The translations under genes were made by a program, and so were the position numbers. 64,000 bases of DNA from Moniliella sp. 'wahieum' (taxonomy: Eukaryota). Every line of letters begins with the position of its first letter. The stretch's first letter is position 1. The notes under the pieces were generated by a model that ran no database searches, was not told the origin of the DNA, and saw nothing but the letters and a program-made list of their open reading frames with translations. The stretch lies in contig RSEE01000047.1 of assembly GCA_003971905.1 (NCBI GenBank), positions 310,001-374,000 on the forward strand, read 5' to 3'. This document shows positions 1 through 64,000 of the stretch, piece by piece.

Positions 1-3000
1 CTTGACATCCCACTTTTCTTCGTCCCACGGATCGGCCTCCCACTCCGCGTCCCCCTTCTTGTACGGGGAGAGGGAGCGGCTGGGGACCGGTTGCGGAACG
101 TAGAAGATTGATGGTACCCCGTTCGCTCCCACGGATCGGGTGGCAGCTGCCCGCGCGCCTTCCGACCACGAATGCCGAGACGCACATCGGATTCAGAAGC
201 GGGATCCCACTCCATATCGTCCGAGCCTTCCTCCTCATCGTACATCCTCCGTTCATGAAGAGAACGGGTACCCAACGGCTGACGCAAATCGGTCGAGCTT
301 TGAAACTGCGGGCGCGGCTCGTCACGGTTCGTCTCGGCTGCTTTGGACTTGAAAAAGACGTGCCTGGCAGCCCAAGTGGCCACCACCGAACGAATCACCG
401 CCGGCGCCTTGGTATCCAGCTGGATTTGATGCTCCTCCAACAAGTCCCGTCGAGGCGTCGAGTACAATAGAGAGACCCATCCAGGCGAATCAATGCCGTT
501 GGCACAAAACAGGTCAAGCCACCGATGGAAGCGAGCCCAGCGCGAAGGCTCCCTTGGCACCACTGGGATGCGCTGGGGGAACCGGCCGGCGGCCCGTGCG
601 TCTTCAACTCCTTCTCGGGGGAGGAGGTCCTCGACGTTCATTTGAGGATGATACGCCTCCCTGAGTTGGACCCAGGAGGGAAGCGTGTCGATACCGCAGA
701 TGGCATTCGCTTCGTCGTCGTCCAAAGAACGGCATTGAGAGACCCACAGACGCGTTCCGACCAGCTTAATCACTGCTGTACAGGGGATCAGACCGATGGT
801 GAAAATAAGATACACGGCACGCTCCTTGGTCACGGCAAAAAAGATGGCCAGGACAACCTGAGCCACGATCAATCCGTCCAACGAAAAACGTAGCATGCGC
901 TTCAGGTAGATCTGCCCTTGGTTTTCGTGGAAACGACTAAGGTAAACATAGGCCAGGTCTTTCTTGAACACGACTCTGTAGTTTTTTTAAACAAAGGCAA
1001 GGTCAGTACGTCCCCACGAGGAAGAAAAGTCAACAAGGCGAACGTACAAAGCGCACCAAAGGTATACCATGGCAAAGGGGATGACGAGTGGATTGAAGAT
1101 GGCAAAAATGAATACGATGGTCATGACGGTCAAATGGAGTGGGAGCCAAATCGCATGACCAAATTTGCGCGGCAATACCTTTTCCGTGCGTTCGCGTGGC
1201 GAACACGCGCCCACTGCTTGGGCCGCTTGCCACAGTCCAATCACCGCTTGGATCAACTCGGCACCCGTTTGGGTGGCAATGTTGAGCATCAGATAGGAAC
1301 AGAAAAAGGGTGCGGCCGACGGAAAGGCAAATGCGATCGAGGTCAAGACGGATCCTTGGTGGCTACTGTCCACACGAACCAGAATCGTCTGCAGCGTGGT
1401 GGCCCCCACGGAAAACAGGATGACGGTGTTACAGACAACAAACTTCCAGTAGCGACACAGACACTGGTCGTAAAGCTCGGTGCGAGTAAAGAACCGATGA
1501 GCCCGCAGGTGGATCTGGAAGATGAATTCGGGCACGAGCAACATCACCCCCGATACGATCAGGGTAGGCAGAGTACCCGAGACAAAACGCAGCCAGGCCC
1601 TGTGGTCGGAAAATGCCCGAATCGTGATTGTAGGTATGGGTGATACCGCCAATGTTGTTGAGCACGAAGCAGCCGCCTGGGTAGGAATCATCCAAAAGAC
1701 GGTGAACAGCCAGAAAAAGGTGCTTACCCCGAGACTGCGTACAATCTTTCCAGCCAGGGTCGTGTGCATGAGCCGGTCCCAGATGATGTCCTGCGCTCGG
1801 GGGCGAGGACAATGCGGGAGCAACTTGGTCGCTGAGCTCACGCCAAACAAGCCTTGCTTGGCGCGGTCACGGAAGGTGACAAACGCGACGGCGTGGCCCC
1901 ACTGATTGGCCGGGAGAGCACGCGCCGCGTCCACCAACGCATTGAGCAACTTGAACTTGGTCACGAGCAAGTCAATTGTTGGCACCACATCCCCCTTGTA
2001 GGTACCCGCCGTGAGCCTTGGACGGGCTGGTACCGGTCCAACAGAGGCCGAGGCAGGGACAACAGTTCATGCCAAAAAGAGCACTTGGCGTCGGGTGCGA
2101 GGGAGGGTGACGTGACGAACCGAGCGAGCCGCTGGGCAAGGACCATGTCGGGACTCGTGTTCTTCTCGGGTGGTACGGCAGAAAAGGCAATAGCCCGAAC
2201 CGAACGGAGCACGTTCTGGGCGAGCTCCATGTGGGCCAACTCGAGCTTCGCAAGCGCCGCATCCCGTCGGCTCACGAGCCCATCTAATTCCGCCATCTTG
2301 CGCACAAACACGACCGACTGGACGGGGGAGGGAAGGATGGTATCCTGCCCAGTAGTGGTAGGGGAGTAGGTGGCCCACCCGGCTGGGCCAGCGGGCACGC
2401 CCAAATGCCGCTCGATGAACGCTGTTAGTGCCTGCTCCTCCCGCATGGGCCGCGGCAGGTTGGAAAACATAAGAGTGCGCTGCCGCCATCCCGCCATTTC
2501 AGGGTTCCTTTGAGCCTCCGCGACGCTGTAGAAGGGATGGGCGGGATCATCGGCACGGCCAGACTGGCGCGCCAACTCGTCGAGCACAGCATGCTCTATT
2601 GTTGGTGCAGCAGCACGGGCGAGCGGGTCGTCAGGGCGGCGCACGGCATGTGGGCCCTGGAGAGTACGGTGGCGCAGGCGGAGGATGAGATGGCGACGGG
2701 TTCGCACAACGCCGCGGGCAGTCCAATAGAGAGCACATACCCAGGAGAGAGTGATCCAGTACATAATCAGCAGGTGCACCCACAGCCAGCGGCGGCCCTG
2801 GTGGTTTTCAGTGCGGACACAATCGGGTGCGGACAGGTTGGAGCACTTGGAGCGGTCGACGGGGGTGGTGACGAGGTAGGCGAGCGAGGCGCAGGCCATG
2901 TCGGTGCGGGAGTCGCAGTCGCTGAAGCGCATGTGGATGGCAAGGAGGGCGGGGAGGGTGGTGAGGAGCTGGAGGAACATCCACCACGTGGCGGCGCGCA

Positions 3001-3349
3001 TGAAGCGCACATAAGTCAAGGCGTCGATACCGACGTGGGTGGCATACCACCAGTCGCTGCGCATGATGGCGGGCCAGATCCAGAGGAGAGGCCAGCGCGG
3101 CAGGGGAGGGGACGGCGCAATAGCGTGGTACTCGCGTGGGGTGTAGAGGTGGGCGAGCTCCCAGCGGTCGGGGTTGTCTGGGACGGTGGGTGGCTCGGAC
3201 GAGAGGCGCCAGCGCGGGAGGCGGCGCAGATGGCGCGACGTCTCGTACCAGCCCACACAGACGATGGCGGCGGCGCCGAGGATGTAGGCATTGGTGGTGA
3301 GGCCGGTGAAGTCGGAGGTGTAGAATTTGCGGTTCTCCAGGTCGGCCAT
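1..3349 (-). CDS. CSC1/OSCA/TMEM63 (DUF221) family osmo-/mechanosensitive cation channel; 3' end probably runs off the window start
   Basis: ATG at 3349 (MADLENRKFY...). N-terminal RSN1_TM-like segments (GIDALTYVRFMR, LWVHLL), cytosolic RTLMFSNLP and AFVTF, PRAQDIIWDRL, and a multi-TM C-terminal half (FFCSYLMLN, IFNPLVIPFAMVY). Frameshift near 1990; intron 976-1047 (GTACGT..CTGAC..TACAG), then VVFKKDLAYVY..GQIYLKRMLRFSLDGLIVAQ. Confidence 0.88.
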
Positions 3350-6300
3350 GGCGCCCGCGGGGAGGGGGTGGCGGGGGTGGGGGCGGGGGCAATGGCGATG
3401 GCGGTGGCGAGGGGGGGGGCAGAGGCGAGGGGACGGGTGGCGGTGGGGGGGGGGCCTGGCTGGCGCCGGTGCGTGTGCGTGTGCTTGAGGGTGCGCTTGA
3501 GCTTGAGGGCTGGGAGGTTGCCGGGCGACGCTGAAGGCAGCGGGAGGTGCGTGTGGGCGATGGATGATGGATGATCGCAGTGAATATTGAATGCTGGGGG
3601 CAGCTGAGGCGCCCTGCTGGGCGAGGGTGCATGCCCGGGCGGGGCGGGACGCGGCGGGGCTGGCGGGGCGATCGGGCAGCCCGCAGCACCGCAGGCACAG
3701 CGCCCCCGTGCGTGTGCTGGCCAACACCAAATTCCCCGCCCCGCCCCGGCCGCCCCGGTGCCGCTGCAGGAGCTGCAGGGCAGCCGCGTGCGCACCCCGC
3801 TGCGCAGAGCACACAGGCGCGGTGCGGCGACCACCCGCGTGCTGCGTCATGCACATCATGCGTCACACTCATGCATCTGCTCTCCTCGAGCTGCCCCCCA
3901 GTCGTCACTGACAAAACATCAGCTTGTCCCCGTTGTCCCTCTGCCCTGCCGCCCGGTTCAGCGGGGGCTCGGGAGAGCTAATCGCGCACATCACACTTGT
4001 GAGGTGCCCATCCTCGCGGCATGCTTCGGTGCAAACCGCATGCGGCCAGTGGCCTGCACCCGCGGGCACCACACCGGAGCACGCCGGCACACACGCCCTG
4101 TGCCCGCCGGCAGCCGCGCTGGGCACAAGCCACCGCAGCAGGCTGGCTGGGTGCTCCAGCCAGAAGAGGCAAGCTGCTTCTCCTGCCCCACACACCACAC
4201 CCCACCCGCCCCAGCCCACACCCATCTTCGTCACGCGCGGGTGGGAGTGTATGGGCCTGCCTCCCTGATCCAAAAAGCGCCTTTTTGTTCTTCTTCCCGC
4301 AGCAGAGAGAGAGCGTCATGCGTCTTCAGCCGCTATCGTTTCCCGCCCCGTTCCTAATTACCTTCCTTCTTTGTTGGCTTCTCGAATGTGTATTTGTCGA
4401 GTGTACCAATCTCTCCAGGGGATATAGCCACATCGTCACACAATCATCATCTCCTCGCCACCGTCGAATTGTGGCTCAGCTACTGTATGAAGTGTCCTCG
4501 CCGCTTCTGAACTCAGTATCGCATTCACACCACCCACAACCAAACCCCACTTTGGCCCCTTCCACACAATTGGACAGCCCACTGCAGTACCGATTACCGT
4601 AGCATCGTCACTCGTCTGACTATGGGCGGTACGTGCCCTATATGCCACACGTATGCACCCGAAAATGCGCAGGGCTGAGACGGGAATTCAGGTCACTCTC
4701 CCAGCCGCCATCTCCGACCCCACCAACGCGGCCAACTGGCTCCCGAGGGAACTACGGTACCGCGTTTAGCTCCTGTGATTGTCGACTCCACAACGCTCCT
4801 GCGCTTCACCCCCACCTCGTTCCTCCTCCCCCCTACCTTCTATTTGGGTACGCTTCTCGACTTCGTCGTCGTGAAAGGCAGTGAGGACCAGGAAGTGTTA
4901 CCCGCTCCCGCTCGTGTGCGGGGGCGCTGATGGGTACCGGTAGGGCGAAGGACAGCAACCACATGGGGGGGGTCGAGGGGGGGGGGGGACCACGGCCAGG
5001 AGAGAGGAATACTAGAGGTGCCGTGCAAACAAGTTTGTTCTCAAAGCAGCTCTGCTTTTCTTCTCCATCTTTTCCCAGATGATGACAGGGCGAGATACCT
5101 AGTATCGGTAAGTAATGCAGTATGATCGGGCAACCACTTCTTCTTACTGGTCGTACTCTCACTTATGTGATGTCTTCTCTCAAAAGTATCAACACACACG
5201 CATCTCCTCTTTGGCTCCATCCAGCTCATACAGCGACCAAAGGGAACAAGTTCCATTTAAACATAATGGTGAACTCGTGGTTGCATATAGCCTGTTTTGA
5301 AGCAGACAAATCAACCCAGGCGAGGGAAACACAAGGGGTGCTTGAGGGATCTACGTTGGGCTCGCCCGCCCGCCTTCGTCCGTTAATACACTCTGTAAAT
5401 ATATCACCTGTTTACTCTTCAACAAACAAAAAAGACGTGTCTGCACACCTAAGGCTCCCTCTCTGCGCAAAGGATTACGTTGGCGCCTCAGCACGCGCCC
5501 CCCAAAGCCCATTCCTCACCCACAATCCACATTTGGGGAAGTTTGGTAACCTCTTTTTCACTTTCGTCCCTTGTTGAACGTACCTTGTTGCTCACCTCAG
5601 GCCTCATGATGCGCTGGGATCGACTCGTTCCTGCGATGGGCATTTCCTTCCTTCGTTCCTTATCTCGCGGGATATCGGGCATGCCAACCAGGACTATTGT
5701 TTTGGGCTTGGCATGACCCTCCCTCTGCCATCCATTGCAGAGAGGTCTTCATCGGGTGCAAGGCAAAGGGAGGACTCTTCTCATTTATTGCATCCCTATT
5801 GTCCTTTTCCTTCGGTCATCTGGCGTGCGGGGAAGCATGCTGGTAAGAGATCGATGCGGTTCCACTGACTCGTCTCAGCCAGGGCTCGCCCGTAACAGAG
5901 AGGTATAGGTATGCGAATCTGAAGCCTTCGTCGGTATCGTTCTCAACCTTCCATTCTACTCCGAGAACTGACGGATGGTGTGGTTCGCACTTTTCTTATC
6001 TCCGTCAGCAGACCAACTTCTTCCTGTATGACACTGTGAGAAAAGCTTCGCACACAGCCTCTCGAAGCTGGAGAGAAGAAGTGCCCACTGTTGGTTGGAC
6101 ATTTTCCGCTTCGGCCCGGCTCCAGAAATAAGTCTTGCATATATAACTTGGATCAGCACGAACGTTTCGAATATACACGCTCGTGTCACGTGTTACATTT
6201 GCAGAATAGCTTCGCAACACAAACATATGCCACGTGTTCGGTTGGAGCCACTCTTTTTCGCGGGCCGCGGCGCTTCTCCACCCGCAGCAACTGTGTGCCT

Positions 6301-6360
6301 GAGACGCCGCTGTCCTATGTACGTCCGCCACACCCGCGTGTGTGGGGTACCAAAAACGGT

Positions 6361-7470
6361 CAACCGGTCACTAGGTCACTGGTGAAAGCCTAAAAAAGAT
6401 CATCAAGATCATCGATCGACGAAGGCCCCACATCAAAAAGAGATGAAGAGTCGATTGACGCGAGCTGGCGAGGCCTGCCGCCCATCGGGAAAATGCGTTG
6501 CAGTACGTTGCGTACTACTGAGTAGTAGAGTGAATCAGGGGATACTGAGAGTAACTGAGTACTGATTAATGATTGGTGGCCATAGTGGCCGGTGAGTCGC
6601 GAGCTGAGCCTCAGCGATGATCGATGATCGATGACCGGCGATCGATGATCAGGGGTATGATCGGTGAAGAGAGGGTCTGAGGTCCCTGAGGTCCCTGAGG
6701 CGCTCAGGCCTGCGAGGCATGTGAGGCTCAGGCGCTCAGGCTCAGCGCTAGGAAGTCTTGCACACGAAGAGCATGATGCATGATGTGCATGATGAGGTCG
6801 AGAGACGAGCGGACGCCTGCCAAGCGCCCCCCTAGCTCAACCGCAAGTCGAAAACTCTGAGGCCCTGAAGATTGGCAGCCCAAGGCCTAACCTGTGGCCT
6901 CATTATGCATTAACGGACCCCACCAGACCTAAGGCCTAAGGCTTAGGCTTAAGCCCGGCCGAATCACCATTGCATAACGAATTGTGTGTGATGCCGAAAG
7001 CATGAGGATGGACATGCGTAACGAAGCTTACTGGCCTTACTTTGTAGGCCTTTGGGACCTTAGGCCTAACATTAGGCCTTAGGCCAAGGATGCAGATGTG
7101 GGACGCAGGAAAACGGCCCTGGAAAGAGCCTGTGTGACATGTGACATGCGACATGTGACATGTGTACGACGGAGACAGATCGCCAGGGACCGTTGCTGGG
7201 AGTGTATGGGACACAATCGATCCTTCGGGCTGACGCGCCAATGCTTCCGAGGCGAGCAGACTGTGCTGCTGCGACACAGCGGATGCGGGGAAGGTGCAGA
7301 CTTACACTGACCCCACGCCTCACCGGGTGGGCAACACACACTTCCCCCGTGCGGTGTTATGTGGCCTCATACAGGTCCTGGGAGGAGGGCAGTGTGCAAG
7401 TTTGGCCGCTCATTGTAAGGCATCGATCCGTCAATATACGCGGTAACGCGGTAACGCTTTAACGCGAATC
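6361..7470. repeat. Patchwork of short palindromic 7-bp-period tandem repeats
   Basis: GATGATCGATGATCGATGA (6616), CCTAAGGCCTAAGGCTTAGG (6928), TGTGACA x4 (7133-7164), GCATGATGCATGA (6771), CGGTAACGCGGTAACGC (7441). Confidence 0.85.
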
Positions 7471-8013
7471 GGCTATCGTTTTAGACGTCGGGAGTTGCTA
7501 GTTGCCGCCAATACGATGTGGTGCACCACATTCGTTAACCACCCCATGCGGAAACAGGGCGTCCACGTTGGAGGCATACGGCTGTCCCACAACGTTCTTA
7601 TTGCCGTGTGTGGCATCTTCTCACAAATCACACAACGCTTGCCAAGCCGCCAGCACTGTGGCCAGGTTAGAGGCATGCCGGCCACGCCACCACTGGGCCT
7701 CGGCTGGGGAACACGGAGGAGCGCGACCTTGATGACAGAAACTGTTATCGAGACGAGGAACGTTACACCTTCACACAGCCCTGTAACACCCAAAGAAGGA
7801 AACCGAACGGTGACTCGTACAGCCAACGAGATCGCATATAAATCTCACTCAGTTCTGGTGCTCGTGGCTTCTCCTTTCCCCTCCACCACCCATCTCCTTC
7901 CTCTTCCCTCTTCACCCCCCCCCCCCCCCTTCGCCACTCTCTCTTTCCCCTACTCGGGCACACCTCCGTCGACGGATCACACTTTCTTTTACCATACGTT
8001 CTCTCTGCCGCCC

Positions 8014-9568
8014 ATGCGCGCTTTCTTCTCTCTCCCACTCCTGGTCGGGGCCGTTCTATCGGCCCTAGGCGCAGATGCATCTTTTTCCAAGCGAGGTGTT
8101 TCTCGAGCAAATCGTCACAATCTCTTCGGCAAACGGGATGACTACCCGGCGCCGTTGCAAGACCCTTTCTACATCGTCCTGATAATTTGAGCCATTACCG
8201 TCCCGGAGACGTTATCCGCTCCCGCAAGATCATCCCCACCATGAAAGGCCTTGAAGGCGCGGTCGGAGACACGTACCAGATCTTCTACCGCACCACCAAT
8301 TCCGAAGGCCATGCATCTTCGACGGTCACCACTGTTATTCGACCCAAGCAGGGCGGGCCTCCCAAGATGCTCTCCTACCATCTCTGGGAAGATGCTGTCC
8401 AGCGTGACTGCGCTCCCTCCTACACCATCCTCAAGGGTAACGATTCACCCAACGTGATGGTTGTCGGTATGTCTCTCTCCCATTTTCCTCTTGTTCATCT
8501 CTCTGATCAATGCTGACTTTGGCCCTGGTGCGTTTGTGTGCAGGGGATGATGTGCCCATTTGGTTCCAGTTTTTGCTCAACAATGGCATCTCGGTGGTTG
8601 TGCCCGACTACGAAGGCCCCAAATCCGCTCTGTTTGCCGGCTTCACAGCGGGCTACGCCATTCTTGACTCGGCCCGGGCTGTACGCAACTTCCTCAACTG
8701 GCCTGCCAATGCAGAGGTGGCCATGACGGGCTATTCAGAGGGCGCTCACGTCACTGCATGGGCCGCCAACTTGGCCCCCTCGTATGCTTCCGATGTCAAC
8801 ATTGTTGGTGTCACCCATGGCGGCACCCCGATTGACATGGAGTTGACCCTGCGCCACTTTGACAACACCTCCTTCTCTGGTTTCACCATTGGTGGCCTTC
8901 ACGGCATGATGGTTTCGTACAAGAAGTTCAAGAAGGCCATTCACCGTGTGGCTCAACCTGAAGTTCTTACCGATCTCGCCTCCATCATCAAGCCGCCCAC
9001 CTGCCATTCCGTCCTCCGCGGTCCCCTTTACGCCAACAAGCCTTACATGGAGATGCTCAACATCCCAGGCAACCAGTCGGTGTACGATTGGGGTCCCATT
9101 CGCCACATTCTCGACCGCGAAACGCTATGGAACAACAAGTCTTCTGTTGGTGTTGGCTACCCCACCTTCCCTCGCATGATCTACCACGGTGACCACGACG
9201 ATGTGATCAGCTTTGAGGCGGTCAAGGCCTATGTCGAACAGCAGTGTGCTCACGGCGCCAACATTCAATTTAACGTATACGAGGCCAACGCCCACACTGC
9301 GCCCCAGCTGGTCATTGGTGGCGACCTAAACGCCATGCGCTTTGTCTTGGAGGTTTTCCAGATCAACGGCCACAAATTCCAAAAGGGCACCTGTGGCTTC
9401 CCCACCCCGTCTCTTCTCAACTATGGCACTTGGGCCATCACCGCCATCTTGGGAGGTGACATTAGTGAGGCCTTCGACGACATTTCCGACCAAATCTCTG
9501 CTTTCCGTACCATTGGATTTGGTGCCCATGTCAACCAGACCAACCATGTTTACCATTACGTCGAGTAG
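8014..9568 (+). CDS. Secretory lipase (LIP family, Candida antarctica lipase A-like)
   Basis: Signal peptide MRAFFSLPLLVGAVLSALGADA and KR sites. Motifs P..DPFY, YQIFYRTTNSEG, WEDA...CAPSY, VVVPDYEGP, nucleophile GYSEGA, HGDHDDVI and a downstream His. Frameshift near 8175; intron 8467-8543. CATATAAAT box near 7835. Confidence 0.92.
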
Positions 9569-10304
9569 GGGAAACAAATTTCTCTGCCTGTTTCTCTTCT
9601 CCTTTGTTTTTCTCTCGATCACATCGAAAGAGAGAGCTCGTACTGTTTTTGTTTTGCTCCCCGACTATCCCTTTTAATGTGGTTTATGTATGGAGCCCTG
9701 GTGGCTCTTGAACCTCCAGGATCCAATACCATAAAGTGTGACATGTGTTTTCCGTTTATTGTGTACGGTTCTCCTCTACTCTGTGTGCCCTTAGGAAAAT
9801 ATAGATGGGGGTTAGGCAATACGTGCATCAGTCGCGACAGCGTTGTGACGATACCATCAGATTATAAGCTCTGACCTATTCTCCCCGGCGTTGCCAACAC
9901 TGTAGTGGAGGGAGTACGCTCTTCATATTGATGCGTGGCGCGAGGGATTCACTAGGCACTCCTCGTTTCCATGAAGAGCTGTCGGACATCAAGAAGATGC
10001 GAAACCCTTTCTGTACTTACAAACCTTGGGGGCGTCACGTTCCCTGGCCGCTTGAAATGCCCACCCGGGATCGCGTATGTGAGGCCTCTGCTCGTACACA
10101 CGTGGCAATGCGCTACCGGGGCTTGCACTCGCCGTGAACGTCCCGAGCGGTGAACGGGGGCAGTACCATCGCGTGGCTATATTTTGTTCCAATAAAATAC
10201 CGGTAGTTTGAATAGACTCGAAAAGTGAAAGCGGGTGGCACGTGAACTTACGTACGCGGCCTATACTGCGTTGGGAGCGGAGCCACGAGCATCGCGTTGA
10301 CATT

Positions 10305-11358
10305 ATGGGGGCAGCAACACCCAAAAACACAACCATGACCGCAGGCGAGGCGCCATCGCCCATGGCTGGTGCCAGTCCCGCATCGCCCAAGGCATCGCCG
10401 GCAGCCCACGCGTCTCCGCACTTGCCCGCATCCGGACGAACACCCGCCACCGCTCCGACGCCCCCCGCCCTCGCCCCCCTGAACTCCACCAACACCCCTG
10501 ATCCTGCCGGCCCAGGCGCCCCCCTGGTGGAGGGTGGGACAGCAGATCTCGCCCCCCCGGCCGCTGTTGCGGCCGCTTCTCTTCCCCCATATCCAACAGG
10601 GCTTCTGCCGCTGGCGCCAAATGCGCCGTCCGAAGGATTGAGCCAGGTGTTTCAGCTGGTGCTGCAGCAGCTTCTGCCCGCCGTCCAAGCCACCTCCAAC
10701 TCGCTCTTTGACGCGCTTGCTGTACCGGCAGAGACAGAGTCTGAAGCGCTCATGGCTCCTACCCCACCCCTTCCGGATGCAGCAGCGGCCAATGCAGTGC
10801 AACTGCACACCTTCCTCTCTTCGCTCTTACAGCTTCTGTTGGAACATGGTCTCGCTGGTCTGCCTACCGTTTCCTTTCCCCCTCCCGGCCGATCCTGAGA
10901 TCATGCAGATCGACCCTCTTCCCTCTGCCTCGCTCCCTCAAGACCTTCCAAGTGCTACGCAACAGTACGCCGCTCGAGCCAAGCGCGAATTTGACAAGAC
11001 GCAACGGTTGCGGGATGCGAGCGAGATTGTACGGGACGTGTTGGTTGGAGCACGGCTAGCCATGGCCGGGGCAGAGCGGGCAAAGAATCAGGGGATTCGT
11101 CGGAACAGAACGCAGGGCATTCAGGCCGATCGAGAGGGCCCTGTTTCGAAACGACCACGAGGAAGTTCGCCCGCACCCGACGCTGGTAACTCCGCCTCGG
11201 CCCAGGGTACGGCCGCCACACGACCCCGGCGTCAGGCGTTCAGATCACAAGGATGTCTCCTCCAACCTGAGAGCAAAATGAGGGCACTGCGTTCCTACGA
11301 CATTGAGCCGCCCGTGCATCGTATCGTACATGATTTGAGCAAGATGCAATTGAAGTAA
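10305..11358 (+). CDS. Hypothetical protein (Pro/Ala-rich N-terminus, charged C-terminus), two overlapping ORFs probably joined by a frameshift
   Basis: ORFs 10242-10898 and 10708-11358 overlap on the same strand and have coding-like composition. No recognised domain. Confidence 0.35.
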
Positions 11359-11413
11359 GAATGCAGGACACACAGATAAAACAGGCATTATGATGATGAA
11401 AATGCACGACAGC

Positions 11414-13497
11414 TTACGACACGCGTTCGATCGTCACTCCCGATGTGGCATACAGACGAGACATGAAACGACCCCACAGGTACGGTTCCAAGTCCTCTGG
11501 TGCCGTGAGAAGAGCAACCGCCTCGTTGTCAGCGACATCGTCCGAGGGCGGAGGTAGGTCGATCAAATAGTTTTTACGGCTGTTGCGCAGCCGGATGGAC
11601 AGATCAAGATAAGCATCGAGCGTCAGCGAGACATACTCCCAATCGGTCTTGGATCGTAAGGGCTTTGGGAGGATAAGACTTTTAGAGTTCTTATTGGGAA
11701 CGACATGATAGCGTGCCAGCTCCGCATCGAGCAAGGGCTTGGGAACAGGGATGGGACCGCCAACCCCAGATGTGGTACCATTCGAAGCAGCGGAAATATA
11801 TTCTTGCCACAGCACCTCGGTGGGGTATGTGGCATACTCCAATTGAAACTCGGGGGGTGGAGGGTCGGATGGGTTGGCCTCATACGCGCCGTTGGCTTCA
11901 TCCAGATTGAGATGCCACTCGGAATAACCCAATGGAGAGAGGAAACGGTTAGTACGAACGGGAGATGCGGGGTGACGGTAGTAAACCTTCTTGGGATCTT
12001 TCTTCTTCCTGGTCCCGGCCGCATTGTCTTTCCAACCAAAGATGGTTTGACCCACAGATGGCAAAGCCAGATCCGCTTCCTCCTGATTCTGATCCTCGTC
12101 CTCAAGAGAAAAGTCTGATGCATAGTCCTTGGCGCGATAGCGCGTTTCCGAACTCGTATTGTACGTCCAAACGCGCATAGTGGGGTACCAGTTGGGCAAA
12201 AGCGAAGGAGACAGTGATGCAACACTGTAACGGTCCAACACGCCCTCTGTCACGTTCTCTGGGACACGAAGGATATTGTCGATCATGAGTGCAACAATAT
12301 CCTTTGCTTGCACATCATAAGGGGACATCGGACGAACCATGTTCGGCGGGCGGTGGAGCAGACTCTCATACGGGTCCAGCATGGCATCGTCTTCCTCCAT
12401 CAACAGTTGCGCCTCTTCTTCGGGAGGGACGGGGGTGGAGGGATACCCTCTGTATGGAAGGTGAAAAGGTCATAGTTTTGATGACCATAGTGCTGTCCGA
12501 CAATGGATCTTGATAGCGAAGCACCAAGTTACTGTACCGTTGATAGCAGTCCTCAAAGTACCACGCCTTGTTAGGCGGAACATGGCCGATTAGATGTGCC
12601 TGCATCCCACGATTTCTAGTCCGACCCAGCTGGGCCTCGAGCCAGTCCTGGGAAGATAGCATGTCAGTCTAGGGCCCAATGATTCAGGGGGAAAGTACAA
12701 ACCAATTCGAGTCCGCCCGGGTCGCCCCGGCGCGAGTCACAGCCATCAACCATCTTGTTGGACTTGAACCAGTAGATGGTGTTGAGACTGAACACCGTCA
12801 ACGTTGCCGGAATCACATCGCGGGCAAAGTACCCGCCAATGGAGCACACATGCGCTTCCGACTCGGGCAGCAAGCCAAACTGGGTCCACATGCGAGCGTA
12901 CATGAACGTCACATCGTTCGGGCCGGGCCACATGATGTTGTGCGGGTAGATATCATTGTTTCCAATGGCCGGCACGATGGGAACGCCAGGGAACGCCATC
13001 TTGAGCTGTTGGATACACCATCGGTTAAACTCAAAGATTTCGTCCCGCGTTCGAGGGTGGACAGGACCCGTGTCGTGACGAACATTGTCGCCCGTCCAGA
13101 TGATAAAGTCGAGCCCATCCTGGGAGCCAAACGACTTGGCGGCCCAAGCCAGTGCCTTCTCCACCAGCCAGGGAGGGGAGTCGCACTCGGTCCGTGGTGT
13201 GCCCCAGTACCCAGCACGGATCTCCGCCTCGGGATCGTCTAGCTCGTCGGCCATTAGCTGGCACGAAGACTCGACCGTTGCATTGTACGTGTAGAATTGG
13301 TCCGGGTGCATGTCAGTCACATGGAGGAAGCGTCCATGCAGGGGACGGGGATGGGGCGTCGCTGCTGCGCGTGCATCGCTCGTTGCTGGCGGAGCCTCTC
13401 CCTCGAAGAGCAAGGGCGACGCGCGGATCGCCGGCACAGCGCCCAAGGCAAGAATGAGCGTCGTGGTTACAGCCGAAGCGGCGGCAAGGGCACGCAT
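11414..13497 (-). CDS. PPN1: Endopolyphosphatase (calcineurin-like metallophosphoesterase)
   Basis: Hydrophobic N-terminus; motifs GRFLHVTDMHPD, CDSP, IIWTGDNVRHD, IGNND, IGHVPP, SLSPSLLPNWYPTMR, LSPLGYSEW, FQLEYAT. Intron near 12650-12700; frameshift near 12400. Confidence 0.9.
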
Positions 13498-14552
13498 GCG
13501 TGCAAACTTGTGATGGCAAGGGTACAAAACCGAAGCAAATGGAAGGTGGGATGGCGTCGCCGTCGTGGCAAGCGACGGAGAGATGGTGGTGGAGCCGCAG
13601 CAAGTGTTCGTGCCTCCAAAAATAGCGCACTGCAAGCTCGGCGGGCGGGCACGGGCTCCAGATCGGTCCGCAAGGGCAAATTAGGCTAAGTTCGATGACA
13701 TCGATTGAGATGTCGAGACTGAGCAGCGCTCAGGCTGAACGATGAGCGTGACGTTGATGTAAGGGTGGGTTTCGGTGCAACGCTATTTTGCAATTGCAAG
13801 CGGCGTGCTTAATCGTGTCTTATCTTTTCGCAGCACTCGTCGTATGCAGCGCCCCATCTCGCTGGAAGCTTCGAAGGGGCGTCGGCTCTGGTTGGCCTGA
13901 CCTTGTTCGCTCCCCCAAGCACTTCTCCTTTTATCTCCTCATCGACAAAACACCAAGGCCGCTGCGGTACATACAGTCGTGTTTTGTTGAACGTTGATCA
14001 AGTTGATTAATGATTGAGCTCCTGATCGGCCTGATCGCGCGATAATGTGTTTTGTGTGTGGTGCTACCCCTCCGAACCATCAGAGACGGAGACTCCTGAG
14101 GTCAGGCTTGAGGCCAGGCGTGAGATCGCTGCAATTCTTCACGCAATTAATATGGCGCGTTAGCTTCTGCGGGGTGGGCATGGCTTGGAGAAGTGGGCAA
14201 CACAAACTGACGATCAGACCATTCAACTTGGGGTTTATTATATAGTGCGGGATCTGAGACCGCTCCTGCCCCCCTCTGTTAATTGCCCTGGGCGCGCGTT
14301 GCCGCCCCCGCCCCATCGAAAGCGTGTGTGCATGTATATGCTTTGGGGAGAAGAATACCCCATCAACTCGAGTATACCTTCCAGGTGTCCACAGACGTCT
14401 CGATCGTTTGCAATTGTGGTAATTGATCCCTGGTGGCAATGTGCCAGGGGCATACATAAGAGAGAGAGGCCAACTAAATACAATGAGAAAAGATCATATC
14501 TAAGTGCACTCACCCACTTATTAGTGCTTCTTATTCCTACACCTCCATCGCC

Positions 14553-15407
14553 ATGGCCACCCTCGACTTTTGGAAGTACCGAAAGCCTGCCTCTGCCCCA
14601 TCCGTTTTCCCTGGTGCCAAGGATCTGCGTATCGGGATTGTGCACGCCCGATGGAACGCTGAGGTCATTGACGCGTTACTTAATTCGACACTGGAAACAA
14701 TCACAAAAGCCGGGGTCAAACCGGAAAACGTTGTGATTGAGAGTGTCCCTGGCAGCTGGGAGCTGCCTTTCGGGGTAATGAGGTGAGCTTACTATTTCAT
14801 CAGTCCAAAGCTCTGATTCTCTGTTATCGTTTAAAAACTTCACGCGTTTTGTCAGCATCATCTCAGCAGCTGAGATTGAGGCTTGCGGCCAGAATCCTAA
14901 TTCATTGCAAGACAATGAGGACACGGAAAGGGGTGCTGGCTGTTCTAACAGCGAAGCTGAAGCTGAAGCGCAAGAGGACCAAAGTGGTGCCCCTTTGCCA
15001 GATGGTGGAAAAAGGCACCCTTGGACGCCGTGATTGGGATTGGCGTACTGATTAAAGGCCATACCATGCACTTCGAGTACATTGCCGAATCATGCTCCAA
15101 TGGACTAATGCGGATCAGTATTGATACGAAAACACCCGTTATCCATGGATTGCTTTGCTGCCTGACGAGGATCAGGCTCTGGAACGAGCCGGGATTGGAA
15201 GAGGCGAATTTCGGGGCACAATCATGGAGTGGACTGGGCGAATGCAGCTCTGGAGTACGTTTCATTTCCTGTGAGAGTGACCATTGCGCTTTTTTCCTGC
15301 TTTCCAGGTGCCAGGAAGGCTAACTCGGTTGTTTGCATGCTCTTTTTAGGCTCGCGCTCAAAAACAAGAATGGCTACCTCAAGGGCAAGTTCCGCGTGCT
15401 GGAGTAG
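14553..15407 (+). CDS. RIB4: 6,7-dimethyl-8-ribityllumazine synthase
   Basis: LRIGIVHARWNAEVIDALL, VPGSWELP, DAVIGIGVLIKGHTMHFEYI, PVIHGLL, HNHGVDWANAALE. Two short introns (from about 14783 and about 15255) and indels. Confidence 0.93.
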
Positions 15408-17826
15408 TAGCGTTTCCTCCCCTGGTTTTGGGCTGCTAATGAGGGCAATGCGTATACACCAAAATGTATTCGGACTGACCTATGCCCTAACCATTCGCAT
15501 TCTCCACAGTTCTTCTGGAATGAGATAACTGTTGAGGGGATGCATCATGCGTTCACATCCGCACTTGTACGCCGTGTTGAACAGGCAGATATAGTGTAAC
15601 AAACCCCTTTTCTCATCTCTTCGACCATGGTGTATATATCAAAAGTGAAAGCTGGATAATCGTACCCTTTACACAGTAGGAGCGATGAGAGATGCGCGGC
15701 TCAACTCCCGGGATCACGGTCTCCACAACAGGGAACCAGAATGCCATTGTTATCGAGAGGAAATATGTGCTTACAGAGATCGGAGAGATGCCTCGATGTT
15801 CATTGTCACGGGCGGGCGCCGCCAGGGGGCCCGCCCTGGGGTTTTTTTTTTGGGGTACAATCCCTTAGGCGACGGTAGGTCGACTCACGGTAGTTTCGGG
15901 CTAGGCTGGTTGGTGCGTTCGAGCGGAGCTAGGGACAAGGAGAGGCCTTGGTGGGGCGGCTGCAGGTGTGGCAGGCTGCGTCTACACCGGCTTGGGCGGG
16001 CCGTAGTAGTGTCTGAAGCTCCGGGACTTGGGGACGGGAGGAGGCAGAGGCGGACAAACACTGCCTAACTGAGACTGGGAATCGCCGCGAACAAAGGAGG
16101 GCTCGCGCGATCGGATGACGATGGCTGGAGGACGAGGTCGAGGAGAAGTCGGACGCTAACAAGAGGAGCTGCCTGTACTGGAGAATTGGCTGGAACGGGC
16201 AGGGGTCGGACAGGATAGGCGGGAAGGACGGGAGTAGAGACGAGAAGGACGAGAATGACGAGAATGGAAGGTGGGGGAAAAGATCCCATCAACCGGGGTA
16301 CAGGCAGGATCAAAAGGAAACGGATCAAGAGGGGTGTGAGAAAGGAAGACACGTCAAAAGCGGGGTTGGCGCCGCAGGCGCGACGAGAAAGGAAAAGGAA
16401 ACGGGGACGAGGCGGCAGACGCCGCCACGGCATTGGAAGCTCGGTGGCCTTATTTAGGCCGGCCGACGTGGACTTGGGCGGGAGGCGACTGTTGTCGCGC
16501 TGAGCATGGCCCTTCGGCCACGATACTTAATTTAGCCAACCATCATCACACTCGGTTGGCCTGCGGAGCACGCTCTACTGGGCCTGTGCGGAGCAGACGG
16601 GCCCCAGCTTCGGTCGGACCATCTCGTGTCCGCCGCAGCCCGTGACATTCATGTACAAGTGGTAAGCAAAAACAAGTTGCATTAACAAACTGATAACAAA
16701 TGGACTTCCTCTCATCCTGCCACCAAATCATATGCATACTACACGAATATATATGGTGGGCGCTTGTGCAAAATAACACCTGTTCAGGATGCATCATGTG
16801 TCATTTGGAGACACTGGATGCGAGTGAATTTGAGGTCGATGGTGGTGAGAGTGACGGGTCACAGACACATTTCCACCGGATGTAGGTATGGCCCTGTTCT
16901 AGATCTTCCTGGCCCCCTTCTGTGTCTCTTTCCCCTCATCGATCATCATGCATCACGCGTGGTTTACCGTGTGATTAATGATTGCTCCTCCTCCTCCTCT
17001 GGTATATAAGGCACCATTCCATGCAGCCTGAATGAATACCATCGGCATCCAAAGCAATCCCCTTCCTACAGAGAGAGTCTCACCCAAGTCTGACACTGAT
17101 GATACACTCCCGTGTCTGGCACTTTTTCCTCCCCTGGATCCTCCCCTTCTGGATTCAAGAAGATAGCCCCGTGCAGCCCGTCGTTCACGAAGTCTCGGTC
17201 CCCTCTCGCCCGGCATTCCTCTGAGTCCGAATGAAAAGTTATTCCCTTTCTCATTGGTTGGAGGCAAGCGCGATGGGGTTAGCTTGGAACCCTTCAAGTT
17301 CTAGCCTCTCTTGCAGAAGCGATTGATTGTCCTGTTTGGTTATGCGGATCCGGCATTATATATGGCGGACGAATATATATGGACGAACACTTCCCCCCAA
17401 CATTCACAATTCACGTTTTCATCGCCGCGAACAATTCTCTGATGACTCTTACACCACTCTCAAAACCGCACTGTTTATTCCCCCCCCGGCTATATCCACA
17501 CTCAGCACACAAAAATCATCTCATACCCCCGGGCTGCTTAGAACTTCTCTATTCATAACCCGCCTCCATGGAGAGACTACCCGTGCCAAAATGAGTATAT
17601 GTTCCCTCTATCCACTTTTTATTGTCTCCCGGGGCTTCTCTCATCTGTACCACCTGGTGGCACATGTCTCCTTTCCGATACATATCGGTAACCGGTAACC
17701 GACGGTAACGCTGCTAAACGTCCCTTGGACATCGCCAAGTCTCTTTGGCGTCCTCTGCGCTCTTCGTTGCAGCATAGTGAAACTTGAGACTGGCGGAGGT
17801 TTTCAACTGGTGTGACATGTGACGTG

Positions 17827-17894
17827 TGACGTGGAGGCCTGAGATCCTGAGAGCAAGTTGCGCCAGGTTGCGCCACGCCGGGCTGACGTCAGCC
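17827..17894 (+). promoter_or_regulatory. bZIP-type elements upstream of ERD2 (UPRE-like TGACGTGG; CRE palindrome)
   Basis: TGACGTGGAGG at 17827-17837 and the 14-bp perfect palindrome GGCTGACGTCAGCC at 17881-17894, 150-215 bp before the ERD2 ATG. Confidence 0.5.
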
Positions 17895-18040
17895 GCGCTC
17901 CCTTGCCGCCAGCTCTTCGAGGTTGGGCTGCACCCGAGGAAGAGCTCCAAGTGCGCTCCACAAAACCATCCCCGTCGCGTGCCGACGATCGTCTGCCCGC
18001 GCTTGCCTCAGTTGCTCCCCTGTCCTGGGCACTGTCGGCC

Positions 18041-18825
18041 ATGAACATCTTCCGAATTGCCGCCGATCTTTCCCACCTGGCCAGCATTGCGCTGCTGCTC
18101 TATGCGATCCACACCCGCCACACCACACGCGGACTCAGCTTCAAGTCCCAGCTGTTGTACTTTATCGTCTTTGTCACTCGCTACCTCGACCTCTTCAGCA
18201 CGTCGCCCTTTGGCTGGACGTTTACCATCTACCTCGTCTGCATGAAGCTCTTCTTATCGGGTCGTCCGCTGGCATCCTCTACCTGATCCAGGTCAAGTAC
18301 CGGTACGTGGGCTGTCTGTACTCTAGCATAGCCTTACTGACCTGACAACGTCTTTGGTTTTTGGTGCCCTCAGGCAAACCCACAACCCTTCTCTTGACAG
18401 CTTGCCACTATCATATCTCATTGGACCCGCTGCCGTGCTGGCTCTGATCTTCCATCCGGAACTCACACACGACTTCGGTCCTTTGGTCCTTCTCAATCTT
18501 CCTCGAGGCTGTCGCCATCCTGCCCCAGCTCTTCTTGTTGCAGCGCACGGCGAGGCCGAGACAATCACCACACACTACATCTTGCTCTGGGTGCTTACAG
18601 GGCGCTGTACTTGCTCAACTGGCTTTACATTCTCATCTTCCATGGCACAGCCGATTTTAATACCTACGGCTTCATCGCCGGCCTGGTTCAGACTGCCCTC
18701 TACGCCGACTTTTTCCACAGTATGTGTCCATCCCGTGCCCCCCTTGCCGGTTCGTCTCTGACTGTGTCTCGCTAGTCTACTTTACCAAGGTGCTGCAGGG
18801 CCAAAAGTTCGAGTTGCCTGCGTGA
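18041..18825 (+). CDS. ERD2: ER lumen protein-retaining (HDEL/KDEL) receptor
   Basis: MNIFRIAADLSHL, GLSFKSQLLY..VFVTRYLDLF, FLEAVAILPQL, GEAETITTHY, GLVQTALYADFF, C-terminal GQKFELPA*. Two introns and several 1-bp indels. Confidence 0.95.
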
Positions 18826-19612
18826 AGTGCACACGAACTCGTACCGGCACCCCGCCTGTCGTTCCGTATCGCAGTGCCAAGTGGCCCCGCCCTTACCAAC
18901 ATCTGCCTTGTGCTCCGGCGAGGCTTTTCCCGTTGTGTATGGATTGTTTTGTTGCTTCATAACAAAAATGCCTTTATCCCCTCGTCCCAGCCCAGGTCCG
19001 CCTTGGGGCGCTACTGTTGCGGGGACTCGAGACGCGCTTTCAGCGAGCCGAACTCCCCAATACATGGTATTTCTGAGGGGGGCACGGGTAGTGTGGCTCC
19101 CAATGGCTGCCCGTGCTCCTTCGACAGCGTTTGCAGTGTAGCACCAGAGGCGGGCAAGTTAAAAGATCAATGGAGGCTAGGTAAACTATGTCAAGCGGGC
19201 ACCAAGCTTCCACGCTGCGCCCGATTCAACCCGGCTGGCTCGCAGAATCAACCAACGCTAAATCGTCCAGGAATAGGAGGCGTTTCTAACGCACCTTGAG
19301 CCGGGCTGTGGCCTGTGGCCCCGCCGTGCGATGAAAACGTTTCAAGGAACAGGAGACTGGCGCCATGCCGACTCGTGGGCACCAGCCACGCAGCCGTCTG
19401 ACCCACACCGGCGCCGTGCCGCGAGCGGCGTCCCACATCGACGCTGCCGCGGCCCTCCCGAGGGGCAGCGCACTGCCCCTGTGCGGCACTGCATAATCTC
19501 ACACACGCCGTGGGCAGGTGCGGTGCTGCGTCGAGCGGGCGCTGGCGGGAGCGCACCTCGTCGCGCGACCCAGCACCGCCCCACCACCTCTCCTCCTTCC
19601 GCTGCGCTCGCC

Positions 19613-20288
19613 ATGTCGTCGTTCCAGCTCCCCGCCCAGCTCCAGGGCCTGCGCAACGTCAATGTTCCTCCCCAGGTCAAGAGCGTGCACGCCAAGATCA
19701 ACTACTACATTGCCCAGATCGACAAGGAGGTACGTCCGCCGTGCGCTGTAGCTCCCGCGGCATCTGTCCACGCTTTGCCTGTCTCGATCTGCTTCTGACC
19801 CCGGCTCCCGTCCCCAGTTGGCCCAGTATCCTGCGCTCGTCAAGGCCGAGCAGTTGACCCATGTCCCCAAGGCATGGGGCACCATCGGTCTCTTTGTCAT
19901 TGTGACCACCGCCATCTTCTTCAACATTGCCGCCACCTTCCTGACCAACTTTGTTGGCGTGGCGCTGCCCACCTACCTCTCCCTCCGCGCCCTCGAGACG
20001 CCGGGCACTGACGACGACAAGCAGTGGTGCGTACTTGATCCCTTTTTGTTCCCTGGTGCTCTAGCCACGATACTGACAGCGACGGGCAGGACCATGTACT
20101 GGGTCTCGTATGGCTTCCTCACCATCCTCGAGTCCTTCTCTCCCGTGTTGCTCTACTGGATCCCGTCCTACTATACCTTGAAGACTCTCTTCCTCCTCTG
20201 GCTGCAGCTGCCGCAGACGCAGGGTGCCAAGCTGCTCTACCTCAAGGTCTACACCCCCGTCTTCTTCCCTAAGAAGGTGGCGGCCTAA
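19613..20288 (+). CDS. YOP1: ER-shaping protein, DP1/Yop1/REEP (TB2/DP1/HVA22) family
   Basis: LTNFVGVALPTYLSLRALETPGTDDDKQW..YWVSYGFL..LE..LLYWIPSYY..K..FLLWL.LPQTQGA. Introns near 19730-19817 and 20027-20089. Confidence 0.93.
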
Positions 20289-20986
20289 GTCCAAATCTCT
20301 TATCTCCTCTCCTCCCCTCACCCCTCACCCTGCGATATCATCTCCGCACGCCTCTTTCCTCTCCTACTGTATCTCTTTTTTTACCCGCCGGGCCATGGCG
20401 CACGACAGGGTGCGCCGTGGCAGCCCAGGCTGCACGATCCTACCACCACACCGATGGCCAGCAGCCTGAGGCACAGACTTGGACCCCATCTCAATTTCGA
20501 TGCTGTGTCCAAGCCCCGCTCTTCCCCCTTATTTCTCCCCCCGTGCCCTTGCCATTTCTTCTGTGCCTGTTGATTTCGCACGTAACGTACTTGTTCCCTT
20601 TCCCTTTACTTTTTGGGGCGTCCCAGCCAGTTTCTTCCCCCCCTCCTTCCCATAGGCTGCCCAGTCGACCAGCGTTCTTCCTGCTGGACTTGTGTTCTAT
20701 CTCGGGCCGTTAGGGACCGGTCTGTACATGTGCAACGAGCTCAATGGTTGCGATGCGATGCGGGGATGGATCAAGAACGGGCGGTGCATAGGGGTAGACG
20801 GGTGTGTGGGTAGGCCTTGGAAAGAGGGGAGGCTTGAGTGGGTGAACGCGAACCCGGGCGAGAAAGATGGTCAAATCAAGTGGCCAGCGCCAGCACAAAC
20901 AAACAAACAAACAAGCAAGCAACAGCCACCTCGGATTCTTTCATCTTAGCTAACGAGGAACAGGGGGCTGAAGCAGAGTGCGCGCA

Positions 20987-23230
20987 CTAGAGCACGCCAA
21001 GCAGCTTTTTGCTCTGCTCATATACCGTGTACGAAATCGACACGGCCGGAATGACCTTGGCCAAGGTTGGGCCCAGGCCGCCATAGAAGCCTCGGATCCC
21101 CTCGCGCACATACGTTTGGCGAAAGGCATCGACAAAGCCATGGTAGATATAAGGGTGGGCTGGCGTGCCACTCGCCTGGAGACGGGTGCGGACCAAGTTG
21201 AGCGGGTACACCGTGATGGCCCCAGCCGAGCCACTAAAGGAGCCAATCATCAGCGTTGCGTACACGGGCATGTCGCTCCGCCCGGCCGCCTGCAAGTAGG
21301 CCAGCTTGGCACCTTCAAACGTCGACATGTCGATCGCACTGTAGGGGAACACGCCCACCAGCCCAGCAGGCAGGCCGCGATAGAAGCCCCGCACACCTCC
21401 TTTGGCGTAGATAGAGCGCACGGTCTGGACAACAGCCATGCTCGTTGACCTCCCGTCCCCACGGCCATTGTAGGAGGAACTCATCATCACCGTCTTGACG
21501 GTCTCGACGGGGTAGATGGCTAGGGAGGCAATGCAATAAATCAGTCAGGTCAGTCTATATTCGCACAATGCAAAACCCCCTGGAGCCAAAGACGGCGGAC
21601 GTACAAAGTTGGGCCATGATCCCGGCCAGACCACCCGAGATGAAACGGGAGCGCGGGGAAATGTCGCGGGGATCCGAGACGTGGTCGACTTGTTGAGCAA
21701 AGACGCGCTTGATCGATTCGTACGAAAAGAACTTGATTGCCGATTCGGGGAAGATCTTGACGACGTTCAGGCCATTGCCGACCCAAAACGAACGCAGACC
21801 ACCGCCTTTGACGTACAGCGTCCGAGCCGCCTCCACCATGCGTCCCGCATGGCCACTCTTCCCGCTGGGTACGGCGGTACTCTGGGTAATCAGGTACACC
21901 TTGAGCCGATCAAAGGGGGCCGTGGCAGTACGAGAAATGCCACCAGCAATGCCGCCAGCGAGAAGATACTTGATCGCCACCCCGCCCGGGAGGATGCTGC
22001 CTTCCTCTTCCAGCTGTTCCTCGTCCAGCGTCTCGTCGTCCACCAGCTCAGCAACGGGCGTCTCGGTGGCGTCCGAGTCGTGATCGGGTCGTTTGGGCTT
22101 GAGCTTGCGCGTCGCATCGTCCAAGTTGCCCGTCACATCCGAATCGCCATCGGCCGTGATACCGGCGCCCCGCGCTCATGCGCGGTATAGTGGTAGTAAC
22201 TGTGCGCCCAGCTGCCCGAGGCCAAATCACGAAAGATGCCACTCTCGCGCCGGAACAGGCCATAGACCTTGCGCGCTTGGTAGAACCGCACAATCTCGGG
22301 CACGCTCGGCGTGCGCGGCAACAGCAGCAGGTAGTCCCGGAATTCGGGCCAGGTCACATACGCCGTCCGACCACGGCTGTCGCCCTCGCTGGGGGGCACC
22401 GTATCCCCCGTGAGGTGCGCGTGCCAGTTGCGACTGCTGCTGAGCGAGGCAATAAAGTCGTGCAGCTGGGTGTCGGAGAGGGTAATGTCGTGCGCGGCCA
22501 AGGCAGCTTCCACTTCGCGCACAGTCAGCCGGCCGTCGCGGTCCTGGTCCAAATGACGAAAGACGCTGTACAGCTCTCGCTCTTTCAGCGCCGCATAGCG
22601 CAGGAAGGCGTGCCACTCGAGCTGCCGTTGGCGCGTGCGGTCGTCGCTGCGCGTCGACAGGGGCGGGGGCGGAGGCGGTGGGAGCAGGCCAAAGACGTGC
22701 GACCCGGGGTATCCATTCTCTGGTCCGAGCGGGGGTAATGGTAGTGCCGTGCCTTCGGGCGCGGGCGGGGAGACAGGGGAGGAGGAAGCAGAAGCAGCAG
22801 GCGGTGGCGATGGCGATGGCGGGGGGTACATGTACGCCGCCACATCGGCCGCCGCATGCGACAGCGTCGATCCCAGCCCGTACTCGCCGTAGTCGCCTGT
22901 CCCCTCGGGATGTGAAGACGGCGGCTCGGGCTGGCACTGGGCCAAGAGTTCGCGCGCATACTGGGGCCGCGCCTCGTCGGGCGCATGGGTCGGCGGCCCC
23001 GCACGGCCATCGGCCGCGGGGGCGTACCCGGGCAAAGGCGCCGGTGCAGCGTTGCCGGCCTGGGCAGCAATCGCGGTGCGCGTCCAGGCATCCTTGGCGC
23101 GGCCAGCAGCAAACGCCTCGTCGCGCGCGGCATCGGTCAACTTGTCGAAGAGACCGGCGAGGCGCAGGAGACGTGCCTGGGGCGCCTCCTGTGCGCGCAC
23201 GGCGGTGAAGCCGTCGTCGTCCGGGGCCAT
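20987..23230 (-). CDS. SAL1: Ca2+-binding mitochondrial ATP-Mg/Pi carrier (SCaMC)
   Basis: EF-hand DQDRDGRLTVRE, TWPEFRDYLLLLP, and three carrier repeats (LAGGIAGGISRTATAPFDRLK, GNGLNVVKIFPESAIKF, YPLNLVRTRLQ). Intron near 21533-21603; frameshift near 22135. Confidence 0.92.
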
Positions 23231-23971
23231 CGTGGGCGGGTGGGGAGTGGGGGGCCGCGGCCGGGCGCGGCGTGGGGAGAGAGGGGGCGGAGGGGGCCAG
23301 GAGGAGAAGAGGGGGCGCAAGCAACACCAAAAAAACGTCCCACCCCACGCGACAGAAGCAGAGATGGGCTGGGCGGGCTGGGCGAGGAGGAGGACGAGCG
23401 GCGGCCTGGGAACCAAAAATCAATTTGCAATGTTCAATCCGCCCGTCCCGTCCCGCCTTGTGCCGACGTGGAGGCACTCATAGTCACGCCCTTGTCGCCC
23501 GCCTCTGAACAGGCAAAATAGACACGTCGGCGCTTGCTTGCTCCGCTTGCTCCGCTTGCTCCGCCAAACATCCCGCGCGCCGGCTCTGCTCTTGCCGCCC
23601 TCGCGCGGCCCCCGCCTGCTCCCGCCCCGCCTGGCCTGTCCAGCGTCTGCGCGTGGGAACCCCACCAGACGAATTAATAATGCGCCCCCGATGCATATCC
23701 CACTCCCCACGTGACCCCCTTGTCACTTGCTGTGCCCTGCCTCGCACGAGCCACTCTCTTGCAGATCTCACCAACTCAGTTCATCGTTGCATCCGCCAGC
23801 ACCAACTGGCACTCCAGCCTCAAGGTGATTAGCAGCTCTGCTTGCTCTCTTCCCTACGGCCTAATGCATCCGCAACTGCCCGGCCTCTCGCCCTCGATGT
23901 GAAAGAAGATGCGCTGGAAAATGCACAACGACTCGTACTTATTTTTTTGCCCCCGGGCAAGCAGCAAGTGC

Positions 23972-25177
23972 TTACAACAGCTTCTCCAACTCTTCGTAGA
24001 TCGCCTGGCCCATCTCCTTGGTCGACGTTTGGCCGCCCAAGTCGCGTGTGCGCAGGCCGCGCCCGCCAATCTCCGGAGCATCCAGCACCTTGCGCACCGC
24101 CGCCTCCACCTTCTCTGCTGCTGCCGGCTGGGCAAGCGACCAGCGGAGCAAGAGCGCAGCCGACAAGATGGTCCCAATGGGGTTGGCAATCCCTTGCCCG
24201 GCAATGTCGGGGGCCGAACCATGGATGGGTTCGTAGATGCCATTGCACCGGTTCTTGCCGTCGGGCAGGGCCGACAGCGAGCCAGAAGGCAGCAGCCCCA
24301 ACGAGCCGGGCAGGACACTGGATTCGTCCGAGAGAATGTCGCCAAACATGTTCTCGGTAAGGAGAATGCCATTGAGCTTGCGCGGGTTGCTCACCATCAG
24401 CATCGCCGCACTGTCAACCAGGTGGTGGTCGAGGGGAATGTTCTTGTCCCCAAACTCCTTCTCGAGCGTGTCCGTGACGACCTTACGCCACAGCCGGCTG
24501 GTGGCCAGCACATTGGCCTTGTCAATCGAGTGAATGGGCAGCGGGGGGTTGTGCTGGAGGGCCAAGTAGGCAGCCAGGCGCGTGATCCGTTCCACGTCCG
24601 CCCGGTCGTACACCATCTGGTCCACCGCTTCCCCCTTGCTGCCCTCGGACAGGTCCGCCTCGGTACGCGAGCCAAAGTACAAGCCCTTGACCAGCTCCCG
24701 CACCACAATCACGTCCGTGCCACGAACAATCTCGGGGCGCAGCGGCGAGTGCTCCACAAGCGAGTCCGAGATGAAGGAGGCCGGACGAATGTTGGCGTAG
24801 AGGTCGAGCTCCTTGCGGATGGCTAGCAAGCCTTGCTCGGGGCGCACCTTGCCCACACCCCACTTGGGCCCGCCAACGGCGCCTGGGTGTCACGTGGGTT
24901 GTTAGGGAGAGAGGGAGGAGGAAGGATAGGGCAACACGGGGGGGGGGGGAGGCGTACCAAGCAGAATGGCGTCGGCAACCTTGCATGCCTCGCGCGTCTT
25001 GGTGGGGTAAGGGTCGCCGGACGAGTCGATGGCGGCGCCGCCAAAGTCGTAGGAGGTGAGCTTGAGGTCAAAGTCGCTCTTAGACGCAACGAGCTCGAGG
25101 ATGCGGCTGGCCTCGGCCACGATTTCGGGCCCGATGCCGTCGCCGGGAAGAACAGCAATGTTGAACGTCTTGGACAT
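23972..25177 (-). CDS. LEU2: 3-isopropylmalate dehydrogenase
   Basis: [91 protein letters not shown]. Intron near 24885-24957. Confidence 0.97.
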
Positions 25178-25861
25178 GGCGGGAACAAGCAAAGACAACA
25201 GGGGAGGGAGTGGCTGGTGGTGGTGGAGAGGCAGGGAGGGGGATGGACTGCTGCCGGCGGCAGCTGTGTGGTGGGCCAAGCAAGTCCGCTTGGCTATGTG
25301 GCGAAACGTGAACGCGATGGCAGGCACAGGGGCAGTGTGTGGCCATGTCCGCCCATGCGTTGCTTCCTCCGCCGCAGCAATTCTCCACGGCCCCACACTT
25401 CTCCGCGCAGGGTGTGAACATTTCAACCGCTGCGCCCACCCGTCGGTGCGGATGAGTTGCACCTTGCAGCTGGAAACGTAAGCACGGAGACGTCGGGCGG
25501 AACAGGAGGGGCGGAATGCGGGAGGGGTCGGAGGGGCCCGGGAGCGGGTGCAAGGGGCGTGCGGCGGAAGATTAGGGGCAGGCGCGCGGCGGAGAGGCAG
25601 TGTGCGGCGGGTGGTCACGGGCAATTAGTCAGGCGGAAGCAAGCGCAGCTGCCGTCAGCGCGTCCGCCCCAGCGTGCGCATCCACTGCACCCGGTGTGCC
25701 CCAGACAGACCGGCGCAGTGCCCGGCGGCGCGGATGAGCGATCGATGACGTCGGCGGGCGGCGACTGGGTCGTGCAGCGCTGGGCAACCTTCTGGCCAGC
25801 AGCCAGCCACCACCTCCACCTCCTGGCTCCAACCACCCGCTGCTCCCTCCGCGTCGCCGCC

Positions 25862-27531
25862 ATGCTTGCGCCTCGCCTCCTCCGCCCCTCCGCTCCCGCG
25901 TCCTTGCGGCGCGCCCCCGCATCCTCCCCCGTGCCCGCGCCCCCCTGCCCGCCGTCCGTGCGCTGAGCCTGGCCGCCGCGCCTCGCCGTGCGCTCGCCCG
26001 CCCCGCCGCTACGCCCCTGGCCCTGCGCGGCCTCCACTCGTCTGCGTATGCGCTCGACTCGGTCAAGGTCCCCGAGCTCGCCGAGTCCATCACCGAGGGC
26101 ACGCTCAAGCAGTGGCTCAAGCAGCCCGGCGAGTATGTCCAGGAGGGCGAGGAGATCGCCAGTGTCGAGACGGACAAGATTGACGTAGCATCAATGCGCC
26201 CGTCAGCGGCATTTTGACCAAGACGCTGGCCAACCCCGATGACAACATTGAAGTCGGGCATGAAATTGCCATTATCGAGCCCGGTCCTCCTCCTTCCGGC
26301 GGCGCTGCTGCCCCTGCCCCCCAGGCGGCCGAGCCGCCCGCTGCTTCGTCTGCTCCTGCTGCCCCGGCACCTTCGGGCGCGAGCGAGGGCAAGGCCACGG
26401 GCCCTGTGCAGACTGTCAACGTTCCCTCGCTCGCCGAGTCCATCACGGAAGGCACGTTGAAGCAGTGGCTCAAGCAACCTGGGAGTACGTCAAGGAGGGC
26501 GATGAGGTGGCCAGCATTGAGACGGACAAGATTGATGTGAGCGTCAATGCGCCTGTCAGTGGCTTTGTGCAAGAAACCCTGGCCAAGGAGGGCGACACGG
26601 TCGAGGTGGAACACCCGCTGTTCAAGATCCAGCCTGCAGACGCGCCCGCTGGTGGGGCACCCGCTGCTGCTGCACCCGCGCCTGCCGCCAGCGCCCCTAC
26701 CCCTTCTGCTCCTGCCCCCTCCGCAGCCCCCACACCTGCGCCTGCCGCGCCTTCCAAACCGGCGGCCCCTGCGCCCAAGAAGGATGCTGCGGCTGCTCCT
26801 GTGGAGGAGAAGCCCGTGGCTGGCAGCCGTGCCGTGCACCGGGTCAAGATGAACCGGATGCGTTTGCGCATTGCCGAACGGTTGAAGCAGTCGCAAAACA
26901 CGGCGGCCAGCTTGACGACGTTCAATGAAATTGACATGAGCGGCCTGATGGCCTTCCGTGCGCGCCACAAGGACGCCGTGTTGAAGGCGACTGGCGTCAA
27001 GCTTGGCTTCATGAGTGCCTTCTCCAAGGCGTCGGCGCTGGCGCTCAAGGAGATCCCGGCTGCCAACGCGCAGATCGAGGGCCCTGGTCTCGGCGACACG
27101 ATTGCGTACCACGATTATGTTGACTTGGCCGTTGCCGTGTCGACGCCCAAGGGTCTCGTCCCCCGGTCGTGCGCAACATTGAGTCCATGTCGCTGGTGGA
27201 GATCGAGGCGGCGATCGCTGCGCTGGGCACCAAGGCGCGCGACGGCAAGTTGACCCTGGAGGACATGCAGGGCGGCACGTTTACCATCTCGAACGGGGGT
27301 GTGTTTGGGTCGCTGTTTGGCACCCCGATCCTCAACTTGCCCGGCGCGGCCATCTTGGGCATGCACGGCATCAAGGAGAAACCCGTCGTGGTCAATGGCA
27401 AGGTGGAAATTCGCCCCATCATGGTCGTCGCCCTGACGTACGACCACCGTCTCCTCGACGGCCGTGAAGCGGTCACCTTCCTCGTCAAGCTCAAGAACTA
27501 CCTGGAGGACTTGCCTTCGATGCTGATCTAA
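25862..27531 (+). CDS. KGD2: Dihydrolipoamide succinyltransferase (2-oxoglutarate dehydrogenase E2) with two lipoyl domains
   Basis: Arg/Ala-rich mitochondrial presequence; two [20 protein letters not shown] domains; catalytic domain [58 protein letters not shown]. Several indels. Confidence 0.96.
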
Positions 27532-27648
27532 CTGCCCCCGGCCTAGGGCCCAGCACGGAGGCTGCTGCCAATAAGATAGAAGGCAAGGGTTGGCCCCCAC
27601 GTGCCACCCTGGCTTCCCCTGGATTGACCACCCTGCTTCGACTCCGGA

Positions 27649-27680
27649 CCCTTGACCCTTGACCCTTGACCCTTGACCCC
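27649..27680. repeat. Heptamer microsatellite (CCTTGAC)x4
   Basis: Seen directly, downstream of KGD2. Confidence 0.9.
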
Positions 27681-29472
27681 CCACTATCCCCTCTCTCGGT
27701 ATACGTTTGACGCTTTTGTCGATCATCCCTTCCCCCCTTTCCTTCTCTTCCCTCCCCTCCCCTTTGCCCTTTCCCCCTCATCATTTCCTCTATCTCGCTT
27801 CGGCGTCCACCGTTGGCCACCAAATTGATGCACAGTGTTGGTTAATGCGCATCATTCCCGCTGTTGACGACCTGTAGCACGCGTGACTCTTGTTCTTTCC
27901 TTTGCCCATCTTTTGACTCCATCTCTAACCCTGTGCATTATGCGCCTGCATCCTGCATCCTGCATCCTGCACAACAAGGTCTTCTGCCGTGACGCGTGAC
28001 GGCTTAGCCCGCCGATTGTCTGGAACACTCCCCACTCAGTTTTACAGACCTTTTGTGACCTGCCCGTTGTCGTCTGTTTCCTTTGTTTTTTTTCTTCGTT
28101 CGTTCTCCTTTTTCCTTTCTCCTTCCCCTGCCTCTTGTTTCCGACCTCGAACCTTGAAGTTTGAAGCTTGTTTGCCGCCCGCAAAATTGCCGCCGCCTTG
28201 GCGCCCTGCCTCCTGCCCTTTGCCGATCCTATCTTGCCGTGCTAGCACGACAACCTTATCACGTACCCTAATGAGACCTTGGATGACAAGCTCACCCCCT
28301 CGTACATGTGTGGCCACCAAAACTATTAGCTACAATTAGCTCTATCTACACCCACAATGACTTTTAATGACTGGGCTCAACATGGCTTGCATCCCGCTGG
28401 TCTGCCCACACCCACAGCAGCCCACAGCATAACCTGCATAACCTTGCTCTCATCGGCTTGGTTGTTCTCGCCTTGATGGCACTGAGTGCTGGGCTTCAGT
28501 CCTCAACGTACTCAACTGAGCGATAAGCTTATCTCTCCTCTCCGCCCCCACAGGCCTGTCACAGGCTAACATATACTTCCGAGTACACCGGAGCCCCAAC
28601 GGCCGAAGTACAAGATACCATCCCTGCCGATGAGTATATTCCGGCTCAGCGGCTGCCAGCAGGGCTCAACTTGAGCGGTCAGCTGACTGCTAGCCGGTGC
28701 ACTCAATCCGCTCAGTCGCATCTCTTTCGCCTCTCGGTTCCGTGGCCGGGCCCGTTGGGTCGGCTAGTCACATGCGTCACATGCCATGTCACAGAGGAAG
28801 AGGGGCGGGACTTGGAGAGGAGAGGAGCTCGTGCGGTGAAGTGACCGCGTCACGAGTCCCCGTGACTTGTGGGTGACGGGTGGGGGGACGTGGGCCCCCA
28901 GTAAGCACAGTAAGCGCCAAGCGCTACGTTGTTCTGTGGCCCAGAGGGGCAAGAGAGTAAAAGCTCCAAAAGGGGAAATTGGATCGATGGCACAACAGAG
29001 AAGCGGGAGGGTTGCTACTTGCCTACGGTCGAGATGGCATTGAATATTGAAAGTCGTTGGTTCATGTTTGGTTTATGGTGCCAGGTGCACGATGAGAGTA
29101 CTGAGTGCCTCTGCATGCAACTGGGGATAGGGTGGGGGTGGTGGGGGACTGGTGGGGGTCTCGCCTGGAAATGGGAACCCTGCCGCGCTCACGTGTCTCG
29201 CTGGAAACCCATGTGGATCCGGCCCCATTAGCCGCATGGACCACGTGAACCGTTTGCACCGTTGGTCCCCAGCGCCCAGCACACACATATAAGCTTCCCG
29301 TCGGAGCGAAGCGGGGTGGAGGCTTGGAGATTTAGGGAGGGCAAGGGAGATTGTGCTACGGGTGCTGGTGGTGTATGGACAAGTGTGGTTGCTAATAAAA
29401 GGGCCCACTCCCACGTCCAAAGCTTATTCAACGAGCGAATATTCCTCTCTCAGATCTTAGACCGGCCTCGAA

Positions 29473-29797
29473 TGTCACATGTCACACATGCCACATGTCA
29501 CACATGCCACATGCCCCATGTCACATGCCGCACCTCCCTAGTCGCTACGCTATCTCAGCAGGTGCTGCAGGGCAGATGGGCAGTGTGCACGGCCAGGCAC
29601 CAACAGGGCTCGGGGGCAGTATGGAGCATTCGGTGACCGGCTCTGGCGAAGGGGTGACATGGTGACAAGCGATGCGTGATGGGTGGGGCAAGGCAGCGCT
29701 GTGGCTGGGACGTGGATGGGCATACTTAAGCTTTAAGCTTTCTGTTTCAAGCCTTTTCTAAGCTAAGCCAGAAGCCAAATCATTAATCATTAATCAC
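29473..29797. repeat. Palindromic heptamer repeats (TGTCACA, AAGCTTT, ATTAATC)
   Basis: TGTCACATGTCACACATGCCACATGTCACA.. (29473-29528), AAGCTTTAAGCTTT (about 29728), ATCATTAATCATTAATCA (about 29779). Confidence 0.85.
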
Positions 29798-29994
29798 CGC
29801 CGCATGGTACGTAGCCGTGTTGTTTTCTACAGCACCTACCAGCACCCAGCCTGCCACTGCACCATCCTGCCCTACGGCCCAACGCCCCGCAGATACGCTA
29901 CGCCCTGGTTCCTCCCAGCCAGCAGCGCACGTCCACCACCCACCCTTTTTCTTTTCTTCCTCTCTGGCACCAGCTCTTCGCGCCCCCTAACCCA

Positions 29995-31283
29995 ATGGCG
30001 CTTCCGCGAGAACGACGGCGGCAGGACAGCCTCGTCAGCGCCCTTAGCGCCGACTCATGGGATGCTGCGATCAGCGACATGGAAGCCATTGCCCACCACA
30101 TCCAACTCGGCATGCCACCCAAGTCTGCCGCACGCGCCGTAGCCGTATCCGTCTCTGGCTCCTTCCACCCCACCGGCTACGAAAGCGACCCCATCGAGAC
30201 CGTCACTGTCACCGTGCCCCACCCTCCTCCGCATCCTCGATTTCTCCTCGGGCCCGACGTGCATCTTCCCCCGGCCCGACACCGACATTGCCCCTGCCCC
30301 CCGTACCGCCCTTGCCTAGCGGCCTTCCTGCACTTGCTATCCCCACCTGGGACTCCAGTACAGCCGGAACAGAGGGGACAGCAAGTGTGGATACGGCGGC
30401 AGCAGGGGATCAGCTTACCCCGCCGCTCGATGCTAGCCATCCAGCCCAATCGCCGGCTCCGCTCAGTGACGAGCAGCACAAGCTCTCTACGCCTCTCACG
30501 CCCGTATCTAAATCACCGCAAGTAGCCCTGCAACGGCTCGAAGACGCTTTGCAAACCTTACGTCGCGAATCGAGCTTGTGTCTTCGCCCGTTGCTGGAAG
30601 AACCGAGTAGCCAGCCCGATTCGCCCCCCCCTTCTGTCTCCGCAGGCCGCCCATCACTCGATGCGCGACCTCGCATCCAGTTCGACGGGGAGACGAGGAC
30701 GCGGAGACAGTCACGCGAGGAAAGCCGTCGTGCCAGTCCAACGCCTGGCTGCGCACCATTTGTTCTTCGTCGCCCCGCCCAAGCGCGTGCATCTCAACCC
30801 CTCTCCGTGCCCAAATCTGCCCCGTCCCACATCCAGTCCTTCCCACTCACTGCGCCTCAAGAAGCGGAGGAGGAAGAGGACGAGAGTGAACCAGGAGGGC
30901 GCATGCGTCGGCAGAGTGACGAGCCAGCAGGAAAGGGGGACCGTGCGCCTCGCGCTCGCTCGGTCCCGAGGCTGTCGCCTCGTACCTCGATGCACGTCCA
31001 TGCGCCCATGACGGCGTCGCTTCAACTCGACCTGAACGCGATCCTAGATCGCGTCGCACAGGCCAACAAGATGCGGTTGGAAGACCAATGCGCGCTGCCG
31101 CTTCCCCTACCACCAACGCCGCCAACACTGGCACGCCTGGACGAACCCTTGGCCCGGCCGGAACGGGACGCACCACCCTCCCTCCTTCCCCCGCCTCTCT
31201 CTCGCCGCGCGCGGGTCAAATTTGCTGCATGCCCTGCACCTTCCTCTGTTTCGCAAGCGGAAGAATACCCTTCCACGGTCTGA
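29995..31283 (+). CDS. Hypothetical low-complexity (Pro/Ser-rich) protein
   Basis: ATG at 29995 in a CCAATGG context. Overlapping ORFs 29995-30525 and 30057-31283 imply one frameshifted gene. No recognisable domain. Confidence 0.5.
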
Positions 31284-33857
31284 ATCGGTCGCCGAGCCAA
31301 CGGACCCCGATCGGTCCGAACGAAGGCGCAGCTTGATTCCACGGTTCCATTAACCACACTTGTCTTTCCCCCGTTGCCTCTCCCTCTTGGTGGCTTACTT
31401 ACGCTCCTTGTACCTCCCCACTGTCATTATGACTCGTCCGCGTCATATTCGTACCTGGCCGCGGTTTCATGCTGGCTGGGCCATACCACCCTCTCTCGTT
31501 TGTTACCAAAAGGCCTTCACCCCCCCACACACCGTGTTAGTACTCTGTCACGCTCCTCTCCTCCCCCTGTGGGCATTACATTCATTATCCCTCTGTGCCT
31601 ACCTACCCCGATTGGCCTCATACCAAAATTCACACCCCCTCTCTTCGTGGGCATCCCTCTCTCCATTTGCTGATTACACTGTGTTGGGTCTCCTTGCGGA
31701 TACGCATGTTGGTGCATTCAACTGCGACTTGGCGTCCTTGCGCGCAAAGTGCCCCGCCTTGACTTGTTGCCGCGCTGGAAGAAGAAAAGCGGAGATGCCA
31801 GCTGGACAGCACCTGCAGATATAGGCTTTGCTCAAGTTCGGCGCCTGGAAGCTTATAATCGAATCGACTGCGTTATGCAATCGCAGCGTTGCGCGTTGTG
31901 TTGACAGCGTTTTCCCAGGCAGAAGGCACCTGGCTTCAAGCTTCATGCAATGATGGGCCGGGACGAGTGAATGGATGATTGCTGCATCACCGAAAACCCT
32001 ACCAGACCCTACCCCGCTGTGGCGCCTCCCCGTGCGCTGTTTCGCACAAGGGAAGCACCCCTCGTCTCCGATTCCGGAGAGCTCCTTCTCTCAGATCTCT
32101 TCTCGTTTCCTACCACAAAAACACTCAAACACTGGCCACCACCTGCGGCGACCACTTGCCGTCCCCGGTGCCCCTGCTGTCCCCGCGGCCCGAAACGGCG
32201 GAAGACTAACGCGCTAACGCACCCTGAGCGGTGCTCGGTTCAGGCTCGGTCCCGTGGCCACCGCCACGCCGGGTGTCGGTTGTTTTTTGGTTTTGCTTGC
32301 GCCCCGCACGTCATTTTGCAGCGTCCCCCCCCGAAGCAATGGAAACGTACTGTACCAACAGCAGCCAACAGCCGCCTCCCCACACGCGGATCGTTTCCAC
32401 GCCACTGTCAAAGTACACAGCGGACAGTGTTCACAGTGTTCTGCATCATGATGCAGGATCGACGATGATGCAGGATCGACGATCTGGATGATTCCCATGC
32501 CCAAGACGCCCAAATCTCCACATTTTTGCAGAAGAGAACACCATCATAGGCGCCTCGATGTTCTCCTACAGCACCGGTAGTTTTCAGTAGAACATTCAAT
32601 TCGCCGAAAGGCCAACAGGCACAATGCATGCAGACATGTGCTTGGTCTGGTAGGACCATGTGGTTACAACTGAACGTTACTTCGAACTCATCTCAATACT
32701 ACTCGGGTACTTAGTACGCAGTGCTCAACGTGCTCTGCGTTCAAGACGTGTTCCACGCTTCCTTCCCCGCCACCCTCGTCTTCTCACACGCTGTTGGTCT
32801 TGCTCGCTCTCACCAACACTTGCCGTTTTTTACCGCCCTCGTCACACTCGGGCCCCAGCACCTCTCTGGCCTCAGTAAACTCAGTTCTCAGACCTCAGTG
32901 AGTCACTCTACCAACCATATGGGGCAAGTCCACGAGGCAGTCCACAGGCCTCCCTACCTCATCGATACCTTGGTACAATTGATACAATAGGTGGTTGCCA
33001 GGTAATGCATGTAATGGCTTACCATGTTACCCGTTCAATTGGCCGTTCCTTTCCACGTTGTCCACCCCTGCCTACCTGGCAAAACGTGTGTGTGACGAGC
33101 AACACCACATCTTTGTGGCTCTCACTTGCAGCGATGAGCATCTACTCACACACACGTTACGTGGGTCATGGGAGGTTGGTCGGGTTTCGATTCCTTTCCA
33201 GCGCTTTGCCCTCCAGATGCTGTGACAAGGGAAAACGAGCCCAACACCAGGCACGTTTGCGCCCGACTGCTTACGTGCACGGCAGAAACGGATGCGCCAC
33301 TGTCGGCTGCCTGAGTAACCAATAATCCAGAGGGCTGGCAGTGATGACGGAGCGAGTGGATTGGACGCCGCAGAGGGCCGCCCCGCAGGGAGACTGGAAC
33401 AGGGCGATCGGCTCAAGGAGTTGAAGTGTATAGGCCAACAATAGGCAGAAAGAGGGAGGCAGGCGAGGGGCAATGCGATGGAAGAGGATCAGTGCGCACT
33501 GCTCTCAAGTGGGACGGACGAGGCCTATGCACAGCATATGCAGAGAGGTTTGCATCCCTGCGGCCAAGGTAGATTCAAAAGTAGTTGCCCAGAATGAGTA
33601 TATTTGGAACAGGACGGGGGTATGTAGGAACGGAACGATAAGATGAGAGAGAGGACGAATGGGGAGTGAGAACATCTGGCTTCGCTCACCATATATAGCA
33701 ACCGGGGTGAGGCTGGCCAGGGCGAGGGCTGAAAGGCAGCGCCCGTTGGGCGCGAAAAGCCGCAGGGACTTACCACCAGATGAAGAGCCAGGGCAGTAGG
33801 TAGCAAGCAAGAAGGAGAAAACAATGTGAAAGGAGACTGGGAAGAATGCGGGAAAGA

Positions 33858-35697
<1,840 letters not shown>

Positions 35698-35839
35698 GGC
35701 GGGGGGGGCGGTGGCGAGGCAGCGAGGGAAGGGGGGTGGGCGCGCGCAGATGCGGAGGCGGAGCAGCGCAGTCCAGGAGCTTATCTGTCAGGCGCTGCGA
35801 GGAGAGGTGGGTAGCAGTCTGCGTACAGTGTTGCATTCG

Positions 35840-35922
35840 CTCATGGAATACTCATGGAATACTCACGAGCACGTGTTGCATTCCACTCAGGGAGCGCAGG
35901 CGCACGTGTTGCGTCACGTGGC
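35840..35922. promoter_or_regulatory. E-box cluster in the kinase/VMA3 divergent promoter
   Basis: Three CACGTG within about 55 bp (GCACGTGTTGC twice, GTCACGTGGC), preceded by a tandem CTCATGGAATA x2. Confidence 0.45.
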
Positions 35923-36205
35923 CACCCTTCTCCTGCTCGTCCGCCAGGCGGAATTCGGCGTGGCCAGTTTCAGATTTCAATTCGCACACCGGATCAGTGT
36001 GGGCATGGCGCCAGTGTGCGGCTGGTCCGGCCCGCCCGCCCCCCCTGGTTTGCAGCCGAGCGCCTGCCTTTCCCGCCGCCTGTCTTTCTCCACCACCTTG
36101 GCCTCTGTGCCTGCCCAGCCCCTTCCGTCGCGCAGCTTTTCGATGTGCGTCCCCCCCCCGCCCCGCCGCGCCCTCCGCTGACTCTTGTCCCCTGCGCCCA
36201 GAACC

Positions 36206-36709
36206 ATGCCTGCCACCGACTTCAACACGGAGCTTTGCCCCGTCTACGCGCCCTTCTTTGGCGCCATGGGCTGCGCGGCCGCCATTGTCTTCACCTGCTT
36301 TGGCGCCTCGTACGGCACGGCCAAGAGCGGCGTGGGTCTGAGTGCGATGGGTGTCCTGCGCCCCGACTTGCTCATCAAGTCTATCATCCCCGTCATTATG
36401 GCCGGTATCGTGGCCATCTACGGCCTGGTCGTATCCGTGCTCATCTCGTCTGGCATCAAGTCGCCCATGTCGCTCTACGCCGGCTTTGTCCAACTTGGCG
36501 CTGGTCTCTCGGTGGGTCTGGCTGGTCTGGCTGCTGGGTTTGCTATTGGTGTGTGGGCGATGCTGGTGCGCGGCACGGCCCAACAACCTCGCCTTTTCAT
36601 CGGTATGGTCCTCATCCTCATTTTCGCCGAGGTGCTCGGTCTGTACGGCCTTATTGTCGCCCTGATTATGAACACCCGTGTCCAGGACGACATTGGCTGC
36701 CAGCTCTAA
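36206..36709 (+). CDS. VMA3: V-type H+-ATPase proteolipid subunit c
   Basis: [72 protein letters not shown] including the essential Glu. Apparent 5'UTR intron 36145-36201. Confidence 0.96.
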
Positions 36710-37430
36710 GTGTTTCGCCTAGGCCTGCTCCTCGAATTCGGGCTTTGCTGCGCTGCTTTGGCTCTCCTTCCCTGGAAGTCATCCTTGGTCCAGCATTGCC
36801 CGCCTTTCATTCCCCCGCATGGTACTCGCCTGAGCGTAAGGTGCGGGAGTGCTTAGACTACTTCCGTTGTATCTACGTGTTCTTGTGCGCACTCGTGGGG
36901 CTCCCTGCTGCGTAAAAGCGTGACATGCAACATTCCTCCCTTCCTCTCGCCCTCTCCCGCCTCTGCTCCTTTCTGGCCCCACCGCTTGGCTCAAGCCAAC
37001 GAAAACCGCATCCAAATCCCCCCATCCTCCCAGGAGAATGCCAATCGGCTCAGTGTAGTTTCGCCTTCCTTGTAGTCGGATCTCCTTTGGTCCCGCCAGG
37101 GGAGGCCGTACCAGAGGCGGAGTCCAGGAGCGTTTTAAGGTAGAGACGGGACTGGGAAAAAAGAGTCGTAGGGTTGGTCATTCATCTTAGGGTCGATCAT
37201 CGAGATCATCGATCATCATCAGGGTTGGCGTCATGGACATCTCACACTGACGCTGTGCCAGGAACCAAACCCCAGGTCGCGCACGTCCCAGCGAGCTAAG
37301 CCTGTACCCGCGGCTTCTTTGCACGATCGTCGACCTTGGTGACGAGCACCTTGGCCACGACCTCCGTTGCTCCCTTTGCCTTTTCGCCTCGCCGAGTCCC
37401 CATTGACCGACGTTTGACCTGTTCAGTACC

Positions 37431-37834
37431 ATGTAAGTGCAGCGCTTGGGCCCTGCTTTTCCCCGTTCGGCGGCCCCTACCGCGCCCTCACACGACCCGA
37501 CCAGCACGCATTAACCTCTTCTCCCGCCTTGCCTAGGGCCCCCGCTCCTCCCCCTGCACCTGGCACCCCCGAGACGCGCCAGACGATTGCTACCTTTGTT
37601 GGCGCTACGGAAGGATCCAAGCGTCCCGGTGGAGCCAAGTACAGTTTTGATGGCGTGAGGGGATCGGGGACGGCCAAGCTCTGCCGTTCCGCACCCGGTG
37701 CCCCCACGCAGTGCATTGACGTGGCAGTGGAGGCGAAGGACTTGTTTGCTACCATGCAAGGGTTCGGATTCTTCTGTCTTCTCCCGCAAGACCCTAGCAA
37801 GACCAACATTGTCTGCGAACCCATCCCGCAATAA
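37431..37834 (+). CDS. Small (about 99 aa) Cys-containing hypothetical protein; start codon split by an intron
   Basis: CAT|GTAAGT (37433)...TTAAC...CCTAG (37536)|G rebuilds ATG in frame with APAPPPAPGTPETRQTIATF...AKLC...CIDVAVEAKDLFATMQGFGFFCLLPQDPSKTNIVCEPIPQ*. Confidence 0.72.
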
Positions 37835-38465
37835 ATACGAACTTTCTGTCCCACTTATGGGGGGGGGGGGGGGGACGAGGGAGGTCTGCTTGGACGAAGT
37901 CTCGCTCGCCCCTTCTCCATGGCGCGCGAGGACTTTTGGCTGGCCCTCGCTTCCCCCGGAACAGGGAGATTGCTCACCCCCTCCCTCCCCGCCTTGACAA
38001 GACTTGTCGCTGGTTGACGCGTTGGTCTGTTTCCCGCCTGGGAAGATGCTCTCTGTATCGTGAACACACAAGTAGCCGGTCCGGCTCAGTGTCAAAAATG
38101 TGCAGCTGTGCCCGCACCGGTCCTGAAAGCGCAGGTGACAGGCTGCTGTTATGACAGGTATTTTGGAAGGGGTGGAGGCAGCAGGGTCCCTACCATTTCC
38201 CCCTTCATTTGCTTGGGAGGAGGGGTTGGGATCGTTTTTTAAATCCGAGAGTTCCGAGCAGATCCGAGCAGTGCGCCACCAGGCACATGCTCGTGCCGAT
38301 GTGCCGAGAGAGAGGGGGCAATAACAGTACGTTGAAGACGAGACATCACCTGTGTAGGATTGCGGCTGGAGTGCTAGTAGCACGCCATTGCTTACCTCCT
38401 CCTCTTCCCTTTCCCCACCACCACCACTCTGGGTTCCCCTCCCTACCCCCCCTTTGTTTCCGGTC

Positions 38466-40647
38466 ATGCTCGCCTGGCTGACTCGGCCATTCCGGCGGGA
38501 ACCAAGTACGCAGTACCGGCCCATCGCGTCCGCGGATGATGATCTGCCGCCCCGGCCAGCCTCGGTGCCCCCCTCTGAATCGGGGAGCAGCAGCGACCTG
38601 GAGGCCTCGGAACGGGCCCTCTCCATCTCCAGTGCCGAAGAGGAGGATCTGGACGTACCAGAGACGCCGTTACCCAAGACGGCGTTGACGATACTGCTGT
38701 TGATGCGCATGTCGGAGCCCATTGCCCAGCTGCAAATTTTCCCTTACATTGCTCAGTTTCTCCAGCACGTCCTTCCTACCATTCCGCACGAGGAGCTAGG
38801 GTACTATGCCGGTCTCATCGAAAGCGCCTTTGCCGCGGCCCAGGTCTGCGTCGTACTGTTCTGGGGCCGATTGAGCGACCAGTATGGCCGGAAACCCATT
38901 CTCCTCATCGGTCTCTCGGGCACGTTCGTCTCAGTCGTCTGTTTTGGTATGGGCACCTCCTTGCCATCGCTCATCGCGGCCCGACTGATTGCTGGATTTA
39001 GCAATGGAAACGTTGGTGTTCTCAAGGCCAGCATTGCTGAAATTACCGACTCGTACGTCTTCCTCTGTGCAGTGGGTTTGTGTGCTGACATGGTTTCGCC
39101 TCTAGCACCAACCAAGCCCGGGCATTCGCCTTTGTCCCACTCTCGTATGCGATTGGCACGTTGATTGGTCCCTATTTGGGGGCCAATTTGGCTGACCCCT
39201 ACAATGTATTGGACAAGGAGGGCAACTACCTCCCAGGGAACGAGCACGACCCTCGCTTCTTTGCCCGGTACCCTTTCGCTCTCCCTTGCTTTGTCACTTC
39301 GCTCTTTAACCTTGCCGCCATTCTTCTGGGGACCTTCTTCCTCCAGGAGACCCTGGGCACCGAGCCCCCTGGCTCGCAGCCCGACAAGCCATCCAACCCT
39401 TCGTCAACGAACCCAATCCCAGGCCAGAACCAAGGACAGAGCTACGGCACAATGTCTCCCCCGGCTCCCCGTTCTTCTCTCCACCCGCATCTCGAAGGCA
39501 TGCCAAGTAGCCTGGCATCCGAGGCGGAGGCGCAGCAGTGGAGGCGGAGCGTCCCCTCGGGGCGCACGTCCCCCTCGGAGCGCCAGCGCAGGATCAGTAC
39601 GGAGCGCCGCCTTTCGAGCTTGTACCAGGATGGCGAGCAAAACGAGGGCTCGGCCTTGACTGTGGCCGCGCTGGCTCGGGCGGACCAGTCTCCGCAGTCA
39701 AGGAGACGAAGCAGCGCATGGGACTTGGTCGCTGGCACCCACCGCCAAGTGGGCTCGGACGATCGTGCATTGGCTCCGGCGCTGCATGTGCATAGCCCCG
39801 GTCATTACTTTCACCAGCACCGTTCTTCGAGCAATCTGTCCCATGCACCCTCGGCGCCCTCGGCCGAGGAAATTGAGCATGATCCACCCCATTTGACTCC
39901 TCCTCCTCCCGCAGCTTGATGACCTTTGACATCTTGACTGTCATCTCCTCCCAGGTATGTCTTTCTTCTCTTGTCTGCGTGCCCGAGTCCTACTAATCGA
40001 TCCTGCTACTCGGTTGGGATTGCAAATGCCAGATGCTGCTCAACCTGCTCAACATCTCCTACATGGCCGTGCTGCCTCTGTTTTGCTACACTCGCGTTCA
40101 GCATGGGGGCATCGGCTTCAAGCGCTCTGACATTGGCAACATCCTGGGTGCGACGGGGGCGCTGAGCATCGTGGTCCAACTGGGTCTGCTGCCGAGCTTG
40201 ATGCGGTACTACCGCGGCGCGCTCGGGCTGATTCGTCGCGCCGTTCCGCTGCAAGCGTTGGTGTGGGTTTGTTTCCCGCTGGCGCAGGTGGCTGCGCGTG
40301 TGGCGCAAAGCAAGCACCAGGGGCCGCTCCTGCCCTGGCTTTGCATTGGGGCGATGGTGCTGCTCAAAGTGCTGACCAACACGTCGCTGGTGGCAGCAAC
40401 GGTGCTGATCAACCAAAATGCGCCCTCGCGCGCTGCGTTGGGCGCCATCAACGGCCTCTCGTCCATGTGTGGCTCGTTTAGCCGCACCATTGGCCCCGCG
40501 GCCAGCACTTCGTTGTTTGCCTATTCGGCAGCCCAGGACGCGTCGCTGCTGCGGCGCAACTCGGTGTGGCTCATCCAGATCCTCATCTCGCTCGTCTGCT
40601 TTGGCCTGACGCTGCGCATCCGGCCCGTGGCGCGGCCCCCCGCCTGA
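38466..40647 (+). CDS. Major facilitator superfamily transporter (DHA1/Tet-like) with a long central loop
   Basis: EPIAQLQIFPYI, YYAGLIESAF, MFS motif A WGRLSDQYGRKPILL, ARLIAGFSNGNVGV, LGAINGL..SRTIGP. Introns near 39054-39104 and 39955-40032. Confidence 0.92.
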
Positions 40648-41067
40648 GGCGACGGTCCTCCCGGCCACCAGGGGCTGGACGCGCCTGCTCCTCCCCTCTA
40701 TGGAATGGTGCTTGGCTGGATGCTGCTTGATGTTAAGGGGGGCAGGCCGTAATGGATGTGATGGGTGGTCGGTGGGTGGCGGCGTGGTGCATGACAGGGG
40801 AGGGCAGGGGGCAGTGCCGAGGGGAGCGAGCAGCGGGAGGGGCGGTGCTAGGCTGGGCTGCGTGCGTGAATGCGGGGCGAGTGTGATGAATGGCGGCAGA
40901 AACTGAAAGCAGGAACTGAAAGCAGAAACGCAACACTGCCCCTGTGCCCGGCGCAGCAGCTGCCCAGCCAGTCTACGTGCCTGATTGCCGCGCCAGGCCC
41001 TCGCCAACACCACCTCCTTCTCCTCCCGGGCGCCGCTGTGCTGTTCTCTGCGCCATCGCCACCCCCC

Positions 41068-42485
41068 ATGTTCGTCGCCTCGACGCTCTACTCGCTGGGT
41101 ATGTGCCTCCCCGCCACCCGTCTCCGCGCCCCCCTCCTGACCCCTTCCCAGCGCGCGGCGTGGCCACCGGCCCCGATGATCGCGACGCCCGCGCCGACAA
41201 TGTGCGTGTCAAGCGCAGCCAACGCAAGTCGGCCCCGCGCACCGCCACGGCCACCACCCCCGATGCCTACCTGGACCCCGAGCCAGGCTCCCCCCCTCCA
41301 CCTTACGAGGACATCAACCTCACCGAGGCCGAGCGCGTCGCTCAGAACATCCGCCGCGCCAAGGTGGCGATGATTGATGATCTTCTCCAGGAGGAGGATC
41401 TGTACAAGCTGCTTGGTGTCAATCGCACCGCCAAGATCGAGGAGATCCGACGCGGGTTTCTCATGCGCAGCCGCTGCCACCCCGAGTACGTTTGGCCCCT
41501 CGCTTTGTCCATTTTCTACCACCCTAAGGTCTAACTAACCCCATTTCCGTCTCGCCCGTGTGCAGCAAATTGCCCGATTATCCTCCTACCACACTTGCCT
41601 TTCAACGCATCTCGCTTGCGTACGAAACGCTATCCAAGCCCACCACTCGGCGCATGTACGATGTAAGTGGCCGGAGCGACATCAGCACCACCCGGCCGCC
41701 ACCTCGTTTGACGAGGGCATCAATGACGAGACGCTCAACGGTGTGCTGTACAATGTCTTTCCGAGTTTATGGATGGGGACTTTGAGATGATCCGGGTGAT
41801 GATCAGTGCGCTCAACGAGGCCAACCCTGGCCTCGAATTGGGGGAAGATGCAGTGCAAAACTTTGAGGGCATGTTCAAACGCATTCGTGCCGTTGTTCTT
41901 GCTGGACAAAAGTATTTCCGCATCATCCGGTTCGAACTGATCCGCCTCTACGAGACGCAACATGCGCTACGCCAGTTGTCGTACTTTGACGTGTTTGGAC
42001 GCTTGCGTCTTACGCTCCAACTTGCCCGTGTCACGCTCAGCATCCCCATGGCCATTGATGCCGTGATGGTCAGCAACCCCGAGGAGGAGGGGGAGTCGCC
42101 AGAAACGGAGCCGAGTACCAGCAACGCAGACAACCCCGATCCCTCTGCTGCGCCGGATACCGAGTCGAGCGAGGACGAGCAGCCGAGTCCGGAGATGGCA
42201 TTTGGCTTGGCGGACGATGTACACGAAACAGCGGCGGCAGGAAAGAAAGGCGCGACACAGGGCAGCCAAAGCTGCCCGCGCAGCACGCAAGGAACAGCGC
42301 AAGAAACAAACCCCGCACGGCCACATTCCTCAAACCTCTGCACCCCGTACCCCCGAGGCCTGGGGGCTGCTCGGCCCCGCTGGACGAGGCTTGCTGGGAG
42401 GTATCGTGGCGGCCCTCGAGACGTCCGAGAGCTGGGTCCCTGGATCCAGCGGGACAACGGCACCCGAGTACACCTAATTCCCTAA
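41068..42485 (+). CDS. DnaJ (J-domain) family protein
   Basis: DLYKLLGVNRTAKIEEIRRGF; HPD rebuilt across intron 41486-41565 (CAC CCC GA|C); AFQRISLAYETLS..RRMYD. Start and C-terminus uncertain because of indels. Confidence 0.82.
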
Positions 42486-43619
42486 CACGCGCCATGGTGG
42501 GAGTACGTCTGGTCAAGATGGCTCCCTCTTTCCTATCCTTGTTTTACGTTCTATGCTACCCTCTTTCCCTCCGCCACGCCTGCACGTCCATTGTTTGGCG
42601 TCTATGTCCGGATACGGCTGACACTTCCTCTTTTGAGGATGGGTTTGGCCGGGATGCTGTATACCCCTTTATATGTTCCCCTGTTGCTTTGCTTCAATAC
42701 CTTGCTGTTTCCGGCTCCACTATGGTTTTGTCATGGTGGCCCACGCTTGTATTTATGACCCCGTCATTCGGCTGTGTTCTTGCTGCACTTAGTTGTTTGC
42801 TTGCCGGTGCAGATGATTCCCACTGCGAGGGTTGTGTACTTCTGTTTAAAGAGTGGGCTGAGTGTGGTTTGGCTCTCCTCAACGAGGAAAGAAGGTGGAA
42901 AAGGGGAAGATACTATAGAGCTGGGTCGCCTTTGCAGTAAAGGCAAAAAGACAAAACGGTAACCGGCAACCGTGGGCCCGCCTTGTAGTATGATATGTCA
43001 CTGTGAAAGAGGGACCCAACACGCATCATTCAACAGGCTTCAGCCTCAGGCCCTCAGGCCCTAGAACAACTCGCATGTGGCCGGCCGCTCTGCGACGCGC
43101 TTCCTTATTTCGGCTTTTCCGCTTTTTGCCACACACCGGTACCTTTTTCCTGAGACTTGCGCATATCTCTTCTCTTCAAGCTTCAAGCTTCACCGCGGCT
43201 CACCTTACACGGATCCCCGTCCTATACCCTATCTTCTCTGTACAAGTGTGGCTGTATCAAAACGTCAGTACACACTCTGAAGTGAAACCGAGACCACAGC
43301 AGTATCTGCCCCTTTTCCATCAACAGACTCATCGACGTTCAGGCACAGTCTGCCGAAGTGAGGGTGGTCGCAATCGGGGTGTGGTGAGTGCCTGCGCAGA
43401 CGTTGAACGTCCGCTACAACTTGGCCTTGCTTATCCATTCAACGTTTAACGTTCCACAGTTCCCTTGCACTTCGACAGAACGTGTGGTGCATCTACTTGC
43501 TGCTTTCTTCCTGTAGGCATCCTCTCGCGCTTTCACACGCACTTACTGACACTACCGGAACAATAAAGACCGGAAGCACGCACCAATGCTCAGCGCTCAC
43601 CTCGCCCATCTTATCGTTG

Positions 43620-44590
43620 GACCTCCAGGCTTCACGCTTCAAGCTTCAATAAGCTTCAAGCTTCAACAGCTTCAACGTTCAAACGTTCAGCCCTTTTGCC
43701 CGTTGAAGTTGAAGTTCAACGTTCACCTTTTCTCTTTTGAGAACGACAGAGAACGACAGGGAGCGACAGGGAGCCGCTCGATAGAGACATAGTTGGTGGC
43801 ACCGTTTGGCGCCACATCCGTCACGTTTGTCACATGTCACATGCGCCATGGTGCAAAAGCTCATTGTAATACCAAGGAGTTCTTGACCTGGGGGTGGCAC
43901 AGCAGGCAAAGCAGGCCACGGCAGGCCACGGCCTGCTACAGCTTACAGCGATCATCGATCACTTGGAGCATGGGATGGGCGGAGCCTGGCGGAGCACGCC
44001 AAGTGGCTAGATTAGAGAGCATGTGGATTCCCGCCATCACATCATGTCACAGACGTCCCGGCGGCAGCCACTCACTGCGACAAAGTGCCTCTAACTAGTA
44101 ACTGACAGCGTGTTATGTGGGTGCCAGTCGTACGTCCGGGGCCGTAACGCGTAACGCGTAACCACTTCTATGTCAATCGCATCGCTTCCATCCCATGAGC
44201 ACATGGGCGCCTGAGTGCCTGAGCCTGAGTCGAAGGTATATGATGCAATGGATGACACTAAGGATAGAGTCTCAGCGGGAGCTTAGCGCTTAGGGGCGGC
44301 AGACGGTGGCTCAGCCGCTCACAGACTCAAATGTAAGCCGTTGTATAGTGGGTCTGGCGCCAGTGCCCACCGGCCAAATCCCGCTCATCTGCAGTTATGT
44401 GTCACGTCGAGAATCTGCACCCTGTACTACGTTTTTCCCGTCCGTAACGTGTTACTAGCAGGTGCTCGGTTTGAGAAGTTGGGGCCTCATCATCTCAATG
44501 GGTGAGATCAATGAGTTCTGAGTGTTCTGAGACGAGAAGCTAGAGGCCTTGCAGCTTGAAGCTTGAAGAGCTGAAGCTAGCTTGAATCGA
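43620..44590. repeat. Palindromic heptamer repeats (AAGCTTC, AACGTTC, TGTCACA, GTAACGC, AAGCTTG)
   Basis: CTTCAAGCTTCAATAAGCTTCAAGCTTCAA.. (about 43637), GTCACATGTCACATG (43829), GTAACGCGTAACGCGTAAC (44144), AGCTTGAAGCTTGAAG (44553). Confidence 0.85.
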
Positions 44591-44914
44591 AGTCCTACAC
44601 TTGCACACGGCCTATACGGCATGGGGGTCACTGGGGTCACCAGTCACCGTCGGTCACCTTACTATGCCCACGTCACATATGTCAGCATTCTCGGGGCGCT
44701 CATGCACACAGGCCTGGGCCCCAGGCCCCAGGCCTCACCATGGTGAAAGAGAGGTGGAGGTTGAAGAAGTTGCCCGGGTGGCTGGCACGCGTGGGTGCGT
44801 GAGCGAGGAGAACGCGATGCACCTATCCTGAGCTATAAAGCCCTCTCCTTTTGACGTTTGTCAGCACCTTTCTTCTTTCCTGTTACCACCACTTTAGTCT
44901 TGACTTTCATCGCC

Positions 44915-45764
44915 ATGTCCATTCCCGACTACATGACCGATCCGGATGCCGTCCTGAAGGACAATGTTACCTGGCGCCACAAGATGGCGCCCAGCTACAA
45001 GAAGACGCGCGAGTTTGCTAACGAGAGTATGTTGACGAGACGACCCATTCTATCCTTCACATCTGCATGCTTTCTCATCGCTCTTTTCTGACCTTCTGGA
45101 TTGTGTACACAGCAAAGACCACCAACTGGGAAGCTGGCTCGCTTCCTGACCTTGTTTCCAACCTTGTCAAGAACTGGGAAATTGAGGCTAGCTTTAAGCC
45201 CCAACCTGGAGGACTGGCGCACGATCGATCAGAGCAACTACACGTTTAGTTTGAACGGAGGTCCAGAACAACGGGGCACGACATCTCGGGTGGGGACGTA
45301 CAATGCTCTGCTGGGCAACAGCCAGTTCTCAGCCCCCGAGAACAACGACTTGAAGCGTCGAACAAGACGTTCAAGCGAGGATGATGCCTACGTTTGCGTG
45401 GGAAGTGCTGGAAGTCTACTCCGGCCCGCCCACTGTGGCAGCCAAGTGGAGGCATTGGGGTGTGATGAAGAACGACTATACCGGCCGCAACGACAAGGGG
45501 GAGATGGTGCGGGTCAAGGCGCACGGAGGCACGCTGAGCATTGAGGGCATCGTGGTGGCCAAGGTGAACGACAAGTTCCAGCTCGAGAGCATCGACATTT
45601 GGTACGACCCCATGGCCATCTTCCACGAGATCGCGCGCGAGGCAGGCGAGCGCGGGGTCGAGATTGAGCCTTTGCACGGCGAGGCGGCAGCACAGGCGGC
45701 CATCAACCCTCACACGGGTGCTGCCTCGCAGACCGGCGGGGCGTGTCCGTTCGCTCACCAGTAA
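44915..45764 (+). CDS. Pathogen-related protein family (SnoaL/NTF2-like fold)
   Basis: PDYMTDPDAVLKD..WR, SL..LV.NLVKNWEIEASFK, DWRTID, GTYNAL, FAWEVLEVYSGPP.V..KWRHWG. TATAAA at about 44835; intron near 45028-45112. Confidence 0.85.
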
Positions 45765-46252
45765 GGCTGCAGCTGTTCCTTCGTAATTGTTTCCTTCCCT
45801 ATATTAGTCGCAGTGAACATATATTCGATCAGTCCTGGGCCGTGTCTCAACCTGTCCGCATTGATGGTCCGGACAAGCAAGCACAATCTTCTCCAACGGG
45901 GTCGGACAGTTGTGTTAGCGGTGGAAGTGGGTGAACAGAGTATTCTACTACCATCCATGTATCTGTTGGCGCTAACTAGCCCCTCCGCCCAATATATCTG
46001 TGCAGACATCGAAGAGACCAAGCGGCGGTTAGGCCTTTTTGTTTTTCGCCGCACGCGTCACGAGCGATGATCATCGATCATCACTGGCAGCTTGAAGACA
46101 CACCAGAAGAAACACTTTTGGCTGCCTGAATATTGAATTGATTTCAACGTTCAACGTTCAACCCTCGCCGGCGGATCCCTAGGCCGACCCTAGGACAGAC
46201 CTTTGAAACGCCGTCCCCCCTCACCACCATCAACCCCCACATCGACGCCGCC

Positions 46253-47359
46253 ATGGCAGCACCAACGTCGCTTGCCACGTGCTTCAGGTTACCAACGCTC
46301 AGGACCAGTGCCTTATTTTCGCCCGGGCGTCGCATGTTGGGCTCCAGCGCCCGCGTCTGCGCGCATGACAACCCGCTCGGTCTCCCTCGCAACACTGATC
46401 CGCCTGCCTTCCCGCGCCGAAGAGGCCCCGAGAAGCGCCGCATTCCACACGCCCGCTACGTCGTCGTTGTCTCCTCTGGAAAGGGGGGCGTGGGAAAGTC
46501 CACTGTGGCGGCCAACTTGGCCGTGGCCTTATCCCTCTCCACCCCCGGAGGGCCAGCGCTTGGCCCCCTCCCCCCTGCTGGGCAGCGGCCTCGAGTGGGA
46601 CTGCTCGACTTGGACGTGTTTGGTCCCTCGGTACCTAGGCTACTGGGGCTCAAGGACGCACCAGAGCCGGATTTGACACCGGCTGGGGCACTGGTGCCAC
46701 TCAAGAGCCACGGGCTGAAAGCCATGTCGCTTGGGTTCCTGCTGCCTCCCTCCTCGGCGCTGCCGGGGGGTGGACAGAGCGTGGGAAACGAAGACACGCC
46801 AGTGGTTTGGCGAGGGATGATGGTAATGAAGGCCGTGCAGCAACTGCTGTTTGACGTGGACTGGCGTGGACCCGAGTCGCTTTCTTTGCCCGCCGATGTT
46901 TCGGCACCAGGGGTGGACGTGTTGGTGATCGATATGCCACCTGGGACCGGGGATGTGGCCTTATCCCTGGTGCAGTTGGCCGAAGTCGACGCCAGCGTTG
47001 TTGTCTCGACTCCGCAAGAGGTGGCTCTTGCTGACGCGCGCAAAGGCCTGGCCCTGTTCCGGAAAACAGGCGTGCCTGACCCGGGGCTGCTGCTCAACAT
47101 GGCCCACCTCGTCCTGCCCGATGGCACCAAGAGTGAAATCTTTGGTTCGGCGGCCAAGTTTGACGAGCTGGCTGCCCAGCTGGGTGCACCCGTGCTGGGC
47201 CGAATCCCTATTGACCCCCAACTCAGTCCTGCAGCCGATCAAGGCCGGCCCGCTTCGTTGGACCTTCTGCATCCTACAACGGCGGGTGTGACGGCGCAAG
47301 CGTTTGCACATGTAGCACAGGATGTATGGCAGCTCCTGTTGAAGCCCAAGAAGGTGTGA
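46253..47359 (+). CDS. IND1: Mitochondrial Mrp/NBP35-family P-loop NTPase (Ind1/NUBPL, complex I assembly factor)
   Basis: Presequence, HDNPLGLP, SSGKGGVGKSTVAANLA, LDLDVFGPSVP, VVWRGMMVMKAVQQLLFDVDW, DMPPGTGDV, VVSTPQEVAL. Uninterrupted 368-aa ORF. Confidence 0.9.
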   Translation: MAAPTSLATCFRLPTLRTSALFSPGRRMLGSSARVCAHDNPLGLPRNTDPPAFPRRRGPEKRRIPHARYVVVVSSGKGGVGKSTVAANLAVALSLSTPGGPALGPLPPAGQRPRVGLLDLDVFGPSVPRLLGLKDAPEPDLTPAGALVPLKSHGLKAMSLGFLLPPSSALPGGGQSVGNEDTPVVWRGMMVMKAVQQLLFDVDWRGPESLSLPADVSAPGVDVLVIDMPPGTGDVALSLVQLAEVDASVVVSTPQEVALADARKGLALFRKTGVPDPGLLLNMAHLVLPDGTKSEIFGSAAKFDELAAQLGAPVLGRIPIDPQLSPAADQGRPASLDLLHPTTAGVTAQAFAHVAQDVWQLLLKPKKV

Positions 47360-47379
47360 GTGGCACTCTTCCATCCTTT

Positions 47380-49182
47380 TCACGCCCACGCATCCAGATC
47401 AGCACCCCAATGTCCTCCGTCTTGCCCTTGCGGCGAAAGGAAGGGTTATAGTCCCCCCATACGCCGCGTGCAATGCGGGCAGTGACCAGTTCTGCAATCG
47501 CCAGGCTGGACGTCAATCCCGGACTCTCAATCCCCAAAAGACTCACCAATGCCCCTGCTCCGGCATGATTGTGGGCGGCTGCATCAGGGGCGGGGCCCGA
47601 AGTAGGCCCGGGCTGGGAGGTGGGCAAGGTGAATTGCCACAGGGGCTGGTCCTGCAGTCCTCGGGCAGCATGGAACAAGGGAAGGAAATCGACAAAGCCT
47701 GCCTCGCCCTGGGCAGGAGCTGAAGGTGGACCAATCAGTTTGGGTCGGATCCCCCCATAGGCCGGTGCCAGCTCTTGGGTAGCCAATGCAGGCAAATACA
47801 GATGGACATCTTCGCCCATCTGCTTGAGTCGGTCGCTCCCTTCGGCGAGGGGAGCAAGGTGGTCGGTCCAGTAGTCTGCCGCTTCGTCCCCCTCCTTGGG
47901 AGGGGAAAGCCATTCGCTGTCAGGGCCAAACCGAATGTTGCCTTGCATCAAGAGTGGGTGGGCTGCAGTGCGAGCGTCAGCAGTCTGGTCAAGCAAGCGC
48001 AGAGGGAACAGGGGATAGACGTACTGCCCAACGATTGGTGGGAATACTTAGCCGCGCCCTCGGCCGTGGAACCTCCAAAGTTGGGCGTGGGGTAGATCAA
48101 GTGCTTGACTTGACCCCACACCTGCCGAACGAGGATAAGAAGTATAGTTTCCCTTGCAGTGCCACGCGGGTAGGTGCCCTTGTTCATTCAAGCGAATCAA
48201 TCGTGCTCCGGATTTAGTCACTGCCGTCACTTCCCCAGGCAGGGTCGGGTTGGGTCCGGTACCCGAGCGCAGCAGCTGGTTCATCAGCAGGGGAGCATCG
48301 AGCCCCGCAGCATTGATCACCACCTTGGCCATGAGGACGTCAGCGGGAACACCTTCGGCCGCGGCTTCCTCCACGCTTCCTGTGGTCTGCAAGGCAAACC
48401 CATTTCCATTGGTCCCGTCGCTGTGAGCACGAATATCCACCACGCGAGTCCCAAGCACGAGTTCTGCGTTCTCCGCCGCGTCCAGTTGGTCCACTAGCGT
48501 TTGCATGTACGTGTGGCTGTCGATAATCCCCGTTTGGGGTGACAGGATGGCTGCGGTAATTTCGGCGCTGAGATCAGGTTCCAACTCCCGCGCTTGGTCT
48601 CCCGACAACTTCTCGAGCGGTGCGGGGACAAGGGGGACAAAAGTGTTAGATGCCTTGCTTTGGGGGGTTGGAGGGCCATAGTAGGGTGGGACCAAGAGAT
48701 CTAAGCCCACCGGCAAAGAAGTTACATGGGCCAGCATGCGATCAAAATATGCCGGTTCGGTACCGACCACAAGTTTGCCAACTTTTTGGATGGGAACCTG
48801 GTGCTGCTCACAGAATCGGTAGAGCAGCTCCCGCCCGCGCAGACACAGCGCCGTCTTGTACGATGCGGGGGGGTAGTACAGCCCCGCATGCACCACCTCC
48901 GAGTTGCGGCTGCTGGTTTCCATGCCAACGTGGGCGTGACGCTCAAGGACATACGTACTCTTGGAGGGAAAACGAGCAGCCAACGCTGCACCTACTGCCA
49001 GGCCCACGCGCCACCACCGACCACGACATGGTCCACAGCCACTTGCTCGCCCGAGCGGAACTGGCCCGCGTACGGAAGCCCCGCGTACACGGGCGGGGCA
49101 CTGTCAAGAGGCGAGAGGAGGTGTGCAGACTCCGGATGCACTGAAGCAATCGTCGTGGATCGCCGCGGCGGGCGAGCAGCAT
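47380..49182 (-). CDS. L-2-hydroxyglutarate dehydrogenase-like FAD oxidoreductase (DAO family), mitochondrial
   Basis: DHVVVGGG..GLA, ETSSRNSEVVHAGLYYP..S.K..LC.RG, SPQTGIIDSH, VINAAGL, KGNY, GNIRFGPD, YGGIRPKL, LLGIESPGLTSSLAIAE. Probable end DLDAWA* at 47380. Several indels. Confidence 0.88.
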
Positions 49183-49711
49183 GGCGGGGATGGTGGAGCT
49201 GAGGAGGTAGAGGTCTCCGCCTGAGAAATGAGGAATGAGGCGGGTCAGTGCGGCTCGGCCAGCTCAACATTTCAGTGGAGCACAATCTGGGGTAAACCCA
49301 CCGGGGCTGCACCGGCCGATTTGGGCAGCTGTGATATGTGAGCAGGGGGAAACCCGTCCATCGTGCCTCAGGCTGAGGCCAAGCCCATCCAACCTCAGCA
49401 GCTGCTGATAACCAACTTCCCCATCCAGGGAATCCGCGTTCTCAAGATTGCCCTAGATTGAGAGGAACGCATACCCCATTCAGTCATACAAACACACATC
49501 ATATCAATGTGCTCTGCAGCCAATACCCAAGATGGTCGCGATGATGGAAACGACTCATCTTTTCCTTTCTAAAAGCAAGACACCTTTTCCATTCTCCCTT
49601 GCACGCAGACAAAGTACAGTACACGGGGATGGATTCGAAACGGAACCAAACGAAAATTGCTCTCATGTTGTTCAATTGTATTATGGCGCGTAATTTCGTT
49701 CCGGGCTGGTG

Positions 49712-50889
49712 TCATCGCAATTCTGGGAGCGTCCGGCTTTTCGACTGCGGCGACGCATCGGAGGAAGCGTAGCTGGTATCGGAGGGCGCAGGTGACGGTG
49801 GTCTCTGCGGAGAAGCCGAAGGGAGGGGGGGGACAGGGTGTGAGGGGCGAGAAGAGTGGCCTTTGCGGCGCTGGGATCCATTGCTCTTGGTGGAGGTGGT
49901 GGAGGGGGTGCGGATGTGTTGATGTTGCGTGTGGGTATGGGAATGATGACGATGCCCCGAGGGCGTCGCATGCTTTGCTTTGGGCACCGCCGATTTTCCA
50001 GTCTGTGCCGACCCAGCCTCGGCAGGTTTCCAAATCTCTTTGCGCCACCACCCCCACCCGGCGCCAGTGTAGAGCCAAAAGCGCCAGCCAGCGGACCGGC
50101 GCGCCTCCAGCCGTTCGGATCTGCGACGCTCAAACGCTGCCCGGTACCGCTCGTAACCTTGCCGGAACTTGACTGGCACGCGTGAGGAGAAAATGAGTTC
50201 TCCTCGCGGGTTGGTAGAGGGGGGGATGCCGGACAAGGCATGTCGTCTGCTGGCACCCCCGGCCGATCCAGCGGAGCCCGTTGATGCCAATGAAGAAGCC
50301 GAAGGGGAACGGGGCAAAGTCAGTGTGGAGGATGATCTTTCCTTTGGCTTTTTTTCTCCGCCAGGAGTAGGGGAAGCAAATGGGAAGAAGAAGCGGGAAA
50401 TAATGCCACGCTGGGGAGCGGTGCGCAGGTTGAGATGCATGTTCAGGTTTCGTAATGCGCGGTTAGCCTGTTGGCTGTATCTGTAGGGGAGTAGAACCAG
50501 TTCGTAAGTTCGTAAGCGTGTCCCTGGAGTGAATAGCACGGAACCAACATACCTGTGGGATGCTACGATGCGGTCCGAGTAGAGACCCGAGACAAAGAAG
50601 AGACAGATTGACGTGCCCAAGAACAAGAAGGCGGAGGTAACAAGGTGGTCCAGAAAGACATTGCGGGTGGGGCGAACTGGATGATGTAGGCCAGAGCAAG
50701 GCAGACGGTGATGCTGACTACAAGCAGCGTGCCCCAGCGGCGCTTGCGTTTGCGCAGACGCGAAGCGGACTGTTTGAGGCGCTCCTCAAAGATCAGCAGG
50801 TCGCGGTATGTTGCAGGCTCCGACGGCGGTCCGCGCGCCATGGAGCCGGGGCACTGCGGCGCCCCTTGTCCACCGGCGGCGGCATCCAT
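49712..50889 (-). CDS. SPO7: Spo7, regulatory subunit of the Nem1-Spo7 phosphatase
   Basis: YRDLLIFEERLK, two TM segments, FFVSGLYSDRI, QANRALRNLNMHLN, SSRV...FRQGYERYRAAFERRR. In-frame intron 50481-50552. Confidence 0.8.
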
Positions 50890-51133
50890 CGCTCGGGGGC
50901 TCGAGGCGGAGGTGGGGGTGGAGCGGTGGCAGGGGAATGGCCCCAATCGTCAGGTGGGGGTGGGCCGGTTTTGAAACAGGCAGTTACATAATTTGGTGTC
51001 ACCCCCCCTTATTTTTATTGGGTGCGGCTTCGCTGGTAGGATCGGCTGGGCGCAGCGCATCTCAGATCGCACTTGCGACGGCCGCTACCCCGCTCCCGCC
51101 ACACTCGGCGAGCCGCACACGCCCACCACCCTC

Positions 51134-52249
51134 ATGTTCCGCCGGAAGCACAAGGAGCGCGACGCTGATGCTGCCGCTGGCGCCGCCGCCTCAGCCCAGC
51201 CGCAGGAGGCGCACGCCCACCCCCACCATCACCTCGGCCTCCTCCGCCACACCTCCCGTGAGCCCACCCGATCCAACACTAGCAGCCTGACTGCCGCGCC
51301 TATGCCCACCCCGGGCCGCCCCGGTCACCTCAACCAACACCAACAGGCTGCGCTCGATTCTCTTCGCGCCAAAGCGGTCGAGAGCAAGTTCTACGATCCC
51401 ACTCGCCACGACGATGCGTGTCTCTGCCGTTTTCTGAGGGCGCGAAAATGGGACCTGGATGCTACCTTTGCCATGTTTTCCGAGGCGGAGCAGTGGCGGC
51501 GTGATTTCAAGGTTGATGAGCTATACCAATCGTTTACCTTCCCAGAAAAAGAGGCGGTCAACGAGCTGTACCCTCAGTTCTACCACAAAACCGACAAGGA
51601 TGGTCGTCCGGTCTACATCGAGCAACTGGGCAAAGTCGATCTCAAGGCGTTGTACAAGATCACCACGCCAGAGCGGATCATGCAGAAGCTCGTGGTTGAG
51701 TACGAAAAGTTCCAGCGCGAGCGCTTGCCCGTCTGCTCGTCCGAGCGAGAGGAATTGATCGAGACGAGCTGCACGATCATGGATCTGAAGAACGTGGGTG
51801 TGTCGCAATTCTGGAAAGTATCAGGGTACGTGCAACAGGCATCCAAGATTGGCCAGTACTACTACCCTGAGACGATGGGAAAGTTTTACATCATCAATGC
51901 GCCCTACATTTTCACCACTGTTTGGGCTGTTGTCAAGGCCTGGCTCGATCCCGTCACGGTCGAGAAGATCAAGATTCTGGGGAATGGGTACGAGCGTGAG
52001 CTCGCCCAGCAGATTCCGCTCGAAAATCTTCCGGCCCATTTGGGAGGCAAGTGCCGCTGTTCAGAAGGCTGCTCCTTGTCGAATGCCGGGCCATGGAACA
52101 CCCCTCGTGGCGAGGCGATCATCCGCCAAGCAGAAGAGGACCGGCGCCACAAGGCCCTCCTATTCCGTGACAACGGGTCCAACGTCCAAGCTGCCAACCT
52201 AGTAGCAAAGCAACCTCTGATCACATCTTTCATCAGTTGGCTCCGCTAG
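51134..52249 (+). CDS. SEC14: Phosphatidylinositol/phosphatidylcholine transfer protein (CRAL-TRIO)
   Basis: DDACLCRFLRARKWD, YPQFYHKTDKDGRPVYIEQLG, IETSCTIMDLK, QYYYPETMGKFYIINAP, LDPVTVEKIKILG, QIPLENLP. The true C-terminus may differ because of an indel. Confidence 0.93.
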   Translation: MFRRKHKERDADAAAGAAASAQPQEAHAHPHHHLGLLRHTSREPTRSNTSSLTAAPMPTPGRPGHLNQHQQAALDSLRAKAVESKFYDPTRHDDACLCRFLRARKWDLDATFAMFSEAEQWRRDFKVDELYQSFTFPEKEAVNELYPQFYHKTDKDGRPVYIEQLGKVDLKALYKITTPERIMQKLVVEYEKFQRERLPVCSSEREELIETSCTIMDLKNVGVSQFWKVSGYVQQASKIGQYYYPETMGKFYIINAPYIFTTVWAVVKAWLDPVTVEKIKILGNGYERELAQQIPLENLPAHLGGKCRCSEGCSLSNAGPWNTPRGEAIIRQAEEDRRHKALLFRDNGSNVQAANLVAKQPLITSFISWLR

Positions 52250-52664
52250 TTCGTCGACTGTGGACCCCAGGGCAGCCGGGATTGGGGCAGCTGCAGGAGA
52301 TGCCGAGCCTATGACCAAGGTAGGCAGCGAGCATGCCGTCCAGCCCGCCGTCGACTTGCCAGGGGTTGGCCGCAGATCCCCATGTGCCTTCTCACGCTCG
52401 TCTGGGAAGTGGGGGTCCCATCGTCGCACCATGAAGAGTTAGACTGGTGCTTTACGCTACATGCTCCACTTGTTATGCATTGGTTCCGCAATCTAATCCT
52501 ATGTTGTCTCCGGCCCTGATGTTGATAGCGTCATTGATATTTGGAGATTGTTCACTCGGCTAAAACCATCGCCCTTGACCACCTGTGGAAACCCTGGGGG
52601 TGATGAGCAGTGAATCAATTTTGGCGTGAGTTGCGGTGCAACGGCGATGGGATGGAGAGAGACA

Positions 52665-53660
52665 TTACTTTTTGGTCTTGGCACTGTCGGGATCCTCGGT
52701 GGCGCTGTTGAAAACAATGGTAAGCATGAGCAAAGGAAAAGAGAAAGGGAAAGAGGGGACATACACATTGAGCAAAAGTGAATCGGCGTCGAGCATAATC
52801 TTGTTCCCGCTGGTGGACAAAGTCGAAGCGATTTCCCTCGCAGCCTCGAGCTTGCGCAAGGCCAAGAAGCCCTTGTTTTTCTTGAGCGCCTCGCCAATCA
52901 ACTCGGCCGAGCGGGCCTCACCTTGTGCCTTGACAATGATCGACTGCTTCTCCTGCACCGCCTGATCCACCAGGTAGGCCGCGCGTTGGGCCGTTTGCTG
53001 GGCAATCTGCTTAGCCTCAACCGCCGCGGTGAACTCGGGACTGAAGGCGACATGCGTGATGGAGACATCATCCAGTACGAGGTTGAACCGCCTGGCGCGG
53101 GTGGTGAGCGAATCCCGGACCAGACGCGACACCATCTCACGCTGAGTGATCAACTGGGACGCATTGAACTGTGCCACCACTGCCTTGAGCACCTCGTTGA
53201 CGATTGATGGCAGCACGCGCTCATCGTAGTCAGCGCCCAGTTCACGGTACAAGGATGGCAACTGGTGTGCGTCTGGGCGCGAGAGCACACGGCAGGTGAT
53301 GTTGACCATCTGCAGGTCCTTGGTGCCGGTCAAGGAGGCGATGCTGCGCGGCTTGGCACGCACGTCGTAGTCGATGGCATGCTCAAACCAGGGAATAAGG
53401 AAGTGTGTGCCCTCTGGATAGATGGTCGGCAGCACACCGTGCACACGGCTGTACTTGATCGCCCGGTGGCCACCATCGACATTGAAGAGCGACGCGTTGA
53501 TGCCCACAGCGAGCGCGACCAGACCCACAATGGCACCCGTTCCGCCGAGCACACCCTTGGGGGCGCCCCGCCCGCCGCCAGGAAAGCGCCCACGACTGGC
53601 GCCCCTTGCCGTGTCCTGCATCCTGCGCATAAACTCATCCATCGGCGACCGGGGTGGCAT
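52665..53660 (-). CDS. PHB2: Prohibitin 2
   Basis: SLFNVDGGHRAIKYSR, EGTHFLIPWFE, YDVRAKPR..SLTGTKDLQMVNITCRVLSRP, ERVLPSIVNEVLK, KAQGEARSAELIG. In-frame intron 52705-52764. Confidence 0.96.
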   Translation of the reverse strand: MPPRSPMDEFMRRMQDTARGASRGRFPGGGRGAPKGVLGGTGAIVGLVALAVGINASLFNVDGGHRAIKYSRVHGVLPTIYPEGTHFLIPWFEHAIDYDVRAKPRSIASLTGTKDLQMVNITCRVLSRPDAHQLPSLYRELGADYDERVLPSIVNEVLKAVVAQFNASQLITQREMVSRLVRDSLTTRARRFNLVLDDVSITHVAFSPEFTAAVEAKQIAQQTAQRAAYLVDQAVQEKQSIIVKAQGEARSAELIGEALKKNKGFLALRKLEAAREIASTLSTSGNKIMLDADSLLLNVYVPSFPFSFPLLMLTIVFNSATEDPDSAKTKK

Positions 53661-54485
53661 GGCGGTGGCCTGGAAAGCTGGGGGAAGCGACGACGTCAGC
53701 GCCAGCGCCCTTCGCTCAAGGCATTCAAAGCTGGGGGGCGCACGGATGGCGGGCATTCCGAAACCCTACTCCCTGCCGTTCCGCACTCGGCAAGAATGCG
53801 CTAGGGTTGCGCTAAAAATCCAAAAAGAGTAGCTACGTCGGTCTTGACCGACGACCTGTGGGTCACAGGGTGATGTATGAGCCCACCGCTCTTCCGCTGA
53901 GCTAGTAGCTGCCGTGCAGTGGCGCTGGAATGTGGAGCACCTTTGCTCCTTTGTGCAATGGATGTGATTGTCCCTGGATCTACGTCCCGTGTGGGTAAAC
54001 AGAACCAACGCAAGAAGACGGCAAGGAACATGTGAGAGACGTGTTTTGTGGCAAGGCGGGGCCTCCCTTCCTGCGAGGCGTGCTGCTCGGTCTGGCTCGG
54101 CTGGTCCGGGTGTGGAGCAGGCGATGTGGCGGGGCGAGCGGCGGGTGATGCCGGTGTCGGATCGGCGGCAGAGACGGGCGGGCGAGTGCCGATCGAGGAC
54201 ATCCCAGCGGGCTATGCAGCAGCGCCTGGTAAAACAGCACTGGGGTAGACTGCCGCCGTGCCTTTTTCTCGGCCGCGCCGCCGCGCCGGCAGATGGCAGG
54301 CAGGCTGGATGAATGAAAATCCGAATCCTGGTTGCCACTCTGTGGCGCACCTCCTCCCCTCTGCTCCACCACCCGCACTGCCCCCGCCGCCGCCCGCGCT
54401 GCTCCCACCCCCACCCCACGCTCCCTCCGCTCCCCACCCCCTCCCCGTGCCTTGGGCCGGCAGCTGCGGCCTGGTGCGCACCACG

Positions 54486-55801
54486 ATGGGGAACTGCCTC
54501 AGTAGCAAGCCCGACAGCGCCCCCCTCCCACAGTCTGCGTCTGCGCCCGCCCAAGCTCGCACGCCAGCCACGCCAGCCACTGCTCCCGTATCGACCCTGC
54601 TTCCGCTCACCCCCCCACCACTCACCGCAAGTCCAATGCTTCGCTCTCTAATGGCGCCCCGGCGCCCAACACCAGCGCCGCCGCCGGTCGTCCCAAGCGC
54701 TCTTTCAAGCTCCTTCTCCTCGGGAGCGGCGAAAGCGGAAAAAGTACGATCAGCAAGCAGATGAAGATCATCCACAAAGACGGATTTAACCACTCGGAGC
54801 TACTTTACTACCGCCGGGTCATCGCCAAAAACCTGCTGGAATCCGCCCAGACGATCGCAGTGGCCCTGGTCAAGTACGATCTTCAGCCGCCCGACGCCAC
54901 CACGCGACAAGCAATTCAGCACATCCTCAATTTCACCACCAAACCATCCACCTGCGCTCAGGAGCCCCAGTCGGACGCGGTTCTTTCGGGGCCCAACAAA
55001 ACTGAAGAGGGGCAGGAACCCTTGCCCGAGTCGCCCATACCCGTCGAGAACGATGCGGAGCCACCAAGACCGACAGCAGACGAATCCAACCCCTTGCCCT
55101 CTGATATGGGTGATTACGCCAGCCAGCTCTGGGCTTCCGACGTGACGCGCACCCTTCTGGACCAGTATGGGGACAAGTTCTACCTCATGGACAGTGCTCC
55201 CTACTTTTTCGAGAACGCAGCACGTATCACCCAGCCTGACTATCTGCCTACCAACGACGACGTGCTGCGAGCGCGCTCTAAGAGCACAGGGATCACCGAA
55301 ACGACGTTCGCCATGGGAAATTTGCTCATCCACCTCTTTGATGTAGGAGGCCAACGCTCTGAGCGTCTCAAGTGGATCCACTCGTTCGAAGCAGTGACTT
55401 CCATCATCTTTTGTGTCGCCATCTCCGAGTACGACCAGGTTTTGCTGGAGGATCCAACCCAAAATCGGTTGGACGAGTCCCTGGTGTTGTTCGAGTCGGT
55501 GGTCAACTCGCGTTGGTTTGCCCGTTCGTCTGTCATTCTCTTTCTCAACAAGGTGGATGTGTTCCGGAAAAAAATTCCTCGCGTGCCGCTGGAAAACACT
55601 TATTCCGACTATACCGGCGGACCGGATGTGCAAAAGGCGGCCCGGTACGTGCTCTGGCGCTTCACCCAGCTCAACAGGGCCAAACTGCCCATCTACCCCC
55701 ACCTCACTCAGGCTACCGACACCAAGGGCATCGAACAGGTGTTTATTGATGTGAAGGATACCATTGTTCAGAATGCACTGCGAGACACGGCTCTTCTTTG
55801 A
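54486..55801 (+). CDS. Heterotrimeric G-protein alpha subunit, divergent fungal group III (cAMP-pathway type)
   Basis: MGNC lipidation start, KLLLLGSGESGKST, RARSKSTGI, DVGGQRSE, FLNKVD, YPHLTQATDT, C-terminal QNALRDTALL. One frameshift in the N-terminal region. Confidence 0.93.
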
Positions 55802-56614
55802 CCCAACCCCATTTTCCTCCCCGCCCTACCCCGCAACCAGCACCGACAAGTTCATCCCCACCCCACTGTCGCCCCCGCTCCGTCCTCATGTGCTTCGGTC
55901 AGCACGTGTGTCTCTCCCCCCCCCATCCCCTTTCTTCGTTTCTTGCACTTACCCGCCTACCACGGCCTTGTCGTACCAATATTTTCGCTCTTGTCCAACC
56001 CTGTGTCACCTAAATCCATCGTCCAGCGCTTGTGGGACCCATTTGCTTCTTCCTCCTTCCACAATAGCCTGAGCGTTTCCACAAGCGTTTCCATGGGAAC
56101 TGCCAATGTCAAAGCGCGCAATTGCGCATTCAGCTTTAAGTTATGTGACGTTATGTGCCCCAGGAGGTATGCGAGGGTATGCTCTATCGGCACCTCTCGG
56201 TTTTGCGGTGGACAACGTTCCCACGTATTTCAACAGCATCCAGCCCCTTTCGACGTGGAGAAACACTCTTCCGAGGCCGCCTGAGGGCTGGTACTGGAGT
56301 GATTGCAGTGGAAGGACGTGTAGTATAATACGCGCATAGTTTGGTGCACTTCGTGGAACTTCGAGTAGACACTGTCTCCAGGTACTTGGTTACTTTTGAT
56401 TAGCACTCAACTCTCAACTTGCCTGGCCAGACCTGGTCTCAGGACTCAGTGAGGTCTGAGGGGCCCCATCCCGGAGATCTGCAGAAAAGGCTCATCATGT
56501 TACCGCATGAACATGCAGATCATGTTACCGGAGGTAGTACTACACTCACGCCAACATGTTAGCAAGAATTAACCTCAAAGCTTGTCCGAGCTCCAACCTT
56601 TGAGCCTTTCCCCT

Positions 56615-56840
56615 AGGTCACCAGGGTCACCAGGGTCCCCGGTTCACCGGTCACCCGGTCACCTTGGGATCTGGACCCGTTCGGAGCCTCACAATCAAAG
56701 GGTAACGAAAAAAGGTTAATTGAGGAGTGGCTAAAAATATACGCCGAGCGGCCCACGTCCCATGTCGCACATCTCGAGGGATTAATTGGTTGAACGTTGA
56801 TGATCGGTGATCGATATTCGATGATCGATGATCGCCGATC
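56615..56840. repeat. GGTCACC and GATGATC repeat clusters
   Basis: GGTCACCAGGGTCACCAGGGTCCCCGGTTCACCGGTCACCCGGTCACC and TGATGATCGGTGATCGATATTCGATGATCGATGATCG. Confidence 0.8.
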
Positions 56841-57761
56841 GTCTGTAGGTTGGAATCACTCGTCCCGTCTGGCACTGGAGGACACTTCACTAGGGCGGAT
56901 GGATGTCCTACCGCAGACAGGCCTCGTGGGTTCGACGTTGGCATGTCGATCCCCCTGCTCGGTGTGGATTGCTCTACTGAAGTTGTTAGTCAGTCCGGGG
57001 CCCAATTGGGTGGAAATGATCACAAGAGCAGCCCGACGGATCCGACCACACCAAGGTGTTGGGAGTATTGTTGGAAGTGGAGACGACGTCAGTGGGTCTC
57101 AATCCACGCCCAAAGGGGAAATTCATCATGTCGTATATAAGCGCTCCGAATGCCCAGACAGGAAAGGCAGTACTTCTCATATCTCAGTCTCTCCAAGCTC
57201 TTTTCCCGTGTCTTTCTTGTCGGCTTGGTTGGGTGGAAGTAGATCGGCACCGGGCGTCGTATATGTCCTGAATGCGCAGCCAAAACCTGTATATATCAAG
57301 TGCCGATTCTGATGGTCTCTCTCTCACTTGCCAGAACGCCGTGATCGCGCCCACCTTTGCCATCACCACCACTGCCTTCTTGTCACTAGCCACTTCTCAC
57401 AGAGCTGGTCTCTGTGCATTTTCCCCTTTAGGTTGGACCTAACTAGCCTGACGCTTCCTCCGTCCCCCATCCCCCTTCTCGTCCCCCTTCTCCCTCGGCC
57501 GGCCCGAAGCACCTTCTCACCTCGTCCTCTGGACGTACTTACAGGCTAACCCACTTCCACTGCGAGGACAACGGCATCACCTCTTCTCGAGCTTGTGCTT
57601 CCCTTCTCTCCTCATCGTCGGCGCAGCAATTATACCTTCTGCGCATACACCTCCTGTCCTTCTCCAACATTTCGCCAGGCTGGTTCTGAGCGGCATCGTA
57701 TTCTTCCCATACTTGTGGTTCCTTCCAACCCTCACCACCCACCCAGTCTTCTGTTTTCAAG

Positions 57762-59250
57762 ATGCATGCCCTTCGTTGCCTAGCATGGATCGCTATGCTT
57801 TCCGGGGCAGTTGAGTCTGCTCCGGTTGGGCGTCGCCTTGACCCGTCCACCTTGGTACAACGACGGGAAACTGGCCAGTCATCTCTTGGCCTCCGAGGGC
57901 GAGGAAATGATGCATCGGGCGCGCTCCACGCCGCCCTGGTCGGAGCCATTGCACAGGACAAAGTCAGGAAGGGAAAGAAGAACAAGAAGGGAAACAGGAA
58001 GACCCAAGGCCGGCTGACACCAGCTACGGTAAACCAAGGCGTCAACATGGGCTTCAATTTGTCTCTAGTGGCCCAACGGGCTGAAGAAATGTCCCAGCAC
58101 AGCTGGGAGTATGGGACGACAACCGAGCTCTACCTTGAGCTCTACAACCCAAGCCATGCAGTTTTCGGCAAGCAGGCGTTCCCTCATGGCTCCCTCCCTT
58201 CCCTCGCCTCTTCCCCTGCTTTAACGTATGCCAGGCAGCACATCTCCCTCGACGCGGGGGAAAATGGAGGGGACTTGGCGGACGGACAAGGCTCCTCAGG
58301 GGACCCGTGCTCGTTGGGCGTGGCAGCCTTGCTGTTGGGCGTGAAGAATGACTCGTATACCCTAGCTGCCAAGCGCCAACTTGGTAACCTCCTTTCTTCC
58401 CCCAGCTACGCTGATGGCACCCTTAGCTCGCGCTCATCAGAGTTGTCCCTCTGGGCTGATTGGACAGTATGTTCACCCCCTCCCCTTCTTCTGTGGCGCA
58501 GATCTGACGGACGGATTTCCTTGTACAGTATATGGCTCCTCCCTTTATGGCGTACGCGGCGGTAGCCTCGTCCAACCAGAGTTTGATGCAGGAGACGGTA
58601 CGGCAGCTGGAGGGGTACTCGAAGCACTTGGCCTTTCGCGACACGGGCAACGCCGCCCCCCTAGCCAAGGGCTTGTGGCGACACATTTCCGGCTCGGCGT
58701 CCCAGTCCCCGGGGCCGTGGACAACGGGCGAGACGTGGGCGTTGAATGGGATGGTACGTGTGCTGGCTACCTTGGCTCGGTACCCTGGTTCGCCCAGTTG
58801 GATCGAGCCGTTGCAAACCTCGGTCACGGCCTTGGTCGAGGGTATCCTCGCCCCTCTCGCTGCGTGTGCACAGGTGGGCCAGTCCATCGACCCCGCCAAT
58901 GGCTTGTTGCGCGGCTACCTCGTCGGCGGACCTAAGGGCGTCAAGGATACTACCCCCACCTGGGGCGGCGAAGTAGCTGGCACAGCAGGTGTGGTAGCTG
59001 CCGTGTACCGCTACGCCGTCCTGCAGGCTGCCGCGGGCCAGGCCGTCAACCCAGCCTACCTCACGCTCGCTGCGCAGCTGCGCCAAGCCGTCGCCCAGCA
59101 CGTCTCCACCGACGGTTACGTTGCCCCGTCCATCAACCGTACGCTTGGACCAGCCCAACGTACGTGTCTCGGTCCCCGGAAGCGCAAGCGTTTGTGGGCT
59201 TGATGGGCGCGGCGTACCGCGATTGTGTCCTGGCTAAAGTATGTCAATAG
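57762..59250 (+). CDS. Secreted six-hairpin glycosidase, GH105/GH88-like
   Basis: Signal peptide, SWEYGTTTE..LEL, GDPCSLGVA, LWADWT|YMAPPFMAY across intron 58467-58528, GLWRHI, W.TG..WA..GM.RVLAT, SPEAQAFV near the end. Confidence 0.82.
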
Positions 59251-59570
59251 ACGCATATATATAGTCGTTATCTAACTGTATTCTATACCACTCGACCATC
59301 ACTAAGTAGTCATTCCCATGCTGTCCCCCGCCACAGCGGCCAAACGATGGTCATTAGGAGGACTTGGAACTAGCTCCCCAGCGCAGGGGACTCAACACAG
59401 GAGCGTGACGCGTGACGCCCACAACCAAGCGGCAAACGAAAGAAAATACAAGGGGCAGCAGAGCCCACTAGTGGATCTTGGTACAGGACAAGAAAAGCGC
59501 TTCCGGGGGAGGAAGGCACCAAGCGGCCCAGGGTTTCAAGCCTCGTGGGTCGATGAGGCACGGCGGTCCC

Positions 59571-61483
59571 CTAGTGCAACGCCTTTTCGCGCAACTGGGC
59601 GCTACGAAGCGAGGACTGTAGCATGGCCAAGCGCTCGTCGTACCGCTCGGCTACCCGGGCGTGCATGAACACCAGATTATCTCGATCCGTCTTTGCAGCA
59701 GGCTGTGAGGGCGCACCTAAAGACACAGGAGGCGCGTTGGATACAGGTCGAGCTTGGGGAAAGGGTACTGCATTGGGTCCTTGGGGTGTGGGCGGTGCGC
59801 TTGGCCTGTCGGGGCCGGTGGCGGGGAAGGCGGCTTGTGCTCCGCTGGCTTGGCACGATTTGGAACAGAGGAAATTCGACGATGGGGCACAGAGGGCTTG
59901 CGAACCAAAAGCGAGCCAAAAATGCTCCTTCTTGCGGCCGAGGGAGGAAAGTTGGCCAAGGAGGAAGATTGCCAATTCGTGTCCTCGGTTGCTTCGGTTA
60001 CGTTGGAAACCAAGGAAGACACCGAGTGGCCTGCGCGCTTGTTCCCGTTCCACGCAGAACGCGGGGCTGTGCGGGTGGAATGATTTCGTGTGACCGTGGC
60101 AGCCGCCAAGCCATTTTGAGCCAGCACTCCTCGATCGAGGCAAGGAGGGCCGTCTGCTCCGCTTCCACCACCTCAATCTCGGCCTTGATTTCGGCGGGAG
60201 ACTTGTGGGTGGCAGGAGGGAGGCGAGGATGGGACGCTCGAAAGGAGACCATGGTCTGGCGGGGGAGGCCATTGACCTTAGCCAAGGCGGCCTCGGTGCG
60301 GCTCGCCTGGATCTGCTCCACCAGCTCTCGCTGTTTCCTGGCTTTCTCCAGTGCGGGGCAGCCGCTTGCCCGGTGTGCCCGATCCCGTCGTCGACATGGA
60401 CAAGACGCTTCCAGGCCTTGGCTCGGACATAGATCGGCGCGGTTTGGTACGGATGCTGGCCCGCGTCCCAACAGCGACGACGCAGGGCCATTGAGAATAC
60501 TACCTCCATTCTCGGCATCCGAGTCGATTTCCAACGAGGCGACAGAGGCAGTGGCCTTGCCGAGACGACTCATGACACTGGCCGGGAGGGAAGGTGCGTT
60601 GCCTTCCCTTGGGGCGGGACGAGAGCAAGCGCGAGAGATTGGTTTGTCCTGACTCGAAGGAGCTTACCGACTCGGTGCGCAGCCTGGCCACGGAGGGTTC
60701 CGGGGTAAGTCGCAGTTGCTCTGCCGAGTCGTGGGACGCACGCCGCTCCTCCTTGGCAGGAGAGGATGTGCCTTCGGCGGTGACAGCGGCGGAGAGAAAA
60801 GCGGCACGCAGCGAACGGTATTCGTCCTGCGTCAGGAGGCCATCGCCATGCGCAACCGTCAGATCGGTGAGGCGGGTGGCCAGATGGTGTTTGGGGAAGG
60901 GGGATGGGTGCAGGTGGTACCGAGGCGGAGACCGAGACTTGGGAGGGGGAGCGGAGGCGGGCGAGAGAGGGCTCGGTGGAAGACGCGGGTATGGTGGCCG
61001 ATGGGGGCGCCAGGGCGGGCGCAATGGAGGGGACAGTACAGGAGGCCGAGATGGACACGGGGGTGGAGGCAATGCTGTAGAAGGAGTGGCGCTGGGCAGC
61101 GGCGGGAGGACCCAGGTGGTCGGGGGTGGCGGCGGTGCTGACGGCGGTGGTTGTCGTGGCCTGCGAGCGGTGGGTGGTTCGCGTCGAGACCGAGCCCAGC
61201 TGGCTGTCGACCGACGGCGACGCAAGGAACGGCGGGGCGTTCCGCGGCCGCCACGGGGGGGGTTGGCGCGCGGGGAACGGGCGGGACGGGGGGCGCGTTG
61301 GCGGGGGGGCGGGCGGCACTGGGGCGGAGAGAGAGGTGCCTGCGCAGCTTGAGGCCCGTGATGGACACGGTGCGTGTGCGGTGGCGCGCGGGCTCGGCGA
61401 GGGCAGGCGAGGGACGCGGCGTGCCTGAGGCCGAGGCCGGGGCGGAGGCGGGCGGGCAGGGTGGAAGAGGCAGCGAGCTTCAT
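59571..61483 (-). CDS. Hypothetical protein with a SHOCT-like motif and coiled-coil segments
   Basis: LATRLTDLTVAHGDGLLTQDEYRSLRAAF (SHOCT-like), EIKAEIEVVEAEQTALL, C-terminal RYDERLAMLQSSLRSAQLREK. Spread over frameshifted ORFs. Confidence 0.6.
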
Positions 61484-62351
61484 GGCGTGGGTGCGGTGGT
61501 GAGTGCTGCCGATGGCGGCCGATGTGATGGCGGCGGGGTCTGAGATCGGACCCTGAGCCGAGTGGCCTGTGCGCGGGCAGAACAAAGGGACACCAACGGC
61601 GACGTGCAGCCGCAGATGGTGGACTGGGACTGATGTACTGATGGGACTGCCAATCAGAAACCAACGCAGGCAGCTCGGCGCAGATGACATGTGGCACGCA
61701 GGGTGGGTGATTGGAGTGTTGATTAAGCTTTGTGATGGGCGAGGCATGGCTCGGTGGCACAGGCGCAGGTTGAACATTGCAACGCCCATCCCTCGCGCAT
61801 CCTCGCTTGTGGCGCACAAACAACCACACCACGCAAGCAACCCACTTGCCCTGCTCTGCGCTGAACTTCAGCATGCATCCCCAGCGCCTAGCACCTCAAC
61901 CCCCCCCACTCTGCTCCTGCCTCCACATGCCCCTTCCGTCTCCCATCAGCAGCCGCTGGCCCACTCGCACAGCCCGCATCGGACACGCCGCTCCGTTCCG
62001 TCTTGACACTTCTGCTCTTGCGCTCGCCTCCCACGGCACAGCTGATGATGCAGCCAGCAAGGGCTGCTCTTCGTCTCTGCCACCGACTCCCACTCGAACC
62101 CGGCGCATCATTGTCATGGGAGGAGAGGAAGACATCAGCACGCCCGCTGTCGGGCTGAGGACGGATGACAAGCACAACGCGGACGTGCTGGATGCCGACA
62201 TGAGCACCCCTTCGCTCTCGGGATCGAGAGACGGGGATGACAGAGACGTTTCGGCAAGCGTCCACCCAATCGGTCCGTGAAGCGTCATCTGATCCCAGAC
62301 CTAGTTCTCCTCGGAGCTGTGGGTCGATAGGCCCAAAAAGAATCGCCGCTG

Positions 62352-63656
62352 CTACTGCCCCTTGGGTCCATCCACTCGTCGCCCGAACTGGGTTCGGCCT
62401 GGCAAAGTCCGACAGGTCCAGTGACGGTCCGCTGCTGCCGAATCAGTATCCTCTGTCTTCTGCATTGACCACAGCATACGTACTTTTACTCGCTCGATGG
62501 GCACGTGCGCGCGGTCCATCTCTTTCAGTAGACCAAACAAGCGGTCCGATGGCCCGTGCAAAGGTGGGGGCAATTCGTCGTCACCAGTTGCATCTACGCT
62601 CCCCTGGGATGGAGTGGGGGAAGGCATGCGGTTTTCTTCGAGGGGTAGAGAAAGGCACGCTTCTCCCCACCCGGAAAGGTGGTGCGCGAGGCGGCCCAAG
62701 GCCCAACTGGATTCTGCCGAGCGCTGCACCCAGGAGGCATGCATGCATTCTCTGAGGAGAGGATGGGACCACATGGCCTTGGAGGCCAGTTGAACCAGGG
62801 CACGCGAAAAGAGTGCTTCGACATTGGGCGGTAGCACCTCACTTGCCAGCTTGGTTCGACCGTCAGCGGCTGTGGGAGTGTGTGTTGGGGTGGGCGGTGG
62901 CGGAGCGTCCATTTTGCGTCGTTTACAGGGCGGTCCGTTTTCCCTGGATTGGTCCCAGGCGAGAAGGATAAAGTCGATCTGGAGCACGGGCTGCATGTTG
63001 GGTTGAAAGAAAGCGGCAGGTGCGTTGGTCAGCGTCAGGGCCCCTGCACAGCCCAAGGCCCTCGGAGAGCGGCCGCTGTACGTCAGATGGAGGACTGGCC
63101 AAGGGGTGTCACCATGAGGGCACATGCAGGGATCACGTACACTCGATTGAGCTGGCGGAAGCCTCGGGAGCAGGAAGAGGGCGGACTGCGAGTAAGTTGA
63201 ACGCATCCTGGTTCTAGACGGGGTGGCGGTGCATGGGTGAATGCGGGTACATTGATTGCAGACACATACAGAAGAGGGGAGACAAAAAGGTGTTATGCGT
63301 TGTGCTGCGTGTTAGTATACAGGCCCCGAGCGACGACGAGGGGATGCTTGAGACTACGGGAATGACGAGCGTACGCGTGAGAAGAAGGCCTCGACCAAGG
63401 CGGCTGCGCGTGCGCGTCTCAGTTCGGCATGAGTGAGCCACTGGGGCGCATGCTGGATGGCTTGGGCCACGCCCTGTCGGCGTTTGTTCTTGGGCTGGGT
63501 GGGGCAGGCGGCGAGGCGGAGAGCGAGGCGGATGGTGTTGCTGGTGGGCGCAGTGGCGACCGGCAGGGCATGGGGGACGACAGCCCAGCGCACGCAGAGG
63601 GAGAGGGTGTCGGACGAAGTGTCGTGCACTGTCAGCTGCTCCATCCCGCTTGCCAT
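62352..63656 (-). CDS. Multi-exon hypothetical protein (3' end uncertain)
   Basis: TATAAT near 63820, ATG at 63656, and three canonical-looking minus-strand introns (GTACGC..CTAAC..CAG; GTATGT..TAG; GTACGT..CTGAC..CAG) between about 63075 and 63375, then a long open exon to 62352. Confidence 0.55.
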
Positions 63657-64000
63657 GAAGCGGACGGCGGTGGGAAAATAGCACGGCGGCACTTAACGTG
63701 TGTTTCTCTCCCACACAGAGGCGGGGCAGAGCGGAATCAGTCTGCTTCCGCCCGCTGCCCTGGCTTTTTGGCTGCGAGTGCTGCCGCGTTTCTTCTGGAT
63801 AGCCGCCACTTTCCTAATTATACGCCACCCGTGGAGTCTCGACCTCCAACCTGCCATGCCTTTGTTGCGGTTGCCCTTGCGCGCCGCCTACGTTCCGGGG
63901 CGGACCCAGCTCCAGCCTCGGCCGGCCGTCCGTGCTCTTTCGTGCGCTGCCTCCAGGAGAAACCGCGTCCCCAACATCCAAACCCGCGCGGGCGTGCACC

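Follow-up and report, generated by a model that had tools for sequence, protein, structure and literature searches.

The KGD2 gene and its neighbourhood

The window, that is, the whole stretch of 64,000 nucleotides that we analysed, carries at 25862-27531 of the forward strand a KGD2 gene without introns, whose product is the mitochondrial E2 of 2-oxoglutarate dehydrogenase (Kgd2, or E2o). In such a protein the lipoyl-lysine arm picks up a succinyl group at E1o and delivers it to the E2o site, after which E3 re-oxidises the arm. In the window's Kgd2 a putative presequence is followed by an outer lipoyl domain (LD1), an Ala/Pro linker, an inner lipoyl domain (LD2), a second linker and the catalytic domain, and the same two-domain layout is found in P0001, an intact 566-aa protein of a related species. 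The parts of the gene, with the evidence for each, are:

25862..26055, + strand: putative mitochondrial presequence, Arg-rich, with at least one frame break in the window copy (sequence and reading frames)
26062..26279, + strand: LD1, the outer, N-terminal lipoyl domain (Pfam PF00364; other copies; P0001 model)
26176..26178, + strand: lipoyl-lysine of LD1, in ETDK (invariant column K109 among 19 multi-domain E2o)
26280..26414, + strand: linker 1, Ala/Pro-rich, ~45 aa (disordered in the P0001 model; bridged by the X1 contig described below)
26415..26632, + strand: LD2, the inner lipoyl domain (Pfam PF00364; other copies; P0001 model)
26528..26530, + strand: lipoyl-lysine of LD2, in ETDK (invariant column K230 among 19 multi-domain E2o)
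26633..26833, + strand: linker 2, Ala/Pro-rich, without a peripheral-subunit-binding domain (PF02817 search)
26834..27531, + strand: succinyltransferase catalytic (core) domain and stop (Pfam PF00198)
27445-27447, + strand: His codon of the DHRLLDG motif of the core domain (catalytic His-x-x-x-Asp motif present)

An earlier note on this DNA had claimed two complete lipoyl domains for this gene, and profile searches bear this out: LD1 and LD2 are spread over three frame pieces, each of which passes the Pfam cut-off for Biotin_lipoyl (PF00364), with 2-oxoacid_dh behind, and both domains recur in the other copies of the gene and in P0001. LD1 and LD2 are offset by 353 nt and are 77-85% alike in DNA. 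Each keeps its lipoyl-lysine and is followed by an Ala/Pro linker of its own, as the note had also described; where its reading of the two domains has gaps, the frame is broken by a single base, after 26186 and after 26483. In an AlphaFold model of P0001, built on an alignment of 19 multi-domain E2o, LD1 and LD2 form two separate 8-strand beta-sandwich domains (pLDDT ~83-87), the linkers are disordered and the core is as usual. The presequence of P0001 carries the same R-10-like motif as that of the window's Kgd2 (both read by eye); we take the presequence end to fit an R-10 two-step MPP/Oct1 cleavage motif, so that LD1 would stay in the mature protein.

KGD2 stands head to head with LEU2 (3-isopropylmalate dehydrogenase, PF00180; 23972-25180, reverse strand), the two start codons lying ~680 nt apart, and this arrangement is kept in all four copies found in the assembly; the stretch between the genes is a possible bidirectional promoter. 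Directly downstream of LEU2 is a gene with EF-hand and mitochondrial-carrier domains (21555-23419, reverse strand), presumably a Sal1/SCaMC-like ATP-Mg/Pi carrier. A Pfam scan of the 42 long frames of the window gave further matches at 990-3862, 8507-9565, 12667-13680, 38358-39161, 46142-52246 and 58508-59200, which include an RSN1/OSCA-type channel, a secretory lipase, a metallophosphoesterase, an MFS transporter, a NUBPL-type P-loop NTPase, an FAD oxidoreductase, Spo7, CRAL/TRIO and glycosyl hydrolase 88. A G-protein alpha gene is paired with an SPFH/Band 7 gene at 52668-55798; related pairs on contigs C41 and C42, and again on C7 and C54, suggest duplicated syntenic blocks.

Copies of the gene and identity of its product

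We searched the assembly (69.5 Mb, 223 contigs) at the protein level and found four copies of KGD2, on contigs C47 (the window), C54, C10 and C7, which differ by 29-48 substitutions per ~1655 aligned bases. Both lipoyl domains are present in all four (two ESITEG and two ETDK motifs each), and copy C7 is open through LD1 and LD2 in a single 370-codon frame. At least four frame breaks interrupt the window copy: after 26186 in LD1, after 26483 in LD2, at 27160 and in the presequence region. The first two, each a missing base, occur in this copy alone among the four; most KGD2 indels are private to one copy, and copies of the neighbouring LEU2 are broken like those of KGD2. Because the indels are mostly private, C7 is open and LEU2 is broken as well, the breaks look like long-read assembly noise, and the window's own copy is probably intact.

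Independent sequence comes from two public sequencing runs, each with small parts of the gene; no RNA run was among those listed. A 232-nt short-read contig from run X1 matches 26218-26449 with a single mismatch and bridges linker 1, reaching 62 nt into LD1 on one side and 35 nt into LD2 on the other; from run X2, a 222-nt contig matches 26512-26733 with 3 mismatches. The earlier note had argued against an assembly duplication. The X1 contig that bridges the domains, together with the four two-domain copies, the intact P0001 and the 30% protein divergence between LD1 and LD2, establishes that the duplication is not an assembly artefact.

A one-domain KGD2 paralog was not found: the protein search gave the four loci and one weak Lat1-type match, and a PF00198 search gave only the four KGD2 loci and Lat1/branched-chain loci, both counts being lower bounds. 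Splicing to a one-domain form is unsupported, C7 having seven donor-like sites and no CTRAC branch site in the scanned region. We also rejected a genome-wide expansion of lipoyl domains, since tandem pairs occur at the four KGD2 loci only among 37 PF00364 matches.

The identification of the gene as fungal KGD2 stands. Its core matches PF00198; P0001 passes the TIGR01347 sucB model (561 bits against a cut-off of 379) and PRK05704, and fails E2p (PDH E2) models; the best PDB match is 7q5q, an E2o (E 4e-167); and the window's catalytic domain, 96% identical to P0001, nests among fungal Kgd2 in a catalytic tree. A PDH E2 (Lat1/E2p) or a Lat1-Kgd2 chimera was considered and dismissed, as both domains are of the E2o type and a subunit-binding domain is absent: none of the 16 PF02817 matches in the genome falls at a KGD2 copy. 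The lipoyl domains of the genome's Lat1 and Pdx1 carry the signature AMSPTMTEG ... ETDKA, one domain each at the five loci inspected. Two matches to lipoate synthase are present in the genome, and a search of the ESM Atlas returned generic lipoyl clusters only. Eukaryotic E2o is described, in the accessible text of two papers, as having no peripheral-subunit-binding domain and as recruiting E3 through Kgd4/MRPS36 (PMC9974300, PMC4214781); the genome has a Kgd4 adaptor gene (one PF10937 match over cut-off). Because this gene is present, with an E3-binding domain at no KGD2 copy, the altered E3 recruitment that the earlier note had entertained is unsupported, and the adaptor gene rules out the extra lipoyl domain as a replacement for Kgd4.

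Related genes are organised differently in this genome. KGD1 (7 loci) and LAT1 (8 loci) each comprise four divergent classes and PDX1 (6 loci) comprises three (L010-L014, L019-L034), the classes being 11-26% apart in DNA (dS 0.4-2.8) and mostly near-identical pairs, whereas only four close copies of one class were found for KGD2 and LEU2. These comparisons suggest that the genome is that of an old polyploid or hybrid. The four KGD2 loci encode eight lipoyl domains, against 7 loci of KGD1 and 8 of LAT1, and it is a tentative idea that a second lipoyl domain balances dosage between the four paralog classes of KGD1 and LAT1 and the single class of KGD2. Over their N-terminal 56 residues, the lipoyl domains of Lat1 and Pdx1 are up to 77-79% identical (L010, L014 and L030 versus L011-L013, L032 and L033), a likeness seemingly high for old paralogs that may reflect conversion between lipoyl-domain sequences.

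Distribution, origin and divergence of the two domains

Two lipoyl domains were present in 7 of the 120 best matches of a first list and in 2 of the 75 new rows of a second (113 and 73 having one); these are not frequencies, because the lists are ranked by a score that favours two-domain proteins. At 50% identity, 28 of 150 representatives, bacterial proteins included, have two or three lipoyl domains. Named two-domain fungi are Saccharomycodes ludwigii (SSD58482.1), Hanseniaspora valbyensis and H. guilliermondii, Chytriomyces confervae, C. hyalinus, Obelidium and Siphonaria; further fungal rows comprise a basidiomycete group (P0121/P0253/P0004) and two yeast-like branches (P0023, P0128). Outside the fungi, we found two domains in E2o of the oomycete [Pythium] brassicae, the dinoflagellate Crypthecodinium cohnii and the chrysophyte Epipyxis sp., among animals in the horsehair worm Gordionus sp., P0379, and in many bacterial proteins; a protist-like E2o, P0183, has three. 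P0002 (Rhizoctonia, 543 aa) was discarded as a two-domain candidate: its high score comes from a repeated catalytic part, and it has one lipoyl domain.

The earlier note took one lipoyl domain as the rule for yeast and animal E2o. A single domain survives as the rule for the large majority of fungal rows but not as a generality, and the rarity that the note implied is not borne out: two-domain forms recur in five fungal groups or more, as well as in many bacteria and other eukaryotes. The opposite possibility, that the form is common across basidiomycetes, is not what our sample contains: 5 of 29 basidiomycete-side rows, in two groups, have two domains. Because the same doubling is found in other fungi, protists, a worm and bacteria, the two-domain E2o is not unique to the window's lineage; judged from the sequences, the variant is a recurring one and no isolated case, the same change having arisen repeatedly in eukaryotes. 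The window's Kgd2 itself departs from the textbook single N-terminal lipoyl domain and, with other database E2o breaking the rule too, a single lipoyl domain is no true defining feature of eukaryotic E2o.

We then placed the duplication on two trees. For the catalytic domain we built a tree from 48 chosen rows. It joins the window to P0001 (100/99) and puts beside this pair, as its sister group, 23 rows that all have one domain, among them Violaceomyces, Tilletia, Mycosarcoma, Exobasidium and Malassezia; the pair appears to be a deep Ustilaginomycotina-type branch, perhaps of Moniliellomycetes to judge from its position, and domain number changes five times on the tree. In a tree of 54 single lipoyl domains, which has only 77 columns, LD1 and LD2 of the window and P0001 make up one starred clade (99/96), within which the LD1s group together (100/99) and the LD2s together (100/94). 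Because first domains pair with first and second with second, the duplication predates the split of the two species. With the exception of P0023, the two-domain fungal groups each have a starred domain clade to themselves. AU tests reject single clades for the two-domain Dikarya as a whole (p 0.002), for the two-domain basidiomycetes (p 0.025) and for the full set of first domains (p 4e-91), but not for the first domains of basidiomycetes (p 0.095). Given the domain clade of its own, which emerged from the tree of individual domains that the earlier note had proposed, and the 23 of 23 one-domain sister rows, a lineage-specific duplication, as the note had suggested, is most likely.

Between LD1 and LD2 of copy C7, 51 of 73 residues are identical, with a dS of 0.86 and a dN of 0.21. 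Variable codons across the four copies number 7 synonymous and 0 non-synonymous per domain (14 and 0 in total), and both domains are under purifying selection. Identity is 42/49 over the first 49 residues and 9/24 over the last 24, after NAPVSG (p 7e-5), which agrees with the earlier remark that the copies differ at synonymous sites and in their second halves. This C-terminal third is identical between the domains at 9/24 and 7/24 positions, as against 15-19/24 in ten other two-domain fungal proteins, and is kept between species (LD1 22/24 and LD2 18/24 versus P0001). The excess divergence of the tail gives p 0.15 against the weakest other lineage (9/24 versus 15/24) and p 0.02 against 18/24. 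At similar dS, dN between LD1 and LD2 is above that of the paralogous Lat1 or Pdx1 lipoyl domains of the genome (0.01-0.09). The dS between LD1 and LD2 lies within the range between the genome's paralog classes (0.4-2.8), but the idea that LD1 derives from a paralogous KGD2 since lost is unsupported, paralogous lipoyl domains being 86-98% identical versus 70% here. In the domain tree, internal branches are long (0.35, 0.21) and tips short; dS is 0.67 in the first two-thirds and 1.46 in the rest, a difference that is not significant (p 0.24).

Kept in both domains are the beta1-beta2 loop (LAESITEG, E1 recognition) and the lipoyl turn (ETDKIDV), and net charge is alike (-10 and -8). Across 19 multi-domain E2o, neither domain shows more than slight variation, if any, at the lipoyl-lysine, at the Asp preceding it or in the E1 loop. 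E1 recognition is reported, in the accessible part of PMC6270654, to rest chiefly on the lipoyl-lysine half and the beta1-beta2 loop; because these are the same in LD1 and LD2, both should be read by Kgd1. The diverged and then fixed tails and the high dN fit specialisation as well as redundancy, and are the one hint of specialisation.

A second arm and its known counterparts

The best explanation, and one that we consider probable, is that the lipoyl domain and its linker were duplicated within KGD2 and that both arms work largely redundantly. An intragenic tandem duplication would have taken place in a deep-branching Ustilaginomycotina-type lineage, before the split from the species encoding P0001, and would have added the extra domain on the N-terminal, outer side. 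In P0001 the distance to the core is 112 aa for the inner domain and 233 aa for the outer, the one-domain median being 116 aa (n=186); addition outward is indicated because the inner-domain distance matches that of one-domain E2o. Both lysines would be lipoylated and both arms reductively succinylated by Kgd1 and re-oxidised by Lpd1, so that a 24-mer core would bear 48 arms, the outer ones with about twice the reach. By analogy with multi-lipoyl PDH E2, the arms would be largely redundant; the lipoyl domains of E. coli E2p can act redundantly, according to the accessible text of PMC8421416. The gain would probably be modest, in active-site coupling or in holding peripheral E1o and E3, with E3 still recruited by Kgd4. 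It has been proposed that lipoyl domains and linkers help to keep E1o and E3 near the core in complexes without a subunit-binding domain (PMC11436768, PMC10203282, in part), and by analogy this is where a second arm could matter.

The arms could instead divide the work, LD1 being mainly a tether for distant E1o and E3 or serving another partner (a second E1 or lipoylation enzymes are candidates) and LD2 carrying most of the flux. Such a division would account for a C-terminal third that diverged and then froze (LD1 matches LD2 at 9/24 positions and the relative's LD1 at 22/24), for long internal branches with short tips and for a dN above that between paralogous lipoyl domains, and it suits the proposed role of lipoyl domains and linkers in holding E1o and E3. 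We nevertheless think it unlikely: the two domains have the same recognition loop and lipoyl turn and a similar net charge, most of the diverged stretch falls outside the half reported as read by E1 (PMC6270654, accessible part), and, set against the weakest other lineage, the excess in divergence does not reach significance. Broader, and equally tentative, is the view that lipoyl-domain number in mitochondrial E2o works as an evolvable dial, which lineages have turned many times and independently, with the outer domain specialised here, where it may be a long-reach tether or serve a different partner. At the other extreme, the second domain would be a nearly neutral passenger, folded only because a misfolded N-terminal domain is toxic. 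Most fungi manage with one lipoyl domain, and E. coli E2p reportedly works with fewer than its full set (work by Guest et al. in 1985 is said to have established this); a passenger is nonetheless very improbable, given the near invariance of lipoyl-lysine, Asp and E1 loop in both domains of 19 multi-domain proteins, and given that a precise deletion would remove the extra domain, which has yet persisted to a dS of ~0.9.

Other alternatives concern the origin of the second domain. An older duplication, in the basidiomycete ancestor or wider, may have been mostly lost since, gene conversion mimicking lineage specificity. The window's lineage is the deepest in its clade, with the two-domain group P0121/P0253/P0004 next outside; one gain and two losses take only one step more than two gains; the clade of basidiomycete first domains escaped rejection; and the domains of Saccharomycodes group within species, which suggests that gene conversion happens and to which the lower dS of the first two-thirds would correspond were the difference significant. 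This origin is improbable in view of the separate starred clades of the two-domain fungal groups (P0023 excepted), the strong rejection of a single ancient first-domain clade and the large majority of one-domain forms in both lists. That the locus is an assembly artefact or a pseudogene has a negligible probability, and for the duplication it is refuted: although the window copy has its frame breaks, each outside the X1 and X2 contigs, the indels of the four copies are mostly private, C7 keeps an open frame, a contig bridges the domains, a relative is intact, and the domains are strongly divergent and under purifying selection; essential-type genes nearby, LEU2 for one, have breaks in other copies as well.

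On the favoured reading, of two largely redundant arms, precedent from PDH suggests a small effect, and this is a modest variant with chemistry, pathway and adaptor unchanged. Reviews and recent structure papers give eukaryotic E2o a single lipoyl arm; together with the other lineages found, the locus corrects this textbook generalisation, lipoyl-domain number having varied and changed at least five times in fungi alone. A two-domain eukaryotic E2o is not described in the literature searched, which includes the accessible text of PMC8146983, PMC9974300 and PMC9681731 and has subscription journals and supplements outside its scope; the strings 'tandem' and 'duplicat' are absent from the main text of PMC9974300. 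The named two-domain proteins are already in public databases, and we found no paper noting the feature. Matched one- and two-arm orthologues (Saccharomyces versus Hanseniaspora/Saccharomycodes; the window's lineage versus its smut relatives) would bear on what an extra arm buys, and if lipoyl-domain number is indeed such a dial, nature would have provided replicate experiments on why an E2 chain should have one, two or three lipoyl domains.

The window's Kgd2 shares with fungal and animal E2o (Kgd2/DLST, 7q5q) the catalytic domain, the DHRLLDG motif, the lack of a subunit-binding domain, a Kgd4-type adaptor gene and the distance from inner domain to core; it differs in having two lipoyl domains where E2o is described, in the accessible text of PMC8146983, with 'a single lipoyl domain'. 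The proteins of Saccharomycodes, Hanseniaspora, Chytriomyces, Obelidium and Siphonaria, P0121/P0253/P0004, P0023 and P0128 have an identical LD-linker-LD-linker-core layout, but they sit on branches separate from the window in both trees, and their C-terminal thirds are more alike (15-19/24) than those of the window and P0001 (7-9/24). In distant lineages, [Pythium] brassicae, Crypthecodinium cohnii, Epipyxis, Gordionus and P0183 carry tandem lipoyl domains on a mitochondrial-type E2o; for those placed in the trees, a set without Epipyxis and Gordionus, the origins look separate. Bacterial SucB with two lipoyl domains (Fulvivirga P0192, P0148) likewise has tandem arms and passes the sucB models; unlike the window's Kgd2, P0192 and P0148 keep the subunit-binding domain (PF02817), and so do multi-lipoyl PDH E2 proteins, of which E. 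coli E2p has three lipoyl domains and mammalian E2p two. To our knowledge, the docking of kinases and phosphatases by lipoyl domains is not a known role in E2o. The lipoyl domains of mammalian PDH do dock both, as stated in the accessible part of PMC6270654.
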